This document shows, piece after piece, positions 1 to 64,000 of a stretch of 64,000 bases of DNA. The position numbers and the translations under genes were made by a program. The notes under the pieces are model-generated. The model saw only the letters and a list, made by a program, of their open reading frames with translations. It was not told the origin of the DNA and made no database searches. The stretch is from an uncultured Pseudomonadota bacterium (lineage in GTDB: Bacteria; Pseudomonadota; Alphaproteobacteria; Rs-D84): NCBI GenBank assembly GCA_937885575.1, contig CALABO010000008.1, positions 6,294 through 70,293 on the forward strand, given 5' to 3'. Numbering within the stretch: the stretch's first letter is position 1; the number at the start of each line of letters is the position of its first letter.

Positions 1-188
1 TCTGTACTTCCGATACTTTGTCGCACCCGATTTGAACCTTTACCTGCAAGTTGAAATGTCCGCCCTGCAAAAATCACAAATGCCACCAAGAAAAGCCCAT
101 ACACAAAGCGCAAACGCCTATGTCCCGCGGCATTACCACCGCCCCCCGTAAAACCATGCTTAAAAATATCCCTTCCTACTTCAAACAT
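1..188 (-). CDS. ftsI: Peptidoglycan D,D-transpeptidase FtsI/PBP3, N-terminal fragment (gene runs off left edge)
   Basis: Manual minus-strand translation from ATG at 188 gives MFEVGRDIFKHGFTGGGGNAAGHRRLRFVYGLFLVAFVIFAGRTFQLAGKG, a short tail plus single TM anchor typical of class B PBPs. Its start overlaps the stop of the ftsL-like ORF (TAATG). Confidence 0.5.
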   Translation of the reverse strand, partial: MFEVGRDIFKHGFTGGGGNAAGHRRLRFVYGLFLVAFVIFAGRTFQLAGKGSNRVRQSIGST

Positions 189-487
189 TATTTACTGTCT
201 ATTCTATCTGGTAAATCTTGGATTTCAACAGATTTATTAAAACTTATTGGCTCTACTTTTGAAAAACCACTTATATCAATTAAATTACGCAAACTTTCAG
301 GCCGAACCCAGGCCGCAAATTCCGCCTGGGCCAATGCGATATCTTGTTGCGCATCGCGAATTTTTTCGCGCACATGGCGCCGTTCATTATTTTGCGTGCG
401 ATAACAGACCTGTAATGCAACCGTAAGCGCAACAACCAAAATCAGCATCGCCGACCCAATACGAAACATTTTTTCTTCTTCATTCAT
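188..487 (-). CDS. Small single-TM cell-division protein, FtsL-like
   Basis: 99 aa with an N-terminal TM helix (FRIGSAMLILVVALTVALQV) followed by a helical region. It is translationally coupled to the ftsI-like start. Confidence 0.5.
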   Translation of the reverse strand: MNEEEKMFRIGSAMLILVVALTVALQVCYRTQNNERRHVREKIRDAQQDIALAQAEFAAWVRPESLRNLIDISGFSKVEPISFNKSVEIQDLPDRIDSK

Positions 488-524
488 CTTTCCACCAGAA
501 TAAAATCCTTTCGCGTGTATTGTA

Positions 525-887
525 TCACAAATTTTTCAAAAAACGAATCATAGAATTGACCCCGTTCAACCGCGCCGCACCAATATTTATTTTAAGTTCC
601 AAAAACATCTTTTCCAAATCCATTTGCCGTATTTCATTCGGCACCTTGCCATCAACAATCGACAAGATTATAAACAAAATTCCACGCACAATCGCCGAAT
701 CGGCCACGCCATAGAAATTATTTTTTACCCGACAAATCTGAACAAACGATGTGCAACCGATTATTTCTGTGCACTCTGCGCCCGCCGGCACCGGCGCCAA
801 TTCTTTACCCAAATCCATAACGAATTCCAATTTTTCAACCGGGTCAATTATGGAATCCAAAGTTTTTTTTATCTGTTCAAATTTCAT
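525..887 (-). CDS. sufE: Cysteine desulfuration protein SufE
   Basis: 120 aa with the SufE-type active-site loop GCTSFVQI. It lies next to sufT and sufS. Confidence 0.8.
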   Translation of the reverse strand: MKFEQIKKTLDSIIDPVEKLEFVMDLGKELAPVPAGAECTEIIGCTSFVQICRVKNNFYGVADSAIVRGILFIILSIVDGKVPNEIRQMDLEKMFLELKINIGAARLNGVNSMIRFLKNL

Positions 888-890
888 TTT

Positions 891-1205
891 TTACCAACCA
901 CTGTTTGTAAGGTCCAATTCAATTCGCGCGGCATCGGACATACGCGACAAATCCCACGCCGGTTCCCACACCAACTCTACATTGACCGCGGCCGGCGCAA
1001 CAACCCGCGACACCGTATTTTTAACCTGATTCAAAATATCCTCCATCATCGGACAAGTTGGACTGGTAAAAGTCATTTTAATATTCACCGCATCCTTTGC
1101 AATATCAATATCATACACCAATCCCATATCCCAAATGTTCACCGGGATTTCCGGGTCATATACGGTTTTAAGCGCACCAATAATATCATCTTTTGTAAAC
1201 GCCAT
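891..1205 (-). CDS. sufT: Fe-S cluster assembly protein SufT (DUF59 family)
   Basis: 104 aa with DUF59 motifs DPEIPVNIWDMGLVY and TSPTCPM, in suf gene context. Confidence 0.7.
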   Translation of the reverse strand: MAFTKDDIIGALKTVYDPEIPVNIWDMGLVYDIDIAKDAVNIKMTFTSPTCPMMEDILNQVKNTVSRVVAPAAVNVELVWEPAWDLSRMSDAARIELDLTNSGW

Positions 1206-1207
1206 TT

Positions 1208-2323
1208 TTATTTCACTATTTTGTTTATCACATCAATTATTTTATCTATATCATCGACTGTATTCCATGAACCGACGGAAATCCGCACCGACCCCGGGAC
1301 ACCCATACGCGCATGAATCCAAGACGCGCACATATTCCCCGCGCGCATACATATATTATTCGCACCAATCAACGCACCAACATCCAACGGATGCATACCG
1401 TCAACGACGAAACTTAAAATCGCCGCATCACGCGTGGTAAGAATTTTTACCTTTGGATTTTTTTGCAATTCATCATACGCATGCTTTATCAAATCAAGAT
1501 TCGGCCGATTTTTTTCCAAATAATCAATCGCCGGCACCATTCCCGCAATCTGGGTCAGTGGCAAAGTTCCCGCCTCCCACTTATCTGGACTTGTGTATAA
1601 ATTTAGTGACGTATCTGTGACCTTGGCCACCATACCGCCACCGAATTTATCAGGGAAATATTTATCCGCATCGCGAATATATAAAATGCCAACACCGGTA
1701 TCCGCACCAATTTTGTGCCCCGAAAACACCAAGAAATCACAATCCCATTTTTTCACATCTATCTTTTCATGAACAACATATTGCGATGCATCAACAATCG
1801 TCACAACATCCGGATTTTTATTTCGCGCGGCGGCAATAATTGCACGCACATCTTGCGCCCGCCCCAAAACATTAGACATCGCGGTTATAATTAAAAAGTC
1901 GGTCTTTGGCACGGAATTTGGATTGATATCAAAATTTTCATCCAGTTCGCATTTGAACATTTCGCGAATATGGCCGTCATACATCAATTCTTGCCATGGC
2001 AATCGCGCCGAATGATGATCCAAATCGGACACCGCAAAGGTCGACATTTCCCGATACCATGGTTGCCGCGATAAAATATTCACAATACGATTCAGGCCAT
2101 CCGTCGCACCCGATGTAAAGACAACCTGATTCGGTTCGGCATTTATAAATTCCGCCACACGCCGCCGCGCGGCCGCCACCATATCATCAACCGCCACCGC
2201 CCGCGCGCAGATTCCCCGCCCCGCATTGGCATAAGAATTCCGCAGGAAATCCGCCTCTGCGCTTATAACACATTCCGGCTTTTGTGCGGTCGCCGCGGCA
2301 TCTAAGTATATGATTTTATTCAT
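1208..2323 (-). CDS. sufS: Cysteine desulfurase SufS (PLP-dependent)
   Basis: The ORF track extends to 2413. The start was moved to ATG 2323 (MNKIIYLDAAATAQKP, canonical N-terminus). An active-site Cys loop RAGNMCA lies near the C-terminus. Confidence 0.85.
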   Translation of the reverse strand: MNKIIYLDAAATAQKPECVISAEADFLRNSYANAGRGICARAVAVDDMVAAARRRVAEFINAEPNQVVFTSGATDGLNRIVNILSRQPWYREMSTFAVSDLDHHSARLPWQELMYDGHIREMFKCELDENFDINPNSVPKTDFLIITAMSNVLGRAQDVRAIIAAARNKNPDVVTIVDASQYVVHEKIDVKKWDCDFLVFSGHKIGADTGVGILYIRDADKYFPDKFGGGMVAKVTDTSLNLYTSPDKWEAGTLPLTQIAGMVPAIDYLEKNRPNLDLIKHAYDELQKNPKVKILTTRDAAILSFVVDGMHPLDVGALIGANNICMRAGNMCASWIHARMGVPGSVRISVGSWNTVDDIDKIIDVINKIVK

Positions 2324-2398
2324 TTTGCGTTTTCCCTTGCATTTTGTTCGAATTATAATACACTTGTGCAAAATATCAACCAGCAAAGGAGAAAAAAT

Positions 2399-2716
2399 AT
2401 GTCGGTAAAACACGCAACTGACGATAATTTCACCGAATCAATTGGTGGCGCATTAACACTTGTTGACTTTTGGGCACCGTGGTGCGGACCGTGCCGTATG
2501 TTTGGCCCAATATTCGAAGGTGCATCGGACAAAATGTCGGACGTGAACTTTGTTAAATTCGAAGTTAACGAAGAAAACCGTCGCACACCAACTAAATACG
2601 GCATTCGCGGAATTCCATGCGTACTGGCATTCAAAAACGGCGAATTGATAGAGGCACGTACCGGATTAATGGACGAAGAAACACTTGCCGCATGGATTGC
2701 GGAATTAAAAGGATAA
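2399..2716 (+). CDS. trxA: Thioredoxin
   Basis: WCGPC active site. An AGGAG RBS lies upstream of ATG 2399; the track start at 2366 is an upstream extension. Confidence 0.9.
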   Translation: MSVKHATDDNFTESIGGALTLVDFWAPWCGPCRMFGPIFEGASDKMSDVNFVKFEVNEENRRTPTKYGIRGIPCVLAFKNGELIEARTGLMDEETLAAWIAELKG

Positions 2717-2719
2717 AAC

Positions 2720-3148
2720 ATGGCAAAGGCAAATTATAAAACTATTAAACTTCCACCAAAATACACACCAAAAAAATCTGAACCATATATGTGTCCGGAA
2801 CATTTGGCGTATTTTTATCAATTGCTAACTGCGCAAAAGGAAGAAATCACACGCCAAAATACGGCGGCACTAAATTCTGTGACCGCAACAACGGTTGCAA
2901 ATTCTTCGATTACGGGCGACGAATTTGATAACGCGACCGCGGAACAGGAAACATCTATGACACTGCGTATGGCGGAACGCGATAATAACTTGCTTGCCAA
3001 AATAAACAACGCACTTGACCGAATCGAAAACGGCACATTTGGATACAGTGTTATATCCGGCGATGAAATCGGCCTTTCACGTATGCTGGCGCGACCACTT
3101 GCCACCATGACAATCGAAGAACAAGAAGAACACGAAAAAAGAAAATAA
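2720..3148 (+). CDS. dksA: RNA polymerase-binding regulator DksA, Cys-free variant
   Basis: 142 aa with the coiled-coil tip motif DEFDNA (DxxDxA). The C-terminal region aligns to the DksA zinc finger, but all four Cys are replaced (GYSVISG...ATMTIEEQ). Confidence 0.7.
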   Translation: MAKANYKTIKLPPKYTPKKSEPYMCPEHLAYFYQLLTAQKEEITRQNTAALNSVTATTVANSSITGDEFDNATAEQETSMTLRMAERDNNLLAKINNALDRIENGTFGYSVISGDEIGLSRMLARPLATMTIEEQEEHEKRK

Positions 3149-3160
3149 GAAAACATAAAA

Positions 3161-3190
3161 ACAGGCGACCCAAATCGCCTGTTATTTTTT
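3161..3190. terminator. Bidirectional intrinsic terminator between dksA and the convergent 3189..3662 gene
   Basis: Hairpin ACAGGCGA-CCCAAA-TCGCCTGT, followed by TATTTTTT on the plus strand and a T-rich run on the minus strand. Confidence 0.7.
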
Positions 3191-3662
3191 ATTTCTTTGG
3201 TTGTTGAACTTCAGCAGCCAACCGCGAATACACCCCCAACTTTGCCGCTTCTATCTCGGCCGCTTTTTCTTGACGTTTTCTCTCCTCTTCCGATTTACGC
3301 AGTTTTCGTTTCGCATCCTCCTGTTCATTATACAACTTTTCAACATCACGATAAATTGATTGCACAACTTCATCGTATTTGACGTTCGGCATTTGTTTTT
3401 CCCCATACTTGAACCACTCATTTGCTAGTGGTGTCCCGTCACTGAAAGCACTGAAAGCGGCCCCCACCTTAATCCATTCAATTCCGTTTTCAATAACAGA
3501 ATACCAATTCCAGTATCTATAATCTGCTACATAATCCTTTGACCTGCCCAGCCAATTCTTTTTCTGCTTTACAACAGGAACTCTTTTATGTTCATATTCA
3601 AAAACTATGCTTATCCCTTTAGCTTTTTTCTGTTCTACAATCTCCGCAAGGGTCATTTTCAT
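3189..3662 (-). CDS. Hypothetical protein with Lys/Glu-rich C-terminal tail
   Basis: 157-aa ORF with an ATG start. No family was recognised. Trp/Tyr-rich core and a charged coiled-coil-like tail. Confidence 0.5.
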   Translation of the reverse strand: MKMTLAEIVEQKKAKGISIVFEYEHKRVPVVKQKKNWLGRSKDYVADYRYWNWYSVIENGIEWIKVGAAFSAFSDGTPLANEWFKYGEKQMPNVKYDEVVQSIYRDVEKLYNEQEDAKRKLRKSEEERKRQEKAAEIEAAKLGVYSRLAAEVQQPKK

Positions 3663-3772
3663 TTTTTATCCTTTTATTAATTAGATACTGGTCTCATAGT
3701 AACACAAAACCACACAATGTCAAGAGATTGTTGAATTTTGCTTTTTCCTTTTTACTAATTTGGATAATTATG

Positions 3773-3900
3773 ACGACACCTCCCGGCGTTCCACGCCGTA
3801 CTCCTCTGGCCAGAGGAGAATTTTGCGCTCTGGAATCAAGTTCCCCTCTGGCTAGAGGGGGGTCTCGCTGTAGCGATAGCGAAAGCGGACGGGGTGTCGC
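3773..3900 (+). repeat. Family A nested-palindromic element, full copy A1
   Basis: CGACACCTCCCGGCGTTCCACGCCGTACTCCTCTGGCCAGAGGAGAA...AAGTTCCCCTCTGGCTAGAGGGG...CGGGGTGTCGC. Homologous to 5136..5253 (inverted) and 49788..49905. Confidence 0.9.
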
Positions 3901-3930
3901 AAAACATATCTACATCTAAAACCAACAACA

Positions 3931-3960
3931 CCATAAAAAACAGGCGGGTTTTACCGCCTG
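3931..3960 (-). terminator. Intrinsic terminator downstream of tatA
   Basis: Hairpin CAGGCGG-N6-CCGCCTG, followed by a T6 run on the minus strand (and also on the plus strand). Confidence 0.7.
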
Positions 3961-3964
3961 TTTT

Positions 3965-4186
3965 TTATTTCTTTTTTTGCACCCGATGCGCCGCGGGTTT
4001 CTTTTTCGGTGCGGATTTAGAATCCGCCGCTATCGCCTTTTTATCATCAGTTTTCATTTCTTTTTTGAAAACATTCAACCCATGGGCAAGGTTCCGCATC
4101 ATACCCGGAATCTTCGCGTGGCCGAACAAAATGACCAACAGTAAAACAATAACCAGTATTTCCATCCAACCCAATCTTCCAAACAT
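3965..4186 (-). CDS. tatA: Twin-arginine translocase subunit TatA/E
   Basis: MFGRLGWMEILVIVLLLVILFG TM helix followed by an amphipathic helix. An AAGGAG RBS lies 6 nt upstream of ATG 4186; the track start at 4201 is a GTG extension. Confidence 0.85.
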   Translation of the reverse strand: MFGRLGWMEILVIVLLLVILFGHAKIPGMMRNLAHGLNVFKKEMKTDDKKAIAADSKSAPKKKPAAHRVQKKK

Positions 4187-4198
4187 ATCAAACTCCTT

Positions 4199-4229
4199 CA
4201 CTAACCACTAACACTTACACTAACCACTA
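4199..4229 (-). repeat. Family B heptamer tract B1 (GTTAGTG-like units)
   Basis: The minus strand reads TAGTGGTTAGTGTAAGTGTTAGTGGTTAGTG. The tract contains the TAG stop of the SPOR gene and abuts the tatA RBS. Confidence 0.85.
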
Positions 4230-5066
4230 TTTTGCGACATAACAATCAAGTCCATCGGACTTTGCATTGCGACAGAACCCATTTGCATCACCCGAAGACG
4301 CAAACGCAATACGCAAACGATATGTCGTCGTTCCGTTCGGCAATACCGCGGCCAATATCACGAACTGTTTGCCCACGAACAAGTTTTGATGTCCGGCGCG
4401 AATCTTTTTCTCGGCGGCTTCGGCGGCGGCGCGTGTGCCATATGAACCAAATTGCACATACCAACCACCATTTGCAACCTTTTGCGCGGCGGGCTTTGGC
4501 GCCGGTTTCGGTTTTGCCGGTGTTTTAACTTCCTTTGGTGCGGGTGCCGGAACAGGTTTCGGTGTCACAGTCGCACGCTCTGGATTAAACGTCACATCTT
4601 TTCTATCCTCTATCACACGAACATTTTGATTCGGTTGCGGCGCAACCTCCACCGGTTGTGGTGCGGGCTGAACAACCTGAACCGGTTGCGGTGCAACCTG
4701 GACGGGCTGTGGCACAGGCGCGGGCCGCATATCACCCACCGGCATTTGCTGCACAGGCATAGTTTGCACCTGTACCGGCTGTGGCACCGGCATCGGACGC
4801 GGCGCGGGCATAATCATTTCCGGTTCGCGTTCTTCGACCATAACGGGCGCACCAAGGTCAACTTCTATCGAAGACGATGAATTATTGCTTACCACGCGGA
4901 CAATGATAACGACCGCCAAAACGATAATTGCAACCCCAATCGCCAACAGCAACCAAGGCCGATGTGGCCGCGGCGTTACGAAAGGCACCGCATCAGGCAA
5001 ACCCTCGTCCGCCGTACCATCGGCATCGTCCAAATCCAAAAGTTCTAATTCTTCTGTATCACTCAT
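4227..5066 (-). CDS. SPOR domain-containing membrane protein with Pro-rich repeats
   Basis: N-terminal acidic tail, one TM helix, PQPVQV-type Pro-rich repeats, and a C-terminal SPOR-like domain (GGWYVQFGSYGTRAAAEAA...RLRIAF). Confidence 0.75.
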   Translation of the reverse strand: MSDTEELELLDLDDADGTADEGLPDAVPFVTPRPHRPWLLLAIGVAIIVLAVVIIVRVVSNNSSSSIEVDLGAPVMVEEREPEMIMPAPRPMPVPQPVQVQTMPVQQMPVGDMRPAPVPQPVQVAPQPVQVVQPAPQPVEVAPQPNQNVRVIEDRKDVTFNPERATVTPKPVPAPAPKEVKTPAKPKPAPKPAAQKVANGGWYVQFGSYGTRAAAEAAEKKIRAGHQNLFVGKQFVILAAVLPNGTTTYRLRIAFASSGDANGFCRNAKSDGLDCYVAK

Positions 5067-5093
5067 GATATTTTTCTCCCTTTGATACAGGAT

Positions 5094-5104
5094 ATTATAT
5101 CATA
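5094..5104 (-). promoter_or_regulatory. Extended -10-like element TATGATATAAT upstream of the SPOR gene
   Basis: The minus strand reads TTGTGA-N16-TATAAT about 30 nt upstream of ATG 5066. The same motif recurs upstream of several genes. Confidence 0.4.
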
Positions 5105-5135
5105 AAAAAACAATATCACAAAAATTATTTTTTTC

Positions 5136-5253
5136 GCGACACCCCGCCCTACAGGCACCCCTCTAGCCAGAGGGGAACTTGGGCCACAACAAGACAAGAA
5201 CAAAATTCTCCTCTGGCCAGAGGAGTACGACGTGGAACGCCGGGAGGTGTCGC
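5136..5253 (-). repeat. Family A element, full copy A2 (inverted relative to A1)
   Basis: Its reverse complement is near-identical to 49788..49905. Termini are GCGACACC...GGTGTCGC. Confidence 0.9.
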
Positions 5254-5291
5254 AATTACAAAATATCCAATTTTAATTACACATCAACAAA

Positions 5292-5435
5292 TTATTTTGT
5301 GGGACGCGCACCAAAGTTTGGTGGCACAATCAGTTTATGATTTTGTTCGACAATCGGTTCGGTTTCGCAAGACCGCGTGCACGCGCCCAACACAACCGGC
5401 ATCAACATAACAAAAGCTAAAATTATTTTTTTCAT
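5292..5435 (-). CDS. Small putative lipoprotein (47 aa; below ORF-track cutoff)
   Basis: Manual translation gives MKKIILAFVMLMPVVLGACTRSCETEPIVEQNHKLIVPPNFGARPTK with an LGAC lipobox. ATG start and TAA stop. Confidence 0.45.
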   Translation of the reverse strand: MKKIILAFVMLMPVVLGACTRSCETEPIVEQNHKLIVPPNFGARPTK

Positions 5436-5458
5436 ATCCTTTCCTTTTTTATAATTAT

Positions 5459-5480
5459 GCCCCAATCAAACGATTGGGGC
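5459..5480. terminator. Hairpin downstream of thrS (possible terminator)
   Basis: GCCCCAATC-AAAC-GATTGGGGC. The T-run is clear only on the plus strand, so its function for minus-strand thrS is uncertain. Confidence 0.35.
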
Positions 5481-5503
5481 AACGATTTTTTATCACACAG
5501 GAA

Positions 5504-7261
5504 TTATATATCCAAGTCCCTGTTCTTAATTTTACTTTTAAGGTTTTGAATAAAATCATCCAATTGGACATTAAATTCCTGTTTCCCATCACGACGTCTT
5601 ACAGATATTGTTTGCGATTCTAATTCTTTATCACCAACAATAATCATGTAAGGAATCTGTTTCAGTTGTGCATTACGTATCTTTTTCTGCATACTTTCCG
5701 AAGAATAATCTTTCTTGATACGCAAGCCCGCCGTAGCAGTTTTTATTTCTACATTTTGCAACTTTTCTGCGATACTGTCCGCGTACACTTTGCAACGGTC
5801 AGAAATCGGAATAATTACCGCATGCACCGGCGACAACCAAACCGGCAATTTTCCGGCCAAATGTTCCAACATCAGCCCCATAAACCGCCCCAAAGAACCG
5901 TAAACAGTCCGGTGAATAAGAATCGGTGTCTTCTTATTGCCATCTTTATCTATGTACACACAGTTAAAGTTTCGTGGCAATTGAAAATCCAATTGAATAG
6001 TCCCAGTTTGCCATTCACGTCCCAAACTATCAACCATTTGAATATCTAACTTTGGACCATAAAACGCACCATCTTTTTCCTTGATTCCGAATCCATTATT
6101 TCCGAATCGGTTAACCAAGATTTTTTTCAAAATGGTTTCTGCCTTGTTCCAAGTTTCAATATCACCCATAAAGTCATCAGGTCTTGTTGATAATTTGATA
6201 AAATATTTCATATCAAACAACTTATAGTAATATTGAATTATATCAATAATACGATTATATTCGTCTTCTATCATATCTTCACTGATGAAAATATGTGCAT
6301 CGTCTTGATTAAATTCATATGTTCTAAACAAGCCGTTTAAAGCCCCTGAATTTTCATAACGATAAAGCATATCTGCATCAGCCATACGCCAAGGCAAATC
6401 ATGATAACTGCGTGGTTCATGTTGGTACGCGACAATAGAATTTGGACAAGACATAGGTGCCAAAGCAAAAACATTATTGTCGTCTTCTTTGAACACAAAC
6501 ATACTATCCTTATAGTGATCCCAATGTCCACTTGTTTCATACAATTCTTTTTTGTTCATGAGTGGTGAACGGAATTCAAAATAACCGTGTTTTTCATGAT
6601 ATTCCGACCAAAAGTTATACAACTCACGATAAACAATCCACCCACCCGGCATATAGTACGGAACACCAGGCGATCTTTCATCAAAGAAAAACAAACCCAA
6701 CGCCGGCCCAATTTTTCTATGGTCGCGTTTTGCGGCTTCTTCTTGCATTTTAAGGAAGTTATCCAATTCTTCTTTACTTGCAAACGCGTCAACATAGATA
6801 CGTTGCAACATTTTATTTTTCGAATCGCCCTTCCAATACGCGCCGGCGACACTGCGAATCTTGAAACCATCACGCGGCAAATCTTTGGAACTTTCCACAT
6901 GCGGCCCGCGACACAGATCGGTAAAATCGCGGAAAGTATAAATCGACAGTTTTTCGCCCGCCGCATCGTATTCGTTCAACCATTCCATTTTATACGGCTG
7001 GTCCGCAAAGATTTTTTTCGCTTCGTCCAGGTCGACAATTTTCTGTTCAAAACGACCGTTTGATTTAATCAATTCGCGCATTTCCCGTTCAATCTTTTCA
7101 AAATCTTCTTCGGAAAAGCGATAATCGGTATCAAAGTCGTAATAGAATCCGTTTTCAATCGCCGGCCCACCCGCAAACTTTACATCCGGGTGCAGTTTTT
7201 GCACCGCCGCCGCCATCACGTGCGCCAACGAGTGCCTAATCATTTCAATTGGATATGACAT
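5504..7261 (-). CDS. thrS: Threonine--tRNA ligase (no TGS domain)
   Basis: 585 aa. It starts at the editing-domain motif RHSLAHVM (HxxxH) and also has CRGPH, a class II core and a C-terminal anticodon-binding domain. Confidence 0.9.
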   Translation of the reverse strand: MSYPIEMIRHSLAHVMAAAVQKLHPDVKFAGGPAIENGFYYDFDTDYRFSEEDFEKIEREMRELIKSNGRFEQKIVDLDEAKKIFADQPYKMEWLNEYDAAGEKLSIYTFRDFTDLCRGPHVESSKDLPRDGFKIRSVAGAYWKGDSKNKMLQRIYVDAFASKEELDNFLKMQEEAAKRDHRKIGPALGLFFFDERSPGVPYYMPGGWIVYRELYNFWSEYHEKHGYFEFRSPLMNKKELYETSGHWDHYKDSMFVFKEDDNNVFALAPMSCPNSIVAYQHEPRSYHDLPWRMADADMLYRYENSGALNGLFRTYEFNQDDAHIFISEDMIEDEYNRIIDIIQYYYKLFDMKYFIKLSTRPDDFMGDIETWNKAETILKKILVNRFGNNGFGIKEKDGAFYGPKLDIQMVDSLGREWQTGTIQLDFQLPRNFNCVYIDKDGNKKTPILIHRTVYGSLGRFMGLMLEHLAGKLPVWLSPVHAVIIPISDRCKVYADSIAEKLQNVEIKTATAGLRIKKDYSSESMQKKIRNAQLKQIPYMIIVGDKELESQTISVRRRDGKQEFNVQLDDFIQNLKSKIKNRDLDI

Positions 7262-7303
7262 AATAAATTCCTTTTTTTATTGTAAGATTTTCAAACTGTT
7301 TGA

Positions 7304-7332
7304 TTATATTCGTGCGCCATAAAAAACGCAAA
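7304..7332 (-). promoter_or_regulatory. Sigma70-like promoter for thrS
   Basis: The minus strand reads TTGCGT-17 nt-TATAAT about 40 nt upstream of ATG 7261. Confidence 0.5.
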
Positions 7333-7442
7333 TAGAAATTACCGTACCCCCGCGGGGGTCGTTGTGGTCGTGGTTGTGAAAAAGAACAAAAATTGCTTCA
7401 TAACGACCGCATTATATTACAACCGAATCGAAAAGTCAACCG

Positions 7443-8189
7443 CTATACATCCAATATCGCACCGTACAGAACTGCAAAGAAAAAACACACTGTTCCGGCG
7501 ATTACAAATAAATGCCAAATCGCATGCGAAAACTTTAATTTCCGCCAAAGGTAAAATACCACCCCAATCGAATACGAAAGCCCGCCGGCAAGGATAAACC
7601 ACAATCCCCGCGCCGGCACACGTGCCAACATAATCGGCAAAATAAATATCAATGTCCACCCCATCAACAAATAAAGCGCAACAACCCATTTGGGCTGTTG
7701 CCGGGGATTACGAATTTTGACTATTGCGCCAAAAATTACAATCGCCCATAAAATTCCGAACACCGTCCAACCCAAACCGCCACGCAAATTCACCAACAAA
7801 AACGGCGTGTATGTGCCGGCAATCAATGCATAGATGGCAACACTGTCCCACACTTCGAAAAAACATTCGCCACGCCGCCCAATAAGTGCATGGCACATTG
7901 TTGAACCAAAATAAAGCGTGAACATAGTGAACCCAAAAATCGCACACGACACAACCGACCAAGCGTTTCCGTAAATTGCCGCGAACACCACAAGCAATGT
8001 TAAACCCGCAATCGCAAGCCCAATACCAATTCCATGCGTTAGGATATTCAACACTTCTTCGCCATGCGTCGACCGCCGTTCCCATCGAAAAAGCCCTGTC
8101 GCGCGCAGACACCGCAACAACCGCGACGCATGCCGGTCGCCACGAACCCGCTTTAATTTCGTTCTAACAATTTTACGATTTTTGGTCAT
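7443..8189 (-). CDS. Hemolysin III family (PAQR) membrane protein
   Basis: 248 aa with multiple TM helices, a basic N-terminal extension, and an ATGA overlap with the gltX stop. Confidence 0.75.
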   Translation of the reverse strand: MTKNRKIVRTKLKRVRGDRHASRLLRCLRATGLFRWERRSTHGEEVLNILTHGIGIGLAIAGLTLLVVFAAIYGNAWSVVSCAIFGFTMFTLYFGSTMCHALIGRRGECFFEVWDSVAIYALIAGTYTPFLLVNLRGGLGWTVFGILWAIVIFGAIVKIRNPRQQPKWVVALYLLMGWTLIFILPIMLARVPARGLWFILAGGLSYSIGVVFYLWRKLKFSHAIWHLFVIAGTVCFFFAVLYGAILDV

Positions 8190-9760
8190 AATACGGCCTT
8201 TATCCTTTTAATTACCCTATCCTTGCCCATGACTTGCATGATAGAATAAAGGTCCGGCGTGTTTGTGCGACCCGAAAGGGCGACACGCAAATCCATCGCA
8301 ACATCACCATTTTTAACACCAAATTTTTCGGCAATCGCGACAATTTTATTCCACCACGTATCTTTGTCATCGGCAATATCAAACGTTTCCAAAAACGCCC
8401 GCAACACGTCCGCATTATATTTGTATTCCGTATTCGGCACAAACAATTCGTCAAAGAAAAATTCTTCAATGCCAAGTGTCTGTTTCCAAGTAATAAAATC
8501 TTTACGTATACGCCGGGGATTGTCGCGTTCAATGGCCAAAACCGCCGTCAAATAATCTTGGTTGGCAACCTGCATCTTTTGTTTTTCATCACCGTATTCA
8601 TTTGCCCATGTCACCACAGATTTTACCAAATCGGAAACCGTCATCGCGCCGATATACTCTTTGGCCCACCATTCCAATTTCTTCATATCGAACAGTGCAC
8701 CAGACATCGGAATTTTTTTTGGTTTCATTTCATATTCCCAGAAATTTTTCACCGCACCTTTTAACTTTGCCTCTTCATAACCCGATGCCAAAATGTTGCC
8801 AAGGTATTCCATCACCGATTCCACCGGCCAACCTTCCTGTAAAAAGAACGCGACATTACATTCAGGGTCTTTGCGTTTGGACATCTTGCGTTGCTTTCCC
8901 GTTTCCGCATCAATTTTATCAAGTGTTGCCGTATGAATATACACCGGTGGCGTCCATTCCATCATACGAAACAACTGATAGTGCATAGGCAGCGACGGCA
9001 ACCATTCTTCGCCACGCACAACATGCGTTGTCCGCATAAAGTGGTCATCGACCAAGTGCGCAAAATGATATGTTGGCAAACCATCATTTGATTTTATCAA
9101 AACCAAATCTTCATTACTTTCTGGAAACCCAATTGACCCACGCACCGCATCTTTACAGAAAATGCGTTTGCCGGGGTCGCCCGTCGAATACAGCCGAATC
9201 GTCGGCACTTCGCCATTATCCAAATGACGAATAATTTCGTCCGACGTTATATCGCGGTCACGTGCGAATTCGCCGTATACGCCGGTTCCAAAGCCCGCCG
9301 CAGTTTGTTCGGCACGTATTTTTTCCAAATCATTTGCGGTCAAAAAGCATGGATATGCACGTCCAGTCCGCAATAATTCCGCCGCCACACTATGGTAAAT
9401 ATCTTTACGTTGCGATTGATAATATGGACCATATTTTTCATCGTTGTTATATTTCAAACCAAAGTCACTCATCGCCCTTTTAACAACATCGACCGCACCA
9501 GACACTTCGCGCTTGGTATCCGTATCTTCAATACGCAACATAAAGACACCACCCGATTGCGACGCCAATTTATAATCAATCAACGCACCATACAAATTTC
9601 CAATATGCATAAAGCCCGTCGGGCTGGGCGCAAAACGCGTCACCATCGCGCCATCGGGCAATGCACGCGGCGGGAATTTTGCCTCTAATTCCGCCAAAGT
9701 ATATTTCGGTGCGGCGCCCAAAACGCGTGCGATTAAATCTTCGGTCAAACCTGTCCTCAT
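8186..9760 (-). CDS. gltX: Glutamate--tRNA ligase
   Basis: Class I signatures HIGN and KMSKR. The start was moved to ATG 9760 (AAGGA RBS 6 nt upstream); the track start is 9790. Confidence 0.85.
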   Translation of the reverse strand: MRTGLTEDLIARVLGAAPKYTLAELEAKFPPRALPDGAMVTRFAPSPTGFMHIGNLYGALIDYKLASQSGGVFMLRIEDTDTKREVSGAVDVVKRAMSDFGLKYNNDEKYGPYYQSQRKDIYHSVAAELLRTGRAYPCFLTANDLEKIRAEQTAAGFGTGVYGEFARDRDITSDEIIRHLDNGEVPTIRLYSTGDPGKRIFCKDAVRGSIGFPESNEDLVLIKSNDGLPTYHFAHLVDDHFMRTTHVVRGEEWLPSLPMHYQLFRMMEWTPPVYIHTATLDKIDAETGKQRKMSKRKDPECNVAFFLQEGWPVESVMEYLGNILASGYEEAKLKGAVKNFWEYEMKPKKIPMSGALFDMKKLEWWAKEYIGAMTVSDLVKSVVTWANEYGDEKQKMQVANQDYLTAVLAIERDNPRRIRKDFITWKQTLGIEEFFFDELFVPNTEYKYNADVLRAFLETFDIADDKDTWWNKIVAIAEKFGVKNGDVAMDLRVALSGRTNTPDLYSIMQVMGKDRVIKRIKAVL

Positions 9761-9804
9761 ATCAAATCCTTGTATTTTTAATATATGCATTTTATACTAA
9801 ATAT

Positions 9805-10434
9805 ATGGAAAAACAAGAAATAAGAACATTTGGCCGTCGCCACGGCAAAAAATTATCCGCCCGCAAAGAATCACTGGTTCGTGACACCTTGCCGGCGCTT
9901 TGCCCGCGCGCGAATGAAAAAATCGATATACTTGAAATCGGTTTCGGTTCGGGCGAACACGTGCGTGAATTGGCCATTGCAAACCCGAACTGTATCATAC
10001 TTGGCGCCGAACCGTTTATGAACGGCGTTGCCGCCCTGCTCTCTGGCATTTGCGATGAAAATGGCGCGGTATTGGACGAATACAAAAACATACGAATTTT
10101 TCCGGACGATGTGCGAATCGTTTTGAACGGCGGCGAATTTGGGTTTTCCGAAATCTGGATTTTGCACCCCGACCCGTGGCCCAAGGCACGCCATGAAAAG
10201 CGCCGATTGCTAAACGCGAATTTCCTAAATTTATTATCAAAAAATTTGGCGACGGACGGTAAAATTATAATCGGCACCGACCATTGGGAATACTATGATT
10301 GGATTCTGGCGCAGGTAAAAAACACGAACCTTTGCGAAACGAATTTATCGCACAACATTATCCAAACGCGTTATCAAAAAAAGAATATGGCCGGCACCGC
10401 CGAACCAAAATATATCATCCTTTCACGCCGGTAA
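9805..10434 (+). CDS. trmB: tRNA (guanine-N7)-methyltransferase TrmB
   Basis: SAM-binding motif ILEIGFGSGEH and HPDPWPK. The start is at ATG 9805; the track ORF from 9661 overlaps gltX. Confidence 0.8.
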   Translation: MEKQEIRTFGRRHGKKLSARKESLVRDTLPALCPRANEKIDILEIGFGSGEHVRELAIANPNCIILGAEPFMNGVAALLSGICDENGAVLDEYKNIRIFPDDVRIVLNGGEFGFSEIWILHPDPWPKARHEKRRLLNANFLNLLSKNLATDGKIIIGTDHWEYYDWILAQVKNTNLCETNLSHNIIQTRYQKKNMAGTAEPKYIILSRR

Positions 10435-11095
10435 ACGCACGCATATTTTGAACCAAGTCCGGTTGGATTTTTTGACACAGGCGTAAAACCTGACTTACGC
10501 GGAACATATTTTTTCCAAACCACAAATGCAAATCTGATTTCAAATTCCAATTATTTAGCATATCAAAAATAATTCCAACGAAATCAGAATTTGCATCAAA
10601 CGAATCGCCATGCGCCATTATCAAAATCGTATCGGGCGCAATCGCGCGCAACGCATCAAACACCACCGACCAACTTTGACCACGCATTTCATCAATATCA
10701 ATCGCAACCGAAAAAGTTTTATCAAAAAACAAATCATTTCGCACGGGTTTCATCGCATCGCAAAATTGCGACAAATCCGGAACATGAACAAAAACCTGGG
10801 CACCGACCGCACCGGACCTGAACGCACCCGTCACAGATTTTGCCAATTCCGACACCGTATCAATCACATCTTTATCGATAACAAAATCAAAACGATTCAC
10901 AATTTTGATATTATTTTTTTCAACCCACGGCCAAATTTCACCAGTTGCCGCACATGGCGCAGAAATTACCGATACTCCGGATTCCAACACCGCGTCCGCC
11001 ACCGCCGCCAAATCCGACGCATCGGTCGCCGAATCATCAATCCACCACGCCCGCATTTCCGACACATCATCAAAAAGATAATTCAGGTTCATCAT
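10415..11095 (-). CDS. Hypothetical protein
   Basis: 226-aa ORF with no recognised motif. Its 3' end overlaps the trmB 3' end by 20 nt (convergent). Confidence 0.5.
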   Translation of the reverse strand: MMNLNYLFDDVSEMRAWWIDDSATDASDLAAVADAVLESGVSVISAPCAATGEIWPWVEKNNIKIVNRFDFVIDKDVIDTVSELAKSVTGAFRSGAVGAQVFVHVPDLSQFCDAMKPVRNDLFFDKTFSVAIDIDEMRGQSWSVVFDALRAIAPDTILIMAHGDSFDANSDFVGIIFDMLNNWNLKSDLHLWFGKNMFRVSQVLRLCQKIQPDLVQNMRAFTGVKG

Positions 11096-11110
11096 AACAC
11101 TTTCTACTTT

Positions 11111-11129
11111 ATCACAATTGTGATATAAT
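11111..11129. promoter_or_regulatory. Palindromic divergent promoter region ATCACAATTGTGAT + TATAAT
   Basis: A perfect 14-bp palindrome at 11111..11124 gives TGTGATATAAT toward the plus gene and TGTGATAAAGT toward the minus gene. Both ATGs are within about 10 nt of the -10 element. Confidence 0.45.
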
Positions 11130-11138
11130 TTGAACGCG

Positions 11139-12095
11139 ATGAAAAGATTTTTTGAAAAATTTTTATGGGGTATTTTATGGCTATTGTCGATTACGCTTGT
11201 GACGACACTCTGGATGAATACAAATTATGGGTTTGATATGTTATCGGCAGCACATTGGGAATACCTTGGCACACTCCAAGCGAACCGTTCAGAAGTTAAG
11301 CCGGATTTTTACATATCACTTATTGGCGCATTATTCATTGCGCTAATTGGGCTATATTTGATTATGCGTCCACGCACACGGCGCATAAAACCAACCGAAC
11401 CCGCAAAATCAAATATAATTATTGTTTCGCAACAGCCCGTGGTTCAACCTGCACCAAAACCCGAACCCCCAAAACAGGAAAAAACAGAAACTAAAATTGA
11501 AAGAGGCGAACAAACTTTTACACCGCGTCCCGCGCCGGCAATATCTTTGAGCAACCGACCGATATCGCCGATGGGACTGCGCCCCCCAACCCAACAAAGG
11601 CCAACCACAACTGTGCCGACACCGCCACTGCAACCAACGCCAAAAATAAATACAAACGCGCCAGTCGCCCAAAATACAAATTCACCGGAAATTCAGCGCG
11701 CACTTGAATCATCCGGATACATCATTAAAAAGTGCGACCGAATTGGGAAATTGCAAAACCCAACGGTTGCCATCGCATACGACCAATCGGTATGGATTAT
11801 CGCAACCAAGGCATCGCCCGATACAATGGTTGATGCGATTCAGACACTTGTCACAATATTTGATGATACACTTGGCGAAACGGCAAACGACATCAAACTT
11901 CGTGGATTTATAATTGAACCCACCGAACCCGTAAAGCGCAGCGACAACATAATCATAACATTTGACAATACGGCCGATTTTGTGAAATATGTGAACGAAC
12001 ACAAAAACACAAAACCCGACGATTACGATGCCGAATTGTTCGAAGCGTTTTCTACTTACATCAGCACCGTAACCGGATATATTGGAAAATCATAA
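11139..12095 (+). CDS. Membrane protein with Pro-rich linker, hypothetical
   Basis: Two N-terminal TM helices, a Pro/Thr/Gln-rich linker and a C-terminal globular region. ATG 11139 is preferred over the track TTG at 11130. Confidence 0.55.
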   Translation: MKRFFEKFLWGILWLLSITLVTTLWMNTNYGFDMLSAAHWEYLGTLQANRSEVKPDFYISLIGALFIALIGLYLIMRPRTRRIKPTEPAKSNIIIVSQQPVVQPAPKPEPPKQEKTETKIERGEQTFTPRPAPAISLSNRPISPMGLRPPTQQRPTTTVPTPPLQPTPKINTNAPVAQNTNSPEIQRALESSGYIIKKCDRIGKLQNPTVAIAYDQSVWIIATKASPDTMVDAIQTLVTIFDDTLGETANDIKLRGFIIEPTEPVKRSDNIIITFDNTADFVKYVNEHKNTKPDDYDAELFEAFSTYISTVTGYIGKS

Positions 12096-12601
12096 TGCAA
12101 TGGAACCAATCAATTGCGGAAAAAAGATTATCTGACATGAAAATGCCGGACATGCCGGTTACCCCGATACAGCCAAAAATTGCCGCGGTCCCGGCGGATT
12201 GGTTTCCACAATATAAAAAACTATGTCACGAATTTATGCGTTCATTATCGGACTGTGTCCAAGAACTTGCGTTAATGAACCTTGGACGCGATGAATTTAT
12301 GGATTTATTGATGGGCCGCGCGTTGCCCGACAACCTGTCATTTCGATTCCGCGTTCCACTTATTTGGGGCGGCAAATTAGAAACCGAAAATATGTTTATG
12401 TGTTTCACATTTCCACAATCGCAAAACCTTGACCGATTTATCATCGAACAATACGGAAACGAAACAATCTGGTTGCCAAATCCTGAAAAGAAAATTTACC
12501 TACCGATACATTCAACTATTAGTGGCACCGGTGGCAACGCAACCGCCGACCGGCTTAGTCAATTCGCCGCAACAATGAACACCGGACGCAACCAATCATA
12601 G
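12095..12601 (+). CDS. Hypothetical protein with degenerate HNH-like segment
   Basis: 168 aa. The start overlaps the previous stop (TAATG). The segment FRVPLIWGGKLETENMFMC matches HNH spacing (PxxxGG-x5-N-x3-C) but lacks the His residues. Confidence 0.5.
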   Translation: MQWNQSIAEKRLSDMKMPDMPVTPIQPKIAAVPADWFPQYKKLCHEFMRSLSDCVQELALMNLGRDEFMDLLMGRALPDNLSFRFRVPLIWGGKLETENMFMCFTFPQSQNLDRFIIEQYGNETIWLPNPEKKIYLPIHSTISGTGGNATADRLSQFAATMNTGRNQS

Positions 12602-12611
12602 TGGGGGAAAT

Positions 12612-13040
12612 ATGAATCAACTGCTTGAATCTTTGAAACAACATGGCGCATTTTTTGCACCGGCCACATCGGCGGGTCAGATTACTATTTTAAATATGAA
12701 CCTGCAAAAAATTCGCGCCGCGATGTTACCAAACGAATTCATAAAGTTCTATCAAATTTGTGGCGGAATTAAACTTGGCAACGGATATATCTTTGGGCCC
12801 AACGAATACAAAACCGGGCGCGCGCACCCAATCCCCGACATATTGGCAATAAATCAAGAATTGACCAATATCCCATCCATGCGTGGCAAAACCGTATTTG
12901 GCCGAAATGATTTATTTTGGTTTGCATTCGACACATCGGGAAAGTGTATGATGATGGACAATATCGGACTACAAACATTGCGCCGATATGACGATATCTA
13001 CCGTGCAATATATGAATGTCTTGCCGGGGGAAAAATCTAA
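12612..13040 (+). CDS. SMI1/KNR4 (SUKH-1) family protein, putative immunity-type protein
   Basis: 142 aa. LPNEFIKFYQICGGIKLGNGYIFGP matches the SUKH LPxxYxxFL..NGG signature. GGGGGAAA RBS. Confidence 0.5.
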   Translation: MNQLLESLKQHGAFFAPATSAGQITILNMNLQKIRAAMLPNEFIKFYQICGGIKLGNGYIFGPNEYKTGRAHPIPDILAINQELTNIPSMRGKTVFGRNDLFWFAFDTSGKCMMMDNIGLQTLRRYDDIYRAIYECLAGGKI

Positions 13041-13041
13041 G

Positions 13042-13245
13042 ATGAAAAAATTATCTATATCTTTATCGGGGCATCAAACAAGCATTTCACTGGAAGACGA
13101 ATTCATCACCGCCCTGCACGAGATTGCACATAAAATCAAAAAGCCCGTTGCAAAAATCATCGATGAAATCGATGAAAAACGCGGCATAGGGACAAATCTT
13201 TCATCCGCGGTGCGCATTTATATTTTGAAATACTATCGTAAATAA
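13042..13245 (+). CDS. Ribbon-helix-helix protein (RHH_4-like)
   Basis: 67 aa. SISLSGHQTSISLEDEFITAL...NLSSAVRIYIL matches the alphaproteobacterial RHH_4 pattern. Confidence 0.6.
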   Translation: MKKLSISLSGHQTSISLEDEFITALHEIAHKIKKPVAKIIDEIDEKRGIGTNLSSAVRIYILKYYRK

Positions 13246-13249
13246 TTTT

Positions 13250-15262
13250 TTACTTTTTCCGTGTCACACCCGCAATCCATATCGTCCCCAAACACGAAAC
13301 GACAAGAATAATTATCATCCACATATCACGACCAAATTTTCTATACGCCGTCCTGTGCGCGCCACAAACCGTGCCGTCAATATGACCCGCGACACCAATC
13401 GGAATCGATGCCTCGACATTTCCGTCCGCGGCCACAAATGCACTTATACCCGAATAATCTGACCGCACAATCGGCACACCTGATTCAATCGCGTAACGCC
13501 GCACCATATCCAAATGCTGGTATGTCCCTGGCGTTTTTCCAAACCAATTATCATTTGTGATATTCACAATCGCGTTTGGTATTTTACCACGCGGAACAAG
13601 TGAATCTGAAAAAATAACCTCGTAACAAATCGCGGGCGCAAATGTAAAATTCTTGCCCGACAAATTCATTGTTATAAGTTCCGGCCCATCACCCGCCGTC
13701 AATTGTCCGGGCGTTGGAATTAAATCACCGAACGGTCGATATTCCCCAAACGGCACAAGGTGCGATTTGCTGTATACGCCGGAAACCGTGGCATCCGGAT
13801 TCACAATCAACATAGAATTATATAATTTTCCGTCATCAAAATAATTTGCACCAATCACCATAGGTTTATCTAAAACGCGCGCCATCGAAATAATATCCCC
13901 TGGCATCATAACAAACGGATACGCCGTTTCCGGGAACACAACCAAATCATATTCACCTTCGGCCGACGCAATTTCGGTCATCAGATTTATATTATGGTTC
14001 GCATTTTGCAACGCAGCCGCACGTGAATGTGTGGCTTTTTGCGCGGCACTTTGCGCCGGTTGCACAATCCTTATAACCGGCCGCGGCAAGACATCACAAT
14101 TATTTTGAACAAGGGTTATATTCCGCCGGCCATACAAAATTCCAACCACACCAAACATCAAAAAACATAGCAACACGAACCAATTTAATCCATCGCGCCT
14201 GTTTTTTATAATTTCACAAACCGCCGCAATAACACCAACAATTACAAAGGTAAGTCCCAGCGCACCATAAAGCGACATTGAATTTGCAACATATAAATTT
14301 TGCAACGATATATTCGCAATCGGGTTCCACGGAAACCCGGCGAACAACCATTCGCGCAACCATAAAACCAATGTCCAAACCGACGCGAACAAAAACGGTC
14401 TACACGCCGGATTTAGCCGTATAGAAGAAATTGCCAAAAATGGCGGTGTAAAAATAATTCCGCCCACAATACCGATTCCAACAATTCCGGGAATCGTCCA
14501 AATTGCAAATTGACTTGCTAATTCTGGCACAACATAAATACTGTTCAACACCCACCAAAACATAGCGATTGCATAAACCGCACCAAACGGGAAAACCCGC
14601 CAAAATTTTCGCCACGCCGAAACACCAACTAAATTTTTCAAAGACAATAAATACGCGCCACCAATACCAATCACCGTTGCCCACCAAAAATTAAATGGCG
14701 CAAACCCAAAACTTGCCACCACCGCACACAACGAATAAACTATTGTTCGACCAAAAGCCCCACGAAAGAACTTTTTCAAATTCATAACAAACCTTCCACC
14801 AGGACAACACGATTCATCGCTGCATACGCCGGATTCCGCCGTATAGGGATTTTTATACCCCAATTTTTTTAATATTGCCGTTTCCTTTTTTTCCATTTTT
14901 TCCGCATCTTTATCGTTCAAATGGTCATATCCCAAAAGATGTAAAACACCATGCACAACCATATGCGCCGTATGTTCTTCTAATGATATATTTTCACGCT
15001 TCGCCTCACGACGAACGGTGTCCAGTGATATAAAAATATCGCCCAACAAAACATCATCACCCAATTCAAAAGAAAGAACATTTGTCGGCTTATTTATCTC
15101 ACGATATTTTTTGTTTATCTTTTTTATTTCTGCATCATTCACCAGTGTAATTGACATCTCTGAATTCTTGTATACGGCCGTCACCGCGGCATTGGCGATT
15201 TTTTCGAAATCAATTTTATATTTTTTCCAACGTTTATCTTCGGTATTTACAAAAACGCGCAT
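13250..15262 (-). CDS. Fusion: rRNA maturation endoribonuclease YbeY + apolipoprotein N-acyltransferase Lnt
   Basis: Residues 1-140 are YbeY (HGVLHLLGYDH). After a Cys-rich linker (VCSDESCCPGG) comes a full Lnt with multiple TM helices and a CN-hydrolase domain. There is no stop between them. A GGGGGAA RBS precedes ATG 15262, and an internal ATG lies at 14785. Confidence 0.75.
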   Translation of the reverse strand: MRVFVNTEDKRWKKYKIDFEKIANAAVTAVYKNSEMSITLVNDAEIKKINKKYREINKPTNVLSFELGDDVLLGDIFISLDTVRREAKRENISLEEHTAHMVVHGVLHLLGYDHLNDKDAEKMEKKETAILKKLGYKNPYTAESGVCSDESCCPGGRFVMNLKKFFRGAFGRTIVYSLCAVVASFGFAPFNFWWATVIGIGGAYLLSLKNLVGVSAWRKFWRVFPFGAVYAIAMFWWVLNSIYVVPELASQFAIWTIPGIVGIGIVGGIIFTPPFLAISSIRLNPACRPFLFASVWTLVLWLREWLFAGFPWNPIANISLQNLYVANSMSLYGALGLTFVIVGVIAAVCEIIKNRRDGLNWFVLLCFLMFGVVGILYGRRNITLVQNNCDVLPRPVIRIVQPAQSAAQKATHSRAAALQNANHNINLMTEIASAEGEYDLVVFPETAYPFVMMPGDIISMARVLDKPMVIGANYFDDGKLYNSMLIVNPDATVSGVYSKSHLVPFGEYRPFGDLIPTPGQLTAGDGPELITMNLSGKNFTFAPAICYEVIFSDSLVPRGKIPNAIVNITNDNWFGKTPGTYQHLDMVRRYAIESGVPIVRSDYSGISAFVAADGNVEASIPIGVAGHIDGTVCGAHRTAYRKFGRDMWMIIILVVSCLGTIWIAGVTRKK

Positions 15263-15342
15263 AGCACATTCCCCCATATTTTATATTTGCCAATCAAATG
15301 TTTATTTTCTATGATTATACCATAAAACACGGAATAAATAAA

Positions 15343-16629
15343 ATGCAGAATAATTCACGTCCACTTGCCGATTTAATGCGCCCGAACACAATCGATGACG
15401 TTGTGGGGCAAACGGCGCTGCTTGGTGAAAACGGCATAGTCCGCCGTATGGTCGCGGCACATAAACTTTCGAACCTGTTGCTGTGGGGGCCGCCGGGCTG
15501 TGGCAAGACGACAATTGCGCGCGCACTTGCAAATTCGGTTGATATGGATTTTGTTCCCATGTCCGCGGTTTTTTCCGGCACGGCGGACATAAAAAAAACG
15601 ATGGAGGTTGCACGCACAAACGCGGCCCTTGGTCGTGGGACGCTTTTGTTTATCGATGAAATTCATCGGTTTAACAAAACGCAACAGGATACATTGTTAC
15701 CATACCTTGAAGACGGCACGGTGGTCTTTATCGGTGCAACCACCGAAAACCCAAGTTTTAACTTGAACAACGCGTTATTATCACGTTGCCATATTGGTGT
15801 ATTGGAACCGCTGAATACGGCGGATTTAGCGACACTAATTGAACGCGCGGAAAAATTTATCGGCAAAAAATTACCGCTAAGCGCGGATGCAAAAAAACAC
15901 CTTGCGGAAATTTCCGACGGCGATGCGCGATTCTTGCTAAACACGGTTGAATACCTGGTAAATGCAAAATTCAAAAAAAACCTTGGCCCCGACGAACTTG
16001 ATAACGTGATTCAAAAGCGCGCACCGCTTTCGGACAAAACCGGCGATGAACATTACAATATGATTTCCGCCGTGCATAAATCATTGCGCGCAAGTGATAC
16101 AGACGCGGCGCTTTATTGGGTTGCGCGCATGATGACCGCGGGCCAGGACCCAATGTACATTTTCCGCCGTCTTACAAGATTCGCAATGGAAGATGTTGGC
16201 CTTGCCGACCCGAATGCGATGCAAATTGCACTTGCCGCATGGCAGGTTTACGAACGCATGGGCAGCCCCGAAGGCGACCTTGCCCTTACCGAACTTGTAA
16301 TATACCTTGGGACGGCACCCAAAAGTGTTTCGGTTGACCGTGCGAAAATGGCATCTTATGCGGTGGCAAAACAAACATCAAACCTTATGCCGCCAAAGAA
16401 TATTTTAAACGCGCCAACAAAAATGATGCGTGAAATGGGATACGGCAAAGGTTATATCTATGACCCGGACACGGAATCGGGGTGCAGCGGGCAAAATTGT
16501 TTTCCCGAAAGTATGCAACGCCAAAGTTTCTATCATCCAATTGAACGCGGATTTGAACGCGAAATTAAAAAGCGACTTGAATACTGGAACGCATTACGCG
16601 CCCGTGCAAATAAAGATTCCGAAAGTTAG
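15343..16629 (+). CDS. rarA: Replication-associated recombination protein RarA/MgsA
   Basis: Walker A GPPGCGKTT and an MgsA C-terminal domain. The start is at ATG 15343 (MQNNSRPLADLMRP). Confidence 0.9.
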   Translation: MQNNSRPLADLMRPNTIDDVVGQTALLGENGIVRRMVAAHKLSNLLLWGPPGCGKTTIARALANSVDMDFVPMSAVFSGTADIKKTMEVARTNAALGRGTLLFIDEIHRFNKTQQDTLLPYLEDGTVVFIGATTENPSFNLNNALLSRCHIGVLEPLNTADLATLIERAEKFIGKKLPLSADAKKHLAEISDGDARFLLNTVEYLVNAKFKKNLGPDELDNVIQKRAPLSDKTGDEHYNMISAVHKSLRASDTDAALYWVARMMTAGQDPMYIFRRLTRFAMEDVGLADPNAMQIALAAWQVYERMGSPEGDLALTELVIYLGTAPKSVSVDRAKMASYAVAKQTSNLMPPKNILNAPTKMMREMGYGKGYIYDPDTESGCSGQNCFPESMQRQSFYHPIERGFEREIKKRLEYWNALRARANKDSES

Positions 16630-17333
16630 AACAAGATATTTATTTTTAGTCCGGTCGTAAACTTTTCCGATTCAAACGAATAATCGAAATGCCCAACATA
16701 TTGCGTTCGGCCATATTGCCGAACGATGCGTCCACCAACGGTTTCTTCGTCATAACATTTATCGGTCGCCTTGCGCAATGTTGCACCAACACCGACCCGC
16801 CAATCCGCCGTCACACGCAAATATAAATCAGGCGAAAAATCAATAAACGCAATTCCATGTTCATTGTTAAAAATCCAACTTGATTTCACGGTCGCGGCAA
16901 GTGTCACATGTTCATATTGTTGACCAAACCTGAACCCAAGGTAATAAACCGAATCCGCAAAATCCGGCGAACGCAACCGATGCGAACCACCAAACTTTAC
17001 ACCACCCAACATATCATAAATCAAATGATTATCCGCCGAATTCGCAATACGATAAAGCGCGTTCAAATCCGCACTTGAAAAACCACTTTCATCCCCATCA
17101 AAATCACGTTGGTAATAAAAATTCCCACCAACAACCAAACCATCAACAATACCATAGTTCAAATACTGACCCACACGCAAACCATTTTCAAAATAATCAA
17201 ACAATGTCTGGGACAATAACCGCCCGCGCGCCGTCAAAAATAATGGGTCGGACGTATCATCAACCAAACCTTCGGCCCGCGCACCGGTGCACCAAACCAA
17301 AGACATCAAAAACGCATAAAGAATTTTTTTCAT
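16626..17333 (-). CDS. Putative outer-membrane beta-barrel protein
   Basis: Signal peptide MKKILYAFLMSLVWCTGARA, alternating aromatic/Gly beta-strand pattern and a C-terminal Phe (KINILF). Confidence 0.55.
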   Translation of the reverse strand: MKKILYAFLMSLVWCTGARAEGLVDDTSDPLFLTARGRLLSQTLFDYFENGLRVGQYLNYGIVDGLVVGGNFYYQRDFDGDESGFSSADLNALYRIANSADNHLIYDMLGGVKFGGSHRLRSPDFADSVYYLGFRFGQQYEHVTLAATVKSSWIFNNEHGIAFIDFSPDLYLRVTADWRVGVGATLRKATDKCYDEETVGGRIVRQYGRTQYVGHFDYSFESEKFTTGLKINILF

Positions 17334-17353
17334 GTTTTTTATTCCCAGAAAAC

Positions 17354-17379
17354 AACCGGCGACATTCACGCCGCCGGTT
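17354..17379 (-). terminator. Intrinsic terminator after the 418-aa OMP gene
   Basis: Minus-strand hairpin AACCGGCG-N10-CGCCGGTT followed by GTTTTCT. Confidence 0.5.
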
Positions 17380-17391
17380 CAAACGCACGAA

Positions 17392-18648
17392 TTAAAAGTA
17401 GAATATAATCCGACCCCCAACCGACATTTCTTTATATTTATCAACTTTGGCTTTGCCAAGCTCGCCCCATTTCTTTAACGCTGGGTCAACCGATTCGTCA
17501 TAATATGTCGCATACGCATCTAACTTTTGACCATCGGCGGTATCAAAGAACGATGTTTTCCCATACAGTGTCAACGCAAACCAATCATTCGGTTGCCACC
17601 CCAGTTCCGCCTTTATCGATGCCTGGCCATGCCAGTCATAGTGACCGTATATGGCTTCCAAATTCAATGTCCAATCTTCCTCTAATACACTAAATACGCC
17701 AAGGCCACCTTCAATGAAAAACGTTGTCTGTGTATCACCATTATATGCAACGAACAAAGACGCCGGTCTCCCCTCTTCATCATGGCCATCAATGCCATTG
17801 CCGTAATATTTGTCATCAAAACTTACCAACCATCCACGCAGCAAACCATATATTGTCGATTTTGAAACTTTATATCCACCCTTTAAATCCAAAACAAATT
17901 CATTGGCAACATCTTGCTGACGTTCATAATACAGTGACGCATCCGCAATCCATTCCGCATTATCGACAAAGCGCCATTGCAACCCGGCACCATAGATATT
18001 TAGCCCGCTATCTTTCATTTCATCATCCGGCGCACTGGACCAATCAAACTTATATTTTGTGGAATCAAAACGCCCCATCAGCAAAACCGCAAGCCGATCG
18101 GTAATACCATAACTTAAATCTTCTTTGACGGCAAACCCACGCGCACTCCACTTTGCCTTGGTATCAAAGTTGGGATTTTTCGCTATCAAATCCGGCAACA
18201 GGAAAAAATCCAAATTATACGAAGATGTATTATACGAAATATCAGTTATCGACCCAAACTTTCCTTCGGTTGGTTGAAAGAACGGATGCGCCAAATAATA
18301 TTTCCGCTTTACCTGACTGCGCACCACGGACGAACGATTATATGTCGACACTGCGGACGAACCGGCGTTATTATTATAATACACCTGGCCACGATTGACC
18401 GGCGTATAGTAATTATTGGTTGTCGTTGTATATCCAACATTTGACTGACGCACTGGCACCGCATAGGTCCGCGTTGTTGTCCGTGTTTCATACTTTTGAT
18501 AATTCACATTTGGATTTTCACGCACCGCGGGTGTTGTGGTATTCAGGTTCGCCGCCGATGCACCGCCCATACCGAAATTCGTCGCCGCAAACGCGGGCGC
18601 GCCCCCAACAAACGCCACCAAAGCAAATACAGACAAATATCCTTTCAT
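17392..18648 (-). CDS. Putative outer-membrane beta-barrel protein/porin
   Basis: Signal peptide ending AFA, an Asn/Tyr/Thr-rich N-terminal region, a beta-strand pattern and a C-terminal Phe (RIIFYF). Confidence 0.55.
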   Translation of the reverse strand: MKGYLSVFALVAFVGGAPAFAATNFGMGGASAANLNTTTPAVRENPNVNYQKYETRTTTRTYAVPVRQSNVGYTTTTNNYYTPVNRGQVYYNNNAGSSAVSTYNRSSVVRSQVKRKYYLAHPFFQPTEGKFGSITDISYNTSSYNLDFFLLPDLIAKNPNFDTKAKWSARGFAVKEDLSYGITDRLAVLLMGRFDSTKYKFDWSSAPDDEMKDSGLNIYGAGLQWRFVDNAEWIADASLYYERQQDVANEFVLDLKGGYKVSKSTIYGLLRGWLVSFDDKYYGNGIDGHDEEGRPASLFVAYNGDTQTTFFIEGGLGVFSVLEEDWTLNLEAIYGHYDWHGQASIKAELGWQPNDWFALTLYGKTSFFDTADGQKLDAYATYYDESVDPALKKWGELGKAKVDKYKEMSVGGRIIFYF

Positions 18649-18677
18649 TTATTTTTCTCCTTAGTTTTATAACCGAA

Positions 18678-18688
18678 TTATATCACAA
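18678..18688 (-). promoter_or_regulatory. Extended -10 element TGTGATATAAT upstream of the OMP gene
   Basis: The minus strand reads TGTGATATAAT about 30 nt upstream of ATG 18648. Confidence 0.45.
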
Positions 18689-18714
18689 AAAATCCCATTT
18701 ACAAAGCATAAAAA

Positions 18715-20934
18715 TCACAATATATGCCGTTTGCCGTTCGGGTCGGGCGCACTGACGATACCTTCCTGTTCCATGCGTTCCATAAAGCCCGCGGCCTTGT
18801 TATAACCAACACTTAAACGCCGTTGAATATAAGATATTGTCGGCTTTTTATCACGGACAACATATTCTTTGGCCTGGGCATACAGGTCGGCATCTTTATC
18901 GCCCGTACTGGCGGGCATGCCCGGCACCGCGCCGCCGGCGGCCGCGCCACCATCTTCGCCATCAATAACACCCGCCACATATTCGGGTTCGCCCTGCGCG
19001 CGCAGGAAATCCGCCACACGCGTCATTTCCGCCGGTTCAATAAACGCACCATGTATACGTACCGGAACACGGCCGGCCTCGCTAAACAACATATCACCAC
19101 ACGCAAGTAAATTTTCCGCACCCTTTTCGCCCAATGTCGTCATACTGTCGATATTACTGCGCGCCTGGAAAGAAATACGCGTTGGGAAATTCGCCTTGAT
19201 AACGCCAGTAATCGTTGTCGCATCGGGACGCTGGGTCGCCATAACAAGGTGGATTCCGGCGGCGCGCGCCTTTTGCGCCAAACGTTGAACACAGGCCTCG
19301 ACCTCTTTACGGGCAACACCCATCAAATCGGCAACCTCATCAATAACTATCACCAAATACGGCATATCAGACAAATCGACCGTCTGCGTTTCGTATTCTA
19401 ATTCACCGGTTTCTTCGTTTGTGCCAACGGCGACCTGCTTTGTCACAACCTCACCCGACGCACGTTTTGCGGCGACCGCCTCGTTATACGCCTCTATATT
19501 TTGCACACCGAAATCCAACAGGCGTTTATACCGCAATTCCATTTCTTGGACCGACCATTTAAGCCCGTTTACCGCCGCATTCGGATCAAGTTTTATAATC
19601 GGCGTAATAAGGTGCGGTATATCGTCCCAAAATCCAAAGTCAACACCTTTGGGGTCAATAATCATAAGTTTACATTTGTCCGGCGTAAAGTGATACAGCA
19701 CCGACATAATTATCGATTGCACAAAAACGGACTTACCCGAACCGGTGCGCCCCGCAATCAGAACATGCGGCATCTTGGCCAAATCGAAATACATCGGATT
19801 GCCACCGATATCCACACCCAACGCAAGTGGTATTTTATATTTAGAATTCACAAACGCATCATCCGCAACAAGTCCCTGGAACCGGACCGTTTGCCGATTA
19901 AGGTTCACCATTTCAACACCAATAAGTTCCGTGCGCGGAATATGCGCGATACGAATATTTTCGGTCGCCATCGCGCGCGTCATATCTTTGACGGTTTTAT
20001 TGATATCGACCATACGAACACCACTGTCGGGCTTGAATTCATACAGCGTCACAATCGGCCCAGGCCGAATTCCAACAACATGACCGTTCACACCATATTC
20101 GGCAAAATGAATTTCCATCGCACGCGCATTTTGTTTTAACTCTGGGGTCACGATACTTTTACCAAAGTTAGATTTTTCCAAAAATTCTGGGTCGGGCAAT
20201 TCGTATTCTATTACTTCCGCACTTTTTGATACGGCGCGCCGACGTGCGGGCTTGCGACGCGGTTTCGGTTTTTCTTCTTCCTCTTCATCCTCCACTTCTT
20301 CTTCAACCTCTTCTTCTGCTTCTTCCTCATCTTCCTCTATCGGTTTCATCAAATGGAACGCGGTCAGCACCCACCGCACCGCACCAATAACATTACGAAC
20401 AATTCGAATAACATCGGCAAAACTTATATGCAATAAAATTCCCGCAATCATAAAGAACCCACACAAACACAAAACACCAATAACTATCGCGCCAACACCA
20501 CCCGCCAAATTCGAAATATCCGCCGCCGCAACGGCCCCAAGCATTCCGCCATATGTCGTCCGTGGTGCAATTAAACCAAACCCGGCCGCGCCCAAACAAA
20601 TCGCAACAAAACCACGCAATATATTATATTCTGGCGTTCCATCACGCACCGCCCCAGACATCAAAATCAAACCAAATCGCGCAATACACAAAAATAAAAA
20701 TAATGTCGGCACATATCCAATTGCATACCTAAACACACCAACAAAATTTCCCATCAAACTTTGCGTGCCGAAATTTCCCGCCGCCGCAATTCCATCTAAA
20801 TAAGGGTCATGAAATAACAACGCAATAATCGACCAAGCCGCAAAAATCAAAACGGCAAAACCACACAACTTTGCGCAAAGCCCACGCAAAGCCCCCGAAA
20901 CACTTTCCGGTAAAAATCTTGACTGACCACTCAT
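18715..20934 (-). CDS. ftsK: DNA translocase FtsK
   Basis: N-terminal TM helices, a highly acidic then basic linker, Walker A GRTGSGKS, and a C-terminal gamma domain (ISYIQRRLSVGYNKAAGFME). Confidence 0.95.
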   Translation of the reverse strand: MSGQSRFLPESVSGALRGLCAKLCGFAVLIFAAWSIIALLFHDPYLDGIAAAGNFGTQSLMGNFVGVFRYAIGYVPTLFLFLCIARFGLILMSGAVRDGTPEYNILRGFVAICLGAAGFGLIAPRTTYGGMLGAVAAADISNLAGGVGAIVIGVLCLCGFFMIAGILLHISFADVIRIVRNVIGAVRWVLTAFHLMKPIEEDEEEAEEEVEEEVEDEEEEEKPKPRRKPARRRAVSKSAEVIEYELPDPEFLEKSNFGKSIVTPELKQNARAMEIHFAEYGVNGHVVGIRPGPIVTLYEFKPDSGVRMVDINKTVKDMTRAMATENIRIAHIPRTELIGVEMVNLNRQTVRFQGLVADDAFVNSKYKIPLALGVDIGGNPMYFDLAKMPHVLIAGRTGSGKSVFVQSIIMSVLYHFTPDKCKLMIIDPKGVDFGFWDDIPHLITPIIKLDPNAAVNGLKWSVQEMELRYKRLLDFGVQNIEAYNEAVAAKRASGEVVTKQVAVGTNEETGELEYETQTVDLSDMPYLVIVIDEVADLMGVARKEVEACVQRLAQKARAAGIHLVMATQRPDATTITGVIKANFPTRISFQARSNIDSMTTLGEKGAENLLACGDMLFSEAGRVPVRIHGAFIEPAEMTRVADFLRAQGEPEYVAGVIDGEDGGAAAGGAVPGMPASTGDKDADLYAQAKEYVVRDKKPTISYIQRRLSVGYNKAAGFMERMEQEGIVSAPDPNGKRHIL

Positions 20935-20943
20935 ACCGCGGAC

Positions 20944-20954
20944 ATTATATCATA
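20944..20954 (-). promoter_or_regulatory. Extended -10-like element TATGATATAAT upstream of ftsK
   Basis: The motif lies on the minus strand 10-20 nt upstream of ATG 20934. Confidence 0.35.
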
Positions 20955-20986
20955 AAAAAAGTGAAAAAGCACCCCGAAACAAAATA

Positions 20987-21637
20987 TTATTTGTTGCGTG
21001 CAACAACGGCCCGAACAATGTCCGCCGCAATCATACCGATAAATGCGCCAAGTATAACATCAGACGGCCAATGCGCACCGACACAAACACGCGACACACC
21101 AATTACAACCGCAAGTGTCCACGTGAACCACTTTGCGCGCGGCACCAACATCCCAATCATAACCAGTCCTGCAAACGACGCCATCGTATGTCCCGAAGGC
21201 ATAGAATGAAACGCCCAATCACGCGCAAACGGATAAAAGCCGGTCATATTCAACGCCTCGTAAAAAACCGGCCGCGCGCGCCCTATTAAAACTTTCAAAA
21301 TTATTCCAACAAATGATGCAAGGAATACAGACGCAAAAACCATAAACGCATAACTATTTTTTATACGACCATAAATATTACTAAAAAAATTTTTTTCTTT
21401 TGAATGCAAAAATTTCCGAATGTAAAAAACACAAAGCACAACAAACGAAACAACCAACCAAACTTTGGCCGCAAAAATTTTCCCAATATATTCGCAAAAT
21501 ATACAATCAAACCGCCGCAAGAAATTAAACACCGGAATATCAAACCAGAAAATTCCCGCAAACACCAACCCAAGTGTCACAATCGCACCAATCAAAATCC
21601 GCATCCAATTTAATTTATTTTCACGTGTGATAAACAT
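20987..21637 (-). CDS. PAP2 family lipid phosphatase
   Basis: Acid-phosphatase motifs KVLIGRARP, PSGH and SRVCVGAHWPSD, with multiple TM helices. Confidence 0.8.
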   Translation of the reverse strand: MFITRENKLNWMRILIGAIVTLGLVFAGIFWFDIPVFNFLRRFDCIFCEYIGKIFAAKVWLVVSFVVLCVFYIRKFLHSKEKNFFSNIYGRIKNSYAFMVFASVFLASFVGIILKVLIGRARPVFYEALNMTGFYPFARDWAFHSMPSGHTMASFAGLVMIGMLVPRAKWFTWTLAVVIGVSRVCVGAHWPSDVILGAFIGMIAADIVRAVVARNK

Positions 21638-21648
21638 ATCAAAACCTT

Positions 21649-23163
21649 TTATTCTTCGTAATTCAATAATCGACTATACACTTTCGAATCAGTCAAAATC
21701 TGTACCGCCACGGACATAGCCAACAAATCTTCATCCTCACCATTTGTGATTGTCGGGCAACCGCGCCGCACCGAATCGGCACTAATATTTTTATCCGCGT
21801 TATAGTCATGCCAACGGAAATCCCCATTGACAACATTTATAAAGAATGCACTCTGTTGCGCGCCGGTGCGAATATTAGACAAACACACCACCGGGAATAT
21901 ACCCCGTCCATCAATCTTGCGCCCCATGCCGGTTTTCACAGATTTATTTAACAATCGCAAACCACCACCGTCACTAAGTGGCAATGTCGATGCAATTCGC
22001 GCCGCGCCCGATGTCGGTGTTCCAATCAAAACCCCACGACCGTTTTCATAGAACGCCGCAGCAATTGCCTCTGCGGTGCCACGCGTCATATTTGAAACGA
22101 CGACAACGACATGCGCATCTGTCACCGCATTATCAGCCGGCACAACTTCGATTTCATCAGTTGTATTTTCAATGATACGCATAATCGGCCGCGCCCCAAT
22201 AAACAGCCCCGCCAACTTTGCCGCCGCGCGTTCATCGTCACCATCGGCCGCACGCAAATCCAAAATGACACCGGAAACATCAGGATGTTTTTTTAACGCC
22301 TCACTAATAATCGCAACCGCACTATTCGATATTTTATTCACAATGATATTAAGTATCCCACCATTTACATCGTCCATAAATACAACATCCGCATCGGCGA
22401 TAACAATTGTTGCACGCCGGACAACAACGCGCCGCTGGCCCGCGGGCGTAAGCAACGTCATCTTTACCGTTCCCGAATTAAACCCGGACATCATCGATGC
22501 CAACGCCGAATCAGAAATCTCTGAAACCAAAGTCCCGTTTATTTCACCAATCAAATCGCCGTCACTTATACCCGCATTATCGGCCGGCGAACCACGATAC
22601 ACCCCCAACACCCGAAAGTTTCCGCGTTCATCACGCGCGCCTTCGATACCAACACTGGTAAGTATTCGTCCATCATTCAGTGGCGATGTTTCGTCCGCCA
22701 AAACATAGCGACCATTTTCATCAATTCCGCGCATTAGTGAATCAACAACCGCACGATAAATATCCGATTCGCTTGCCGCCGCCATAGACATATCACGTTC
22801 GCGCATCTTTAACACCAACGCCGTTGTAATTTCACCATACGCATTCCAATCACGCGGCCCCGGTGCCGGGAAATTTCCAACGATCGTGTCACCCCAAACC
22901 AAGACAACACGTTCATCGGTCGCCGCAATGTGTGCGTCCGGATGCAGGTTTTCCAAACCTTCGATTGCAACCTTTATATTTTTTCCGCCCCAACTAACGC
23001 CGGCCAATTTTTCATATATTTCGGCAAACCCACGCGACATATCAAAAACATTTATTCCATTTTGAATCGGTTCATCTTCGAAAAACAAACTGTCGGCGCG
23101 CACCCCCGCCATAACCGACAGAAAAAGAAAACCACCCAAAAAGATTTTCAACAATTTTTTCAT
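21649..23163 (-). CDS. S41 (C-terminal processing peptidase)-like protein with PDZ domain, probably catalytically inactive
   Basis: Signal peptide from ATG 23163, a PDZ-like segment (GSPADNAGISDGDLIGEING) and an S41 core. SASASE is replaced by TRGTAE and TFGKG by TSGAA. Confidence 0.65.
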   Translation of the reverse strand: MKKLLKIFLGGFLFLSVMAGVRADSLFFEDEPIQNGINVFDMSRGFAEIYEKLAGVSWGGKNIKVAIEGLENLHPDAHIAATDERVVLVWGDTIVGNFPAPGPRDWNAYGEITTALVLKMRERDMSMAAASESDIYRAVVDSLMRGIDENGRYVLADETSPLNDGRILTSVGIEGARDERGNFRVLGVYRGSPADNAGISDGDLIGEINGTLVSEISDSALASMMSGFNSGTVKMTLLTPAGQRRVVVRRATIVIADADVVFMDDVNGGILNIIVNKISNSAVAIISEALKKHPDVSGVILDLRAADGDDERAAAKLAGLFIGARPIMRIIENTTDEIEVVPADNAVTDAHVVVVVSNMTRGTAEAIAAAFYENGRGVLIGTPTSGAARIASTLPLSDGGGLRLLNKSVKTGMGRKIDGRGIFPVVCLSNIRTGAQQSAFFINVVNGDFRWHDYNADKNISADSVRRGCPTITNGEDEDLLAMSVAVQILTDSKVYSRLLNYEE

Positions 23164-23189
23164 ATGCCCCTCTCCCTCTTGCAATGCGT

Positions 23190-24053
23190 TTAGTATTTTG
23201 TTTCACGCAAATTAAAGTGATACAAAATAACATTTGAAATATACATACTGGTCAACGTCCCCATCACAATCGAAAATCCCATGGCCAGTGCAAATTCTTG
23301 CAACGCAAGTCCCCCGAACACATACAGGCCGACCAATGCCAACATTGTTGTAATACTGGTCATCATTGTTCGCGACAACATCTCATTGACCGACAAATCA
23401 ATCAGTTCATCCATAGGCATTTTATGATACTTTTTTATGTTTTCATCGATTCGGTCATAGTTCACAACTTTATCATTGATGGAATACCCGACACCCATCA
23501 AAACAACCGCAATCGCCGTCTGATTAAATTCAAGTCCCGTCACCGAAAAGAACCCAAACATCAACACAAAGTCGAACACCAACGACACAAACGACCCGAC
23601 CGCATAGCCACCGCGATACCGTATCCAAATATACACCGCCATCAAAATAAAGGACACCAACACCGCCAAAATACCACCGCGCACCAATTCACCACCAATC
23701 TTTGGTCCGACAATTTGCACCTGGGTATATTCAACACGATTCCCAAGAATATCCTTGATTTCGCGTACGCGTTCATTTTGTTGTGCATCGGTCGCGCCCT
23801 TTGGCAACCCAACACGAATCAGAATCGCGTTATCGTCCACCGATTGCAATTCCGGATTAAACGCGGCCAAGTCATGACGCATTTTATCCACAGTATAGTC
23901 CGATTCGGTTGATACAACCTCCATCGAAATACCACCGGCAAAATCGATACCATAGTTCAAACCGCGGAACCACAGCGATAAAATCGAACCCAAAATCAAC
24001 GCACCCGAAATCCAATACGACAATTTCCGATACTTCATAAAATGCAGTTTCAT
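23190..24053 (-). CDS. secF: Protein translocase subunit SecF
   Basis: GIDFAGG motif and six TM helices. ATG 24053 has an AGGGG RBS; the track start at 24059 is TTG. Confidence 0.9.
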   Translation of the reverse strand: MKLHFMKYRKLSYWISGALILGSILSLWFRGLNYGIDFAGGISMEVVSTESDYTVDKMRHDLAAFNPELQSVDDNAILIRVGLPKGATDAQQNERVREIKDILGNRVEYTQVQIVGPKIGGELVRGGILAVLVSFILMAVYIWIRYRGGYAVGSFVSLVFDFVLMFGFFSVTGLEFNQTAIAVVLMGVGYSINDKVVNYDRIDENIKKYHKMPMDELIDLSVNEMLSRTMMTSITTMLALVGLYVFGGLALQEFALAMGFSIVMGTLTSMYISNVILYHFNLRETKY

Positions 24054-24064
24054 AACCAAACCCC

Positions 24065-25621
24065 TTACTTTTTCACATAACCAATTTTTTTATTTTTTCC
24101 ATGCATATAGAAATCAATCAGCACGCGCGACAACCATATACACGTAAATAACGTTGTAATAACACCGATGGAAAGTGTCACCGCAAATCCACGAATCGGA
24201 CCCGCACCGAATTGGAACAAAATAAGCGAACAAATAAGGTTCGTAAGTTCCCCGTCCAATACGGTCTTCATCGAACGATTAAATCCGGAATCCACCGCAC
24301 GCAAAGGCGTTGCGCCCGACCGAATTTCATCACGAATTCTTTCAAACGGCAAAATGTTCGCATCGACTGCCATACCCAATGTCAACACGATACCCGCAAT
24401 TCCGGGCAATGTTAGTGTCGCCCCCATCAACGCGGACACACCGATAATCATCGCCAAATTCACCAGTAAAACAATGTCGGCAATCAAACCAAACGCGCGA
24501 TACACAATTATCATAAACAGCATAATAAGAATCACACCAACCAAACACCCAACCTTGCCCTGGGCAATTGTATCGGCACCCAACCCCGCGCCGACAGTGC
24601 GTTCTTCGATGACCTGTAACGGCGCCGGCAATGCACCACTGCGCAACAACACCGCCAAATCTTTTGCACCTTGCAACGTGAATCCGCCGGAAATCTGACC
24701 ACGGCCACCCGGAATCGGTTCACGAATCGTCGGTGCAGACAAAACCTTGCCATCCAAAACAATTGCGAATCGTTCATTCACATGTTCGGTGGTCAGTTTT
24801 GCAAATCGCCGCGCCCCAGTTGCATCAAACACTGTCGTCACAACCGGCATATTATTTTGGTCAAAGTCCGCCTGGGAATCTTTCAAACTTTCACCCGAAA
24901 CTTCTATGCGCGAATACACCGGCACAGTCGACCACGGGCTTTCCATATACGGCAAAAATTCCGTTCCCGCCGGCGCAACGCCCGACGCCAATTGTTCCGG
25001 CGTGATATTTTCGTTCACCAAATGAAAGGTCATCTTGGCGGTCTTGCCAATCAATTCTTTAATATGTTCGGGATTATCAACACCCGGCAATTGCACCAGG
25101 ATATATTTTCCGCCCTGACTTTGAATAGACGGTTCCTTGGTTCCCAACGCATCGATACGCCGCCGCACGATTTCGATACTGCGCGCCAACGCGTCCTGTA
25201 TCATTTCTTCGCGTTGTTTATCCGAATACGAAAGCGTTATCGTATTCCCCGATGAAGAAATATCGACCGTATCCCCAAGGACGCTTTTCAACCGCCCCTT
25301 GGCCTTGGACACTTCGTCATCTTCACGCACAACCAACGACACAACACCGTCGACATTTTTAAGGCCCGAAAAACGAATCATACCCTTTGACCGGTCAATC
25401 ATCGCACTGCGCACTTCGTCATACAGTTGCACCGACTTTTCATCGAACATCGTTTTGGTATCAACCTCAAGCAATAACTGCGCGCCACCTTTCAAATCCA
25501 ACCCCAACGATATCGGGTGCATAAACGACGGGAAATACTTCGCCGCGTTCGGAAACATTGTCGGCACCGAAAGCAACACACCAAATATCGCCACAAAAAC
25601 AATCAGCAATTTTTTAAACAT
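24065..25621 (-). CDS. secD: Protein translocase subunit SecD
   Basis: 520-aa SecD architecture with a large periplasmic domain and C-terminal TM helices. ATG 25621 is preferred to the GTG at 25627. Confidence 0.9.
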   Translation of the reverse strand: MFKKLLIVFVAIFGVLLSVPTMFPNAAKYFPSFMHPISLGLDLKGGAQLLLEVDTKTMFDEKSVQLYDEVRSAMIDRSKGMIRFSGLKNVDGVVSLVVREDDEVSKAKGRLKSVLGDTVDISSSGNTITLSYSDKQREEMIQDALARSIEIVRRRIDALGTKEPSIQSQGGKYILVQLPGVDNPEHIKELIGKTAKMTFHLVNENITPEQLASGVAPAGTEFLPYMESPWSTVPVYSRIEVSGESLKDSQADFDQNNMPVVTTVFDATGARRFAKLTTEHVNERFAIVLDGKVLSAPTIREPIPGGRGQISGGFTLQGAKDLAVLLRSGALPAPLQVIEERTVGAGLGADTIAQGKVGCLVGVILIMLFMIIVYRAFGLIADIVLLVNLAMIIGVSALMGATLTLPGIAGIVLTLGMAVDANILPFERIRDEIRSGATPLRAVDSGFNRSMKTVLDGELTNLICSLILFQFGAGPIRGFAVTLSIGVITTLFTCIWLSRVLIDFYMHGKNKKIGYVKK

Positions 25622-25633
25622 CTGCACAACCCT

Positions 25634-25960
25634 TTATTTTGCCTCTACACTTGCGACGGCGTTCTTGCTAACCTCTATCACAACACCAGGCGCGATTTCC
25701 ATTTCAATCGTCCGTTCGCCAATTTTTTTAACCGTTCCATAAATTCCGGCGGCCAAAATACGATTTCCCACCTGAATACCATCCACCATTTTTTGATATT
25801 CCGCCATACGCTTTTTGTTTGGCCGTACCATAAACAAATAAATCACCGCAAACACAATCAGACAGTACAGCAACATACCGCCCCAACCGCCTTGCTGTGC
25901 GGGCTGTGTGGCATTATCCGCAACCGTTTGCACCGTTTCAACAACTGCTGTTTTGTCCAT
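25634..25960 (-). CDS. yajC: Preprotein translocase subunit YajC
   Basis: Single TM helix followed by the motif RPNKKRMAEYQKMVDGIQVGNRILAAGIYG. AAGGAG RBS before ATG 25960. Confidence 0.85.
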   Translation of the reverse strand: MDKTAVVETVQTVADNATQPAQQGGWGGMLLYCLIVFAVIYLFMVRPNKKRMAEYQKMVDGIQVGNRILAAGIYGTVKKIGERTIEMEIAPGVVIEVSKNAVASVEAK

Positions 25961-26042
25961 AGAAATTTCTCCTTTTTTATTATTTATGGTCAGAGAATAG
26001 AAAAAAAAACAGCGAAAGTAAAGGAAATAGTGGCGGGTGTAA

Positions 26043-26089
26043 AGTTCCCCTCCTGTGGAGGGGTGGCGCCGAACGGCGACGGGGTGGTC
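26043..26089 (+). repeat. Family A half-element A4 (right-half type)
   Basis: AGTTCCCCTCCTGTGGAGGGGTGGCGCCGAACGGCGACGGGGTGGTC, between the P1 stop and the yajC start. Confidence 0.8.
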
Positions 26090-26094
26090 TTTTA

Positions 26095-27258
26095 TCAATT
26101 ATTCACACAAGTCTTAAACTCATCGGGGTCAGTTCTCATAAAACACGCCCGCATTTTCTCTTTGGTGATTTTTTGCATACGAACACACCTTTGTTCTTTT
26201 TTGTAATAAAATTCGTTTTCTCCATCACAATCTAAACAAGCACCATTTACACCTATTCCTTTTTTTTCTAATGATTTACCACTACCACACGGGACACATT
26301 TTTTGTTAGGCCATGTTTCAAATCCATAATTTTCATTTTTACAGCGAAATTGTTTGCAGCCCCCAACAGAAACCAATTTATGTTGTGTTTCATCGTATTT
26401 AGAATCATCCCATGATGTGCACCAATTTTGATTGGTTATACTCTCGGCACATTCCGGCGCCATTACACAATCATCATGGGTGCTATTTTCAGTATATCCC
26501 GGCGCGCACAACACTTTGTAAGAATCTTTTTTTGAAAATGCTTTTGTAATAGTATTTTTATTTGCACTAACTTTCGTTGGTCCAACAATAAGCGCATGAG
26601 GTTTTATCTCAATAACTGCTAATACCACCGAATAATGGTCATTTGTTGTAGAATCGCTAAAATTCCCCTCCGGAAGCTTATTTGAACGCCCCTGATAACC
26701 ATCAAGATAATCAAAAACATCTATCTCAGATGTAATCCGACCATCTTGTTCCCCACTAAGAATTCTATATTTACCATCCAAAGGATTATTTAATTCTGTT
26801 TTATAATCGATACTCAAACCGGAACAGTCATATTCATGTTTTTCACACTTAGTACCAGACCAGCCAGATTCACACACAACCTGTCGCTTATATTCGTCAC
26901 TATCAAAGAAATCAATCCATCGTGGTTGCCCTGTTCCTGACTTATTTGTCCATGCCGCTTGCATTTGTGTCATGCCGAAACACCCACCATGTTCATAGAT
27001 TTCGTGTGCAATAACCGGGATAATAGAACCTTCATCATCGCTACTTCCATATCCAAAAGTGCCGGTTTTATCATTGTAAAAACTCGTTGGAGAAATTTTT
27101 TCGCTCACCTTGGTCGGATAGGCAAAACTATTTGACCACCCCCACGCATTTTGTATTCTGTCTGCTACCACATTAGGATGTTCATATGTACGATTCTCTG
27201 CACCCATCGCACCGCCGGCCAACATTACACCGCAAATTGCAACCATGATTTTTTTCAA
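26095..27258 (-). CDS. Secreted Cys-rich hypothetical protein (P1)
   Basis: TTG start at 27258 with an AGGGAGGA RBS. Signal peptide LKKIMVAICGVMLAGGAMGA. About 24 Cys, concentrated in the C-terminal third. No family recognised. Confidence 0.6.
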   Translation of the reverse strand: MKKIMVAICGVMLAGGAMGAENRTYEHPNVVADRIQNAWGWSNSFAYPTKVSEKISPTSFYNDKTGTFGYGSSDDEGSIIPVIAHEIYEHGGCFGMTQMQAAWTNKSGTGQPRWIDFFDSDEYKRQVVCESGWSGTKCEKHEYDCSGLSIDYKTELNNPLDGKYRILSGEQDGRITSEIDVFDYLDGYQGRSNKLPEGNFSDSTTNDHYSVVLAVIEIKPHALIVGPTKVSANKNTITKAFSKKDSYKVLCAPGYTENSTHDDCVMAPECAESITNQNWCTSWDDSKYDETQHKLVSVGGCKQFRCKNENYGFETWPNKKCVPCGSGKSLEKKGIGVNGACLDCDGENEFYYKKEQRCVRMQKITKEKMRACFMRTDPDEFKTCVNN

Positions 27259-27283
27259 TGAATCCTCCCTTGGTATCAAAACA

Positions 27284-27470
27284 AAAACCACCGAATTACT
27301 TCAAGTGGTTGGAGGTTAACGACAATTTTAGCGAAATTGTGCGCTTATTTTATCGGGAATCCCCGATATTATTCACGGCCCTCCAACCACTTTCGGTTGG
27401 AGTTTTCGTCGACCGAAATCGACATCGCTAAAAAGGGTCGTTACACCCCATCGACGGAACACCCATCGAC
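27284..27470 (-). promoter_or_regulatory. Family D conserved structured 5' leader, copy 1 (candidate cis-regulatory RNA)
   Basis: Three blocks are shared with 44652..44830 in the same orientation and position relative to a secreted-protein gene. It has hairpins H1-H3 with alternative pairings. Confidence 0.45.
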
Positions 27471-27515
27471 AATTTTACTTTAATAAATTATAAAACCGAA
27501 AAGCAAGAAGAAATT

Positions 27516-27544
27516 GTTAGTGGTAAGTGTTAGTGGCTAGTGAG
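27516..27544 (+). repeat. Family B heptamer tract B2
   Basis: GTTAGTGGTAAGTGTTAGTGGCTAGTGAG. Confidence 0.85.
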
Positions 27545-27560
27545 AAATTCCAGAGTGCAA

Positions 27561-27611
27561 AGTTCCCATCCTGTGGAGGGGTGGCCGCGAACGCGGACGG
27601 GGTGGTCTTTC
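27561..27611 (+). repeat. Family A half-element A5a (right-half type)
   Basis: AGTTCCCATCCTGTGGAGGGGTGGCCGCGAACGCGGACGGGGTGGTCTTTC. Confidence 0.8.
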
Positions 27612-27637
27612 ATAAATATAAAATTTCCGGAAAACGC

Positions 27638-27684
27638 GAAAGACCACCTCCCCCTTCGGGTACTCCTCCGCAGGAGGAGAACTT
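27638..27684 (+). repeat. Family A half-element A5b (left-half type)
   Basis: GAAAGACCACCTCCCCCTTCGGGTACTCCTCCGCAGGAGGAGAACTT. Its terminus is the inverted repeat of the A5a terminus. Confidence 0.8.
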
Positions 27685-27691
27685 AGTCCGC

Positions 27692-27716
27692 AAAAAACAC
27701 GGGTGCGAACGCGCCC
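27692..27716 (-). terminator. Intrinsic terminator downstream of mutL
   Basis: Minus-strand hairpin GGGCGCG-TT-CGCACCC (one mismatch) followed by GTGTTTTTTG. Confidence 0.55.
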
Positions 27717-27750
27717 ACACTAACACTAACCACTTACACTACCTACTAAC
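27716..27750 (-). repeat. Family B heptamer tract B3
   Basis: The plus strand reads CACACTAACACTAACCACTTACACTACCTACTAAC. The tract contains the mutL TAG stop (27746..27748). Confidence 0.85.
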
Positions 27751-29503
27751 TCCTCTCAAACCATCCGTCAATTTGTGTAATCGGGATAAACTTATAAACC
27801 GGGCGGCCATGATTGCATTCCGCGCCTCGTTCTGTTTTTTCAATATCACGCAACAACGCGTTCATTTGTTCCATATTCAACTTTTGCCCCGCACGCACCG
27901 AATGATGACACGCATAGTTCGCAAGTTTAAGATGCAATTTTTCTTTTATCTGACTTGAATGTCCGTATGCGCGAACCTCGTCCGCAATCGCGTGCAATGC
28001 GGCGACCCAGTCCATATCCCAATCTGCGGGCTTTTCAAAAATCGCAATTGCATCATCACCAAACGAATCGATGGCAAGTCCGCTTTCGCGCAAATCATCC
28101 GCAATCGACAACACCGCAACAACATCTTCGGCGCGCAGCCGCACCACAATCGGTGTCAGCAATGGTTGCGATTTTATCGCATGCGCGCGCAATTTTTCAT
28201 ATGTAATCCGTTCATGCGCCGCGTGTTGGTCCACGACAACCAAACTGTCCGCCGTCGCGGCAAGAATATATTTATTCGCAATTTGCCCAATCACGCGCCC
28301 AAGTGGCATATTATCAAAAATATCATCAACATTTTCTTGCACCGGTGCGGTTTCCATTTTTTGTATCGCACCAAAATCAGACATTAAACTTTGTGCAAAC
28401 AGATTTTGTGTTTTATTCGGCGAATGCACCATTGGTGCCGATGACACAGGGCGCAAGTGCGGTGTTAAAATCGGTGCATTATTAAATGAAATCTTTTCCG
28501 CAAAATTTTGCGCAGGCACCGCGGGCGCATCCACCATATTTTGGGCCAACACATCGCGCAACGCCTTGATAATAAACGCGCGCACATGCGACGGTTCCAA
28601 AAAGTGCACATCGTTTTTCGTTGGTGACACATTGACATCTACATTCGCCGGCGGCAAAGTCAAATATAACGCGCACAACGGAAATTCCCGTGCATGCATA
28701 ACGTCCATATACGCGGCACGCAGCGCACCAACCAAAACTTTATCTTTGACCGGCCGACCATTTACAAACAAAAATTGATCCACCGATGACGCCCGCCGCA
28801 GTGTCGGTTCGGAAATATAACCAGATAACTTCATCGCACCCGACGAAGATTCCGCGGAAACCGCGCGCATACGCCCGCGCACATCATCACCCATCACCGC
28901 CACGATTCGGTCAATCAGCGGTTGCCCCTTTGGAAAACGCCATTTGTTATTCAGCACAAACCCAACATCCGTTCGCGCCATACTAAGGCGTTTTATTACG
29001 TCCAAAATCGCCATAGTTTCAACACGGTCGCTGCGCAAAAATTTCAGTCGCGCCGGCGTTTTTGCAAACAAATTCTGCACACGAATACGCGTTCCGCTTT
29101 GCCAATCGGACGGTTTTATTTCACCACTATTACAATCCAAATGCCAACCATTTGCGTCCGCACCATTGCATGTATCAATCGACATATCGGACACAGATGC
29201 AATCGACGGCAATGCTTCGCCACGGAATCCCATAAAATTTATATTCATCAAATCATCATCGGGCAACTTTGATGTCGCATGCCGCATAGTGCAATTTTTC
29301 AAATCGTCCGCGGACATCCCGCATCCATCATCGACAACATTTATCAATGTTCGTCCGCCATCAACAACATCAACAATAATCTGATTTGCACCCGCGTCCA
29401 GCGCATTTTCAACCAATTCTTTGACAACACTTGCGCCATTTTCAACAACTTCGCCGGCGGCGATTTGATTGACCAAATAATCGGGCAAAAGCCGTATGGA
29501 CAA
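27746..29503 (-). CDS. mutL: DNA mismatch repair protein MutL
   Basis: N-terminal GHKL ATPase motifs (QIAAGEVVENGASVVKELVENALDAG). TTG start at 29503 with a GGGGG RBS. Confidence 0.9.
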   Translation of the reverse strand: MSIRLLPDYLVNQIAAGEVVENGASVVKELVENALDAGANQIIVDVVDGGRTLINVVDDGCGMSADDLKNCTMRHATSKLPDDDLMNINFMGFRGEALPSIASVSDMSIDTCNGADANGWHLDCNSGEIKPSDWQSGTRIRVQNLFAKTPARLKFLRSDRVETMAILDVIKRLSMARTDVGFVLNNKWRFPKGQPLIDRIVAVMGDDVRGRMRAVSAESSSGAMKLSGYISEPTLRRASSVDQFLFVNGRPVKDKVLVGALRAAYMDVMHAREFPLCALYLTLPPANVDVNVSPTKNDVHFLEPSHVRAFIIKALRDVLAQNMVDAPAVPAQNFAEKISFNNAPILTPHLRPVSSAPMVHSPNKTQNLFAQSLMSDFGAIQKMETAPVQENVDDIFDNMPLGRVIGQIANKYILAATADSLVVVDQHAAHERITYEKLRAHAIKSQPLLTPIVVRLRAEDVVAVLSIADDLRESGLAIDSFGDDAIAIFEKPADWDMDWVAALHAIADEVRAYGHSSQIKEKLHLKLANYACHHSVRAGQKLNMEQMNALLRDIEKTERGAECNHGRPVYKFIPITQIDGWFERS

Positions 29504-29512
29504 TAACGCCCC

Positions 29513-29983
29513 CTATTCTTTGAATTTAACCTCTAAGATTTCATATTCACGTTCGCCGGACGGCAACCGCACAATGCAGGTATCACCAACGCACCGCCCA
29601 ATGAGAGCCCTTCCCACCGGCGAAGTGCATGATATAATCTGTTTCCCGTCCGATTCGATATCAGACAAAATTCGACATTGCATACGGTTTCCATCTTCGT
29701 CTTCACACACAACGCGCGCACCAAAGACAACGCGGTCACCCGACAAAGAATCAATATCAATAACCGCGGCGTTGTTTATAAAATCTTCCAAATATTGAAT
29801 CCGCTTGTCAATTTGTCGTTGTTTTTCGCGGGCGGCACTGTAATCCGCATTTTCCGACAAATCGCCCAATGACCGCGCCCACTGCACGGTTTTAAGGATT
29901 TCCGGACGCTGCACTTCCTTCAAATCTTTTAGTTCATTCAGAAGGTTTTCAAAACCCTGTTTTGATATTGGTTTTTTATCCAT
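29513..29983 (-). CDS. greA: Transcription elongation factor GreA
   Basis: 156 aa with a coiled-coil N-terminus carrying the acidic tip (GDLSENADY) and a C-terminal FKBP-like domain. Confidence 0.9.
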   Translation of the reverse strand: MDKKPISKQGFENLLNELKDLKEVQRPEILKTVQWARSLGDLSENADYSAAREKQRQIDKRIQYLEDFINNAAVIDIDSLSGDRVVFGARVVCEDEDGNRMQCRILSDIESDGKQIISCTSPVGRALIGRCVGDTCIVRLPSGEREYEILEVKFKE

Positions 29984-30086
29984 TTTGCACTTCCTATTTC
30001 TTTTGCCTGCCTATTATAAATATTCATTTTAATTTTGCAATCGGGAAATAAACAGGGTATACTTTCCGAACAGGTGACAAATAAAA

Positions 30087-31145
30087 ATGGCACACAGTCG
30101 TATTCTTTCAAGATTTTTATTCAAACGCTTTTTTATGGGCGTTGGTTTGGTGCTGTTGATTGTATGCGGAATTATATTCGCGGTCACCTTTGTCGAAAGG
30201 TTGCCCGGGTACCCGACGGCACTGCTTGCATTAAACGACGCATGGATACGACTTGTTGAATATGTGCCGATGTTTTTACCACTTGCGGTTTTTATGGGAA
30301 CATTGGTCGCATACTATAACCTTACGCGGTCCAGTGAAGGTGTCATAATTTCCGGCGCGGGACTGTCGCCGTATCAAATGGCGCGACCATTCTTGCTTGG
30401 TGCATTTATAATCGGCGTTTTCGCAACAACAATTATAAATCCATACGCGGTGAATCTGCGTTCAAAAAATATAAGTTCTGAATACCTTAAACTGGTTGAC
30501 GGGAAAATATGGGTGCGTGATTTTTCCGATGATGAATACACAACAATTACGGCGAAAAATGTAACCCAAGATAACAAAGATTTAATCTTTCACGATGCGA
30601 TAATTTTCGTCCAAGATTCTAATTTTAGGTTGAACACTCGTATTGATACCGCGCATGTGACACTTTCGGAAAACACGCTTGCAACCGATGCGGCAAACAT
30701 ATTTGACACAACCGGCCAATCGCACAGTGGCACGTGGACACGCGAAACAAAAATAACACCAAAAACCATACTTGACCGATACCTGCAACCGGATCAGATT
30801 TCTTTTTGGCAATTGCCAGAGTTTATTAAAAAAATGTCTGCAGTTGGGGTTCCAGTGCGCGGACATATCATACAATTTTGGACACTGTTGTTTTTACCAC
30901 TTAGTATGATTGCAATGGCGACATTGGGCGTGGCATTTTCACAAACACACCAACGCCGCAACCACAGTTTCGGAACAAAATTCGCAATCGGAATACTTAC
31001 GTGCTTTGTTTTATATTTTCTGTTGAATATATTTAGTGCACTTGGCGCAAACGGAACATTACCACCACTGCTTGCCATCATTGCACCACCACTAATTATC
31101 ATCGCCGCCGCGGGCGTATTCATCGCTGGATTTGATACAATATAA
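30087..31145 (+). CDS. lptG: LPS export ABC transporter permease, LptF/LptG (YjgP/YjgQ) family
   Basis: 352 aa with 6 TM helices and a central periplasmic beta-jellyroll region. The F versus G assignment is tentative. Confidence 0.65.
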   Translation: MAHSRILSRFLFKRFFMGVGLVLLIVCGIIFAVTFVERLPGYPTALLALNDAWIRLVEYVPMFLPLAVFMGTLVAYYNLTRSSEGVIISGAGLSPYQMARPFLLGAFIIGVFATTIINPYAVNLRSKNISSEYLKLVDGKIWVRDFSDDEYTTITAKNVTQDNKDLIFHDAIIFVQDSNFRLNTRIDTAHVTLSENTLATDAANIFDTTGQSHSGTWTRETKITPKTILDRYLQPDQISFWQLPEFIKKMSAVGVPVRGHIIQFWTLLFLPLSMIAMATLGVAFSQTHQRRNHSFGTKFAIGILTCFVLYFLLNIFSALGANGTLPPLLAIIAPPLIIIAAAGVFIAGFDTI

Positions 31146-31163
31146 AAAAAAGGGGAAAAGCAA

Positions 31164-31295
31164 ATGCCACTGCGTAAAAAAAGTTCAAACCCATGGAAAT
31201 TTATTTTACTGATTGTTATCATCACACTTGTCGTTTTGATGATAGTATATTTTCCACCAACCAATAATGTAACCGAAGTTGTATTATACGAATAA
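31164..31295 (+). CDS. Small membrane protein (43 aa; below ORF-track cutoff)
   Basis: Manual translation gives MPLRKKSSNPWKFILLIVIITLVVLMIVYFPPTNNVTEVVLYE. AGGGGAAAAG RBS. Its stop overlaps the xerD start (TAATG). Confidence 0.45.
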   Translation: MPLRKKSSNPWKFILLIVIITLVVLMIVYFPPTNNVTEVVLYE

Positions 31296-32167
31296 TGAAC
31301 TATATTGATGTTTTCTTAGAGGCACTGTCCGCCGAAAAAGGCCGCAGCAAAAATACATTGGTTTCATACGCCAATGATTTGCGCGCGGCGAATGCGGCTA
31401 TAAATGGGGGATTGGTAAATGCCACCGATGCGGATATACAAAAATACCTTGGCGAACTTAGCGCATGCCCGACATCCATCGCCCGCAAGGCGAGTGCCTT
31501 GCGCGGATTTTATAAATTCCTAATGTTGGAACATATCATCACAAAAAATCCCGCAACAAATATCGAACTGCCCAAACGGCCAAAGCCATTACCAAAATTA
31601 CTTTCCACCGATGAAATTGAATTACTTATATCTTCGGCGGGCGATGTCCGAAACGCGACCCGCCTGCGCGCGATGATAGAATTGATTTACGCATCGGGAC
31701 TGCGCGTGTCGGAACTTTGCGAATTGCCAATGACCGCGATACTTGGCGACCGGCTTTTGATACATGGCAAGGGTTCCAAGGAACGCATAGTCCCCATGCA
31801 TGCCGAGGCACAAACCGCACTAACCCGATGGCTGCGCATGCGCGATGCGGATGAATCAAAATACGTTTTTCCATCACGCGGCGCATCGGGCCACATAACG
31901 CGCGACGGTTTTTTTAAGTTATTAAAAAAGTGTGCCACGCTTGCTGGAATTTCGCCCGCGCGTGTTGGCCCGCACGTTTTGCGACATTCGTTTGCATCGC
32001 ACTTGCTGTCGCACGGTGCGAATTTGCGTGCAATTCAAACTATGCTTGGGCACGAAGACATATCGACAACACAAATTTATACGCATGTCTTGCCGGAAAA
32101 ATTACAGCAAGTTGTCACCGAACATCACCCATTATCGGACCAAAAAGGACACGCAACAAATGATTAA
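31295..32167 (+). CDS. xerD: Site-specific tyrosine recombinase XerD
   Basis: 290 aa with catalytic motifs RLRAMIELIYASGLRVSE, LRHSFASHLL and the nucleophile Tyr in TQIYTHV. Confidence 0.8.
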   Translation: MNYIDVFLEALSAEKGRSKNTLVSYANDLRAANAAINGGLVNATDADIQKYLGELSACPTSIARKASALRGFYKFLMLEHIITKNPATNIELPKRPKPLPKLLSTDEIELLISSAGDVRNATRLRAMIELIYASGLRVSELCELPMTAILGDRLLIHGKGSKERIVPMHAEAQTALTRWLRMRDADESKYVFPSRGASGHITRDGFFKLLKKCATLAGISPARVGPHVLRHSFASHLLSHGANLRAIQTMLGHEDISTTQIYTHVLPEKLQQVVTEHHPLSDQKGHATND

Positions 32168-32654
32168 AAAATGCGATTTTCCGGGCTGTACCCGGGCCGG
32201 GACTTGCCGTGCGCCAAAAACGCGCGACCTGAAAGAATATTGGTCTTTTTGCCGTGAACACGCCGCAGAATACAATAAAAATTGGAATTATTACGCAAAT
32301 ATGTCCGCCGATGAAATCGAAGAAGATTGGGAACGCCAAACATTTGGTGAACCAATCGGCAAACGGTCAAAGCAAGACACCGCCGATTACATAAAATTCC
32401 TTAATGACTTTTTAACCGGTCGCGCAAGTTTTGATAAAATGCCACCAAAGAAATCTCTGCCGTCGGCAATCGTTGCGGCGTTCAAAACACTTGAATTGCC
32501 AATTACTGCATCGTGGCGCGAAATCGGCGCAAAATACCGCGTGCTCGCCAAGAAATATCACCCGGACACGGCAAAAAGTTCGGATTCGTCGGGTACCGAA
32601 TTTGCAAAAATTTCCGCCGCATATCAAACACTAAAAAAACATTTCGGCAAATAA
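32160..32654 (+). CDS. J-domain protein with N-terminal Cys-rich motif
   Basis: C-terminal J domain with HPD (KYRVLAKKYHPDT). N-terminal CDFPGCTRAGTCRAP...FCREH. ATG 32160 overlaps the xerD end by 8 nt. Confidence 0.7.
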   Translation: MIKKCDFPGCTRAGTCRAPKTRDLKEYWSFCREHAAEYNKNWNYYANMSADEIEEDWERQTFGEPIGKRSKQDTADYIKFLNDFLTGRASFDKMPPKKSLPSAIVAAFKTLELPITASWREIGAKYRVLAKKYHPDTAKSSDSSGTEFAKISAAYQTLKKHFGK

Positions 32655-32750
32655 GAATTTTGCTCTAATTCATTTAATGCTGCATTCAACCGAATATCAT
32701 AAAAATATTGAAAAACAGTGTAACATGAAGTATATTAAAAGAAAGAGGTT

Positions 32751-32975
32751 ATGAAAATGAAATTTGTAGAAACTTATCGTTGTTATAATATCGGAGCAGA
32801 CAATGGCCTGTTTTATGGATTTGATTTTGGTAACGTTTTTCCCAAAACATTCAAAACAAACTCATTACAGAATGCCAGAAATATTGTTGATATGGCTGTA
32901 TATTTTGCCACAAAAGATCTTTTAGACGCAACATTCCAACATAAACTGGAAGAAGAACTTGGAATAAGAAATTAA
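32751..32975 (+). CDS. Hypothetical small protein
   Basis: 74-aa ORF with an AGAGG RBS, in an AT-rich intergenic island. No recognised family. Confidence 0.35.
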   Translation: MKMKFVETYRCYNIGADNGLFYGFDFGNVFPKTFKTNSLQNARNIVDMAVYFATKDLLDATFQHKLEEELGIRN

Positions 32976-33060
32976 TATTCGTTTTTCACTTAGGCTTAAT
33001 TTTTTATGGCACATCCAATGAATTTGTGCTATGTTATGACCCACAAAAAGGATTTTTTGC

Positions 33061-33963
33061 ATGTATGATGTTGTTATTTTGGGTTCTGGGCCGGCGGGAT
33101 TGACCGCGGCGCTGTATTGTGGACGCGCGAACAAAAACGCGCTTGTTATGGGTGGCGACACACTGGGCGGTCAAACCGCGGGAATCGCAACACTTGAAAA
33201 TTATCCGGGGTTCCGGGGAAGCGGTTTCGACCTTATTCAATTTATGAAGGCCCAGGCCGAATCTTTCGGTGCAAAGATTGAAATGAACACCATCGCACAT
33301 ATTGAAAACGGCGAAAACAATACCTTTACATTGACCGACACACATGGAAAAAAATACGACACGCGCGCCGTTATTTTGGCCACAGGTGCAAGCCCACGAA
33401 AACTTGAAATCGCGGGCGCACGCGAATTCTTTGGCCGCGGCGTTTCATATTGCGCAACATGTGATGGTTTTTTCTATGGCGGGAAAACGGTGCTTGTTAT
33501 CGGCGGTGGCAATGCGGCATTAAACGACGCACTGTATTTGGCGGACATCGCAAAAACGGTAAAAATCGTTTATCGCAAATCGGCTTTCACCCGGGCGGAG
33601 GCAATTATTCGCGAACGCGTTGCGGAAAAGTCAAACATCGAATGCATATTTAACACGGAATTAAAATCTATATCGGCGCGACCAAATTCCGAAAGTGGCG
33701 AACTGATTGCAACGACAATGAATGATGAACAAATAATTTGTGACGGAATTTTCGTTGCGATTGGCCACGAAGCAAACACCGATTATCTAAGCGAAGATAT
33801 AAAGCGCGATGACCTTGGCCGGATTGCACCGGACGCGTTACCACGCGGAATGTTTGTCGCCGGCGATGTTCATTCGAATATAAAAATGCAAATTGCAACT
33901 GCGGTCGGCACGGGATGCACCGCGGCGATGGACGCAATCGCATACCTTAACGCAAACGCATAA
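33061..33963 (+). CDS. trxB: Thioredoxin-disulfide reductase
   Basis: FAD motif ILGSGPAGLTAA, redox-active CATCDG and NADPH motif GGGNAA. Confidence 0.9.
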   Translation: MYDVVILGSGPAGLTAALYCGRANKNALVMGGDTLGGQTAGIATLENYPGFRGSGFDLIQFMKAQAESFGAKIEMNTIAHIENGENNTFTLTDTHGKKYDTRAVILATGASPRKLEIAGAREFFGRGVSYCATCDGFFYGGKTVLVIGGGNAALNDALYLADIAKTVKIVYRKSAFTRAEAIIRERVAEKSNIECIFNTELKSISARPNSESGELIATTMNDEQIICDGIFVAIGHEANTDYLSEDIKRDDLGRIAPDALPRGMFVAGDVHSNIKMQIATAVGTGCTAAMDAIAYLNANA

Positions 33964-33980
33964 GTAAAAAAGGATGAAAA

Positions 33981-35261
33981 ATGTTGGATATGAAATTTAT
34001 TCGTGAAAACCCAGAAATTGTGAAAAACGCATGCCGCGTGAAAAACTTTCCGGATGTTGTCGATGACATTTTATCATTGGATGTGCGCGTTCGCGAATTA
34101 AAGACAATCACACAAACAAAAACCGCCGAAAAAAATAAACTTTCGCGCGAAATTCCAACCGCCACGGACAAGGCACCACTTATCGCAAAATCCAAACAAA
34201 TTGGCGAAGAGATTGCAAACGATTTGGCGGAACTGGATGAAAAAGAAGCAAAGTTAAATGACCTTTTGCACCGCGTCCCACAAATCCCGTCGGCCGACGC
34301 ACCCGTTGGTGCGGACGATTCCGCAAACATAGAGGTTCGCCGTGTCGGTACACCGCGCACATTTGATTTTACCCCGCGGCCCCAGTGGGAATTACTTGAT
34401 ATGAATGGTTGGTGGATGCCGGAAAAAATCGCAGGTGTTTGTGGCACACGCACATATTGCCTGTGTGGTGAATTGGCGGAATTATCGTTGGCAATTCAAA
34501 CATACGTAATTCAAAAATTGATTAGTAAAGGTTTCAAATATATCGAATGCCCGCCCGTCACAAAGCCCCAGGCTGTATTTAATGCGGGCCATTTTATGGG
34601 TTCGGATTTATCAATCATGAATGACGATGTTTTCATGCTTTCGGGCACAGACCGTTGTTTGGCGGCGACCGCGGAAATAATTTTGAATTCATTGCATGCG
34701 GACGACATTTTAACCGAAAACGAATTGCCAATAAAGTATGCCGGATTTTCCACATGTTTCCGTAAAGAGGCCGGTGCCGCCGGTCGTGACACGCGCGGAC
34801 TGGTGCGGTTTCATCACTTTGACAAAGTCGAACAATATATTTTCTGTCGTCCCGAAGAAAGCGATGAAATGCATGAATTTTTGTTAAACAACCTGTGCGA
34901 AGTCGTTGGCGATTTGGAATTGCCGTATCGCGTAATCGCAAATTCCACCGGCGATATGGGATTTAACAAAGTAAAACAAAACGATGTAGAGGCATGGTTT
35001 CCATCCGAAAACGCGTATCGGGAATTGGGGTCTTGTTCATCAATTGGTCAGTTTCAGGCCCGCCGCACAAACACACGCTATCGCGAAAACGCAACCGGCG
35101 AAGTGAAATTTGTTGCGACACTCAACAACACTGGAATTGCCCTGCCCCGCGCATTGGTGCCGGTGATTGAAAACCACCAAAACGCCGATGGGTCTGTGAA
35201 CATTCCGAAAAAACTGCAACCATTAATGGGCGGAAGAACGAAAATCGGGGGTAAACACTAG
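33981..35261 (+). CDS. serS: Serine--tRNA ligase
   Basis: 426 aa with an N-terminal coiled-coil arm and a class II catalytic core. Confidence 0.9.
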   Translation: MLDMKFIRENPEIVKNACRVKNFPDVVDDILSLDVRVRELKTITQTKTAEKNKLSREIPTATDKAPLIAKSKQIGEEIANDLAELDEKEAKLNDLLHRVPQIPSADAPVGADDSANIEVRRVGTPRTFDFTPRPQWELLDMNGWWMPEKIAGVCGTRTYCLCGELAELSLAIQTYVIQKLISKGFKYIECPPVTKPQAVFNAGHFMGSDLSIMNDDVFMLSGTDRCLAATAEIILNSLHADDILTENELPIKYAGFSTCFRKEAGAAGRDTRGLVRFHHFDKVEQYIFCRPEESDEMHEFLLNNLCEVVGDLELPYRVIANSTGDMGFNKVKQNDVEAWFPSENAYRELGSCSSIGQFQARRTNTRYRENATGEVKFVATLNNTGIALPRALVPVIENHQNADGSVNIPKKLQPLMGGRTKIGGKH

Positions 35262-35310
35262 CGGACCTGTCTCGCTGTAGCGAAACGAAAGCGAATTTAG
35301 CGGGGTGACG
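35262..35310 (+). repeat. Family A fragment A7 (variant of the A1 3' arm)
   Basis: GACCTGTCTCGCTGTAGCGAAACGAAAGCGAATTTAGCGGGGTGACG resembles GGTCTCGCTGTAGCGATAGCGAAAGCGGACGGGGTGTCGC of A1. It starts right after the serS stop. Confidence 0.6.
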
Positions 35311-35316
35311 TTGTTT

Positions 35317-35360
35317 CTCACTAACCACTCACACTAGCCACTCACACTAGCCACTAACAC
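35317..35360 (-). repeat. Family B heptamer tract B4
   Basis: The plus strand reads CTCACTAACCACTCACACTAGCCACTCACACTAGCCACTAACAC. Confidence 0.85.
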
Positions 35361-35422
35361 TTTTTGTTGAAAATCCAAAAATATAGTGTATTCTATACCT
35401 TTAGGGCAAAAAAGGGCTAAAT

Positions 35423-37261
35423 ATGAAGATTCGTAACATTGCGATTATTGCGCACGTTGACCACGGAAAAACGACCCTGGTGGATAACATGCTAAAACAG
35501 GCGGGAACTTTCCGCGAAAACGAACGCGTCGAAGACCGCGTCATGGACAGTGGCGACATCGAACGCGAACGCGGCATTACTATTTCCGCAAAGCCAACAT
35601 CGGTTCTGTGGCACGATTACAAGATAAATATTGTCGATACACCCGGTCACGCGGACTTTGGCGGCGAAGTCGAACGTATTTTGTCGATGGTTGACGGTGT
35701 GGTGCTGCTGGTCGATAGTGCCGAAGGCCCCCTGCCCCAAACGAAATTTGTTCTTTCAAAAGCCCTAAAACTTGGCTTACGTCCTATTGTTTGTATCAAC
35801 AAGGTTGACCGTGGCGACGCCCGCCCGGACGAGGTTTTATCCGAAACTTTTGACCTGTTCGATAAATTGGGGGCGGACGATGCACAACTTGATTTTCCAT
35901 ACCTTTATGCGGTTGGACGCGACGGTTGGGCGGTGCGCGATTTGAACGACGAACATAAAGACCTGACGCCATTGTTCCAACTGATTGTTGACCATGTGCC
36001 GGCACCGGATTGCAATGGTTCGCGTTGCCAATTGGATGCACCGTTCACAATGCTTGCCACGACATTGGAATCGGACCCGTATGTTGGGCGCATTTTAACC
36101 GGAAAAATCGAATCAGGCACCGTACGCGTTGGACAAAGTGTCAAGGCAATAAATATGAACGGCGAATTTGTTGAAAATGCCAAAATCACAAAGATTATCG
36201 AACACCGCGGAATTGAAAAGATTTCCCGCGAAAGCGCATCGGCCGGCGACATTGTCGTCGTTGCCGGATTCACCAAGGCAACCGTTGCGGACACTCTGTG
36301 CGACCCGTCGGTCACCGAACCAATTCCCGCAATGCCGATTGACCCTCCAACCCTTACCATGACATTTTTCGTGAACACATCGCCACTTGCGGGGAAAAGC
36401 GGTAAAAAACTTACATCGCGTATGATTGGCGAACGCCTTTTCAAAGAAGCCGAAACAAACATCGCACTAAAAGTCACACAAAGTGAAAACAAAGAATCTT
36501 TCGAAGTTTCCGGCCGTGGCGAATTGCAATTGGGGATTTTGATTGAAACAATGCGCCGCGAAGGTTTTGAACTTTCGGTGTCGCGTCCGCGCGTCGTTAT
36601 GCACACCGGCGACAACGGCGAAATGTTGGAACCAATCGAAGAAGTCGTTGTTGATGTCGATGATGAATTCAGTGGCGTTGTTATTGAAAAGATGACAAAG
36701 CGCAAGGCAACTATTACCGAAATGAAGGCGTCCGGCGGCGGCAAAACGCGCATTGTGTTTTCTGCGCCGTCACGCGGACTTATCGGATACCTTTCGGAAT
36801 TCAGGACCGACACGCGTGGCACCGGAATTATGAACCGCGTGTTTGATAAATACGGTCCATATCGCGGCCCAATCGTGCAATATCGTCCGGGCGTTTTGGT
36901 TTCCATGGAAAATGGTGTCACAGCAACATACGCACTGCATAACCTTGAACCGCGTGGCGTTTTATTTGTTGGCCCACAAACCGAAGTTTATTCCGGTATG
37001 ATTATCGGCGAACACAGCAAAGAAAATGATTTGGAAGTCAACCCGATAAAGGGCAAAGAACTTACCAATGTGCGCAGTGTAACGGCGGATGAAAAATTGT
37101 TCCTTGCGCCACCGCGCAAAATGTCGTTGGAAGAAGCGTTATCATATATCCAAGATGATGAATTGGTCGAAGTCACGCCGGCGACAATCCGTCTGCGCAA
37201 GAAAGAATTGGACAGCGGGAAACGAAAAAAACTTGCCCGCGGCAAAGATGAGACACTATAA
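35423..37261 (+). CDS. typA: Translational GTPase TypA/BipA
   Basis: 612 aa with G1 AHVDHGKTT and G3 DTPGHADF, and EF-G-like domains. Confidence 0.95.
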   Translation: MKIRNIAIIAHVDHGKTTLVDNMLKQAGTFRENERVEDRVMDSGDIERERGITISAKPTSVLWHDYKINIVDTPGHADFGGEVERILSMVDGVVLLVDSAEGPLPQTKFVLSKALKLGLRPIVCINKVDRGDARPDEVLSETFDLFDKLGADDAQLDFPYLYAVGRDGWAVRDLNDEHKDLTPLFQLIVDHVPAPDCNGSRCQLDAPFTMLATTLESDPYVGRILTGKIESGTVRVGQSVKAINMNGEFVENAKITKIIEHRGIEKISRESASAGDIVVVAGFTKATVADTLCDPSVTEPIPAMPIDPPTLTMTFFVNTSPLAGKSGKKLTSRMIGERLFKEAETNIALKVTQSENKESFEVSGRGELQLGILIETMRREGFELSVSRPRVVMHTGDNGEMLEPIEEVVVDVDDEFSGVVIEKMTKRKATITEMKASGGGKTRIVFSAPSRGLIGYLSEFRTDTRGTGIMNRVFDKYGPYRGPIVQYRPGVLVSMENGVTATYALHNLEPRGVLFVGPQTEVYSGMIIGEHSKENDLEVNPIKGKELTNVRSVTADEKLFLAPPRKMSLEEALSYIQDDELVEVTPATIRLRKKELDSGKRKKLARGKDETL

Positions 37262-37267
37262 CAACGA

Positions 37268-37290
37268 AACCGGCAATAGCCGGTTTTTTT
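37268..37290 (+). terminator. Intrinsic terminator after typA
   Basis: AACCGGC-AATA-GCCGGTT followed by TTTTT. Confidence 0.8.
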
Positions 37291-37342
37291 CATGATTGAT
37301 ACAATTGTTGCAAAATATAAAATAAATATGTAAATTAAAACT

Positions 37343-38203
37343 ATGAAAAGTTTAATTTCAAACCATAAAAGATTATTCTTAATCGCAGGTTACGACAAAA
37401 ACGGGAAAATAAATTCCGCATTGTTGCACCTGGTAAAATCTCTTGCAAAATACGGCGATTGCGTTTTGGTTATGGATTCTGATTGCGATGAATCTGAACT
37501 AAAAAAAATAAAACCATACTGCCTATATGTCGCCGGCGTGCGCCATGGCGAATATGATTTCGGTTCATACAAACGCGCATATATTTGGGCAACCGAAAAT
37601 ACGAATTTATCAAACTATGATTTTATGTATATGGTAAACGACAGCGTATACGGCCCATTATTTGATATTGGCGATTACCTGAACAAAATGGAATCATTGG
37701 GAACCGATGCATTCGGTATGGTCAAAAAAACTGGTGGTAAATTTGAACACATACAATCTTGGTTTATCGGTATGAACAAACAAGTTTTCCTGTCAAAATG
37801 GTTTAGCGATTTCATAATGTCGGTAAGAAAAGTTGAGAAAAAAACCGCCGTCACCGCACTTTATGAAAATGGTTTTACGCGCAAACTAAACGAAAATAAA
37901 ATCGCGTGGCGATGCCTTTACAACATATACAATCGCGGGGTTTATAATCGTATCCGCCACCTTTATAAAATCCGCATGCCGTTCATCAAGAAACTTTCCT
38001 TTACGCGGCATTTTGGCGCATACGGGAATCAGATTTTATATGTCATGAACCATATTCCGGAAAAATTGCGCGATGATATTTTGTCCACCGCGCGTGAAAC
38101 ATTTGGTGATAAATATATGGATTGGCTTTTAACAAAAAATCCTGTTAAAATTTTACTCCGTAAAACAAAATATGTTATATCGAGGTTGCTGTGCAAAAAC
38201 TAA
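37343..38203 (+). CDS. Polysaccharide biosynthesis protein, rhamnan synthesis F (RgpF)-like
   Basis: 286 aa. The DFGSYK...MVNDSVYGP pattern resembles the RgpF family. First gene of the glycan cluster. Confidence 0.55.
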   Translation: MKSLISNHKRLFLIAGYDKNGKINSALLHLVKSLAKYGDCVLVMDSDCDESELKKIKPYCLYVAGVRHGEYDFGSYKRAYIWATENTNLSNYDFMYMVNDSVYGPLFDIGDYLNKMESLGTDAFGMVKKTGGKFEHIQSWFIGMNKQVFLSKWFSDFIMSVRKVEKKTAVTALYENGFTRKLNENKIAWRCLYNIYNRGVYNRIRHLYKIRMPFIKKLSFTRHFGAYGNQILYVMNHIPEKLRDDILSTARETFGDKYMDWLLTKNPVKILLRKTKYVISRLLCKN

Positions 38204-39027
38204 AAAAAGTTGCGGCCATCACAATGGCGCGGAACGATGAATTTTTTTTGGAACGATGGGTCGCCTATTACGGCCACGAATTGGGCACCGAAAACCTTTA
38301 TATAATTCTTGACGGAACCGACCAAGATGCGCCAAAAAACGCGGACGACGCAAATATAATAAAACTGCCACACGTGGACATGTCACGCGTCGCCGGCGAC
38401 AAATATCGAATCGGAAAAATCTCGGATTTGGCAAACGAACTGTTCAAAAAATATGACATAGTAATCGGTTGCGACAGCGATGAATTTTTGATTGTTGACC
38501 CCGCGATAAAAAAATCTTTACGCGAATATTTATCATCGATAAAAATCAAAACAACTGTTTCTGGACTTGGGCTTGACATCGGGCAAAATATGAAAACAGA
38601 AAAACAAATCGACCAATCAAAACCAATGTTGGAACAACGCGGCTACGCCCTACTTTCAACCCGTTATACTAAACCGGTTGTTCTGTCGCAACCCGCCCGT
38701 TGGGGCAGTGGTTTTCACCATGTCAAAGGTCACAATTTCCACATTGATAAAAATTTATATTTGTTACACTTTGGCGCGGTTGATATGGAAATGCTGATTA
38801 AAAAGGCGGAAAAGCGCGGTGCTGATTGGGTGAACCATTTGCGCCGCCGTGGAAACGGAACGATAAATACGGTCACGAAAAAAACCGCGCATGGCACGGG
38901 TTATATAAAAACCGCTCGCATTATGCAACGCATATTCCGTCCAATCTATGCGCCCGGCAAACCCGGAATGATGGGATTAAAGTGGGTTGTAAAAATTCCA
39001 CAAAGATTCAAAAAATCGAGGATATAA
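38191..39027 (+). CDS. Glycosyltransferase family 2-like protein (Glyco_tranf_2_4 type)
   Basis: GTG start with a GAGG RBS. AAITMARNDEFFLERWVAYYG...ILDGTDQD and a DSDEF (DxD-like) motif. Confidence 0.6.
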   Translation: MQKLKKVAAITMARNDEFFLERWVAYYGHELGTENLYIILDGTDQDAPKNADDANIIKLPHVDMSRVAGDKYRIGKISDLANELFKKYDIVIGCDSDEFLIVDPAIKKSLREYLSSIKIKTTVSGLGLDIGQNMKTEKQIDQSKPMLEQRGYALLSTRYTKPVVLSQPARWGSGFHHVKGHNFHIDKNLYLLHFGAVDMEMLIKKAEKRGADWVNHLRRRGNGTINTVTKKTAHGTGYIKTARIMQRIFRPIYAPGKPGMMGLKWVVKIPQRFKKSRI

Positions 39028-39029
39028 AA

Positions 39030-40040
39030 ATGCCAAAGAAAAAAATAGATATTGTTTATTTATGGGTTGACGGGGCCGATAAAAAATGGCGTGCCGAAAA
39101 AGACAAATGGTTCAAAAAAATAAACGGTGTAAACCCGATATATAAAGGCGCGGCCGATGTTGAGCGTTTCCGCGACAACGGTGAATTTTTATATTCTTTG
39201 CGCAGTGTTGCCGAATGCGTACCATGGATAAACCACATTTATATTATCACAGGATTTAACCAAGTTCCAAAATGGTTAAACACAAACCACCCCAAAATAA
39301 CCATTATTCCGCACGAACAAATCATACCTGCCCATGCACTACCCACATTTAACGCGACATCCATTGAAATGTGCATACCAAATATCAAAGAACTATCTGA
39401 ACATTTTTTGTTGATGAACGACGATATATTTTTCAATAAAAAAATTTCACCAGATTTCTTTTTCAACAGACGCGGTCAAACAATTGTCCGATATAATTCT
39501 TACACCAAACATCCATCCAACATTAACAAATGGATAGGTTCCGTAGATGATTATACCCAAACATTGATTTTATCATCTAAGATATTAGAAGATACATTCG
39601 ATAAAAAATTGTATTTTGGTCGCCCATCACACGGGGTCGACCCTTACCTCAAAACTTCTATCAAAGAATGTATGAACATACCACAAATAAAAAAGCAAAT
39701 TAATAACCAAGTTTCAAATAAATTTAGAACAAACACAGAAATTCAAAGATGGACATTCAACCTGTATGATTTTATAAAAAAGCGAGCAATATTCAAACAT
39801 GCACGTGCACGTAAATACACACGGCATAAAATTTTAAATTTTATTTATAACACATTGCACTTCATAGGAATCCGTAATTCTAATGTTGTGTGTACGAATG
39901 TTACGGATTGTGCCGATGCCATATCCCGTGCCCCAACATTTTGTATAAACGATGCATCAGACAACACACCGGAAATACTGAAAAAAAACCGTGAATTTTT
40001 GGAACAACGTTTCCCAAACAAATGCGAATTTGAAAAATAA
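39030..40040 (+). CDS. Stealth family capsular polysaccharide phosphotransferase
   Basis: CR1 is IDIVYLWVDGADKKW. CR2 is RFRDNGEFLYSLRSV..PWINHIYIITGFNQVPKWL...LPTFNATSIE...LMNDDIFF. ATG 39030 is preferred to the overlapping track start at 38826. Confidence 0.85.
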   Translation: MPKKKIDIVYLWVDGADKKWRAEKDKWFKKINGVNPIYKGAADVERFRDNGEFLYSLRSVAECVPWINHIYIITGFNQVPKWLNTNHPKITIIPHEQIIPAHALPTFNATSIEMCIPNIKELSEHFLLMNDDIFFNKKISPDFFFNRRGQTIVRYNSYTKHPSNINKWIGSVDDYTQTLILSSKILEDTFDKKLYFGRPSHGVDPYLKTSIKECMNIPQIKKQINNQVSNKFRTNTEIQRWTFNLYDFIKKRAIFKHARARKYTRHKILNFIYNTLHFIGIRNSNVVCTNVTDCADAISRAPTFCINDASDNTPEILKKNREFLEQRFPNKCEFEK

Positions 40041-40052
40041 AAATGGCGCCGA

Positions 40053-41069
40053 TTACAAACCCAAAAATGTATAAATCTGATTTCGCAATTCAAACCAATT
40101 ATTCGGCACATCATCAAACACACCCATGTCTTTCAACTTCATAAATGTTTCACGTGCGATATTCAATTCATCATCGGTCTTCAAATATTTTATTTTTCGA
40201 AAAGCCCAATTTATAAAATACCACATAAATTGTTCTTGCCATTTTTTCATCTGATAATCTGTTGCAGATTTTTTATAAATGCTGTATGCGTGGGAAATCC
40301 CCGTACACAGCGATTGCATAATGCGCAACTGTTTCGCCGAAAGCACAATTCCACCAAAGTTCGGAATATAATAATACAGTGGCAAATTTATAATCGACAC
40401 GCGCGGATTTTTTAACATAACCTCACTCCACCACGGAAAATCTTCAAACAAAATCCCTTTGATAAAAGCTATGTCCACAATCAGTTCCCGCCGATACATA
40501 TTTTTCCAAACCTGACAATGTTTAACCAGCCACTTGCGATTTTTATTCATCATATTATGCGCGCGTTCCGTTGCATATTCGAACACATCGTCCGTCACAA
40601 GTGATTTTACTTTCTCACTATTATATTTTTTTCTAATCCCCAGTGGCCGAACATTATCAGTATTCAAACCCAACTTATGATACACCATCAATTGCGGACG
40701 GTAAAATCGGTCGTATGTGTATGCCACAATATCCGCCCTATCCCGCCGTGCCACCGCATACGCGATTTCCATTGTTTGCGGATGAATAAAATCATCACTG
40801 TCCAAAAACATAACATATTCGCCATTTGCATACGGCATACCGGCATTTCGTGCATCCGAAAGTCCCCCATTTTCCTTGTGCACAACGACAAACCGATTAT
40901 CGCGCGCCGCATATTCTTCGGCAATTTTGCCGGAATTATCGGGCGACCCATCATCAACACAAATCGCCTGAAAATCAGCAAAGGTCTGATTTTGCACACT
41001 GTCCAAACACCGGCGCAGGTATTTTTCGACATTATACATCGGAATAATTATCGATATCTTTGGTTGCAT
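40053..41069 (-). CDS. Glycosyltransferase family 2
   Basis: ISIIIPMYNVEKYLRRCLDSVQNQTF..VDDGSPD and LDSDD motifs. Confidence 0.9.
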   Translation of the reverse strand: MQPKISIIIPMYNVEKYLRRCLDSVQNQTFADFQAICVDDGSPDNSGKIAEEYAARDNRFVVVHKENGGLSDARNAGMPYANGEYVMFLDSDDFIHPQTMEIAYAVARRDRADIVAYTYDRFYRPQLMVYHKLGLNTDNVRPLGIRKKYNSEKVKSLVTDDVFEYATERAHNMMNKNRKWLVKHCQVWKNMYRRELIVDIAFIKGILFEDFPWWSEVMLKNPRVSIINLPLYYYIPNFGGIVLSAKQLRIMQSLCTGISHAYSIYKKSATDYQMKKWQEQFMWYFINWAFRKIKYLKTDDELNIARETFMKLKDMGVFDDVPNNWFELRNQIYTFLGL

Positions 41070-41081
41070 AACAACACCTTT

Positions 41082-41969
41082 TTACATTTTACATATCGCC
41101 TCGGCAAAGGTTCCCGGCAACGGCGCATCCGCATAGGCACATTTTTGAAAGAACGCATCCGCGGTCAATTTTTTGAATAACTTTTCATCATACGGTTTAT
41201 GTTTATATATATGCCACAACGCATGTGTCGGATCTTGGTCAATGTGCGGCATTTCCGCGAAATATTTCTTTGCCCTTTCGTCATTTTCAACCAAAGTTTT
41301 AAACAACAATTGATGCATAAAATAATCAAAGCAATGATTTTCATGCATCCAGTAATCAAGTATCATCGCACGCCACGCGGCCAACAAATACGCCCCCCGG
41401 CGCGCACGAATAAAGCAGTTCTGCATATAAGAATACTTTTGACCAACATTACCAACCATATAAACAAAGAAATCTAAATCGATAATCCATTGCGGTATCG
41501 GCGCGGTCACAAACGCCGTTGAATCCAACCAAATTCCACCGTGTTCATACAGCAATTCCACCCGAACAATATCCGCAAAATGCGCGCGCCTTATTTTACC
41601 GGCACGATATTTTTCAACTATTTCGCGCGGCAAATTTACATACTGTTCAAAATTGTTATCGTCCAAGACAATCAATTCTTGTTTACAGTGCCGCCGAATA
41701 CTGCGATAGCACGCCTTTACTAAATCCGGCGCGTTTTCTTCACCTTGTTGCCACATTGTAAAGATTTTTTCATTATCATCATCTTTTATAATTGGCATCT
41801 CTTTCACAGCGGCGGCCGCGGGCAAATACCGCTTAAAATAACGCACCGCAACATCGGAAAAAACATCGCATCGAACCGCACTGCGCACCGCACGCGGCCG
41901 CCACAACCAATTCAGTACATGCGCGCGCACAACAATTTGTGTTAACGCCCACATTTTCGCAATATTCAT
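41082..41969 (-). CDS. Capsular polysaccharide synthesis protein (Caps_synth / GT32-like)
   Basis: IFTMWQQGEENAP...AHFADIVRVELLYEHGGIWLDST pattern. ATG 41969 is preferred to the GTG at 41975. Confidence 0.7.
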   Translation of the reverse strand: MNIAKMWALTQIVVRAHVLNWLWRPRAVRSAVRCDVFSDVAVRYFKRYLPAAAAVKEMPIIKDDDNEKIFTMWQQGEENAPDLVKACYRSIRRHCKQELIVLDDNNFEQYVNLPREIVEKYRAGKIRRAHFADIVRVELLYEHGGIWLDSTAFVTAPIPQWIIDLDFFVYMVGNVGQKYSYMQNCFIRARRGAYLLAAWRAMILDYWMHENHCFDYFMHQLLFKTLVENDERAKKYFAEMPHIDQDPTHALWHIYKHKPYDEKLFKKLTADAFFQKCAYADAPLPGTFAEAICKM

Positions 41970-41986
41970 TCCCACCCCCTTTGGTT

Positions 41987-42013
41987 AAAACACCGGGCGA
42001 CAAACGCCGCCCG
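41987..42013 (-). terminator. Intrinsic terminator after recA
   Basis: Minus-strand hairpin CGGGCG-N8-CGCCCG followed by GTGTTTT. Confidence 0.55.
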
Positions 42014-42019
42014 AAAAAT

Positions 42020-43090
42020 TTATTCTTCTATATTTCCATCTTCTTCATCCGCCGGCCCGGTTGTCATTTCTTCGGCGATACCGCCCGCACGCGCCATAAT
42101 TTTTTCAAGCAATTCTTGTTGCGCCTCTGGGTGGTCTTTTAACCACTGACGCGCGTTCGCCTCACCCTGACCTATGCGTTCATTGTTGTACGAATAGAAA
42201 CTGCCCGCCTTGTCGATAAAGTCATATTTCACACCCATATCTAAAATCTCGCTAATACGGGAAATACCTTCGCCATACATAATTTTGAAATCAACCGTCC
42301 GGAAAGGCGGCGCAACTTTGTTTTTAACAACCTTGACCCGCGTTTCGTTTCCGATAACATTTTCTTTATCTTTGATTGCCCCGGTGCGACGAATATCCAA
42401 ACGAACCGATGCATAGAATTTCAGCGCGTTACCACCACTGGTCGTTTCGGGATTTCCAAACATCACGCCAATCTTCATACGAATCTGATTGATAAAGATA
42501 AGCAATGTATTACTGCGCGACACAGACCCTGCAAGTTTTTTCAGCGATTGACTCATAAGACGCGCGGTCGTTCCAACAAAACTGTCGCCAATGTTACCCT
42601 CCAATTCCGCCTTGGGCACCAGTGCCGCAACCGAATCGATAACCACAACATCAACCGCACCGGATTTAATAAGTGTATCCGCAATTTCCAACGCCTGTTC
42701 CCCGGAATCGGGTTGCGATATAATAAGGTTTGCAACATCAACGCCCAACTTTTTCGCATAACTTGGGTCCAGTGCATTTTCCGCATCAATATAGGCGCAC
42801 GTGCCACCTTTCTTTTGCGCCTCGGCCACGGCATGCAGGGCAAGTGTCGTTTTACCCGAACTTTCCGGGCCATAGATTTCAACGATTCGCCCACGCGGAT
42901 AACCACCAATCCCAAGCGCAATATCCAACCCCAACGACCCGGAAGAAATCGCCTCTATATTCTGTTGGGAACCATCGCCCATTTTCATAATTGCTTCTTT
43001 GCCGAATTGCTTTTGAATTTGCGCAAGTGCCGATTCAAGTGCCGGATTTTTCGCGCCCGTCGTGGCCGCCGCCGTTTCTTTCTTTGCCAT
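42020..43090 (-). CDS. recA: Recombinase RecA
   Basis: Walker [11 protein letters not shown]1/L2 loops and an acidic C-terminus. The start is at ATG 43090 (MAKKETAAA). Confidence 0.95.
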
Positions 43091-43233
43091 TATAACTTCC
43101 TTTTCTATACGCCCCGTATGATACCGCAAAAAAAACACTATGCAATTTATTTTTTGATTACCATATATAATTACTTAATTTCCATTGACAATTTTTCATT
43201 TTGCGCTACCTTCTTAATAAAAAAGGCAGAACG

Positions 43234-43677
43234 ATGAACTTTCCTATACTTGATGCAGATGCTTTAATAATAAACGAAAATGATATCACGACATTTTATG
43301 GTCGCCCAACGTATTATTACCGTGGTGTTGAAATAGGACACAGACAATATGTAATAAAAAAATTCCAAGAACTGCGGGACATTATATTCAACGAAACAAG
43401 AAAAAACATAACAGAAATTCATTTAATAACAACAAAGACCGGTGGTACAAAAGTCAATTTCCCGTGCGGTTCGCTTACATATCCATCTTTAAAACCGGGA
43501 TACAATGTGTGTTGTCGTGTAAAATTTAGTGATGGGACATTTGGTTCTGGTACAATGTGGGTATACCATCGCCGCAGCACCACAACAGATGGCGCCGCGG
43601 TATATTGCGCAAAACATTTCATAGACGACGCACTAAACAACCCAGTTTTCCGTAAATCACTAACCACCAGCCACTAA
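43234..43677 (+). CDS. Hypothetical protein
   Basis: 147-aa ORF from ATG 43234 with no recognised family. The last six codons (SLTTSH) and the TAA stop lie inside heptamer tract B5. Confidence 0.45.
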   Translation: MNFPILDADALIINENDITTFYGRPTYYYRGVEIGHRQYVIKKFQELRDIIFNETRKNITEIHLITTKTGGTKVNFPCGSLTYPSLKPGYNVCCRVKFSDGTFGSGTMWVYHRRSTTTDGAAVYCAKHFIDDALNNPVFRKSLTTSH

Positions 43678-43685
43678 CACTAACT
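43658..43685 (-). repeat. Family B heptamer tract B5
   Basis: The plus strand reads CACTAACCACCAGCCACTAACACTAAC, between convergent genes. Confidence 0.85.
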
Positions 43686-43689
43686 TTCA

Positions 43690-44625
43690 TTAATCATCTG
43701 GAAAATCCCAAAGCCAACAATAATCCGGATCATTTTCATGCCCGGTTTCATACCCGGCACAGGTGCGTTTTTTCTGGCGGGTGTCAACGGCGGCAATGGT
43801 TGCGATATTTGCGCCGTTTTCCAATTCGCCGGTTGTCGCATTATGCGTTGGCGCATTTGCGGTCGCAACCCCATTGCCCAGCGCGCCATTTGCGCCATAA
43901 TTTGCAAGTGTGTTCGGCGTGCCGGTGGGCGCGGCATTTTGAATTTCATTATGCAACGCACTATACACATCCTTTAACAGTTCCAATGAAACCAATGCAC
44001 CCTTGATATAGTTTAGACTTGTGGTTGCGTTACCACTGGTTCCACCAAAGTTTGATGTTTCATACTGTGCCAATGTTTTTGTTCCGTTGATATACAATAT
44101 AACATTATCCGCGCCGGATTTTTGGGTAAGTGGTTGCGACCCACCCGCGGTGATATAACGACGACCAACGACCCCCGAGTTCGCCCCCAAATCAATTGTT
44201 TGCCCACCGGTGGAGGCCATGAGATAGTAGATTGTTGTGCTTGTCCATGCTGCCGGAAGTTTATTTTGTTTTGCCGCTAATCCTTCTGCCACGGCACGAA
44301 CGGTTGGAACATAATTATCCATTTCGGAACCGTATGCACTACCACCATATACAGACAAATCACCCTCATCATCCGAAATTGTTTGCGCATCTAAAATACC
44401 TATCTTATTACCAACAAGTCCACTTGTAGAATCATATGTTGTAATCGCCGGCAACATAAGTTCAGGATTGCCATTAAACTCCACTAACCCGGTTGTGATT
44501 TTATCCTGTTTCGTATCGACATAGGCCTTAGATGCCACGGTTTTCTTGTCCAATTCGGTTGGTTCCGCAAATGACGGCATTGTAAACAATGTTGCAAATA
44601 CAGATAACACGATAAATTTTTTCAT
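43690..44625 (-). CDS. Secreted hypothetical protein (P2), tail-fibre/adhesin-like N-terminal motif
   Basis: ATG 44625 with an AGGGGGA RBS. Signal peptide MKKFIVLSVFATLFTMPSFA. VASKAYVDTKQDKI motif, a Gly/Asn/Thr-rich body and a C-terminal Cys-DPD-Cys loop. Confidence 0.6.
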   Translation of the reverse strand: MKKFIVLSVFATLFTMPSFAEPTELDKKTVASKAYVDTKQDKITTGLVEFNGNPELMLPAITTYDSTSGLVGNKIGILDAQTISDDEGDLSVYGGSAYGSEMDNYVPTVRAVAEGLAAKQNKLPAAWTSTTIYYLMASTGGQTIDLGANSGVVGRRYITAGGSQPLTQKSGADNVILYINGTKTLAQYETSNFGGTSGNATTSLNYIKGALVSLELLKDVYSALHNEIQNAAPTGTPNTLANYGANGALGNGVATANAPTHNATTGELENGANIATIAAVDTRQKKRTCAGYETGHENDPDYCWLWDFPDD

Positions 44626-44651
44626 ATATTTTCCCCCTTTTTTATGTAACA

Positions 44652-44830
44652 AAAAACCACCGAATTCACTTCAAGTGGTTGGAGGTTCAAGACTATGTTC
44701 CGAGAAAATAGTGGGTTTATTCTTTATATTCACCGCCCTCCAACCACCCTGGGTTGGAGGTGTTTTTTGTCCCCACGGACATCCGGAACCACGGGTCTTG
44801 ACACCCCATCGATGGAACACCCATCGATAC
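44652..44830 (-). promoter_or_regulatory. Family D conserved structured 5' leader, copy 2
   Basis: Same three blocks as 27284..27470: AAACCACCGAATT.ACTTCAAGTGGTTGGAGGTT, ATTCAC.GCCCTCCAACCAC...GGTTGGAG and ACACCCCATCGA.GGAACACCCATCGA. Confidence 0.45.
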
Positions 44831-44894
44831 AAATATTTTATCAAAACATGGGTATAAAAAACAAGCGAAAAAAGTATCGGCAACAAAAAACGGG

Positions 44895-44994
44895 CGCATC
44901 CGTCTTCGCTACCGCTCCGTCGCGACCAGACGCACCAACACCAAGCCAGGGCAAAGCCCCAGCGCAGTCTCGGCACCGCACCAGCGGTGACGGA
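44895..44994 (-). repeat. Family C structured repeat, copy C1
   Basis: The core AACACCAAGCCAGGGCAAAGCCCCAGCGCAGTCTCGGC...GGTGACGGA is shared with 46321..46399. Confidence 0.8.
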
Positions 44995-45020
44995 TAACCA
45001 CCAGCCACTAACAATTACAC
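44994..45020 (-). repeat. Family B heptamer tract B6
   Basis: The plus strand reads ATAACCACCAGCCACTAACAATTACAC. The tract contains the MFS TAA stop (45015..45017). Confidence 0.75.
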
Positions 45021-46205
45021 TCTTTTTCTTGCCATCAATACCGCAATCGAAATCACGCCTATTATGGCCGTCACCCACCAAACCGCCGCGGTCGTTCCAA
45101 ACACAGTAATAAATGCCGCACCAATGCCGGGCGCAATCACACTTGGCAAATTGCAACTTGTGCGAAACACGCCATAAAACTTTGTTTGCTGTGCCGGTTT
45201 TGTTCCATCAAAGAACAACAAATCATGCACCGGTTCCATCAGTGCGCCTGAAATCTGCCACAATACAAATATGGCAAGCAGTGGGAAACCGGTCGCAAAT
45301 GTCGCCCACACCGAAAACGCCGCAAACGACCCGAACCCAAGCACAAGCCAAATACTTTTTCCGAATCGCCGCACAAGGTGCCCCATAATTTCCGACAAAA
45401 TCAAATACGGCACGATACCGAAACTTAACACCAAACCCAATGTATCCTTGGTAAACCCGGCCTCTATCACGACAATCGGCACATATAAATACCGCATCGC
45501 GCGCAGCGAATAATAACCAAAGTTCACGATATACGCGCGCTTCATTCCGGGCGTTTTGAAAAATTCCATAGTATTGCGCCAAAGCGCGCGAACGGTGCGC
45601 CGCGGACTGACGGGTTTTATAACTTTGTCTTCTTGGGTCAAATGAAAATACCTAAAAAACACCCAGGCCCCCAAATAAATCGCCGATGACAAAAAGAACG
45701 CCGACCGATTACCGAATCGGGTCGCAACCATCACCGCCAACATCGGCGCGAACAGCGCACCAATATTCATCCACAAATGATACCGCGAATTTAGCCGCGC
45801 CATACCAACATCACGCGAAAAATCTGACATAAACAGTGGCACCAACATCGCGGTAAGCGTGATTGCAAAACCACTGGTGTAATCAAGGACGATAAATGTT
45901 CGTGGCAATACTGAAAAACCCATCATCGCATAGCACACGACCAACATTAACAGTGCAAAATAGAAAACCTTGGTCTTGGAAAATTGGCGAAAAATCTCGT
46001 GCGCGAACAACGCGACAATCATACAGAACACCGAATAAATCGCGACATAGACACCAACAACCGCGGAATTCATAAAGATTTCGAGTATAACCAATGAATA
46101 AACGGCATTATAAATTCCATCGGCAAATCCGGTAAAAATCCCAAGATTCGCGAACGAAAACCCACTAAGCGAACTTCGCATAGAGATATATTTATCTTTG
46201 GCCAT
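45015..46205 (-). CDS. MFS transporter
   Basis: About 396 aa from ATG 46205 (GGGGGGAAAG RBS), with about 12 predicted TM helices. Confidence 0.8.
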   Translation of the reverse strand: MAKDKYISMRSSLSGFSFANLGIFTGFADGIYNAVYSLVILEIFMNSAVVGVYVAIYSVFCMIVALFAHEIFRQFSKTKVFYFALLMLVVCYAMMGFSVLPRTFIVLDYTSGFAITLTAMLVPLFMSDFSRDVGMARLNSRYHLWMNIGALFAPMLAVMVATRFGNRSAFFLSSAIYLGAWVFFRYFHLTQEDKVIKPVSPRRTVRALWRNTMEFFKTPGMKRAYIVNFGYYSLRAMRYLYVPIVVIEAGFTKDTLGLVLSFGIVPYLILSEIMGHLVRRFGKSIWLVLGFGSFAAFSVWATFATGFPLLAIFVLWQISGALMEPVHDLLFFDGTKPAQQTKFYGVFRTSCNLPSVIAPGIGAAFITVFGTTAAVWWVTAIIGVISIAVLMARKRV

Positions 46206-46233
46206 TAAACTAACTTTCCCCCCTACCCTGATA

Positions 46234-46244
46234 AATATATCACA
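46234..46244 (-). promoter_or_regulatory. Extended -10-like element TGTGATATATT upstream of the MFS gene
   Basis: The motif lies on the minus strand about 30 nt upstream of ATG 46205. Confidence 0.4.
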
Positions 46245-46267
46245 AAAACGACCGAATCGCAAAAAAT

Positions 46268-46297
46268 GGTTAGTGTTAATGTAAGTGGTTAGTGGTA
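46268..46297 (+). repeat. Family B heptamer tract B7
   Basis: GGTTAGTGTTAATGTAAGTGGTTAGTGGTA. Confidence 0.85.
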
Positions 46298-46320
46298 TCT
46301 GGAATTTGTTCGTAATTACT

Positions 46321-46399
46321 AACACCAAGCCGGGGCAAAGCCCCGGCGCAGTCTCGGCGTAGTCGCGTCACCGCTGTGCGGTGACGGACGAAGACGGAT
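46321..46399 (-). repeat. Family C structured repeat, copy C2
   Basis: AACACCAAGCCGGGGCAAAGCCCCGGCGCAGTCTCGGC...GTCACCGCTGTGCGGTGACGGACGAAGACGGAT, with two perfect 8-bp hairpins. Confidence 0.8.
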
Positions 46400-46405
46400 A
46401 AAAAA

Positions 46406-46427
46406 ACGCACCTTCCGGTGCGTTTTT
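46406..46427. terminator. Bidirectional intrinsic terminator after secB
   Basis: ACGCACC-TTCC-GGTGCGT flanked by an A7 run (5' side) and a T5 run (3' side). Confidence 0.75.
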
Positions 46428-46428
46428 C

Positions 46429-46869
46429 TTATTTTGCTTCGGCTTGCTTTTGATTCCGCTTTTCATATAAATCTGCGAAATCAACCATCTGCATTGCGAA
46501 CGGTGGGAACCCAGATTCAGCGGTTAAACGTGTCACCAGCGCGCGCACCGCCGGGAACAACAATGTCGGCACATCAATCAGCAAAGTGCGCTTTTTCTTT
46601 TCTTCGTCTTTTTCTTCTTCCATCTGAACAAGGCCGGAATAAGTCGTTTCTATCAAAAATATAGTTTTCGAATCGGCCTTTAACTTTGAATGAATTTTCG
46701 TAATCAAATCAACCATAAACAGGTTCTTTTCCGACCCTTTGACCTGCATATCTATATTGATTTCCAATTCGGCCTGGCCATTATCCTGCTTAAAGAATAA
46801 ATCCGGCACATTTGGGCTTTCGAAAGAAATGTCTTTCAAAAATTGAGATATAATATTGAACTTTGCCAT
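46429..46869 (-). CDS. secB: Protein-export chaperone SecB
   Basis: 146 aa from ATG 46869 (MAKFNIISQFLKDISFESPN), with a typical SecB N-terminus and an acidic/basic tail. Confidence 0.85.
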   Translation of the reverse strand: MAKFNIISQFLKDISFESPNVPDLFFKQDNGQAELEINIDMQVKGSEKNLFMVDLITKIHSKLKADSKTIFLIETTYSGLVQMEEEKDEEKKKRTLLIDVPTLLFPAVRALVTRLTAESGFPPFAMQMVDFADLYEKRNQKQAEAK

Positions 46870-46949
46870 ACGATTGCTCCTTTTTTTATGACTCGTTTTA
46901 TGATAATATAGCACAGAGGGGACGTTTTACAAGTGGGGGAATAAAAAAA

Positions 46950-48053
46950 ATGACAACAAACATAATTAAACTGGTAAAAAGGGGAATTTTACTGGTTATC
47001 GCGGGCGCGGTGCTGGCGTCTTGCGATGTTTCAACGCCGACACATACGGGTGACGATTCGACAATTCCGTCCGGAAATTTGAAAAAAGTATCGTATTCGG
47101 ACCTGCCGGGATGGCGGGATGACGATGTGCGATATGCACTCCAGGCGTTTCGTAATTCGTGCAAGGCAAAAATTCAATACAAGGGTCGCATAATACCCGA
47201 CCGTGCGTTATTCGAAGAAAAATGCAATATGCTGCCCAGCGCCAGTGCCGACAACGAAACGGTGCGCGCATGGTTTGAATCGCACTTTCAACCGTACAAG
47301 ATATATAATGACAACGGCACGACCAAGGGGACATTTACGGGATACTATTCACCAATAATCCCGGCGTGCCGCAAGAAAACCGCCGAATGCAACGAACCAC
47401 TGATGGGCGTACCAACAAACGGACAAAATTTTCGCGGCGTGCCAAAGGAAAAAATCGTAAAGGATAAAATCGGTCGCGTGCTGTATTGGGCAAATATAGT
47501 CGATGTCCAAAACATCCAAATCCAAGGCAGCGGTATGTTAAAACTTGAAGACGGCACAATGGTGAAACTGAACTTTGCCGCCGTGAACGACATGCCGTTC
47601 AAATCCATCGGCGAACAACTGCGCAACCGTGGCATAAAACCCGAAGGCGGATATTCTGCGGACGCGGTTTGGAAGCATCTAAAGAAAAATCCAAAACTGG
47701 CACGCGAAGTAATCTATAACAATCCTCGGTATGTATATTTCTATGAATCTGTGCCACCGGATGTAATTGGAAAACTTGGGACACCGCTTTCAAAAATACG
47801 CAGTATCGCGATGGACGATTCGCTGTATACGTTGGGTTTGCCCGTATACATCGATACGAACCTTTCGAACGGACAGAAATTTAGACGCCTTATGATTGCC
47901 CAAGATACCGGCAGTGCGATACGCGGTTTCGTGCGCGCCGATATATTCTTTGGCAAAGGTGACGAAGCGTATCAATACGCGCACGGTCAACATTCCCAAG
48001 GCGAAATGTATATCCTTATGCCGAAAGAATATGTCTATGTCAAACCAAAATAA
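46950..48053 (+). CDS. mltA: Membrane-bound lytic murein transglycosylase A
   Basis: Lipoprotein-type signal (LVIAGAVLASC), an MltA-specific domain and a 3D domain. ATG 46950 with a GGGGGAA RBS. Confidence 0.8.
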   Translation: MTTNIIKLVKRGILLVIAGAVLASCDVSTPTHTGDDSTIPSGNLKKVSYSDLPGWRDDDVRYALQAFRNSCKAKIQYKGRIIPDRALFEEKCNMLPSASADNETVRAWFESHFQPYKIYNDNGTTKGTFTGYYSPIIPACRKKTAECNEPLMGVPTNGQNFRGVPKEKIVKDKIGRVLYWANIVDVQNIQIQGSGMLKLEDGTMVKLNFAAVNDMPFKSIGEQLRNRGIKPEGGYSADAVWKHLKKNPKLAREVIYNNPRYVYFYESVPPDVIGKLGTPLSKIRSIAMDDSLYTLGLPVYIDTNLSNGQKFRRLMIAQDTGSAIRGFVRADIFFGKGDEAYQYAHGQHSQGEMYILMPKEYVYVKPK

Positions 48054-48369
48054 AAACGATTTTTCCAAACGCGCAAAACGCCCACAAACCATTGCGGGCG
48101 CGCTTGGGGGACTGATGAAAATTTTTGGTGTTCGCGCATCAGATTCCGACCTTGTTGCGCGTTGGCCGGAAATAATCGGCCCGGAAATTTCAAACCTTGC
48201 CGACATTTGTGCGATAAAAAAGCAACGCGACGGAACATATAATATCGTCTTGCGACCACGGAATCCGGCGTATACATTAAATCTGTCCTATATGGTTCCG
48301 GACATAACAAAGAAAATAAATAAATACTTTGGCACCGAATGTGTCGGAAAAATAAGTTTCAGGAAATAA
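48031..48369 (+). CDS. DUF721 (DciA-like) domain protein
   Basis: 112 aa from ATG 48031, overlapping the mltA end. The pattern ...LVARWPEIIGPEISNLA...LRPRNPAYTLNLSYM is typical of DUF721. Confidence 0.55.
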   Translation: MSMSNQNKNDFSKRAKRPQTIAGALGGLMKIFGVRASDSDLVARWPEIIGPEISNLADICAIKKQRDGTYNIVLRPRNPAYTLNLSYMVPDITKKINKYFGTECVGKISFRK

Positions 48370-48373
48370 CAAA

Positions 48374-48871
48374 ATGACGAAACGAATACTTGGCATTGAC
48401 CCCGGACTTTTACATACTGGATGGGCAATCATCGACACAAACGGCAACGAAAGAAAATATGTGGCCAGTGGTGTTATCTTGCCACGAAAAACTGGCGCGC
48501 TTGCAGAACGACTTGCGATTATATTTAACGGTGTCACAAAACTTTGCGAAACATTTGAACCGAACGAATGCAGCATGGAAATAACGTTCGTGAACAAAAA
48601 CCCAACAACCACACTGATTCTGGGGCACGCACGCGCGGCGGCAATGGTTGCGGTGTCTGTGCGCGATATTCCAGTATTTGAATACGAACCAAACAAAGTA
48701 AAAAAGATTCTAACCGGTGCGGGCCATGCGGATAAAACCGCGGTCGATAAAATGGTGCGAATATTACTGCCGGCGGCCGCACCAAAAACGCCGGACGAAA
48801 GCGACGCCATCGCAATCGCCCTGGCCCACGCCAACACAACAAGGTTTGAAAAATTTATTGAAACACCATAG
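48374..48871 (+). CDS. ruvC: Holliday junction resolvase RuvC
   Basis: ILGIDPGL, catalytic acidic residues and C-terminal DESDAIAIALAH. Confidence 0.9.
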   Translation: MTKRILGIDPGLLHTGWAIIDTNGNERKYVASGVILPRKTGALAERLAIIFNGVTKLCETFEPNECSMEITFVNKNPTTTLILGHARAAAMVAVSVRDIPVFEYEPNKVKKILTGAGHADKTAVDKMVRILLPAAAPKTPDESDAIAIALAHANTTRFEKFIETP

Positions 48872-48911
48872 CGGTTTTGATAACATACTTACCATAATCA
48901 AGGAGTTTTTA

Positions 48912-49385
48912 ATGCCAAACGAAACCAACATACTGGATAAAATGGAAAAGCTTAAAAAATTACGGCGCTCTCATCTTAATGCATTGCGCTATATTATAGA
49001 ATATCGCGAAGACAACATATCTTCACCACGGTTAAAAAAAGAAACCGGCCGTGGGAATAGTTTTTTTGAATCAAGATTTACTTACATATTTGTGCGACCA
49101 AGTATAAACGGATTGAATGAAGACCCATTGACTGTGGTACAGACCATATATAAATTATATGGAATAGAAACAAAAAAACATACAACACATCTTGACGACA
49201 TAGAAAGAGAAATTCTTTATGTTGTCCAACCATATGACCAGCTAAGCGACGAGCAACGCAAATTCCTCAACGAATCGTGTTCAAGCAAATCGGAAATAAT
49301 GGACACATTATCTGAAATAATAACACAAATGCCAAAACAACCAGAAAACAACTTTTTGTTTTCGGGCCAAGGTATAAAACGGTAA
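48912..49385 (+). CDS. Hypothetical protein
   Basis: 157 aa from ATG 48912 (AGGAG RBS). No recognised family. Confidence 0.5.
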   Translation: MPNETNILDKMEKLKKLRRSHLNALRYIIEYREDNISSPRLKKETGRGNSFFESRFTYIFVRPSINGLNEDPLTVVQTIYKLYGIETKKHTTHLDDIEREILYVVQPYDQLSDEQRKFLNESCSSKSEIMDTLSEIITQMPKQPENNFLFSGQGIKR

Positions 49386-49451
49386 AGATACGCAACAAAA
49401 GCGAACCCGCCGATAATTCGGCTGGTTCACTGACTCCTAACGCCAATCCAC

Positions 49452-49745
49452 ATGCCATCAAGCAAAGAATTTTTGGATTTCATCCTTGGCCAATTATCCG
49501 CGTTGCCAGACATAACATATCGCGCGATGATGGGCGAATACATTATTTATTATCGCGGGAAAATCATCGGCGGAATTTATGATAACAGATTCTTGGTCAA
49601 ACCAACCGCGGCGGCACAAAAAATTATTCCAAACACAACAAAGGAAATCCCATACCCCGGCGCAAAACCAATGCTGTCGTTTCCCGATATCGAAAACACA
49701 GAATTATTGGTAAAATTATTCAACGCGATGTATGGGGAATTGTAA
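49452..49745 (+). CDS. TfoX N-terminal domain protein
   Basis: 97 aa. FLDFILGQL...MMGEYIIYYRGKIIGGIYDNRFLVK matches the TfoX_N pattern. Confidence 0.65.
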   Translation: MPSSKEFLDFILGQLSALPDITYRAMMGEYIIYYRGKIIGGIYDNRFLVKPTAAAQKIIPNTTKEIPYPGAKPMLSFPDIENTELLVKLFNAMYGEL

Positions 49746-49787
49746 TCGCCACTTCCAACAAAGTCGGTAATTTCTATGACAAGATTA

Positions 49788-49905
49788 GCGACACCTCCCG
49801 GCGTTCCACGCCGTACTCCTCTGGCCAGAGGAGAACTTTGTTCTCGTCCTGTTGCAGTCCAAGTTCCCCTCTGGCTAGAGGGGTGCCCGCAGGGCGGGGT
49901 GTCGC
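49788..49905 (+). repeat. Family A element, full copy A3
   Basis: GCGACACCTCCCGGCGTTCCACGCCGTACTCCTCTGGCCAGAGGAGAAC...AAGTTCCCCTCTGGCTAGAGGGGTGCCCGCAGGGCGGGGTGTCGC. Confidence 0.9.
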
Positions 49906-49929
49906 AAAAAACGCGGGGCGACGCCCCGC
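49906..49929 (-). terminator. Intrinsic terminator downstream of yebC
   Basis: Minus-strand hairpin GCGGGGCG-T-CGCCCCGC followed by GTTTTTT. Confidence 0.7.
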
Positions 49930-49930
49930 G

Positions 49931-49961
49931 CACTAGCACTGACCACTTACACTAACCACTA
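49931..49961 (-). repeat. Family B heptamer tract B8
   Basis: The plus strand reads CACTAGCACTGACCACTTACACTAACCACTA. The tract contains the yebC TAG stop (49959..49961). Confidence 0.85.
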
Positions 49962-50675
49962 ATTTGCGCCGGTAAACACCTTTTGCACATCGTCATTATC
50001 GTCCAACGCGTCAACCAGGCGTTCAACCTTGTCCCATGTTTCTTCGTCCACGTCCACCGGCATATTCGGAACCCATGTCAATTCCGCATTTTCCGGTTCG
50101 CCCAAAACATCGGCAATCTTTTTCTGCACATTCATAAAGTCATCAGGTTTGGTTGTGATAATAAATCCCTCGTCAGTTTTTTCCAAATTATCGGCATCCG
50201 CATCCATAATAATTTCCATCATTTCATCTTCAGTTTTGCCAACGGATGTCGGATAGAAAATTTGCCCAACGCGAGTAAACATAAACGCGACACTGCCCTC
50301 TTCGCCCATATTACCGCCGTGCTTGGAAAAAATATTCCGCACCTCTGGCACAGTGCGCCGCGGGTTGTCGGTCAGCGCCTCTACAATAATCGGCACCGCA
50401 CCAGGGCCGTAACCTTCGTACCGCACCGCCACATAACTTTCGGTGTTTGCACCCGACGCTTTATCAATTGCGCGTTTAATATTATCGTTCGGCATAGAAT
50501 TCTTGCGCGCCTGCAAAATTGCAAGCCGCAACCGCGGGTTATTGTCCGGATTCTTGTCGCCCAGTTTCGCCGCCATCGTGATTTCGCGTGCAAGTTTCGT
50601 GAACAATCCACTGCGTGCCGCGTCGGCAAGACCCTTTTTATGTTGAATGTTGTGCCATTTGCTATGTCCGCTCAT
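49959..50675 (-). CDS. yebC: YebC/PmpR family DNA-binding transcriptional regulator
   Basis: The start is at ATG 50675 (MSGHSKWHNIQHKKG, canonical N-terminus). Confidence 0.9.
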   Translation of the reverse strand: MSGHSKWHNIQHKKGLADAARSGLFTKLAREITMAAKLGDKNPDNNPRLRLAILQARKNSMPNDNIKRAIDKASGANTESYVAVRYEGYGPGAVPIIVEALTDNPRRTVPEVRNIFSKHGGNMGEEGSVAFMFTRVGQIFYPTSVGKTEDEMMEIIMDADADNLEKTDEGFIITTKPDDFMNVQKKIADVLGEPENAELTWVPNMPVDVDEETWDKVERLVDALDDNDDVQKVFTGAN

Positions 50676-50726
50676 GATTTGACCTTTTGATTTAATTAGA
50701 TTAAAATTACCGGCAAAGGATAGCAA

Positions 50727-51302
50727 ATGATTGGAAAATTGCAAGGCATTGTTGATTATATTGGTGACGGGTTCATTATTTTGATGGCTGGCCCCGTCGG
50801 GTACAAGGTCTATACGCCGGAAACATTGACATTGGGGACGAACATATCGCTGTGGATTGAAACGGTCGTGCGCGAAGATTCGATTCGTTTGTTCGGGTTT
50901 GGAACGCCCGCGGCCCAGAATTTATTCAATATGCTAAACGGCGTATCGGGCGTCGGGCCAAAGGTTGCCATGGCGATAATGGGCACGATAAAGACCGATA
51001 CGCTCCTGACCGCAATCGCAACTGGCGATGCAAAAACTATTGCAACCGCGCCGGGTGTCGGCAAAAAGGTCGCGGAAAAAATCATTGTTGAATTAAAGTC
51101 CAAGGTTGGCGGTGCATCGTTTGCGTTTGATACCGGCGGCGACACGGGCGCCCTGCCCGATTTGTTGGCGGCATTGGAAGCATTGGGATATCGGCGCATG
51201 GATATTATCGAAATGGCACAAAAACTTGTTGCACAAAATCCAGACGCCGGCGTATCAAAACTGGTCCCGATGGCATTGAAAGAAATAAGTGGAAATAGAT
51301 AA
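50727..51302 (+). CDS. ruvA: Holliday junction DNA helicase subunit RuvA
   Basis: MIGKLQG N-terminus, HhH motifs (GVGPKVA, GVGKKVAEKI) and a C-terminal domain III. Confidence 0.9.
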   Translation: MIGKLQGIVDYIGDGFIILMAGPVGYKVYTPETLTLGTNISLWIETVVREDSIRLFGFGTPAAQNLFNMLNGVSGVGPKVAMAIMGTIKTDTLLTAIATGDAKTIATAPGVGKKVAEKIIVELKSKVGGASFAFDTGGDTGALPDLLAALEALGYRRMDIIEMAQKLVAQNPDAGVSKLVPMALKEISGNR

Positions 51303-51303
51303 G

Positions 51304-52626
51304 ATGAATAACAACGACACAATCTTTGCATTATCATCTGGGCATGGGAAATCCGGCGTTGCGGTGATTCGCATATCGGGCAACAATTTACACGATTTTG
51401 CAAAAAAAATTATTGGCCGTACGCCAGTACCCCGACATGCGTATTTCACAAACTTGCGCGATGACAATGGTGAAATTATTGACCAATGCGTTGTTATTTA
51501 TTTTGCCGCGCCGCACAGTTTCACCGGCACAGACATCATTGAAATTCAGTGCCACGGCGCGCCGGCGGTGATAAATAAAATCTTTGAATTTTTGCGCGGG
51601 CATAATATGCGGGTCGCCACGCCCGGCGAATTTTCGCGCCGCGCATTTTACAACGGCAAAATGGATTTGTCGGATGTAGATGGACTAATCGCGTTGCTTG
51701 ATGCCCAGACGGACAAACAGCGCGCCGCGGCCCTGCGTTCCATGATGGGCGGCGACAGTGCCGTCTATGAAAATTGGCGCGACCAAATGTTGGAAATATC
51801 CGCATACGCCGCCGCAATGACGGACTATGACGCCGACGATTTACCGCCAAACATTTCTGATATAATTTTGGAACATATAAAAACGCTCTATACGGCGGTT
51901 TCCGGCGTATTGGGCAATTACAAAGTTTCACGTGCAATAATGTGCGGAATAAATATCGCAATCGTTGGCGAAACAAATGTCGGAAAATCTTCGTTATTCA
52001 ATCGCATCGTTGGCGCAAACCGCGCCATAGTATCCGATATCCCCGGCACAACGCGCGATGTCGTGTCCGCACAAATGGACATTGACGGATACATGGTAAA
52101 TTTATCTGATACGGCCGGCCTGCGCAATACGGTGGATTTTGTGGAAAAAATCGGAATTGAACGAACAAATACCGAAATCGCCAACGCCGATATAGTTTTA
52201 CATGTCATCGATGCCACTAGTTCCCCTTCGCCAGCGAAGGGGTGGCGGGTAGCACCTGACGGGGTAGTGGAAATTCTAATTGTAAATAAATCTGACACAA
52301 TCGATTCACGCGACATACGCGGCGCAATCTATGTTTCCGCCAAGACTGGTGCGGGCTTGCCGGAACTTATGCACGAAATCCGGAACCGAATCGCCGAAAT
52401 CACAAACAACGGCGAAAGCACGGTCATGATAAACGCACGCACATACGACCTGTTGATGACCGTGCGCGATGAATTGTTTGCGGCATTGAACAATTTTAAT
52501 GGCGACTATGATATTTTATCTGAACAGGTGCGATACGCGGCGGACGCAATTGGACGAATACTCGGCACAATCGGCACCGCCGAAATACTTGATAAGACCT
52601 TTTCACAATTGTGTTTGGGAAAATAA
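51304..52626 (+). CDS. mnmE: tRNA modification GTPase MnmE (carries an in-frame repeat insertion)
   Basis: N-terminal domain IFALSSGHGKSGVAVIRISG, G domain GETNVGKSS/DTAG/NKSD and a C-terminal CLGK. ATG 51304. Confidence 0.9.
   Translation: MNNNDTIFALSSGHGKSGVAVIRISGNNLHDFAKKIIGRTPVPRHAYFTNLRDDNGEIIDQCVVIYFAAPHSFTGTDIIEIQCHGAPAVINKIFEFLRGHNMRVATPGEFSRRAFYNGKMDLSDVDGLIALLDAQTDKQRAAALRSMMGGDSAVYENWRDQMLEISAYAAAMTDYDADDLPPNISDIILEHIKTLYTAVSGVLGNYKVSRAIMCGINIAIVGETNVGKSSLFNRIVGANRAIVSDIPGTTRDVVSAQMDIDGYMVNLSDTAGLRNTVDFVEKIGIERTNTEIANADIVLHVIDATSSPSPAKGWRVAPDGVVEILIVNKSDTIDSRDIRGAIYVSAKTGAGLPELMHEIRNRIAEITNNGESTVMINARTYDLLMTVRDELFAALNNFNGDYDILSEQVRYAADAIGRILGTIGTAEILDKTFSQLCLGK
52219..52270 (+). 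repeat. Family A half-element A6 embedded in frame in mnmE
   Basis: AGTTCCCCTTCGCCAGCGAAGGGGTGGCGGGTAGCACCTGACGGGGTAGTGG has the same architecture as 26043..26089 and 27561..27611. It encodes SSPSPAKGWRVAPDGVV between the G3 and G4 motifs. Confidence 0.75.
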
Positions 52627-52661
52627 GTGTTAGTGGTTAGTGTTAGTGTAAGTGGTTAGTG
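52627..52661 (+). repeat. Family B heptamer tract B9
   Basis: GTGTTAGTGGTTAGTGTTAGTGTAAGTGGTTAGTG immediately after the mnmE TAA. It has TAG/TAA in all three frames. Confidence 0.9.
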
Positions 52662-52685
52662 CGGGTGCGAATGCACCCGTTTTTT
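52662..52685 (+). terminator. Intrinsic terminator after mnmE
   Basis: CGGGTGC-GAAT-GCACCCG followed by TTTTTT. Confidence 0.8.
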
Positions 52686-52687
52686 AT

Positions 52688-52717
52688 AACTAACCACTAG
52701 CCAATTACACTAATCAC
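52688..52717 (-). repeat. Family B heptamer tract B10
   Basis: The plus strand reads AACTAACCACTAGCCAATTACACTAATCAC. The tract contains the TGA stop of the acyl-CoA ligase gene (52714..52716). Confidence 0.8.
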
Positions 52718-54297
52718 TCTTTCCTATCTGGATATTTGCCATCAATCAAATTCTGACGCACGATGTGGTGTTTGACCTTTTGCGTGCTGGTCATCGGCAG
52801 GGGTTCGGTCGTCATGGCATAGTGCGTCACCCATTTATAGGACGCGACCTTTTTATTCGCCGCCGCAATCGCCGCCGACAATTGTTCCATGGTCATACCC
52901 TCTTCCACGCTAAACACCCCGTATGCGACGGTTTTATCCTTTACCCGATGTTCAAAGACCGCAACATTTTTCACGCCAGGAATCGTGATAAACAGACCTT
53001 CCAGTTCGTCCGGATAAACATTTTTACCACTGTCCAAAACAATCACCTGTTTCTTGCGACCGGCAAAGTGCAATTCGCCGTTTTTATCCATCGACACCAT
53101 ATCGCCGGTATTAAAGAATCCGCGGTCATCGAATGCCTGTTTATTCGCATCGTCATTATTTAGATACCCATTGAAAATCTGATTCCCGCGCAGCCATAAA
53201 ATACCAACACCGTCTTCATTTTTATCGCGAATTTCAACCTCGTTATTCGTGGTCGGCGCACCAAAGGCGAACGGAATCCGCCCCTTGCACGGTTTGGAAA
53301 TGCAAATTGGCCCGACCGTTTCGGTCATACCATAGCCCTGAATAAACCCAAGGCCCAGCGCAACAAAGAAATTTTCAATTTCGGGTTTTGTCGCCGCACC
53401 GCCGGCAATCATCAACTTTACGCGGCCGCCGAACACATCCAAAACCGGCTTTGTCACCATATCCACCAACTTGCGCAGGCCGATTTTCTTCAGCAAATCC
53501 GCATTTTTCAACACGAACGAAAACAGCCACCATTTATGCTGTGACTTTACACCGTCAATTATCTTATTACGAAAAACCTCAAACAACCGTGGCACCGCCG
53601 GAATAACATGCGGGCGATAGCGTTTGAAATCCGCCAAAATTTCCTTTGGATTGACGGTCGGTTGCAACAACACACCCGCGCCGTATTGCAATGTCGCAAG
53701 TATTTCCACCGCAAACCCGAAAATATGATACATTGGCAAAAATCCATACATGACATCGCCAACTTCAAACCATTCGCGCATATCCAACAACGAATTTGCA
53801 CATTCCAACAAATTATAGTGCGAAAGTGGCACAACCTTTGGCGTGCCGGTCGAACCCGATGTGAACGACAATGTTGCGATATCCGTCGGCTTTAATTCCG
53901 CCGGTTTCAAATCCGGATTTTCCGCTTCGTCCGGCGCCGTAATATCAACAAACTGAAACACATCGGTTTTATAAAAGAACGATTTTTCCGCGCAGACATA
54001 TTTGCACTTTGTAATTTGCGCCATATTATCGTATTCGAACGGCGTCAAATTCGTATCCAGCAACAGCACCGTCCCACCCAAATACCAAATCGCAAACAGC
54101 GTTATCGGAAACGCCGGTATATTGTGCGACAAAATTCCAACCACATCGCCCGGCTTCACACCTAAGGAGTGCAAAGTCGCCGCGCGCGCCCGCACCATCC
54201 GCATAAAGTCCGAAAACGTGACATTTTCGCGCACCAAATATATGCCGTTCGGCCATTTCTTAACCGCACTTTCCAAAAATTGAAACATATTGTTCAT
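52714..54297 (-). CDS. AMP-dependent synthetase / long-chain fatty acid--CoA ligase
   Basis: AMP-binding motif SFTSGSTGTPKVV and the later TGD motif (FFNTGDMV). Confidence 0.8.
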   Translation of the reverse strand: MNNMFQFLESAVKKWPNGIYLVRENVTFSDFMRMVRARAATLHSLGVKPGDVVGILSHNIPAFPITLFAIWYLGGTVLLLDTNLTPFEYDNMAQITKCKYVCAEKSFFYKTDVFQFVDITAPDEAENPDLKPAELKPTDIATLSFTSGSTGTPKVVPLSHYNLLECANSLLDMREWFEVGDVMYGFLPMYHIFGFAVEILATLQYGAGVLLQPTVNPKEILADFKRYRPHVIPAVPRLFEVFRNKIIDGVKSQHKWWLFSFVLKNADLLKKIGLRKLVDMVTKPVLDVFGGRVKLMIAGGAATKPEIENFFVALGLGFIQGYGMTETVGPICISKPCKGRIPFAFGAPTTNNEVEIRDKNEDGVGILWLRGNQIFNGYLNNDDANKQAFDDRGFFNTGDMVSMDKNGELHFAGRKKQVIVLDSGKNVYPDELEGLFITIPGVKNVAVFEHRVKDKTVAYGVFSVEEGMTMEQLSAAIAAANKKVASYKWVTHYAMTTEPLPMTSTQKVKHHIVRQNLIDGKYPDRKE

Positions 54298-54366
54298 GAC
54301 ACAAAATCCTTGTTGTTTTTAGAACATATTGTCATTATTATACTTATAAAAGGAAATATTGCAAAT

Positions 54367-55134
54367 ATGAAAATACTAACCATCAACATCAATTCGATTC
54401 GCGCCCACGCGGAAAGTTTTATAAAAATCCTTGAATCGGGCGAATATGACACAATACTGGTCCAAGAATTAAAGGTTGAAACCGCCGGTTTTCCGCACAA
54501 CATATTCGAAGAATACGGATACAATATAAAGGTTTTCGGACAAAAAAGTTGGAACGGCGTTGCAACTTTTTCAAAATTTTCTATCGAAGACACCGTCCGC
54601 GGAATACCGAACTATACCGATATAAACGCGCGATTTTTGGAAACCGTGATTGATGGACGCATCCGTGTTATAAATGTCTATATGCCGAACGGCGAATCTG
54701 AAACATCGCCCAAATTCGAATATAAAATTGATTGGATGCGCGCATTTGGCGAATACATAAAACAATACATTGATTCACCCGAATCGGTAATAATCGGCGG
54801 TGATTTTAATGTGGCAATTGCCGACCGCGATATTTGGAAACCGGAAAACTATGTGGGGTCCAGTATTTCTGCACCCGCCGCACGCGAAATCTTGCAATCT
54901 TGGTTTGATGACGGTTGGACCGATGTGTGGCGCAAAATGCACCCGGACGAAATCGGATACACTTGGTATGGATATCGCCAGCGCAGTTTTGAAAACAAAC
55001 ACGGCCTGCGCCTTGACTATTTTATGGCAAACAAAACCGCCGCGAAAATGATTACAAAATGCGAAATTGACTGTGGTCCGCGCAGTGGCGAAAAACCGAC
55101 CGACCATTGCGGATTGATGATAAAGATTGATTAG
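54367..55134 (+). CDS. xthA: Exodeoxyribonuclease III
   Basis: The start is at ATG 54367 (MKILTININSIRA). EEP-family motifs QELK, GDFNV and a C-terminal DHCGL. Confidence 0.9.
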   Translation: MKILTININSIRAHAESFIKILESGEYDTILVQELKVETAGFPHNIFEEYGYNIKVFGQKSWNGVATFSKFSIEDTVRGIPNYTDINARFLETVIDGRIRVINVYMPNGESETSPKFEYKIDWMRAFGEYIKQYIDSPESVIIGGDFNVAIADRDIWKPENYVGSSISAPAAREILQSWFDDGWTDVWRKMHPDEIGYTWYGYRQRSFENKHGLRLDYFMANKTAAKMITKCEIDCGPRSGEKPTDHCGLMIKID

Positions 55135-57656
55135 TCGCGTTCGTCCGCCCGCGCAAAGTCATCGTATTCTTGATATTTTTGTTCACCGGTTCGGCGATAT
55201 TCGTATTCCGCGCCGCCCGCCGAATACATATTAAACAATTCCGTAACCTTGCTATACGCCGCATTTATTGCCGTTGCGGTTTCTTCCACATCGTATTTTA
55301 TTATTTTTGCATCGCCGGATTTAAGTTGCAAAAATTGCATAATCGGCATTTCACTTTTGACGGTTGTCCGAAAACGAAAGCCGGCATTTTGCAGCATATA
55401 CGCCTCTAACGGCAACTGTGGCATTGTCCCGTCCAAAAGTTGCTTTTTACTTGGTGTGGCACCCGTTTTTATATCCAGCACCCCACCGTCCCAAATTCTA
55501 TCGGCACGCGCGCGAACATTACGACCGGCAATATTTGCCATGCCTTCAATTTCAACAAACGCGCCACGTGTGTCCCGCAACATTTGCAGTGCGATTGGTG
55601 CAATTTCCATGAACCGCCGATGCCAGAAATAAAATATAAGGTTATTATTACCCAACACTTCCAACGCGCGTCTGTCCATTTCCGCAATCAGCCACTGTTC
55701 GGTCGCGCCCGCGGGCGCACTTTCCAATACCGCATGAACCAATGTCCCAAAATCACGCACATCGGCCCCAACCCAATAATCATCCGTTCGGCGCAAACGC
55801 AGTATATGCCGCACATAGAACGCATATGGATTATGTATCAACAATTCCAAACTTGTGACATATACATCAGACCAATCTGCGGGCGGTTGCGGGTTGGCAT
55901 AACAAAGTGGCCTTGATTCAACCACATCACGCGAACGCACAACATTTAATATGTCATTTGCCGCATCTGTATCAAACCGACCACGTGCAACAATAACACG
56001 TGAAATAAATCGCGATTCTTGTGTTTGCACACCACCCGAAACCTTGCTGCGCAACCAATACACTTCGCATCCACATGACAAATTCATAAAATCAAGTGCC
56101 ATCAGTGACACCTTGTGATTCGGTGATGGCAACCCAATTTTATTCGATATTTGCCGTGGCAACCACGGGTTTTCGTACCCGGTTGCCGGAAACATACCTT
56201 CGTTTAATCCGGTAAGTATAACCACGTCCGCCGTTTGCATACGCGATTCTATTGTTCCCAAAACACAGACGCTTGCCGTATCATTCATCGGCGGTCGCAC
56301 ACGAACACCGCCAAGGGTATCCGCAATAAACGCACGCGCATCGGTCAAACTAACCTGTATACTTTTACCCGTCAAACAATCGGAAAGTTTTTTTATCGCC
56401 GTCCAAATCGCAACAGATTCGGAACTTTCAACATCAAACTGTGGTGCAAAACTTTCGGCATATTTATCAACAATTTCCGCAACCGTATCAAACAAATTAG
56501 AATTATTACGCGAATAAATTTCTTCAAAATAATTAGTGCCATTTTCAATCCAATCATCAAACAAATTCAAAATCGCGCGCCCCGCCGCGGTCATTGTACC
56601 GGACAGGCCACCCGAAAAATCTGCATCAATGTTTCGCCGTTCAAATTCGCTTTTCAATCGTTGGTTTCCCGCCGCATCGGGCGTTATAATTAAAACCGTT
56701 TTTTTATCGCGAATTGCACGCGCCGTAATTTCGGCGGCGGCGGACGCTTCTTCGGATTCACGCGCGGCCTCTATTAAATGACAATTCGATAAATCACAAC
56801 CACTTAAATCGCTGTATACGTTGGAAAACGCCGTATTCATAAAATCAATATGCGACGCGCCGACATCAATTTCTTGGACATCTAATATATCAACACCGAT
56901 TGCCGACAAAAATTTATATTCTGAATTATATGGGTTTGTATCCAATTCAAAATCTTCCTTTTGTCCGGAAATCCGCCCCGGCAAAATTATCCGACCATTT
57001 GGCAACGATGCGATTACCGACATTAAATCACGCGTGACCGGCACACTTGCGGTTGACCCACAAACAATAACCAACGATTTTTTCGCGTCCATATTTTTCA
57101 CATAATCACACCACGCGTATACGTCAAAATTCCGGCGTTTTGTTTCGGTATCACGCCCACCAAAAATTTCATTTTGCACCCGCGACAGCACCGATAAAAT
57201 TTGCGCCTTGTCTTGAAAATGTTTTGCATATTTATCATCAACCAATGTCGTCCAATCAATTGTGGCAATATCAACAGAACTATTTTCCAAATAATCCTGC
57301 ATAGTAATAAGTGTTCGCGCAACCGGCAACGCATTTGATATATTTTTAATTGTCGGAATTGACGCCAACAAATACGCAGTTGCGACAACGCGTTCCAATG
57401 TTGAAACAACGCCAAATTTTTCATCATCCAAATCTGTATCTTCAACCCCTTCGCCCAACGGCACAAGGCGCGGCAACAGTGTCGCATATCCAACTTTATC
57501 AACAATCATTTTTTCAACACTGCGCACCGCACGCCGATTTGGTAAAAAAATCAGCATATCCGTTAAATTGATTCCGGATTCGCCCATCAGCACCCAAAGA
57601 CCATCCAAAATCTTTGCCGGATTCGAAACATAAAAGATATTTTCATTTAATGCCAA
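55131..57656 (-). CDS. addB: Double-strand break repair protein AddB (alpha-type, PD-(D/E)XK nuclease C-terminus)
   Basis: 841 aa with a TTG start. The C-terminal nuclease motif is GRNVRARADRIWDGGVLDIKTG. The inactivated helicase-like N-terminus has no Walker A motif. Confidence 0.6.
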   Translation of the reverse strand: MALNENIFYVSNPAKILDGLWVLMGESGINLTDMLIFLPNRRAVRSVEKMIVDKVGYATLLPRLVPLGEGVEDTDLDDEKFGVVSTLERVVATAYLLASIPTIKNISNALPVARTLITMQDYLENSSVDIATIDWTTLVDDKYAKHFQDKAQILSVLSRVQNEIFGGRDTETKRRNFDVYAWCDYVKNMDAKKSLVIVCGSTASVPVTRDLMSVIASLPNGRIILPGRISGQKEDFELDTNPYNSEYKFLSAIGVDILDVQEIDVGASHIDFMNTAFSNVYSDLSGCDLSNCHLIEAARESEEASAAAEITARAIRDKKTVLIITPDAAGNQRLKSEFERRNIDADFSGGLSGTMTAAGRAILNLFDDWIENGTNYFEEIYSRNNSNLFDTVAEIVDKYAESFAPQFDVESSESVAIWTAIKKLSDCLTGKSIQVSLTDARAFIADTLGGVRVRPPMNDTASVCVLGTIESRMQTADVVILTGLNEGMFPATGYENPWLPRQISNKIGLPSPNHKVSLMALDFMNLSCGCEVYWLRSKVSGGVQTQESRFISRVIVARGRFDTDAANDILNVVRSRDVVESRPLCYANPQPPADWSDVYVTSLELLIHNPYAFYVRHILRLRRTDDYWVGADVRDFGTLVHAVLESAPAGATEQWLIAEMDRRALEVLGNNNLIFYFWHRRFMEIAPIALQMLRDTRGAFVEIEGMANIAGRNVRARADRIWDGGVLDIKTGATPSKKQLLDGTMPQLPLEAYMLQNAGFRFRTTVKSEMPIMQFLQLKSGDAKIIKYDVEETATAINAAYSKVTELFNMYSAGGAEYEYRRTGEQKYQEYDDFARADERD

Positions 57657-58197
57657 TTATCGCCCTTAGGTTATCAATGCCATATTTTTTTTCGGCCGAT
57701 GTTTCAATAATATCATCAACCATCGCGGGATGGTCATTTGCGCAAATTGTGGTTTGCTCTTTTTCGCGCACCCGCTTATCTTTTTTCGTATAAACGATTT
57801 GATAAGATATCCCGTTCGCATCACAAAATTGCATAAGTTCCAAATCAGAATCGCGTGGTCCGATACGCGAATCGATTAAAACAAACAAACGCTTTAATTG
57901 TCGCCGCGTCATAATATATTCTTGGAATCGCAACAACCACCGCATCGCATCCGCCCGTGACACACGCGCATATCCATACCCCGGCAAATCAAGAATTATT
58001 ATTTTATCGTTCACATTAAACATATTCAGTGTCTGTGTCCGTCCCGGCGTATTCGATGTCCGCGCAACATTTTCACCCAGCACCGCATTGATAAGCGAAG
58101 ATTTTCCAACATTACTGCGCCCCGCAAAAGCGTATTCTGCAAATTGCGTTTCCGGCAAATCACGGACATTTTCAAAACCGCCAACAAATTTTATCAT
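57643..58197 (-). CDS. engB: Ribosome biogenesis GTPase YihA/EngB
   Basis: G1 motif GRSNVGKSSLIN and DLPGYGY. Its 3' end overlaps the addB start by 14 nt. Confidence 0.9.
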   Translation of the reverse strand: MIKFVGGFENVRDLPETQFAEYAFAGRSNVGKSSLINAVLGENVARTSNTPGRTQTLNMFNVNDKIIILDLPGYGYARVSRADAMRWLLRFQEYIMTRRQLKRLFVLIDSRIGPRDSDLELMQFCDANGISYQIVYTKKDKRVREKEQTTICANDHPAMVDDIIETSAEKKYGIDNLRAIIGIK

Positions 58198-58201
58198 GTG
58201 T

Positions 58202-58990
58202 TTAGTCCTTTTTAATCAAACGCTGATACGCTTCTTTTTTTGAAATTCCCGCACGCGCCGCCAAATCGCTTGCCGCGGCCTTGGTTGAATTTGCAACAAC
58301 ATCGTTCACGATTTCCGATATTTCCGCATCAGACATTTTGTGTTCCGGCGCCGGCGCAATCACGATAACTATTTCCCCACGTGGCGGTTCGATGTTTTTC
58401 AATTCCGCCGGATATCCGATTATCGCCTGTTCGTGAATTTTTGTTATTTCGCGCACAATTGCGATTTGCCGTTCCGGCATAACCCGCGCAATCGCATCAA
58501 TGGTATTCATAATCCGATTCGGACTTTCATAGTAAACAATCGTATGACGAATTTTGTTATCATCGCGCAGTTTTTTTTCATCAAAGAACCCACAAAAAGT
58601 GAACCTATCGGTCGGAAACCCACTAAGCACCAACGCAGATATCACCGCCGTTGGCCCCGGCACAACATATACCGGCACCCCCGCATCACGCGCCGCCCGA
58701 ACGATTCGGAATCCCGGGTCACTGATACCCGGCATACCGGCATCGGTCACAACCGCAACCGATTCGCCATTTTGAATTTTTTCTATCAATCCGCCAATAA
58801 CATCGCGCTCATTATGCTCGTGACACGACACGCGCCGCGTCTTTATGTCAAAGTGCGATGCGATTTTCGCAAAAACGCGAGTATCTTCGGCGGCGACCAA
58901 ATCGACATTTTTCAAAACATCAACCGCCCGCGGCGACATATCACCCAGATTTCCAATAGGTGTACCAACAATATAAAGCCCCGTTTGCAT
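58202..58990 (-). CDS. rsmI: 16S rRNA (cytidine1402-2'-O)-methyltransferase RsmI
   Basis: LYIVGTPIGNLGDMSPRA and AAEDTR motifs of the tetrapyrrole-methylase-fold RsmI. Confidence 0.9.
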   Translation of the reverse strand: MQTGLYIVGTPIGNLGDMSPRAVDVLKNVDLVAAEDTRVFAKIASHFDIKTRRVSCHEHNERDVIGGLIEKIQNGESVAVVTDAGMPGISDPGFRIVRAARDAGVPVYVVPGPTAVISALVLSGFPTDRFTFCGFFDEKKLRDDNKIRHTIVYYESPNRIMNTIDAIARVMPERQIAIVREITKIHEQAIIGYPAELKNIEPPRGEIVIVIAPAPEHKMSDAEISEIVNDVVANSTKAAASDLAARAGISKKEAYQRLIKKD

Positions 58991-59011
58991 TTATGAATCC
59001 TTTGTAGTAAA

Positions 59012-60649
59012 ATGATACAGAATAAAATGGATATTTCAATGCATATTATAAAACAGATTTTTGGATTAACTTGCCTTGCGGTGTTACTTTCATCGTGTCA
59101 TGGCAACAAGGGTTCTTCGGCGTGGCGTTCGGAATATACTGATGTTCCGGTCACCGCACCGACCCAATTGCAATATGGAACATATTCGTTTGGGATGTAT
59201 GGCGGTGAATCCGATGCGGCACACAGTATTGCTGTTTTGATTCCAACAAGTGGTGCAAACGCAAAAATCGGTAAATCGATTCGTTTGGGGGTTGAGGCCG
59301 CGACCATGCAATTCGCGCCCGATGGATTGCAGGTAAGGTTTTTTGACACCGGGACCGGCGACACAAATGAAACAATTGAACGCGCACTGGCATCAAATCC
59401 GGAAATAATAATTGGGCCGGTCTTTGCGGACAACGCGCGCCTGCTGCGCGATAAAAAACCATCGGCTATACCGGCGCTTTCGTTCACTTCTGATGTGTCC
59501 GCGGTTGGCGATGGGGTAATCAGTATGGCGGTTATGCCAACAAATGTTGTTGAATCGGCTATTGCTGAAATGTCTGCGAACGGTGCGAAAAACTTTATTG
59601 TAATTGCACCAAACAATACTTCTGGCCCGGTTATGGCGGGTGCGGCGAACGCGATTGCTGATTTCTATAATTTAGGAAATGTCGGTATATTTTATTACAA
59701 CGAACGCGACACCGATTCGATAAAGTCCGCGGCATTATCGGCATCTATGTATAACGCGCGCAATGCGGCAAACATACGCGCCAAGGAAATTTTGTCTGCG
59801 ATAATAAATCACGAAAGTTTAAGTGGTTCGGAAAAATATTCACTGGCGCGCCAATTGGATAACCTGAACAAGGTTGATACATTGGGCGATTTGCCATACG
59901 ATTCGATTTTATTCTTGGGCGATGGTAATGACACAAAGTCCGTGGCATCATTCTTGCGCTATTATGGTGTTGGCGCGCGTGATGTAAAATTTTATGGCAC
60001 CCCGCTTTGGGAAGATAGCGATATCGCATCTGATTTAACAATGATGGGGTCTGTATACGCCACGTTACCTGACATTCCAGAAAACTTCCGCAACGCTTAT
60101 TCAATCGCGACCGGAACATATCCAACCCGCATGTCAACAATCGGATACGAATCAACACTGCTTGCCATCGGCACATTGTATTCGCACGATGATATTCGCG
60201 CACATTTAATGAGCCCCAGCGGTTATACCGGCATAAACGGCCTGTTCAGGTTGCATACCGACGGCACAAACGAACGTGCATTGCGCATTATGCGCCTTAA
60301 TGGTGACGGCACAACATCTGTTGCCCGCACCGAACCCGCGGCATTCACCATTCCGATTTATCGCACGGGTGGAACATATATGTCGGCCGTTGAAAATATG
60401 CCACTGTATTCGGACGGCGTAAACCCGATGGATTACATAAAAATTCCTGAACGATTCCGTGGAAAATATAACGCAAAAACATACGGTGTAAATCACTCCG
60501 AAGAACCAAAGACATTTGAACCGATATTCCATACATCGACTATATTGCCAATAAACGATTCTGAATCCATAACGTCCGAAGATTATCAACCTGTGCCACT
60601 GGACAACATAAGTCGCACATATATTGATTCAGTTGAAATCACAGAATAA
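59012..60649 (+). CDS. LpoA/LppC-like lipoprotein (periplasmic-binding-protein fold)
   Basis: Lipobox LLSSC. An alternative start at ATG 59039 gives a cleaner signal peptide. It is divergent from rsmI, as lpoA (yraM) is from rsmI (yraL) in E. coli. Confidence 0.6.
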   Translation: MIQNKMDISMHIIKQIFGLTCLAVLLSSCHGNKGSSAWRSEYTDVPVTAPTQLQYGTYSFGMYGGESDAAHSIAVLIPTSGANAKIGKSIRLGVEAATMQFAPDGLQVRFFDTGTGDTNETIERALASNPEIIIGPVFADNARLLRDKKPSAIPALSFTSDVSAVGDGVISMAVMPTNVVESAIAEMSANGAKNFIVIAPNNTSGPVMAGAANAIADFYNLGNVGIFYYNERDTDSIKSAALSASMYNARNAANIRAKEILSAIINHESLSGSEKYSLARQLDNLNKVDTLGDLPYDSILFLGDGNDTKSVASFLRYYGVGARDVKFYGTPLWEDSDIASDLTMMGSVYATLPDIPENFRNAYSIATGTYPTRMSTIGYESTLLAIGTLYSHDDIRAHLMSPSGYTGINGLFRLHTDGTNERALRIMRLNGDGTTSVARTEPAAFTIPIYRTGGTYMSAVENMPLYSDGVNPMDYIKIPERFRGKYNAKTYGVNHSEEPKTFEPIFHTSTILPINDSESITSEDYQPVPLDNISRTYIDSVEITE

Positions 60650-60661
60650 ACGGTGAACGCA

Positions 60662-60910
60662 ATGAAGACAAAATATAAAATCATTATCGCATGTTTAATT
60701 ACCTGTATTGCGACCGCATTCGCAACCGTATATGTGATGAATCATAATATTTTTGGCCTATACACATCCGAAGAATTTATCTGTAAAGACGGCGCAAATC
60801 CCGACGAACACGGTTGCTGTCCTGGGGAACTTTATACAAACCTTTGGGACCAAGGCCCGGCCTGTTGTCCAACAACTGGTGGCGATTGTTTTCCACCACT
60901 TGAAAAATAG
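60662..60910 (+). CDS. Small membrane-anchored Cys-rich protein
   Basis: 82 aa from ATG 60662, with an N-terminal TM helix and then 7 Cys, including two CC pairs (GCCPGE, ACCPTTGGDC). Confidence 0.45.
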   Translation: MKTKYKIIIACLITCIATAFATVYVMNHNIFGLYTSEEFICKDGANPDEHGCCPGELYTNLWDQGPACCPTTGGDCFPPLEK

Positions 60911-60912
60911 AA

Positions 60913-62283
60913 TTAACCAAGGTTTTGTAAACTCACATTTTCGCCGTCAACAACAACGATGTTTCCTTTGCTAATTTCGGCATTATGTGCAACGGCAACA
61001 AAATCGCGCTGTGCGAACAAATCCGGCGTATAGACCGGGAACACACCACGCACCAAACACAATTGATTTGCAACAATTTCATCATCGCACACGGCAATTA
61101 TTTTTGTATCCGGTCGCCGACAAGAAATCTTTATCGCCGATTCAGTATCGCGCGCGAAAACAATTATCGCAATCGCTTTATTAAGATACGCCATTGAAGA
61201 AATTGACCGCGACCAATCATTTTCTTGCGTATTTTCGTTGCGCACCCAATCACTTGGATTTTCCATCGCATCATTATCTGAATACGCCAAAATTTTCGCC
61301 ATAGTTTCGATAACATTTAACGGATTTGCACCGATCGTTGTTTCTTCGGATGTCATAGTTGAATCTACACGCAGATATGCGGCATTTGCAACATCACTTA
61401 TTTCTGCACGCGTTGGAAATTCACTTTCCACCATCGACCCCAGCATTTGCGTTGCCATAACAACCGGTCGATTTAACCGCCGACATTCGCGTATAATATG
61501 TCGTGAAATCGCCGGCACCTGTTCATACGGCAATTCAACCGCCATATCACCACGCGCAATCATAATTCCGTCCGCCGCGCGTGCAATTTCATCAATTTGT
61601 TCAACCGCACTTTTGCGTTCTATCTTGGCCATTATTTTAACCGGCCGCGCGGTATGCGCGGTAATAAAGTCACGCACTTCGGATATGTCTTCGGGGCGTT
61701 GCACAAAAGAAACCGCCACCCAATCCGGATTTTTCGTCAGGGCATATTTCAAATCTGCCCTATCCTTTTCCGTTAGAACCGATGTATCAACAATCGTGTC
61801 TGGCAAATTAAATCCGCGGCGCGACCAAATTTCCGTTCCACGAATTACCTTTGTTTTAACCGAATCGGGTAAAACATCGGTCACCTGCATTTCTATCTTG
61901 CCATCATTTAATAGAATTCTTTCCCCAACCCGCAAAGACCGCATAACATCCGCGTCCGGCAACTGAACCCGCCGCGAATCGCCCGGCGCCGGATTTGAAT
62001 CAAATGTAAATGTTTGCCCAACCGAAATCGGATATTTTTCTTCGGTTTTGAAATTACCGATTCGGTGCTTTGGTCCCTGTAAATCCACCAATACCCCAAC
62101 GGGCACATTTAATTCCGCTGATATTTTCCGAATCGCATCAATCTTTTTCCCCTGGGCCGCACCAGTGTCATGACTAAAATTCATACGACACACATTTACG
62201 CCGGCCAAAATCATTTTTCGCAAAACCGCGACACTTTCACAACTTGGACCAATTGATGCAGTTATTTTTGTAAATCTTGTCAT
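60913..62283 (-). CDS. pyk: Pyruvate kinase
   Basis: TKITASIGPS and NVCRMNFSHD N-terminal motifs; 456 aa. Confidence 0.9.
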   Translation of the reverse strand: MTRFTKITASIGPSCESVAVLRKMILAGVNVCRMNFSHDTGAAQGKKIDAIRKISAELNVPVGVLVDLQGPKHRIGNFKTEEKYPISVGQTFTFDSNPAPGDSRRVQLPDADVMRSLRVGERILLNDGKIEMQVTDVLPDSVKTKVIRGTEIWSRRGFNLPDTIVDTSVLTEKDRADLKYALTKNPDWVAVSFVQRPEDISEVRDFITAHTARPVKIMAKIERKSAVEQIDEIARAADGIMIARGDMAVELPYEQVPAISRHIIRECRRLNRPVVMATQMLGSMVESEFPTRAEISDVANAAYLRVDSTMTSEETTIGANPLNVIETMAKILAYSDNDAMENPSDWVRNENTQENDWSRSISSMAYLNKAIAIIVFARDTESAIKISCRRPDTKIIAVCDDEIVANQLCLVRGVFPVYTPDLFAQRDFVAVAHNAEISKGNIVVVDGENVSLQNLG

Positions 62284-62361
62284 AATTTTACAATCTCTCG
62301 GTTGATTTTTACGTTTTATTGTATATCATAAAAAGGTCACTTTAACAAGGGGAAAACATCA

Positions 62362-62610
62362 ATGAAAAATGCAAACCACGGAAGTTTTGATAACCAGCAA
62401 TTGCTTGGTATCATCGAACGAATCGAAAAACTAAACGAAGACAGCGCGGCCATCGCTGCGGATATCAAGGAAATTTTTGCGGAGGCCAAATCCGCCGGAT
62501 ATGACCCAAAATACATTCGGCAAATGATTCGCCTGCGCAAAATGGACCCGGACGAATTGGACGAAACGGACGAATTGACCAAGATGTATCGCAACGCACT
62601 TGGCCTGTAA
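62362..62610 (+). CDS. gapR: Nucleoid-associated protein GapR (DUF2312)
   Basis: 82 aa. QLLGIIERIEKLNEDSAAIAADIKEIFAEAKSAGYDPKYIRQMIRLRK closely parallels the Caulobacter GapR core. Confidence 0.85.
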   Translation: MKNANHGSFDNQQLLGIIERIEKLNEDSAAIAADIKEIFAEAKSAGYDPKYIRQMIRLRKMDPDELDETDELTKMYRNALGL

Positions 62611-62618
62611 TTTTGCAA

Positions 62619-62933
62619 ATGAAAAAATTCACAAAAACCGTTGAAGATTTTGTTTGCGCCCATTGTGGGGCAACCGTCGTGGGCAATGGATACACAAACC
62701 ATTGCCCAAAATGTTTGTGGTCGCGCCATGTTGATAATAACCCTGGCGACCGCGCCGCAATATGTGGCGGTATGATGGAACCAATTTCCGCCGAACCCGA
62801 CAGGGGTGGATACATTATCACCCACAAATGTCAAAAATGCGGAAAAACGATTCGACAACACACATCCGAAGACGATGACATTGAAGAAATCATCAAAATA
62901 TCATCGAATTCGGATTTTATATTCGGTAAGTAA
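62619..62933 (+). CDS. RNHCP domain protein (zinc-ribbon)
   Basis: CAHCG...YTNHCPKCLWSRH...KCQKCG motifs. ATG 62619 is preferred to the TTG at 62613. Confidence 0.7.
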   Translation: MKKFTKTVEDFVCAHCGATVVGNGYTNHCPKCLWSRHVDNNPGDRAAICGGMMEPISAEPDRGGYIITHKCQKCGKTIRQHTSEDDDIEEIIKISSNSDFIFGK

Positions 62934-64000
62934 TTACTTGTCTTTTGCCGCGGCAACAAAGGCATTGAACAACGGATGTCCGGTAAAAGGATTACTCTGA
63001 AATTCCGGATGGAATTGCCCCGCGACAAAGAACCTATGCGACGGTATCTCTATCATTTCTGGCAATTTACCGTCTGGCGACATTCCCGAAATAACCATAC
63101 CGTTTTTTTCCAATACGCCTTTATATTCGATGTTTACTTCGTACCTGTGCCGATGCCGTTCGGAAATATGATTTGAACCATAGATTTTTTCCGCCATTGT
63201 CCCGGATTTAATCTCACACGGGTACGCACCCAAACGCAAAGTTCCACCCATATTTTCCGCGTCGCAATCGCGCATAATATCTATGACCGGCGTGCAATTT
63301 TTTGTAAATTCCGTAGAATTTGCGCGTTCGTCCCCAACAACATTTCGCATAAATTCTATGACGGCGACCTGCATTCCCAAACAAATCCCCATATACGGAA
63401 CATTATTTTCACGCGCATACCGCGCCGCGGCAATTTTGCCTTCGACCCCACGCACCCCAAAACCACCTGGCACAAGAATCGCATCAACATCCGCGCAATC
63501 TGCGTCTGAAAAATTTTCTGCATCTATCTTTTTTATTTTTACGCGCACATTGTTTTGAATTCCTGCATGAAACAACGCCTCGTTCAGTGATTTATACGCA
63601 TCCGCCACATCAAAGTATTTTCCAACCATACCAATCGTGCACACCGGCAAATCCGCATTCAAATACTGTTCTATTTTTTTAATTTTCGACATATCACCGG
63701 CGGCCTCGGGCAAACCAAAGTGTTGCGCCATTATGTTAAACACATCCTGTCCGTCATACACCAACGGAATTTTATAGATATTATCAACATCCATACTGGT
63801 AATAACGTTTTTCGCCGGCAAATTACAGAACATACCAATCTTTGCGCGTTCATCCGCGGTCAACATACGCGGCGACCGTACGAATAAAACATCCGCCTGA
63901 ATCCCGTTTTCAAGCAACCGCCGCACAGACATTTGCGTTGGCTTTGTCTTTAATTCGCCACTTTGTTCCAAATATGGCGCAAGTGTTAAATGTGCAAACA
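62934..64000 (-). CDS. pyrG: CTP synthase, C-terminal two-thirds (gene continues beyond the right edge)
   Basis: GELKTKPTQ motif and the glutamine amidotransferase domain (GICLGMQ, HRHRYEVN). The frame stays open upstream to 64000 (..FAHLTLAPYLEQSGELKTKPTQ). Confidence 0.9.
   Translation of the reverse strand, partial: FAHLTLAPYLEQSGELKTKPTQMSVRRLLENGIQADVLFVRSPRMLTADERAKIGMFCNLPAKNVITSMDVDNIYKIPLVYDGQDVFNIMAQHFGLPEAAGDMSKIKKIEQYLNADLPVCTIGMVGKYFDVADAYKSLNEALFHAGIQNNVRVKIKKIDAENFSDADCADVDAILVPGGFGVRGVEGKIAAARYARENNVPYMGICLGMQVAVIEFMRNVVGDERANSTEFTKNCTPVIDIMRDCDAENMGGTLRLGAYPCEIKSGTMAEKIYGSNHISERHRHRYEVNIEYKGVLEKNGMVISGMSPDGKLPEMIEIPSHRFFVAGQFHPEFQSNPFTGHPLFNAFVAAAKDK

Follow-up and report, generated by a model that had tools for sequence, protein, structure and literature searches.

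The leader that precedes two unrelated secreted-protein genes in the DNA studied here is probably a bistable conditional transcription terminator, located in a 5′ mRNA leader with a sigma-70-type promoter of its own; the RNA family is new, and its kind of regulation is already known. According to the best reading of the modelled folds, the switch would be thermodynamically "off" by default. The analysed DNA, referred to below as the window, comprised 64,000 nt from an uncultured Pseudomonadota bacterium (Alphaproteobacteria; Rs-D84; GCA_937885575.1, contig CALABO010000008.1, positions 6,294–70,293).

Leader family, promoter and associated genes

Copy 1 of the leader was found at 27278–27470 on the minus strand, upstream of a gene encoding a Cys-rich secreted protein, and copy 2 at 44648–44828, also on the minus strand; pairwise alignment revealed an identical order of blocks in both. 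These were the sole family members in the window according to both the profile HMM and the covariance model (127.9 and 159.5 bits, the latter for copy 2 with the covariance model), and a 20-nt and a 27-nt block each occurred exactly twice in it and in none of 100 shuffles. The elements of copy 1 were as follows.

27501–27506, minus strand: −35 hexamer TTGCTT, 18 nt 5′ of the −10 hexamer; a TTG-type −35 is present at the equivalent place family-wide
27477–27482, minus strand: −10 hexamer TAAAGT (family consensus (TG)nTAtAAT, columns almost invariant in the alignment)
27450–27470, minus strand: H1, 5′-terminal hairpin GUCGAUGG-GUGUU-CCGUCGAU, covarying
27435–27449, minus strand: G-tract GGGG, L2 (UAACGAC, 27437–27443) and CCC, locally a hairpin, P2, with L2 as its loop
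27425–27433, minus strand: S3 (UUUUAGCGA), 5′ strand of helix P1b, covarying
27408–27423, minus strand: hairpin P3, GUCGAU-UUCG-GUCGAC; 5/5 modelled pairs vary on both sides, 96.5% of cells paired
27381–27402, minus strand: hairpin P4 (H2 of the initial annotation), with segment a CUCCAACC (27395–27402), loop GAAAGU and segment b GGUUGGAG(G); b extended as GUGGUUGGAGG spans 27380–27390; 97.6% of cells paired
27339–27380, minus strand: P5, a short covarying stem (GUCGC/GCGAC, GACUU/AAGUC and others) closing a conserved GAAUA...AAUAA loop
27351–27368, minus strand: P5b, an optional inserted hairpin, present in one subclass of copies only
27322–27340, minus strand: P6, alternative hairpin ACAAU-UUCGCUAAA-AUUGU, whose loop carries S3′
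27326–27334, minus strand: S3′ (UCGCUAAAA), 3′ strand of P1b, in the P6 loop
27317–27323, minus strand: L2′ (GUCGUUA), 3′ strand of helix P1a, directly adjoining segment c
27305–27315, minus strand: segment c CCUCCAACCAC, with three-way compensation in L050b, L046b, L018b and L064b; its structures were obtained from unconstrained and constrained folds
27278–27310, minus strand: putative terminator, hairpin AACCACU..GGUGGUU (27286–27310) and U-tract UUUGUUUU (27278–27285), −9.1 kcal/mol
26095–27270, minus strand: gene of 387 aa, with SD AGGGAGGA (27263–27270) and TTG start at 27258

The corresponding elements of copy 2 were located as follows.

44648–44864, minus strand: complete unit, with −35 at 44859–44864 and −10 at 44835–44840
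44768–44828, minus strand, 5′ part: H1 44808–44828; P2/L2 44793–44807; S3 44783–44790; P3 44768–44781
44692–44760, minus strand, middle: a 44752–44760; b 44737–44747; P5 44711–44737; P6/S3′ 44692–44712
44648–44693, minus strand, 3′ part: L2′ 44687–44693; c 44675–44685; putative terminator 44655–44680; U-tract 44648–44654
43690–44639, minus strand: gene of 311 aa, with SD-like AAGGGGGAA (44631–44639) and ATG start at 44625

H1, H2, the middle hairpin, the AACCUCCAACCAC stretch (27305–27317), the terminator-like hairpin with its U-run, and the SD and TTG start of the copy 1 gene, all described in the initial annotation, were located again at the positions given there, on the minus strand. Its claim that two unrelated secreted-protein genes share the leader blocks was likewise borne out: the order is the same in both, and the protein of copy 2, of the secreted type, has no relation to that of copy 1, which is Cys-rich with a signal-peptide-like N-terminus. 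Neither protein had a Pfam or PHROG match, and exact-protein look-ups for the two returned no record.

The family comprised 76 copies (69 chosen by sequence pattern and seven divergent) across 48 species-level MAGs, which belong to Candidatus Enterousia and to uncultured relatives among the gut Alphaproteobacteria. Five further loci from unrelated taxa (L016, L021, L025, L059 and L067) were left out as chance matches by their record titles; among them, nhmmer gave L025 an E-value of ~1e-4 and weak rows for L016 and L067, all five being absent among the covariance-model sources and having incomplete profile and model results. Counting exact-pattern matches alone, genomes carried at least 3–5 copies (five in CAJOGD01 and three each in CACWNX01, JAZQCF01, JAFOVN01 and JAGCDW01). 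Tandem or orphan leader units were present at four loci, where the orphan units (L038b, L018b, L064b and L079) had a promoter, a leader and a terminator without an ORF, each sitting immediately 5′ of a second, gene-linked unit; in L038b, a separate strong terminator does not overlap segment c. It should be noted that the search pattern itself made a, b and c nearly invariant in most copies, so that unbiased support comes from the approximately seven divergent copies and from five metagenome loci recovered by a scan that used the P5/P6 sequence as its anchor.

The initial annotation had recognised no known riboswitch or leader class in the leader, in agreement with the Rfam 15 scan, which gave no match in the window at the gathering score. 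At E-values of up to 10, region 27200–27560 yielded only three matches of 14–15 bits, far under the thresholds, and 16 diverse family loci yielded tRNAs only. A search of the literature on riboswitches of Enterousia and Rs-D84 found nothing on this leader RNA.

Every family copy had its own sigma-70-type promoter, which ended ~7 nt 5′ of H1, so that the transcription start of copy 1 is predicted to lie near 27470. A same-strand gene start with an SD was found 3′ of the leader in 69 of 71 copies, at a median distance of 47 nt, and the ORF started within 70 nt of the leader in 57 of these 69. The promoter and the downstream gene together place the leader in a predicted 5′ UTR. Across the family, the downstream genes encoded secreted or surface proteins or small HTH-like proteins and were neither metabolic nor transport genes. 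A recurrent target, at ~21 loci, was a gene for a small protein of 61–64 aa that is weakly HTH_3-like (best Pfam E-value 2.7e-4, in 6 of 16 members; PDB profile E-value 7.5e-4). One downstream protein gave a marginal match to a PHROG tail protein (E ~1e-3).

Covariation and the two alternative folds

The strongest covariation signal of the family came from a long-range helix, P1a/P1b, which encloses P3, P4 and P5. Its 5′ strands are L2 (P1a) and S3 (P1b), while the GGGGU beside L2 is able to pair with ACCUC of segment c. In P1a, 27 distinct compensating L2/L2′ combinations were found (up to five pair types per column), the cognate duplexes having a mean energy of −6.7 versus −1.5 kcal/mol for non-cognate ones; in P1b, there were 58 distinct S3/S3′ combinations with 7–10 contiguous pairs (−9.4 versus −2.4 kcal/mol). 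This cognate versus non-cognate comparison is alignment-free. The spacers, described in the initial annotation as non-conserved, in fact pair with each other as the strands of a helix with strong covariation.

RNAalifold applied to the raw MAFFT alignment recovered only P3 and the b:c duplex, the latter being search-imposed; therefore, the structure was supplied manually, followed by realignment with a covariance model and the alignment-free duplex test. In the covariance-model alignment, which is fitted to this author-supplied structure, the terminator-state model had 89.9% of cells paired versus 79.3% for shuffles and a covariation score of 0.306 versus 0.118, with none of 500 shuffles as high and slid controls at 0.02–0.07; two-sided changes were present in 28 of its 37 pairs. 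H1 scored 0.401 versus 0.232 (0/500 shuffles as high), and its richness in G-U pairs fixes the strand. P4, whose loop length varies across the family alignment, showed one-sided changes leading to G-U pairs, with two-sided changes in the divergent copies. Bases AAU-A of the P5 loop were at least 97% conserved. The leader therefore has a conserved structured domain supported by covariation within the predicted 5′ UTR, as riboswitches do.

The putative switch involves four segments, namely, CCUCCAACC (a), GGUUGGAGG (b), CCUCCAACCAC (c) and GUGG(UU) with the U-tract (d), which form either a:b and c:d (terminator) or b:c (antiterminator). Segment c pairs with b in the antiterminator; in the terminator state, its 5′ half goes to the G-tract and its 3′ half to d. 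Both sets of pairings were kept by compensatory changes in divergent copies that had been found without the use of the a–d sequences: in L050b, an A-to-G change in c was matched in b and in the 3′ arm of the terminator, and in L018b and L064b, all four segments were rewritten together. The helices peculiar to the antiterminator state also covaried, the central pair of P6 being U-A in 37 copies, A-U in 18 and C-G in two, and the P2 stem showing G-C to A-U changes. Covariation was shown for every helix of the two states. The three competing pairings noted initially (H2, the long-range pairing and H3) were thus all present family-wide, with compensatory changes in the divergent copies, and the attenuator logic drawn from them is largely supported by compensation in a:b, b:c and c:d. 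The long-range b:c pairing, given there as 11 bp, has this length in both window copies; family-wide, only a 9-bp core is general, and the extra GU:AC pairs are absent in the loci obtained with the independent P5/P6 anchor, the only point on which these loci were informative. The promoter, helix P1a/P1b, hairpins P3 and P5 and the transient hairpins P2 and P6 had been overlooked.

The predicted terminators consist of a stable hairpin followed by a U-tract, as in intrinsic (Rho-independent) terminators. The energies were −9.1 (copy 1) and −9.0 kcal/mol (copy 2), with a mean of −9.5 kcal/mol and 7.6 U in the 9-nt tail over 68 copies; at −7 to −12 kcal/mol, the stems have a modest stability, and one stem pair changes from A-U to G-C in divergent copies. 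A simple consensus terminator scanner did not call those of the window copies because of the bulge and the loop size.

In both window copies, the unconstrained minimum-free-energy fold coincided with the covariation-supported terminator state. Enforcing the antiterminator cost ~10 kcal/mol on average; P2 and P6 then appeared, and segment a was paired to the G-tract. A strong effector or kinetic control would therefore be needed to reach this state. Since P6 overlaps both P1a and P1b, the geometry of the sequence suggests that it would not coexist with them; a simultaneous P6 + P1b pseudoknot was rejected, as its connecting loop would be 0–1 nt over a helix of 8–10 bp. On this computational evidence, the leader has a predicted expression platform in which terminator and antiterminator are mutually exclusive.

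Proposed mechanism and comparison with known systems

In the mechanism that we infer for actual termination, for the state that is induced and for the nature of the effector, the terminator state would contain a long-range helix composed of S3:S3′, L2:L2′ and a pairing between the G-tract and the 5′ half of c; this helix would close a junction from which P3, P4 (a:b) and P5 extend. By pairing with d, the 3′ half of c would form the intrinsic terminator, followed by the U-tract, and RNA polymerase would halt ~20 nt 5′ of the ribosome-binding site. In the antiterminator state, the local hairpins P2 and P6 would replace the long-range helix, and b, released from a, would pair with c, a segment of identical sequence, the freed a possibly going to the G-tract; as the b:c pairing would prevent the terminator from forming, the gene would be transcribed. 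The balance may be set by an effector that either targets the conserved junction/P5 core or influences whether the long-range helix forms. In these gut symbionts with reduced genomes, the putative regulon would comprise the small HTH-like protein along with a set of unrelated secreted or surface proteins.

Members of Candidatus Enterousia and of the order Rs-D84 live in the gut, have not been cultured and have genomes of ~0.75–1 Mb; they have no TCA cycle, no respiratory chains and no standard transporters and are probably partner-dependent (PMC12306168). Their numerous hypothetical membrane and secreted proteins are likely the interface with the partners. The leader is an elaborate RNA of ~180 nt, both alternative folds of which appear to be held under selection, and, standing before surface and secreted genes and a small HTH-like gene, it would be a central regulatory device of these bacteria. 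As an orphan structured RNA, it has sequence diversity sufficient for immediate biochemistry and gives a way to approach the signal that switches on surface-protein expression in the Enterousia/Rs-D84 lineage.

In its general organization, the leader resembles c-di-GMP-I (GEMM-I, RF01051) and other terminating riboswitches: it is a cis-acting 5′ leader with a covarying multi-helix domain and a closing long-range helix whose 3′ strand adjoins the terminator/antiterminator platform, and it occurs in multiple copies per genome, including tandems, before unrelated genes (surface or secreted proteins, regulators). Unlike them, it has no match to any Rfam 15 model, and its platform has a duplicated strand (a = c) that swaps between the G-tract and b; such a duplicated, partner-swapping strand in an expression platform is unusual to our knowledge. 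With T-box leaders (RF00230), it shares a length of ~200 nt, several helices and an antiterminator competing with an intrinsic terminator, termination being the default; however, it lacks the Stem I specifier loop, the conserved T-box sequence and the UGGN bulge, genes of the aminoacyl-tRNA synthetase or amino-acid type are not found downstream of it, its host is an alphaproteobacterium, and cmscan at E-values of up to 10 gave no RF00230 match. The logic of the trp and pyrBI attenuators (1:2, 2:3, 3:4) is the same, a:b and c:d corresponding to termination and b:c to read-through, whereas the leader has no conserved leader peptide, and its four segments form part of a far larger structured domain that includes a junction and a long-range helix.

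Protein-dependent leaders (BglG/SacY RAT, ANTAR, PyrR and TRAP) likewise terminate by default, have an alternative structure overlapping the 5′ arm of the terminator and allow one factor to control a small regulon. On inspection, the family alignment showed neither a RAT hairpin nor dual hexaloops nor triplet repeats, and the antiterminator of the leader, unlike theirs, is a long-range duplex of 9–11 bp rather than a small local hairpin. In Mycoplasma, the vsp/vlp families of variable surface-protein genes have a common conserved 5′ region. The leader resembles it as a shared region upstream of many unrelated or variable secreted or surface proteins in a reduced-genome, host-associated bacterium, but it keeps base pairing rather than sequence, has a fixed orientation and a promoter, and showed no recombination sites or inversions.

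Alternative explanations

Within the conditional-terminator reading, the leader may be a true riboswitch, in which a small molecule, such as a second messenger or a metabolite from the gut or host, would bind the four-way junction and P5 core and stabilise the long-range helix, so that termination follows (an OFF switch); we put this forward tentatively. The large covariation-supported RNA with its conserved unpaired core (GAAUA...AAUAA and an A-rich junction), the presence of several copies per ~0.9-Mb genome 5′ of unrelated genes, the tandem units (also seen in some riboswitch classes) and the 3′ strand of the long-range helix adjoining the platform, as in classical riboswitches, are consistent with it. 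However, the regulated genes, being neither metabolic nor transport genes, give no clue from which a ligand could be inferred, and the terminator state is strongly favoured in silico even without one. With the same reserve, the leader could be assigned to a new riboswitch class with a strand-exchange platform, in which the identical strands a and c swap between the G-tract and b. If so, the sensed signal (for instance, a metabolite supplied by the host or a partner, or a second messenger) would exert master post-initiation control over the surface and secreted proteome and a small XRE-like regulator in hosts whose genomes are <1 Mb and from which most conventional regulation has been lost. Somewhat more doubtful is an attenuator that depends on a protein or RNA factor, which, acting in trans, would bind P4/P5 or stabilise P2 and P6 and thereby produce the antiterminator. 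Default termination would fit systems of the BglG/SacY, ANTAR and LicT types, and the P5 loop contains the GAAUA motif twice, an arrangement also seen in the binding sites of dimeric proteins. The small HTH-like protein is a candidate factor: a leader variant precedes its gene, and the conservation of this gene as a target in ~21 loci would make autoregulation possible; the weak HTH match of the protein (Pfam E 2.7e-4; PDB E 7.5e-4), however, suggests DNA rather than RNA binding, no gene for a candidate factor is linked to the window copies, and the alignment lacks a RAT- or ANTAR-like dual-hexaloop motif. A mainly post-transcriptional role is unlikely, namely, masking of the SD by the CCUCC of a and c, control of mRNA stability, or a function of the ~190-nt terminated RNA as an sRNA, in which case read-through would be incidental. 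CCUCC is complementary to downstream GGAGG or GGGGG SDs, orphan units have no ORF, and, termination being the in silico default, short transcripts would be expected to be abundant. Nevertheless, c is paired in both modelled states and a is paired to b (terminator) or to the G-tract (enforced antiterminator), every orphan unit lies directly 5′ of a gene-linked one, and covariation of the c:d terminator argues that termination itself is under selection.

Attenuation of the trp type, in which translation of a short ORF starting at GUG after the GGAGG of segment b would select the hairpins, has a negligible probability and was refuted by the lack of a conserved ORF. In most copies a GUG does lie 3 nt past GGAGG, and in copy 2 this GUG begins an ORF of 20 codons that stops just past segment c; nevertheless, this spacing is too short, the ORF length varies from one to more than 30 codons, the start codon is absent in 12 of 70 copies, the stop lies anywhere from −64 to +43 relative to c, and the peptides are conserved no more than the RNA motif imposes. 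Almost as improbable is an element that does not act as RNA of this strand (a dispersed DNA repeat, a mobile element or a recombination cassette common to surface-protein genes, or a plus-strand terminator). A phage origin was rejected, since the family pattern had no match in viral contigs and the downstream proteins had no meaningful PHROG matches. A 63-nt direct repeat does flank the copy 1 unit on either side, but it lies outside the leader, just past gene stops. A dispersed repeat or MITE was also rejected: the leader ends carry no terminal inverted repeats, pairing is kept while the sequence varies (27 and 58 distinct compensating combinations), and 69 of 71 copies have a fixed orientation and distance with respect to the gene start, which runs counter to the scattered arrangement that the initial annotation had named as grounds for viewing the leader as one more repeat. 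On the plus strand, the complement of H2 with its T-run was called terminator-like in both copies; a plus-strand terminator or antisense element was, however, rejected on the basis of the promoter, the gene association, the frequent G-U pairs, which would become C-A mismatches, and the fold energy. The minus-strand folds had energies of −78.4 kcal/mol (z = −6.8) for copy 1 and −69.1 kcal/mol (z = −3.4) for copy 2, and the plus-strand fold was 10.7 kcal/mol less stable than that of the minus strand.

Distribution and promoter of the leader

The elements listed in the initial annotation for copy 1, the leader of the Cys-rich protein gene, were all located as annotated when read on the minus strand:

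27450–27470, minus strand: 5'-terminal hairpin H1
27381–27402, minus strand: hairpin H2
27351–27368, minus strand: middle hairpin
27305–27317, minus strand: AACCUCCAACCAC
27278–27310, minus strand: AACCAC...GUGGUU hairpin with U-run
27263–27270, minus strand: SD of the gene
27258, minus strand: TTG start of the gene

In alignment A1, the second unit (copy 2; 44648–44828, minus strand) likewise showed the same block order, here before a gene unrelated to that of copy 1. Conserved blocks of 20 and 27 nt had exactly two occurrences each in the window and none in 100 shuffles, and no copy other than these two was detected in the 64 kb with either a profile HMM or a covariance model. Neither window protein encoded 3' of the leader had a match in Pfam or PHROGs.

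The pattern GTGGTTGGAGG-N40-70-CCTCCAACCAC, sought in one genome per GTDB species, was found at 74 loci, 69 of them in 48 MAGs labelled as Candidatus Enterousia or as uncultured Alphaproteobacteria, Rickettsiales or proteobacteria and sampled from the gut of ruminants, humans, chickens and mice; several MAGs carried 3–5 loci. The other five loci, from unrelated taxa (L016, L021, L025, L059 and L067), were set aside as chance matches by taxon labels and flanks and were left out of the covariance-model search; three of them gave weak nhmmer rows (L025, E about 1e-4). Seven additional copies, more divergent and without the searched pattern, were identified within the retrieved loci using nhmmer and the family covariance model R1, the E-values of which are rough. 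A metagenome scan with a different anchor added five loci, and viral contigs scanned with the same family pattern gave no match. The relatives are MAG contigs throughout. Organisms of the order Rs-D84 have genomes of about 0.75–1 Mb and are devoid of the TCA cycle, respiration and standard transporters (PMC12306168).

The −10 box, (TG)nTAtAAT, showed almost no variation in alignment A2 and ended about 7 nt 5' of H1, and TTG-type −35 hexamers lay 17–18 nt 5' of the −10 box across the family. The corresponding elements in the window were as follows:

27501–27506, minus strand: copy 1 −35 hexamer, TTGCTT
27477–27482, minus strand: copy 1 −10 box, TAAAGT
44859–44864, minus strand: copy 2 −35 hexamer, TTGTTT
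44835–44840, minus strand: copy 2 −10 box, TAAAAT

From this placement before H1, the RNA 5' end, that is, the transcription start, is predicted at the base of H1. A same-strand ORF preceded by an SD followed 69 of the 71 copies, both exceptions lying at contig ends, at a median distance of 47 nt from segment c, one of the four switch segments a–d (no more than 70 nt in 57 copies). A DNA repeat was rejected on the grounds of this fixed orientation and distance, of the pairing kept across varied strands and of the lack of terminal inverted repeats at the element ends. On the plus strand, the complement of H2 followed by a T-run is terminator-like; this plus-strand feature was rejected because the frequent G-U pairs would be C-A mismatches there, and the greater stability of the copy 1 fold on the minus strand (by 10.7 kcal/mol) also argues against it.

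Folds of the two states

RNAalifold applied to the raw MAFFT alignment returned only P3 and the b:c duplex, the latter being imposed by the search pattern. Inspection of the copies revealed that what had been described as non-conserved spacers are in fact mutually complementary strands: L2, directly 3' of the GGGG tract, pairs with L2', directly 5' of CCUCCAACCAC (helix P1a), and S3 pairs with S3' (P1b). In an alignment-free test, in which each 5' strand was set against its own 3' strand and those of other copies, P1a had 27 distinct compensating combinations (cognate −6.7 vs. non-cognate −1.5 kcal/mol) and P1b had 58, with 7–10 contiguous pairs (−9.4 vs. −2.4 kcal/mol).

Model R1 was built from alignment A3 with a manually supplied structure, and its 77 matches were realigned as A4. 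A4 is fitted to the supplied structure, with which the alignment-free test and both types of control (slid and shuffled) concur; 89.9% of its cells were paired (79.3% in shuffles), the covariation score was 0.306 (0.118 in shuffles, none of 500 reaching the observed value; 0.02–0.07 in slid controls), and both sides changed at 28 of 37 pairs. Pair counts supported P1a, P3, P4 (a:b, equivalent to H2), P5 and the terminator c:d; covariation of H1, tested separately, scored 0.401 vs. 0.232 (0 of 500 shuffles as high). Unconstrained MFE folds of both window copies gave exactly this architecture, adding a 5-bp extension of GGGGU with ACCUC of segment c (z-scores −6.8 for copy 1 and −3.4 for copy 2). 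The terminator hairpins averaged −9.5 kcal/mol, with 7.6 U within the next 9 nt. Conservation of unpaired bases was highest in the P5 loop, GAAUA...AAUAA, in which the annotated middle hairpin (P5b) is an optional insertion of a subclass only.

Segment c (CCUCCAACCAC) is a repeat of segment a (CCUCCAACC); both are complementary to segment b (GGUUGGAGG), which can pair with either, and the 5' arm of the terminator is the 3' half of c; a:b with c:d forms the terminator state and b:c the antiterminator state. Since b and c were fixed by the search pattern, their invariance in most copies is uninformative, and the unbiased test of the switch helices is provided by a handful of divergent copies. 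One of these, L050b, had c = CCUCCAACCGCCC, b = CCGGUUGGAGG and a terminator 3' arm GGGCGG, and another, L046b, had CCGC at the end of c and a terminator arm GCGG, while L018b and L064b had a = CCAAUCCC, b = GGGGGUUGGA, c = UUCAGCCCCC and d = GGCGG. These matched changes indicate that a:b, b:c and c:d are each preserved by compensation, in agreement with the competition originally suggested. The proposed 11-bp length of b:c stood in the window copies; the two extra GU:AC pairs behind this length are not general, judging by the metagenome loci retrieved with an independent anchor.

Two local hairpins also covary, namely, P2, GGGG[L2]CCC, with G-C to A-U changes, and P6, CAC(U/A)AU[S3']AU(A/U)G, the central pair of which was U-A, A-U and C-G in 37, 18 and 2 sequences, respectively. 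Both overlap P1a and P1b, and a simultaneous pseudoknot was rejected, as it would need a 0–1-nt loop across an 8–10-bp helix; P2 and P6 were therefore assigned to a fold that is either alternative or transient. Enforcing b:c in RNAfold gave a structure with P2 and P6 and with the G-tract paired to segment a, at an average cost of about 10 kcal/mol relative to the terminator state.

Known systems and candidate mechanisms

In line with the initial annotation, in which no known class was recognized, no Rfam 15 family matched the leader in scans of the window (gathering score), of the copy-1 region (E up to 10, with three hits of 14–15 bits far below their thresholds) or of 16 diverse family loci. 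Literature searches turned up no RNA element for Enterousia or Rs-D84. The leader shares its pairing logic with trp-type attenuators (1:2/2:3/3:4), and its logic is like that of terminator-based riboswitches and T-box leaders, but this RNA has neither the features that define T-box leaders nor those that define leader-peptide attenuators. Given the lack of a family match and the known attenuation logic, it was rated a new RNA family with a known kind of regulation, its platform being unusual in that a and c, two strands of identical sequence, swap partners.

The family, its promoter, its gene linkage and the helix covariation for both states are shown by the analysis, and a bistable conditional terminator is the best-supported mechanism; on this reading, transcription would terminate in vivo under the control of a putative effector, with a direction of regulation that is likewise inferred. 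Within this mechanism, a small-molecule riboswitch and an attenuator dependent on a protein or RNA factor are both tentative candidates, the former being slightly favored; neither a RAT nor an ANTAR motif was seen in the leader by inspection. A leader peptide was rejected, as the ORF was missing in 12 of 70 copies and its length was anywhere between 1 codon and over 30. Possible alternatives to the bistable terminator are post-transcriptional action or a terminated small RNA functional in itself.

Downstream genes and neighboring elements

The genes 3' of the leaders formed three groups. About 34 products, from several unrelated families, had signal-peptide-like N-termini and included Cys-rich proteins, a BspA-type LRR protein (weak Pfam match), proteins of about 100 aa and large proteins with a common unannotated C-terminal domain. 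This domain of about 110 aa, shared by the large Cys-rich secreted proteins of L004, L013, L042 and L049 and without a Pfam match in them (...VERGGKCVC...TIGGxEKSVWRD..GxFNTARL.SDS.AGVVLGTVGGIVT.NLVKK.QVK.GFEDIGCYIGGQSVAG.GDEF.VGR), may have an anchoring or sorting role. The second group comprised 21 small HTH-like proteins of 60–78 aa (most 60–64), with weak matches to HTH_3 in 6 of 16 representatives (best E = 2.7e-4); their family profile matched the N-terminus of a "transcriptional regulator" in PDB (E = 7.5e-4), and the gene was monocistronic in L001, the one locus with ORFs listed. The few remaining targets included clearer XRE-type HTH proteins and, in L012 (CALYRP010000113.1), an EcoRI-type adenine-specific DNA methyltransferase (PF13651, E = 1.3e-122), the odd one out in a regulon of secreted and HTH proteins.

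A tRNA-Val(GAC) gene was found just 5' of the HTH-class leader, about 70–90 nt away, in seven of the nine MAG loci scanned (L001, 592–1123, and equivalent regions of L014, L019, L037, L043, L046 and L048), and none was found in L060 and L072. In L001, the tRNA is divergent, and the leader is followed by the 61-aa gene, towards which a 452-aa ORF runs convergently.

Four loci contained an orphan unit, i.e., a whole promoter–leader–terminator without an ORF, directly 5' of a second complete gene-linked unit:

L038, 5338–5505: orphan unit
L018, 2223–2395: orphan unit
L064, 5865–6037: orphan unit
L079, 4707–4847: orphan unit

The L038 orphan has its own strong terminator (CCCAGG/CCUGGG and U7), which does not overlap segment c.

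In the window, a 63-nt direct repeat (26037–26099 and 27555–27617, 87% identical) with G+C-rich palindromes flanks the copy-1 promoter–leader–gene unit, each repeat copy lying just 3' of a minus-strand stop (ends of the Cys-rich ORF at 26095 and the mutL ORF at 27746, stop codon included); it probably represents an intergenic element of REP-like or terminator type. The motif TTAGTGGTTAGTG, often doubled, occurred 13 times with at most one mismatch (0.42 expected):

4199–4230: TTAGTGGTTAGTG site
27517–27542: TTAGTGGTTAGTG site
27724–27736: TTAGTGGTTAGTG site
35319–35357: TTAGTGGTTAGTG site
46282–46294: TTAGTGGTTAGTG site, within the MFS transporter ORF (45015–46328)
49937–49962: TTAGTGGTTAGTG site
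52630–52661: TTAGTGGTTAGTG site
58621–58633: TTAGTGGTTAGTG site, within ORF 58202–58990

Apart from the two sites within ORFs, it lay mostly at gene boundaries or between long ORFs, and in L003, L029, L040 and L071 it followed the leader terminator and preceded the RBS; the motif is not leader-specific. GC skew was strongly negative at 1–30 kb and 40–46 kb, where long ORFs (at least 150 aa) were mostly on the minus strand, and near zero at 30–40 kb, where they were mostly on the plus strand; thus, it tracks the coding strand and not a replication landmark.

What the first reader, a model, noticed from the sequence alone, without database searches (positions are those of the whole stretch)
44652..44830. 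Leader copy 2: strand-of-function evidence, and an alternative divergent-sRNA reading
Evidence for the minus strand: in copy 2, H1 is a perfect AUCGAUGG-GUGUU-CCAUCGAU (44808-44828). In copy 1 two positions differ. On the minus-strand RNA the pairs become G.U wobbles, whereas on the plus strand they would be A.C mismatches. This favours a structure selected in the mRNA-sense RNA, though with only two copies the evidence is thin.

Evidence for the plus strand: H2 read on the plus strand is a textbook intrinsic terminator. It reads CCTCCAACC-ACCCTG-GGTTGGAGG-TGTTTTTTGT at 44737-44770, and CTCCAACC-ACTTTC-GGTTGGAG-TTTT in copy 1. No plus-strand gene ends there.

An alternative is therefore a ~115-125-nt plus-strand sRNA (about 44652-44768 and 27284-27406), antisense to the 5' UTR. 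Its conserved 5' block GTGGTTGGAGG would compete with its own terminator arm. Either model implies a dedicated RNA-level control of these two secreted proteins.
Basis: partly seen in the sequence, partly recalled or inferred. Interest (0 to 1): 0.6.

Follow-up and report, generated by a model that had tools for sequence, protein, structure and literature searches.

The report
Gene-leader RNA switch, mRNA strand
The flagged stretch is one copy of a folded leader RNA, read on the same strand as the gene it precedes, that can form a transcription stop signal just before a secreted-protein gene. The proposed opposite-strand small RNA is only a mirror image of that fold.

Summary
The strand question is now settled in favour of the window's minus strand, the mRNA sense.

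- **Wobble pairs:** across 119 distinct copies, the helices hold 515 G.U pairs against 94 A.C. In hairpin H1 the count is 180 against 5.
- **Promoter:** a sigma-70 promoter (TTG, 18 nt, TG-n-TAnAAT) sits at a fixed distance upstream.
- **Terminator:** a U-tailed terminator closes the element in 113 of 119 copies.
- **Downstream gene:** in 101 of 109 copies a Shine-Dalgarno site and a co-oriented start codon follow, mostly 12-40 nt later.

The plus-strand "textbook terminator" is helix P4 plus an A-rich linker read backwards. No promoter serves it.

The invariant GGUUGGAGG can pair with an upstream or a downstream CCUCCAACC, and the downstream copy overlaps the terminator stem. In variant relatives all four segments change together, which is the attenuator signature. 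The trigger is unknown.

The 3' half resembles sRNA-Xcc1 (Rfam RF02221). In a sample of Pseudomonadota, RF02221 members also lie just upstream of genes.

This scan had already found the family many times on other DNA, and on copy 1 of this window. The host is Candidatus Enterousia, a gut alphaproteobacterium with a genome of about 1 Mb.

The parts
44859..44864 (-). -35-like hexamer TTGTTT of the leader's own promoter
   Evidence: Read. The logo of 116 copies shows T/T/(T or G) conserved at -34..-32 relative to model position 1.
44835..44843 (-). Extended -10 element TG-A-TAAAAT, 18 nt after the -35
   Evidence: The logo of 116 copies gives T A a A A T at -10..-5 and TG at -13/-12, up to 1.1 bits per position, at a fixed distance from H1. 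Four of the five own-genome copies I inspected show TGnTAnAAT.
44651..44830 (-). Whole leader RNA, copy 2 (model positions 1-180). The predicted transcription start is at about 44830-44827.
   Evidence: The covariance model R1 scores it at 194.9 bits, E = 6.6e-52. The start site is inferred from the promoter spacing and has not been measured.
44808..44828 (-). H1: an 8-bp hairpin with pentaloop GUGUU at the 5' end of the transcript
   Evidence: 98.4% of cells are paired against 60% in shuffles, with 363 double-change cells. G.U outnumbers A.C by 180 to 5, and 92 of 102 distinct stems have at least one G.U.
44801..44807 (-). Conserved single-stranded GGGGUGU. Its GGGG can pair with the CCUC of segment C (P1 extension).
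   Evidence: Pairs 24-27 with 146-149 are mostly G-C, G.U, G-C, G-C; the fifth pair is weak (38 C.A).
44795..44801 (-). P1, 5' strand (UCAAGAC), which pairs with 44687-44693
   Evidence: 99.4% of cells are paired against 73.5% in shuffles, with up to four pair types per position. The copy 2 versus copy 1 compensation is CAAGAC/GUCUUG versus AACGAC/GUCGUU.
44784..44789 (-). P2, 5' strand (GUUCCG), which pairs with CGGAAC at 44697-44702
   Evidence: MFE folds. In the family all 8 P2 pairs show double changes and 92.6% of cells are paired.
44768..44781 (-). P3, a small hairpin
   Evidence: All five pairs show double changes.
44761..44769 (-). A-rich linker before P4. Read on the plus strand it is the 'T tract' of the look-alike terminator.
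   Evidence: At least 5 A in 8 nt just 5' of P4 in 86 of 116 copies. The tract is often separated from the stem by 1-4 other bases.
44737..44760 (-). P4: segment A (CCUCCAACC, 44752-44760) paired with segment B (GGUUGGAGG, 44737-44745).
   Evidence: Segment A varies only by transitions that keep G.U with B: 78 G.U against 3 A.C.
44714..44734 (-). P5, a short helix closing a conserved GAAUA...AAUAA loop. It is shared with the first hairpin of sRNA-Xcc1.
   Evidence: 98.9% of cells are paired against 71.7% in shuffles.
44692..44712 (-). P6, an alternative local hairpin (ACUAU/AUAGU) of the sRNA-Xcc1-like fold. It competes with P2 and with the end of P1.
   Evidence: 82.2% of cells are paired against 76.8% in shuffles (maximum 79.7%). 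One position is U-A in 81 copies and A-U in 21. Support is modest.
44687..44693 (-). P1, 3' strand (GUCUUGA)
   Evidence: See the P1 5' strand.
44677..44685 (-). Segment C (CCUCCAACC), the second partner of B. Its last four bases are also the start of the terminator stem.
   Evidence: B:C is Watson-Crick in about 98% of cells. In variant loci B, C and the terminator's 3' arm change together.
44651..44680 (-). Intrinsic terminator: stem AACCACU/GGUGGUU with an inner mini-hairpin, then UUUUUU (44651-44656)
   Evidence: A U run of at least 4 is present in 113 of 119 copies, and the positions are strongly conserved. The hairpin folds at -8.7 kcal/mol.
44633..44637 (-). Shine-Dalgarno GGGGG of the downstream gene
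   Evidence: Read. An SD-preceded start follows 101 of 109 copies.
43690..44625 (-). Controlled gene: a 311-aa protein with a signal peptide and no Pfam family
   Evidence: The ATG lies 25 nt after the U run.
27282..27472 (-). Sister copy 1 of the leader, upstream of the 387-aa secreted Cys-rich protein gene at 26095-27258
   Evidence: R1 scores it at 173.8 bits. The start codon lies 23 nt after the U run.

Best explanation
The region 44651-44830 is transcribed on the window's minus strand as the 5' leader of the secreted-protein gene at 43690-44625. Transcription starts from the leader's own sigma-70-type promoter (TTGTTT, 18 nt, TG-A-TAAAAT), a few bases before hairpin H1.

The RNA folds into H1 plus a multi-helix junction (P1, P2, P3, P4, P5). 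It ends in an intrinsic terminator 25 nt before the start codon.

The invariant segment B (GGUUGGAGG) has two possible partners.
- Segment A lies upstream. A:B is helix P4.
- Segment C lies downstream, and its last bases are also the 5' arm of the terminator.

When A:B forms, C is free to build the terminator and transcription stops. This is the default state, favoured by about 10 kcal/mol. When B:C forms (the sRNA-Xcc1-like three-way junction), the terminator cannot form and the gene is transcribed.

What is shown: the strand, the promoter, the structure, the terminator, the position in front of genes, and the joint evolution of the four segments. What is inferred: that the alternative pairing is used as a switch. 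The signal that flips it is unknown. It is unlikely to be c-di-GMP, (p)ppGpp or c-di-AMP made by the cell, because the corresponding synthase domains were not found in this 94%-complete genome.

The plus-strand 'terminator' and 'sRNA' are the same palindromic helices read from the wrong strand.
For: **Strand**
- G.U against A.C cells in 119 distinct copies are 180 to 5 in H1, 78 to 3 in P4, and 515 to 94 over all helices.
- 92 of 102 distinct H1 stems have a G.U and 5 have an A.C.
- Orthologues of copy 2 in other genomes carry an A-to-G change in H1 that gives G.U on this strand.

**Promoter**
- The logo of 116 copies shows TG-n-TAnAAT and TTG at a fixed distance upstream.
- Nothing comparable appears on the other side.

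**Terminator**
- A U run of at least 4 follows the terminator in 113 of 119 copies.

**Leader position**
- An SD plus a co-oriented ORF start follows 101 of 109 copies, mostly 12-40 nt after the U run. By a crude pattern test at least 57 of the 101 N-termini look like signal peptides.

**Structure**
- 94.6% of cells are paired, 40 of 55 pairs have double changes, and sliding the partners gives at most 46%.

**Switch**
- Segment A varies only through wobble-preserving transitions, while B and C stay fixed.
- In variant loci A, B, C and the terminator's 3' arm change together, for example GGUCGGGGG / CCCCCGACC / GACCGCC...GGCGGU and AGCUGGAGG / CCUCCAGUU / ...GCGAACUG.
- The terminator reuses the last 3-5 nt of C in 16 of 20 such loci.

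**Energies for copy 2**
- The terminator fold is -69.2 kcal/mol; forcing B:C gives -59.1 kcal/mol.

**Homology**
- RF02221 (sRNA-Xcc1) aligns to the stretch from B to C of some copies, on the same strand.
- The Xanthomonas RNA was detected by Northern blot and its ends were mapped (PMC2996969).
Against: - There are no transcript data for this organism. The start site, the termination and the read-through are all inferred.
- B and C are nearly invariant inside the main family, so B:C has no covariation there. Part of that invariance is ascertainment, because 80 of the loci were fetched with a pattern that required both motifs. The support for B:C comes from variant loci and from the Rfam consensus.
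- The alternative hairpin P6 is only modestly supported (82% paired against 77% in shuffles).
- The terminator fold is about 10 kcal/mol more stable, and P4 is transcribed long before C. A switch therefore needs a factor that has not been identified.
- RF02221 does not reach its threshold on copy 2 or anywhere in this genome.
- Covariance-model alignments lean slightly towards G.U over A.C.
Confidence: 0.8

Rival explanations
1. A plus-strand sRNA of about 115-125 nt (about 44652-44768), antisense to the 5' UTR, ends at the P4 hairpin plus T tract and controls the gene by antisense pairing.
For: - The plus-strand hairpin plus T tract passes a simple terminator rule in both window copies.
- By the same rule it passes in 86 of 116 family copies.
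- The helices are palindromic, so the plus strand also folds well (z = -5.1).
Against: - On the plus strand the 515 G.U cells become A.C mismatches. H1 would drop from 98% to about 80% paired.
- 41 of 116 copies would have A.C mismatches inside the supposed terminator stem.
- There is no conserved promoter-like signal where the sRNA's promoter should lie; every position there is below 0.4 bit.
- The T tract is often 1-4 nt away from the stem.
- The element keeps a fixed orientation and distance to the downstream gene, which an independent sRNA gene would not need.
- The related RF02221 model matches the minus sense only.
Confidence: 0.03
2. There is no conditional switch. The leader is a constitutive module: a 5' hairpin that stabilises the RNA, plus a leaky terminator. 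It sets a low fixed read-through level, and it releases a stable minus-strand RNA of about 180 nt that acts in trans, as sRNA-Xcc1 is said to do.
For: - The terminator fold is the minimum-energy fold by about 10 kcal/mol.
- sRNA-Xcc1 was seen as a discrete 88-nt RNA (PMC2996969), and seven homologues are expressed in Xylella (PMC12189769).
- The segments A, B and C are shared by all copies, so terminated leaders could pair with one another or titrate a common factor.
- No trigger has been identified.
Against: - The joint change of A, B, C and the terminator arm in variant loci is hard to explain unless both A:B and B:C pairings are used.
- Hfq was not found in this genome.
- Nearly every copy is tied to a gene start at 12-40 nt, which a trans-acting RNA gene would not need.
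Confidence: 0.12
3. The element works at the DNA level. It would be a mobile promoter cassette, or a folded single-strand recombination site comparable to integron attC sites, and the strand asymmetry would reflect G.T pairs in folded single-stranded DNA.
For: - The element is present in many copies in front of unrelated genes.
- sRNA-Xcc1 relatives travel in integron cassettes (bioRxiv 10.1101/2025.06.18.660453).
- Heptamer repeat tracts flank several cassettes (and earlier notes).
Against: - The promoter at a fixed distance, the U-tailed terminator and the SD plus start codon all point to RNA-level function.
- The helices differ completely in sequence between copies but keep their pairing. 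This indicates old divergence under structural selection rather than recent transposition.
- I did not search this genome for an integron integrase, so that part is untested.
Confidence: 0.03

Closest known systems
sRNA-Xcc1 (Rfam RF02221), an 88-nt RNA of Xanthomonas campestris, found in integron cassettes and in several copies in Xylella
   Same: - The 3' half of the leader, from segment B to segment C, has the same three-way junction. This is a 9-bp closing helix, a first hairpin with AAUA...AAUAA loop motifs, a second hairpin and a U-rich linker.
- RF02221 aligns to it on the same strand in relatives, at 30-58 bits. It hits 22 of 61 related genomes and none of 14 control genomes.
- Like the leader, sampled RF02221 members lie just upstream of co-oriented genes: 27 of 30 loci.
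- In Xanthomonas it lies upstream of symE (bioRxiv 10.1101/2025.06.18.660453).
   Different: - Copy 2 itself does not match RF02221 even at E = 10, and no leader copy in this genome does.
- The Enterousia leader carries an extra 5' domain of about 85 nt (H1, P1, P2, P3, segment A) that offers competing partners.
- It also has a dedicated terminator that overlaps C.
- Its promoter lies before H1, not before B.
- sRNA-Xcc1 is described in print as a trans-acting sRNA, not as a leader.
Riboswitches and attenuators with terminator / antiterminator / anti-antiterminator platforms, for example the pbuE adenine ON-switch or the multi-copy c-di-GMP-I regulons
   Same: - It has a structured 5' UTR with covarying helices and conserved junction bases.
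- The 3' strand of a closing helix overlaps the terminator stem.
- There are many copies per genome, in front of surface-protein genes.
   Different: - No ligand is known.
- No GGDEF, RelA/SpoT or DAC domain was found in the genome.
- There is no match to any Rfam riboswitch.
- The conserved sensor-like module lies on the 3' side and the competitor on the 5' side.
Leader-peptide attenuators (trp type) and T-box leaders
   Same: They share the logic of four segments pairing 1:2, 2:3 and 3:4 ahead of a gene.
   Different: - The short ORF that begins at the GUG after segment B is not conserved. It is 20 codons in copy 2 and 8 in copy 1, and the GUG is absent in the C5 copy.
- There is no T-box or any other Rfam match.
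Cis-encoded antisense sRNAs of 5' UTRs (for example SymR against symE)
   Different: There is no conserved promoter on the plus strand, and the base-pair substitutions do not fit plus-strand folding.

Membership tests
sRNA-Xcc1 (Rfam RF02221) | Score at or above the Rfam gathering threshold (53 bits) | tested here: not met
   Copy 2 gives no RF02221 match at E up to 10. No leader copy in the own genome matches; the only hit there is an unrelated 23.9-bit one. Relatives' copies score 30-51 bits and one locus reaches 57.8 bits.
sRNA-Xcc1 (Rfam RF02221) | Three-way junction made of a 9-bp closing helix and two internal hairpins | tested here: met
   B:C is 98.5% paired, P5 is 98.9% paired with covariation, and P6 is 82% paired with modest support.
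sRNA-Xcc1 (Rfam RF02221) | Independent RNA of about 88 nt that begins at the closing helix | tested here: not met
   The conserved promoter lies about 85 nt upstream of B, just before H1. Transcript ends have not been measured.
Terminator-type riboswitch or attenuator (by function) | Conserved structured leader between its own promoter and the gene | tested here: met
Terminator-type riboswitch or attenuator (by function) | Intrinsic terminator whose stem shares bases with an alternative helix | tested here: met
   The last 4 nt of C are the first 4 nt of the terminator stem. The same overlap appears with different sequences in 16 of 20 variant loci.
Terminator-type riboswitch or attenuator (by function) | A defined ligand or factor that shifts the equilibrium | not testable with these tools
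   Only negative constraints were obtained. GGDEF, RelA_SpoT, DAC, Hfq and CAT_RBD were not found, and there is a single NusG. The ANTAR test was uninformative.
Leader-peptide attenuator | Conserved short ORF whose translation governs the pairing | tested here: not met
   The candidate GUG ORF differs in length between copies and is absent in one.
Cis-antisense sRNA on the plus strand | Own promoter and terminator on the plus strand, and structure conserved in that sense | tested here: not met
   There is no promoter signal. A.C mismatches would replace the 515 G.U pairs. Only a terminator look-alike exists.

The most novel reading that the evidence does not exclude
The whole sRNA-Xcc1 family (RF02221), catalogued as a trans-acting small RNA, may really be a widespread cis-acting leader switch. 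It would act as an orphan riboswitch-like ON switch whose closing helix competes with a terminator or a ribosome-binding-site hairpin. In Proteobacteria it would control phage antirepressor, Rha, toxin and immunity genes. In Enterousia an enlarged version would control seven to more than twenty secreted-protein and small regulator genes per genome of about 0.9 Mb. The signal it answers to would not be one of the usual self-made second messengers.
Probability: 0.4. Interest if true: 0.8.

Novelty: new variant of a known kind. Interest (0 to 1): 0.55.

Why it matters
For this finding, the practical result is that the strand is settled. Any probe, reporter or annotation should treat 44651-44830 as a minus-strand 5' leader, not as an antisense sRNA gene.

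More broadly, these gut bacteria have genomes of about 0.9 Mb, and some place at least 26 genes behind one kind of RNA switch. Most of those genes encode secreted or surface proteins of unknown function. That points to a single master signal for their cell-surface repertoire.

The link to sRNA-Xcc1 suggests that a known "sRNA" family found in integrons, prophages and plant pathogens may be a cis-regulatory element whose signal is still unknown. That idea is directly testable by in-vitro transcription and ligand screening.

Tried and rejected
- **Rfam.** No family reaches its threshold in the window. A lenient scan of copy 2 gives only noise.
- **Leader peptide.** The GUG ORF after segment B is not conserved.
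- **Pseudoknot between the H1 loop and the A-rich linker.** GUGUU with AACAC looked good in copy 2. Across 114 copies, within-copy complementarity (mean 3.75) equals that of shuffled partners (3.78), so I rejected it.
- **Consensus promoter scan.** It finds nothing on either strand at copy 2. It also misses the real promoter, which matches 8 of 12 positions. The simple terminator scan misses the real terminator because its loop is too long.
- **Candidate signals and factors in the own genome (94% complete).** GGDEF, RelA_SpoT, DAC, Hfq and CAT_RBD were not found, and there is a single NusG and one cold-shock-domain (CSD) protein. The ANTAR search rang in no control genome and is uninformative.
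- **Pfam on proteins downstream of own-genome leader copies.** No family was found.
- **R1 against the best RF02221 loci of relatives.** Most are not detected, so those loci form a separate, shorter subfamily.
- **Chen et al. 2011 (PMC3256417).** The paper is not held, so I could not read its evidence for trans action.

Full report
**Observation**

- On the minus strand, copy 2 has the perfect hairpin AUCGAUGG-GUGUU-CCAUCGAU at 44808-44828.
- Copy 1 differs at two stem positions. Both become G.U on the minus-strand RNA and would be A.C on the plus strand.
- On the plus strand, the P4 helix followed by a T tract looks like an intrinsic terminator in both copies. The simple scan calls both.
- No plus-strand gene ends there.

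**The element is one member of a large family**

- BLAST of copy 2 against the window's own genome (964 kb, 29 contigs, 94% complete) found five copies.
- A covariance model built from those five copies (R1) found seven copies.
- The same model hit 69 of 101 related genomes and 56 of 60 genomes of the same genus.
- Record titles name the host as Candidatus Enterousia, a gut alphaproteobacterium. Its order, Rs-D84, is known for reduced genomes (PMC12306168).
- I aligned 119 distinct copies (alignments A3 and A4).
- On the 38 copies chosen by model score alone, 94.6% of cells are paired and 40 of 55 pairs show changes on both sides. There are 459 double-change cells against 133 in shuffles, and sliding the partners gives at most 46% pairing. 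The structure is real.

**Strand of function**

| Helices | G.U cells | A.C cells | Source |
|---|---|---|---|
| H1 | 180 | 5 | |
| P4 | 78 | 3 | |
| H1, P1-P5 together | 382 | 25 | |
| All helices | 515 | 94 | |

- Of 102 distinct H1 stems, 92 contain a G.U and 5 contain an A.C.
- Read on the plus strand, H1 would fall from 98% to about 80% paired.
- Near-identical orthologues of copy 2 in other genomes carry an A-to-G change that gives a G.U in H1.

Three further signals agree with the minus strand.
1. A logo of the 60 nt upstream of 116 copies shows a sigma-70 promoter at a fixed distance. TG-n-TAnAAT lies at -13 to -5 and TTG at -34 to -32. In copy 2 these are TTGTTT (44859-44864) and TG-A-TAAAAT (44835-44843).
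2. The element ends in a hairpin followed by a U run of at least 4 in 113 of 119 copies.
3. An SD-preceded start codon of a co-oriented ORF follows 101 of 109 copies, mostly 12-40 nt after the U run. Most of these proteins begin with a signal peptide.

On the far side, where a plus-strand sRNA would need its promoter, no position exceeds 0.4 bit.

**The plus-strand terminator explained**

It is helix P4 plus the A-rich linker that precedes it in the RNA, read backwards. The linker is fairly conserved, so the look-alike recurs in 86 of 116 copies. In 41 of 116 copies, however, P4 contains G.U pairs that would be A.C on the plus strand. The T tract is also often separated from the stem by 1-4 bases. 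I therefore reject the antisense sRNA reading.

**Anatomy of copy 2 (RNA sense)**

In order: promoter; H1; GGGGUGU; P1 (covaries); P2 (covaries, with entirely different sequences between copies); P3; A-rich linker; P4, formed by segment A (CCUCCAACC) with segment B (GGUUGGAGG); P5; the return strands of P2 and P1; segment C (CCUCCAACC); the terminator, whose 5' arm begins with the last four bases of C; UUUUUU; SD; ATG.

**Mechanism**

B can pair with A or with C, and C can pair with B or with the terminator's 3' arm.
- Inside the main family, A varies only by transitions that keep a wobble with B, while B and C stay fixed. Part of the B and C invariance is ascertainment, because 80 loci were fetched with a pattern containing both motifs.
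- The decisive evidence comes from variant loci. Where B differs (GGUCGGGAU, GGUCGGGGG, AGCUGGAGG, GCCGGGGUG and others), A, C and the terminator's 3' arm differ in step.
- In 16 of 20 such loci the terminator still reuses the last 3-5 bases of C and is followed by a U run. This is the classical 1:2, 2:3, 3:4 attenuator signature.
- For copy 2 the terminator fold is -69.2 kcal/mol and the best nested fold with B:C forced is -59.1 kcal/mol. The default state is therefore probably OFF, and some factor must favour B:C.

I could not identify that factor.
- GGDEF, RelA/SpoT, DAC, Hfq and CAT_RBD domains were not found in this genome.
- There is only one NusG.
- A candidate pseudoknot between the H1 loop and the linker showed no covariation.
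- A leader peptide is not conserved.

**Relation to known RNAs**

No Rfam family reaches threshold. Following a lead in earlier notes of this scan, I tested sRNA-Xcc1 (RF02221).
- It aligns to the stretch from B to C of some relatives' copies, on the same strand. The best match is 43.7 bits at E = 2e-4.
- It hits 22 of 61 related genomes, one above the 53-bit cut-off, and none of 14 control genomes.
- It does not hit copy 2 or any leader copy in this genome.
- The Rfam consensus is a three-way junction closed by the helix that corresponds to B:C.

sRNA-Xcc1 was found as an 88-nt RNA by Northern blot with mapped ends (PMC2996969). It occurs in seven copies in Xylella (PMC12189769). In the most widespread Xanthomonas integron cassette it lies upstream of symE (bioRxiv 10.1101/2025.06.18.660453).

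In a sample of 151 Pseudomonadota genomes, RF02221 matched in 31, and in 24 of those above the cut-off. In 27 of 30 fetched loci an SD-preceded, co-oriented ORF starts 14-162 nt downstream, usually 22-66 nt. Those ORFs include Bro-N/P22 antirepressors, Rha regulators and a Rap1a immunity protein. So the "sRNA" family is generally placed like a leader. A full-text search for sRNA-Xcc1 together with "riboswitch" returned eight papers. In those I read, I saw no proposal that sRNA-Xcc1 acts as a leader, although the integron preprint notes its position upstream of symE.

**Verdict**

The minus-strand leader reading is supported and the plus-strand sRNA reading is rejected.

The element is a new, enlarged variant of a known kind: an attenuator or riboswitch-like terminator switch related to sRNA-Xcc1. 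This scan had already reported the family many times on other DNA, and on copy 1 of this window.

This report adds three things:
- the quantitative strand test;
- the explanation of the terminator look-alike;
- the four-segment covariation in variant loci, together with the leader-like placement of RF02221 across Pseudomonadota.

Noticed in passing
L030:1501-2089 (minus strand; genome G060, contig C8): Three leader copies lie in tandem on one strand (139, 110 and 82 bits) ahead of a single 78-aa ORF. The arrangement resembles tandem riboswitches, which sharpen a response.
   Followed up: no
L198, L201, L208, L209, L213, L214, L219 (RF02221 loci of other Pseudomonadota): In the RF02221 subgroup whose closing helix is GGCCGGGUG, the sequence after the helix has no U-tailed terminator. 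Instead it forms a small hairpin of the type CUCC-CCGAAA-GGAG that would hide the Shine-Dalgarno site. This suggests a translational version of the same switch.
   Followed up: partly
L200, L203, L206, L211, L212, L222: Genes directly downstream of bona fide RF02221 elements encode phage antirepressors (Bro-N plus P22_AR_C), Rha regulators and a Rap1a immunity protein. The family therefore sits mainly in prophage and mobile-element genes.
   Followed up: partly
window 27517-27545, and downstream of the C5 and C28 leader copies (L020, L022): GTTAGTG-type heptamer tracts and other repeat modules are inserted between the leader's terminator and the gene start in some copies. This stretches the spacer from about 25 nt to 70-120 nt. 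Other findings on this window have already noted these repeats.
   Followed up: no
own genome G000 (whole): No GGDEF, RelA/SpoT, DAC (c-di-AMP synthase), Hfq or CAT_RBD domain was detected in this 94%-complete 0.96-Mb genome. There is a single NusG and a single cold-shock-domain protein.
   Followed up: partly
L025:1969-2042: A tRNA gene follows directly after the 75-aa ORF that is controlled by the leader copy on contig C15.
   Followed up: no
L172-L176 (relatives' best RF02221 hits): Enterousia genomes also carry shorter RF02221-type leaders that the R1 model does not detect. They have their own promoters and different 5' domains. The genus therefore holds at least two subfamilies of the switch.
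   Followed up: partly

Follow-up and report, generated by a model that had tools for sequence, protein, structure and literature searches.

The 64-kb stretch of DNA analysed here (the window) carries an intact mnmE gene. Its 440-aa product matched the Pfam families TrmE_N (2.8e-37), MnmE_helical (3e-32) and MMR_HSR1 (3.5e-25) and the MnmE structures 1xzp (1.2e-71) and 9hip (9.7e-71) in the PDB. The G1 (GETNVGKSS, residue 222), G3 (DTAG, residue 269) and G4 (NKSD, residue 328) motifs are present, as is the C-terminal CLGK (residue 437). With a dN/dS of 0.05-0.10 against eight orthologues, the gene is under purifying selection. Between DTAG and NKSD, a 52-nt repeat unit with a G+C content of 67% encodes ..DATSSPSPAKGWRVAPDGVVEIL.. 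and leaves the reading frame undisrupted; in both respects the original prediction was borne out. The closest genomes are rumen and gut MAGs of Candidatus Enterousia or uncultured Alphaproteobacteria, and Candidatus Enterousia has been placed in the order Rs-D84 (PMC12306168). The features discussed below are listed in Table 1.

Table 1. Repeat copies and related features, in window coordinates where these apply
Feature	Position	Strand	Basis
mnmE, tRNA modification GTPase, 440 aa, intact	51304..52626	+	Pfam, PDB matches
19 codons A304-V322 (ATSSPSPAKGWRVAPDGVV), stretch differing from empty alleles	52213..52269	+	codon-level comparison
half-unit of the repeat family, in frame in mnmE	52219..52270	+	exact 52-nt string match
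box 1 of mnmE copy, AGTTCCCC	52219-52226	+	
hairpin 1 of mnmE copy, CCCCTTCG-CCAG-CGAAGGGG	52223-52242	+	structure-aware scan
box 2 of mnmE copy, GGGGTGGC	52239-52246	+	
hairpin 2 of mnmE copy, GGGT-AGC-ACC	about 52247-52256	+	
box 3 of mnmE copy, GACGGGGTAGT	52258-52268	+	
intergenic solo half-unit, same subtype as mnmE copy	26040..26088	+	R1 65.7 bits, E 7e-21
intergenic two-half element	27558..27686	.	R1 53.9 and 24.7 bits
intergenic 124-nt inverted pair	49788..49911	.	unit(-) 49805-49840, unit(+) 49859-49903; R1
intergenic 124-nt inverted pair	5130..5253	.	units 5138-5182(-), 5201-5236(+); inverted repeat, R1
intergenic inverted pair	3774..3898	.	unit(-) 3790-3825, unit(+) 3836-3898; R1
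peptides spanning the insert of the window MnmE: ..HVIDATSSPSPAK / GWR / VAPDGVVEILIVNK..			
empty mnmE site DNA: ..GATATCAACGGTTCGGTCACACCG..			
empty queA site DNA: ..ATGTTGGTGGTTCTCCGC..			

The unit consists of three boxes and two hairpins, the architecture originally described for it. The CCCC of box 1 opens hairpin 1 and GGGG closes it, and the 8-bp stem has zero mismatches. Box 2 is exact, and box 3 agrees with the family box 3 (GACGGGGTGGT) at 10 of 11 positions. Hairpin 2 is weak in this copy, with 3-4 bp (GGGT-AGC-ACC(T)), and is perfect (GGGT/ACCC) in the L001-L003 mnmE alleles. MAFFT aligned the ten half-units of the window poorly because the hairpin lengths vary, and it was replaced by a structure-aware scan and a covariance model. 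This model, R1, was built from 45 unrelated metagenome copies and used zero window sequences. It matched the mnmE copy over positions 1-53 of 53 (52216-52268) with 51.6 bits (E~8e-16). Within the window only 26040-26088 and 27558-27606 scored higher, and the value is comparable to those of the nine intergenic copies. The pattern GTTCCCN{6,24}GGGGTGGC occurs three times in the window, against 0.01 expected. Pattern count and model match together lie far beyond chance, and the mnmE segment belongs to this three-box, two-hairpin repeat family.

Box 1, which the mnmE copy shares, is invariant in 45 of 45 aligned family copies, and the family consensus starts with A(A/G)GTTCCCC. In these copies 97.7% of the cells were paired, compared with about 50% when the partners were slid, and there were 95 double changes compared with 29.5 in shuffles; helix 1 was paired in 100% of the family. 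Among 108 distinct copies, 58 different hairpin-1 and 79 different hairpin-2 sequences occurred, nearly all of them self-complementary. The 52-nt copy folded alone as a single strand was unremarkable (z = -0.35); the structural evidence for the unit comes from covariation across copies, not from folding energy. No Rfam family was matched at gathering thresholds, introns included, in the window or in 10 metagenome loci, indicating that the unit does not belong to the curated RNA families and that these sequences contain no intron. A literature search with the box sequences returned unrelated primer matches only. Hairpin 1 has what we take to be a resemblance to a type I-E CRISPR repeat. The CRISPR reading was rejected, as the copies are single or in inverted pairs, without arrays or spacers. 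Matches to AAGTTCCCC at 24245 and 60824 had no hairpins and were discarded as chance.

The other copies in the window are intergenic. The solo unit at 26040-26088 lies between the stop of a gene on the reverse strand (26095-27291) and a yajC-like gene. In the two-half element at 27558-27686, a forward unit (27558-27606) and a reverse unit (27646-27686) are separated by a spacer of about 39 nt (27607-27645), with AAGTT at the outer ends and GGTGGTC at the inner ends. When folded, the element forms a single long hairpin (-67.2 kcal/mol, z = -7.6). Its polarity is that of the units around DUF559 genes elsewhere (see below), and on this ground it looks like a gene-less (MITE-like) derivative. The pair at 49788-49911 (-75.2 kcal/mol, z = -8.1) is arranged oppositely, with CGACACC at the outer and AAGTT at the inner ends. 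Here the 160 nt from 49746 to 49905, 43 nt of them non-repeat, are missing at the orthologous site in L004 and L013. The pair at 5130-5253 is 92% complementary to that at 49788-49911, and the forward unit at 3836-3898 has an enlarged second hairpin. No target-site duplication was found at the filled/empty pair 49746-49905 or at the other intergenic copies of the window. Seemingly genic copies (window 26043, L001 832, L005 4093, L008 3702) proved to be intergenic, upstream of yajC or recA.

We compared the window protein with 120 close MnmE orthologues of 69-96% identity. The segment is absent from 85 of them, which have a short loop instead (e.g. HVIDINGSVTPVAENEILV), and the site is filled in 35; among the empty alleles, the closest reach 92-93% identity to the window protein. 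A codon-level comparison of empty (L005, L006, L009) with filled (L001-L004, L019) alleles revealed that the 11 residues INGSVTPVAEN (codons ATC AAC GGT TCG GTC ACA CCG GTT GCA GAA AAT) are replaced by 19. An insertion relative to orthologues had been predicted and was found, but not at the predicted size of approximately 17 residues: the 52-nt segment is not a multiple of three and replaces the ancestral loop, with a net change of +8 aa. On either side of the insert, the DNA shares 96-100% identity with the empty alleles, and the identity is 98-100% up to about 15 nt from it. No extended co-conversion tract flanks the insert in the window relative to the empty alleles, and no target-site duplication was evident at the junctions when filled and empty codons were compared. 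A net gain of 24 nt from a 52-nt unit means that about 33 nt of target were also lost, which no simple insertion model predicts.

In the AlphaFold model, residues 308-319 have pLDDT values below 50 and lie between the strands 297-302 and 322-327. The insert thus models as a disordered loop between strand β4 (VLHVID) and the G4 strand (ILIVNKSD), in line with the loop location proposed for it. The loop was also expected to vary in length. The 11-residue empty form occurs in most Candidatus Enterousia orthologues, and at least eight insert forms were seen at the site around residue 304. They include two-half elements in L019 (+32 codons), P0009 and P0033, and a copy in L138 that is read in another frame (EFPSCGGVARSDGVV). 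The site is also occupied in lineages whose MnmE is only 57-61% identical (L070, L036), and at a second in-frame hot spot, near residue 40, 21 of the 120 orthologues are filled. On the tree, filled alleles are scattered among empty ones, and recombination has made the gene a mosaic. The count of gain/loss events came to at least 27, a number that overstates the independent insertions because the NJ protein tree is poorly resolved and the gene visibly mosaic. The site around residue 304 is a recurrent polymorphic hot spot. Assemblies of JGI, ENA, Logan and NCBI, independent of each other, contain the same insert type (P0001-P0008, L001-L003), which speaks against an assembly error.

The family was found in more than 120 metagenome stretches, on contigs of 28-71% GC. 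A copy on a Sphingopyxis plasmid (44.1 bits) was the single match in the plasmid collection, and zero copies were found in viral contigs; carriage by phages or plasmids is therefore not supported. In metagenome loci, in-frame copies occurred in UvrD, PriA, QueA, GlmM, SppA, a P-type ATPase and others. These copies use all six frames, and 10 of 10 tested host ORFs were real genes with Pfam domains on either side of the unit. A search for further in-frame copies had been suggested; they exist in these loci, but in the window and 1.44 Mb of related loci none was found outside mnmE with its two sites. The suggested likeness to the Rickettsia palindromic elements (RPEs) is apt as far as behaviour goes, in that the copies are in frame, the host gene is kept, and other genes carry in-frame copies; membership of the RPE family itself is not expected. 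The units are mostly free of stop codons in all six frames, about as a G+C content of 65% predicts, so that it is not necessary to regard them as designed to be translatable. A single-copy 'origin' locus had been suspected from high-GC copies that share identical flanks, but these were ordinary inverted pairs, from species that had been sampled repeatedly.

A DUF559 gene lies between inverted half-units and is often contained, whole and in frame, within host proteins. In L045, the DUF559 ORF (5165-5512), the only one in the 1.44 Mb of mnmE-anchored loci, lies between a forward (5111-5156) and a reverse unit (5522-5571). Units also bracket DUF559 genes in L105, L192, L201-L208, L210-L212 and L214-L220. 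The only ORF between the units encodes this Vsr-like nuclease domain (Pfam PF04480; closest solved structure 3hrl, 1e-17). The protein contains the string IEIDGWSHD, and its E, D, H and D residues are of the catalytic type as judged from the sequence. In 20 contigs picked by DUF559 protein similarity alone, all 29 of 29 R1 matches fell within about 250 nt of the gene. Unit-derived peptides were present in 13 of 17 length-extended DUF559 homologues. DUF559 was embedded in host proteins in 28 of 150 cluster representatives, and 22 of these 28 had unit signatures at the domain edges, compared with 1 of 229 control windows. Whole DUF559 elements lie in frame in queA, fumarase and iPGM. The queA insertion of L105 is flanked by one 8-bp direct repeat (GGTGGTTC); a consistent target-site duplication was not found across the insertions compared.

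Neither a RAYT (Y1/HUH) nor another transposase was found beside the densest clusters (L097, L103, L146, L158). No Hint/intein domain was detected in the L105 QueA or in ten DUF559-carrying host proteins, which contained host domains and DUF559 only. With no intron or intein domain, nothing splices the DUF559 insert out. The DUF559 gene is absent from the window and was not found inside any mnmE allele, so that what ties the mnmE copy to the nuclease is family membership and not the locus. I-Bth0305I, a homing endonuclease of the EDxHD family, belongs to the Vsr/DUF559 clade (PMC3424549, PMC3239194, PMC9403480); the clade assignment of DUF559 is from PMC3424549, and a DUF559 gene is equated with the EDxHD family in PMC9403480. 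In the literature on DUF559 and Vsr-like mobile elements, we found no description of a unit-DUF559-unit architecture. The repeat is the end-piece of a widespread and apparently undescribed mobile element with a small DUF559 nuclease gene, of which the mnmE copy most likely represents a solo end-repeat. The recurrent hot spot, the second mnmE site and the recognition of the 'half-element' as a probable terminal repeat of a DUF559-nuclease element go beyond the original prediction.

Taken together, we consider it likely (a probability of roughly 80%) that a selfish DNA family has left one of its terminal-repeat units, as a solo copy, fixed in frame in the G domain of mnmE in a Candidatus Enterousia strain. 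The basic unit of the family is a module of about 45-55 nt with three conserved boxes and two variable but self-complementary hairpins. Two inverted units give hairpin elements of 110-130 nt, and the complete form has two inverted units around a DUF559 (Vsr-like PD-(D/E)XK) nuclease gene, about 115 codons long. A copy with a net length that is a multiple of three could be read through as a Pro/Gly/Ser-rich peptide, because the units are G+C-rich and mostly stop-free in six frames. In mnmE, the copy has exchanged the 11-residue loop between β4 and the G4 strand for 19 residues. Because this loop is disordered in the model and away from the G1-G4 motifs, the GTPase should still work, with the frame held open by selection. 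The DUF559 nuclease may mobilise the element, either by homing-like break repair or by cut-and-paste. We infer that the mnmE copy is a decayed or partial remnant and not a unit inserted alone, and that the insert peptide itself is probably without function.

A wider reading, which we put at slightly less than even odds, takes the mnmE half-unit as the footprint of an undescribed selfish element in which a ~115-codon DUF559 nuclease gene lies between inverted, translatable, structured repeats. Such an element would need neither intron nor intein, because the whole of it would be read through in the host protein with the repeats serving as Pro/Gly/Ser-rich linkers. It would colonise housekeeping and restriction-modification genes across the G+C range, leaving behind gene-less pairs and solo repeats that behave like RPEs.

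The copy in mnmE could have arisen in different ways. Repeated independent transposition of gene-less (MITE-like or solo) units, either with a target preference or at random with survival in tolerant loops, is a plausible route that we nevertheless hold to be doubtful; the hot spots would then reflect protein tolerance and not targeting. The L138 copy in another frame and the two-half L019 element with different hairpins make a single origin impossible for these copies. Both mnmE sites are loops, the in-frame copies in other genes use all six frames, and the sequence of the empty site, GGTTCGGTC, bears a loose resemblance to the ends of the unit (AGTTC...GGTC). However, the concentration of in-frame copies at two sites of a single gene in the window and 1.44 Mb is not obviously predicted by random insertion and filtering, and no transposase or regular target-site duplication was found. 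We rate as unlikely a homing cycle, in which unit-DUF559-unit once occupied the mnmE site, spread by cleavage of empty alleles and recombinational repair, and later lost the nuclease gene and one unit by in-frame deletions, leaving the 52-nt copy as its last footprint. This would account for the occupation of the same two sites across MnmE proteins of 57-96% identity, for the interleaved alleles of a mosaic gene and for the size series of +32, +19, +17 and +8 codons at the site. It also agrees with the whole DUF559 elements in frame in other genes and with the known Vsr-like homing endonuclease family (PMC3239194). Within the size series, the window form corresponds to that of L001 shortened by 33 nt. 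However, the hairpins of L019, L004 and the window differ and do not form a simple deletion series from one insert. Moreover, DUF559 was found in no mnmE allele (the longest orthologue among the matches listed has 481 aa), the lack of a long co-conversion tract does not favour classical homing from a divergent donor, and neither an intron nor an intein is present to render a large insertion harmless.

Co-option of the peptide or of the mRNA hairpin, as a flexible surface loop modulating the MnmE-MnmG interaction or as an RNA structure affecting translation or mRNA stability, appears very improbable. The insert is kept in frame in several lineages, and copies of one insert type differ from each other in the hairpin loop (CCA vs CTG) and at a synonymous site, with the stem intact. 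However, the stem is conserved family-wide in the DNA element, including the intergenic copies, most orthologues lack the insert, even some at 92-93% identity, the insert peptides at this site are unrelated to each other, and the loop is disordered in the model. Chance resemblance of an ancestral loop to the repeat, or an assembly or binning artefact, is effectively refuted. The MnmE of T. maritima reads DASSPLD at the aligned position, and empty (VAPVAE) and filled (VAPDGV) alleles share the motif VAP. The VAP codons of the window nonetheless belong to the family hairpin 2 (GGGTAGCACC), and the intergenic copy in L155 has GGGTAACACCC. The full-length match to a model from unrelated sequences, the 85 orthologues without the segment and the four independent assembly sources point the same way. 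An ancestral peptide had been named as the finding that would overturn the prediction; the empty orthologues have no such peptide, and the DNA that encodes it matches, over its full length, repeats lying between genes in this genome as well as elsewhere.

For palindromic repeats that settle in frame in essential genes, the RPEs are essentially the only textbook case. We know of no identified mechanism of RPE movement. A review (PMC10969869) does not state how they move. The present family is a second, apparently unrelated one that behaves likewise in a different alphaproteobacterial lineage with reduced genomes, as well as in many other bacteria. As the events are recent, with filled and empty alleles on nearly identical backgrounds, the insertion junctions are open to direct study, and the physical tie to a small Vsr-like nuclease gene provides a concrete, testable candidate for the mobilising enzyme. 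If the wider reading of a read-through DUF559 element is true, one family gains the 'missing autonomous partner' that had never been identified for palindromic repeats read in frame. In metagenome catalogues, the peptides encoded by the repeats (SSP..G....DGVV, HP....HPS.EGN and variants in other frames) will distort gene calls, alignments and domain architectures, as will embedded DUF559 domains. The hot spots in mnmE also offer a natural strain marker for Enterousia populations.

RPEs are palindromic repeats of Rickettsia that also occur in frame in genes (Ogata et al. 2000; summarised in PMC10969869). Like them, the present family is a palindromic selfish repeat in a reduced alphaproteobacterial genome, lying between genes and in frame in unrelated housekeeping genes, where it adds short peptides at fold-compatible positions while the hosts stay functional. 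The host here is Candidatus Enterousia (order Rs-D84), whereas that of the RPEs is Rickettsia (Rickettsiales). RPEs measure about 100-150 bp; the mnmE copy is a 52-nt half-unit, G+C-rich and of the three-box, two-hairpin plan, and the two-half elements of the window are long hairpins of 124-130 nt. This family also differs in being present on contigs of 28-71% GC and on a Sphingomonadales plasmid, and in having DUF559 as a candidate autonomous partner. The two are set side by side by description, not by consensus sequence, and the comparison is apt as a description of behaviour.

REP/REPIN elements are mobilised by RAYT transposases and have a conserved GTAG 5' of the palindrome. They share with the present family imperfect palindromes about 45 nt long in which the foot of the hairpin has conserved bases and the stems covary freely, and single copies alongside inverted doublets that fold as long hairpins, mostly intergenic and near terminators. 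However, our units have no conserved 5' GTAG at the hairpin foot and also lie inside coding sequence, and the gene between inverted units encodes a DUF559 PD-(D/E)XK nuclease, with no Y1/HUH gene beside the clusters examined. MITEs are non-autonomous derivatives of IS elements. As in MITEs, the ends of a gene-less element (27558-27686) match those of a longer gene-carrying one (unit-DUF559-unit in L045 and L214), and some MITEs form in-frame fusions with host ORFs (PMC10969869). In contrast to MITEs, the gene-carrying form here encodes a nuclease of about 115 aa and not a recognised transposase, target-site duplications are not consistent, and the 'inverted repeats' are structured two-hairpin modules.

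The EDxHD homing gene I-Bth0305I (PMC3239194) resembles our element in that a small Vsr-clade nuclease gene lies at defined positions in conserved genes, with presence/absence polymorphism among close strains and decayed remnants. It differs in that many of our copies are intergenic, and the nuclease activity and specificity of our element are predicted ones. In several hosts, the DUF559 nuclease is translated inside the host protein, as is the endonuclease of an intein. Unlike homing genes and inteins, however, the present element occurs without a group I intron, a group II intron or a Hint/intein domain, and the insert stays in the protein, flanked by Pro/Gly/Ser-rich peptides encoded by the repeats.

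An exact string search placed the 52-nt repeat copy on the + strand at 52219-52270, inside a reading frame identified as MnmE by Pfam (TrmE_N, 2.8e-37; MMR_HSR1, 3.5e-25; MnmE_helical, 3e-32) and by matches to solved MnmE structures (1xzp, 1.2e-71; 9hip, 9.7e-71). A covariance model of the repeat unit (R1) was trained on 45 copies from unrelated metagenome contigs to avoid circularity. It matched the mnmE segment end to end (51.6 bits, E~8e-16), confirming that the segment belongs to the repeat family. When R1 was scanned across the window, the coding regions other than mnmE gave no match. The translation, ..HVID-ATSSPSPAKGWRVAPDGVV-EILIVNKSD.., passes through the copy between G3 (DTAG, residue 269) and G4 (NKSD, residue 328), and the protein retains intact G1, G3 and G4 motifs and an intact CLGK at its C terminus. 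With both insert regions left out, dN/dS was 0.05-0.10, alike in filled-filled and filled-empty comparisons. The original prediction of a full half-unit read in frame between G3 and G4 of an intact gene was therefore borne out. Hairpin 1 of this copy (52223-52242) reads AGTTCCCC-TTCG-CCAG-CGAA-GGGG, which resembles the type I-E CRISPR repeat GAGTTCCCCGCGCCAGCGGGGATAAACCG; a CRISPR origin was set aside and the likeness taken as coincidence, with no arrays or spacers here.

The unit has the plan A(A/G)GTTCCCC, hairpin 1, GGGGTGGC, hairpin 2, GACGGGGTGGT. Nine more half-units lie in the window, every one intergenic, and the pattern GTTCCCN{6,24}GGGGTGGC occurs three times there against 0.01 expected. 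In the 45-copy alignment, hairpin pairing reached 97.7%, compared with ~50% when the 3' partners were slid, double-sided changes numbered 95 versus 29.5 in shuffles, and all four Watson-Crick pair types appeared at each hairpin 2 position. Across 108 distinct copies, 58 hairpin-1 sequences and 79 hairpin-2 sequences were counted, and almost all of them were self-complementary. Two of the inverted pairs, 5130-5253 and 49788-49911, are 92% complementary and 44.5 kb apart, and could serve as substrates for a large inversion of the chromosome. Another repeat family, unrelated to this one, consists of blocks rich in ACTAAC / GTTAGTG (for example CACTAACCACTAACACTTACACTAACCACTA) that lie inverted on either side of terminator hairpins; one such pair brackets the terminator directly after the mnmE stop codon.

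Coordinates of the repeat copies and associated features (L numbers, contigs of relatives or metagenomes)
Feature	Location	Strand	Remarks
mnmE ORF	window 51304-52626	+	440 codons; encloses the 52-nt copy
Half-unit	window 26040-26088		intergenic; subtype as in mnmE copy; R1 65.7 bits
Half-unit	window 27558-27606		intergenic; subtype as in mnmE copy; R1 53.9 bits
Half-unit	window 27646-27686	-	intergenic
Inverted pair	window 3774-3898		~124 nt, two half-units; intergenic
Inverted pair	window 5130-5253		~124 nt, two half-units; intergenic
Inverted pair	window 49788-49911		~124 nt, two half-units; intergenic
Second mnmE site	window 51403-51426		empty
Second mnmE site	L002, L003, L005, L019		~110-160 nt into mnmE
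Second mnmE site	L070 5350-5399
Unit	L045 5111-5156	+	begins directly after mnmE stop codon
DUF559 (PF04480) ORF	L045 5165-5512		115 codons; between two units
Unit	L045 5522-5571	-	follows DUF559 ORF
ACTAAC / GTTAGTG-rich block	window 4199-4236
ACTAAC / GTTAGTG-rich block	window 27515-27547
ACTAAC / GTTAGTG-rich block	window 27718-27755
ACTAAC / GTTAGTG-rich block	window 35314-35378
ACTAAC / GTTAGTG-rich block	window 46261-46294
ACTAAC / GTTAGTG-rich block	window 49929-49968
ACTAAC / GTTAGTG-rich block	window 52626-52663
ACTAAC / GTTAGTG-rich block	window 52691-52721

The nearest genomes come from Candidatus Enterousia and from further uncultured Alphaproteobacteria assembled from rumen and gut metagenomes, and the lineage (order Rs-D84) has genomes below 1 Mb (PMC12306168). 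The short form of the loop (HVIDINGS-VTPVAE-NEILV, or equivalents such as TPNGKPTTIVDG) occurs in 85 of 120 MnmE orthologues (69-96% identity), and the other 35 carry longer, mutually different sequences at exactly the same position. The empty allele reads GAT ATC AAC GGT TCG GTC ACA CCG GTT GCA GAA AAT GAA, and the window reads GAT GCC ACT AGT TCC CCT TCG CCA GCG AAG GGG TGG CGG GTA GCA CCT GAC GGG GTA GTG GAA. An insertion of about 17 residues had been expected; its position at the repeat was correct, but 19 codons stand for 11, a net gain of only 8 residues. The VAP of the window loop is encoded by hairpin 2 of the element and is not the ancestral VAP; the corresponding sequence is GGGTAGCACC in the window and GGGTAGCACCC in L001-L003, and the intergenic copy L155 has GGGTAACACCC.

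Other filled alleles take several forms. L001-L003 have the window form plus 33 nt (+19 codons net), L004 has a unit unlike the window's and keeps the ancestral VAPVAEN (+17), and L019 contains a complete two-half element (+32). A two-half element in the other arrangement occurs in the protein homologues P0009 and P0033 (+35 and +49 aa relative to the 432-aa baseline, the latter also counting the filled site 1 of P0033), and L138 has a clean 15-aa insert in a different reading frame (EFPSCGGVARSDGVV). The site is also occupied in L070 and L036, from lineages whose MnmE is only 57-61% identical. Because alleles differ in frame and architecture, at least three independent events at the loop are certain. 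An assembly artefact, which the original prediction had allowed for, is excluded because the window's insert type is shared by assemblies from JGI, ENA, Logan and NCBI.

Sliding-window comparison of the window with L001-L008 and L019 revealed that mnmE is a fine-scale recombination mosaic, in which stretches that are 98-100% identical alternate with others at 78-84%. This pattern indicates that Enterousia strains often undergo homologous recombination with one another. Over positions 496-900, the window is 98-100% identical to the empty L005 and L006 and to the differently filled L004 and L019. The filled/empty polymorphism is recent, because identity falls only at the insert edges; no long co-converted tract was seen beside the insert in the related alleles compared. 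Fitch parsimony on a neighbor-joining tree gave at least 27 state changes, taken as an upper bound because the gene is mosaic and the tree weak.

A second in-frame site lies near residue 40 in the N-terminal domain of MnmE and is filled in 21 of the 120 orthologues. Here 22 codons replace 8 ancestral ones, and the unit is a sister subtype (..LVLPFAGEGVRRGTPGGSG.., with the form LPFAGEGVRRGTPGGSG and variants). In an AlphaFold2 model (53-sequence alignment, mean pLDDT 65, G domain mostly 70-90), residues 308-319 had pLDDT below 50 between strands 297-302 and 322-327, which agrees with the proposed loop location. The insert presumably faces away from the nucleotide pocket and switch regions, by analogy with Ras-like G domains. 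In T. maritima and E. coli MnmE the same interval holds helix alpha3 (~25 residues), whereas in baseline Enterousia MnmE an unusually short stretch of ~11 residues separates strand beta4 from the G4 strand (window 52186-52296). The Enterousia G domain is thus already trimmed where the repeat colonises.

The family is widespread and often in frame. An exact three-box pattern recovered at least 137 copies in at least 120 stretches of the metagenome contigs scanned. Among the matches listed, contig G+C ranged from 28% to 71%, clusters with alternating orientation were frequent, and many copies sat deep within long ORFs. A full unit (44.1 bits) was present on a plasmid of the cultured Sphingopyxis granuli (Sphingomonadales), and none of the viral contigs searched carried one. 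All ten hosts tested were genuine genes with Pfam domains on either side of the unit: UvrD/PcrA (three units), PriA, a DUF255 thioredoxin-like protein, QueA, 2-hydroxyacid dehydrogenase, FAD oxidoreductase, P-type ATPase, SppA, MnmE again and GlmM. Within the window plus 1.44 Mb of related loci, in-frame copies occurred in mnmE alone. The three units of UvrD/PcrA (L083 3862-5790) differ in orientation, and tandem alternating units in a low-GC ORF (L132 2-1117) yield a repetitive peptide region. All three forward frames (SSPL.., (K/E)FPS.., (K/T)VPL..) and all three reverse frames (HPV..HPS..EGN, TPS..TPP.EG., PPR..PPLHRRG) are used; in each frame, 64-83% of copies have a unit core free of stop codons, approximately what 65% G+C predicts.

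The units are the terminal inverted repeats of elements carrying DUF559. Apart from the gene of L045, an Enterousia relative, the 1.44 Mb of mnmE-anchored loci contain no DUF559 gene. Units likewise bracket DUF559 in L105, L192, L149 and L097; in L105 the entire cassette lies in frame inside queA (2501-4009), flanked by the 8-bp direct repeat GGTGGTTC. For an unbiased check, DUF559 homologues were also gathered by protein similarity alone, and R1 was scanned over the contigs of three, picked only on contig size: all 29 significant matches in 57 kb lay no more than ~250 nt from the DUF559 gene. Bracketing is exact in L214-L220, where the gene sits inside a perfect long inverted repeat, and sister-subtype units bracket it in L201 and L210. 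The repeats of L214 (2330-2990) are perfect over at least 120 nt and reach into the 3' ends of both neighbor genes. At the same coordinates in L214 and L215, from two samples, the gene is flipped relative to its neighbors, suggesting that recombination between the repeats has inverted it.

Unit-derived peptides were found in the extensions of 13 of 17 N- or C-terminally extended DUF559 homologues. Searched exhaustively, 1.84 billion cluster representatives yielded 21,261 relatives (E <=1e-3); in 28 of the best 150 the domain was embedded in a larger protein, with over 60 residues on each side. Unit signatures, scored with a crude regular expression, stood at the domain edges in 22 of these 28 versus 1 of 229 control windows. 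Ten long representatives scanned with Pfam included HsdS subunits (P0249, P0271), type IIG/ISP restriction-modification enzymes (P0267, P0273, P0286, P0315), DNA methylases, fumarase (P0287) and phosphoglycerate mutase (P0371). The embedded domains are complete, in frame and flanked by repeat-encoded peptides, and a strikingly large share of the hosts are restriction-modification genes. No intein or intron with DUF559/unit insertions was found in the window, metagenome loci or host proteins scanned. The closest solved structure to DUF559 is 3hrl. Within the PD-(D/E)XK nucleases, DUF559 falls in the Vsr/DUF559 clade (PMC3424549), which includes the EDxHD homing endonuclease I-Bth0305I (PMC3239194), and a DUF559 gene has been placed in the EDxHD family (PMC9403480).

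Taken together, the results show that the mnmE copy belongs to the family, is an insertion by comparison with orthologues, keeps the reading frame of a gene that still functions, and lies in a loop that has been filled repeatedly. DUF559, a predicted nuclease, may mobilise the element; the mnmE copy would be a solo remnant and its peptide a passenger. The present allele might have arisen by homing followed by decay, a candidate route favored by the size series of inserts at the loop and by whole cassettes in other genes. Alternatively, gene-less units may have inserted repeatedly and been filtered by protein tolerance, a route favored by the lack of any mnmE::DUF559 allele among those found, the different hairpins of the alleles and the missing co-conversion tract. 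Neither candidate explains the loss of ~33 nt of target DNA with insertion at both mnmE sites.

The repeat and DUF559 architecture had no description in the searchable literature, which leaves out most subscription journals, and the chance is substantial that the DUF559 cassette represents a new kind of selfish element that inserts in frame. As predicted, the mnmE insertion matches Rickettsia palindromic elements (RPEs; PMC10969869) in behavior, with a different lineage and a different element; it is set apart from them by its host. The logic of hairpin doublets is common to REP/REPIN sequences, but the family here lacks GTAG, and no RAYT gene was seen beside the densest repeat clusters. The scheme of a MITE and its parent also fits, although the parent here encodes a nuclease, not a transposase.
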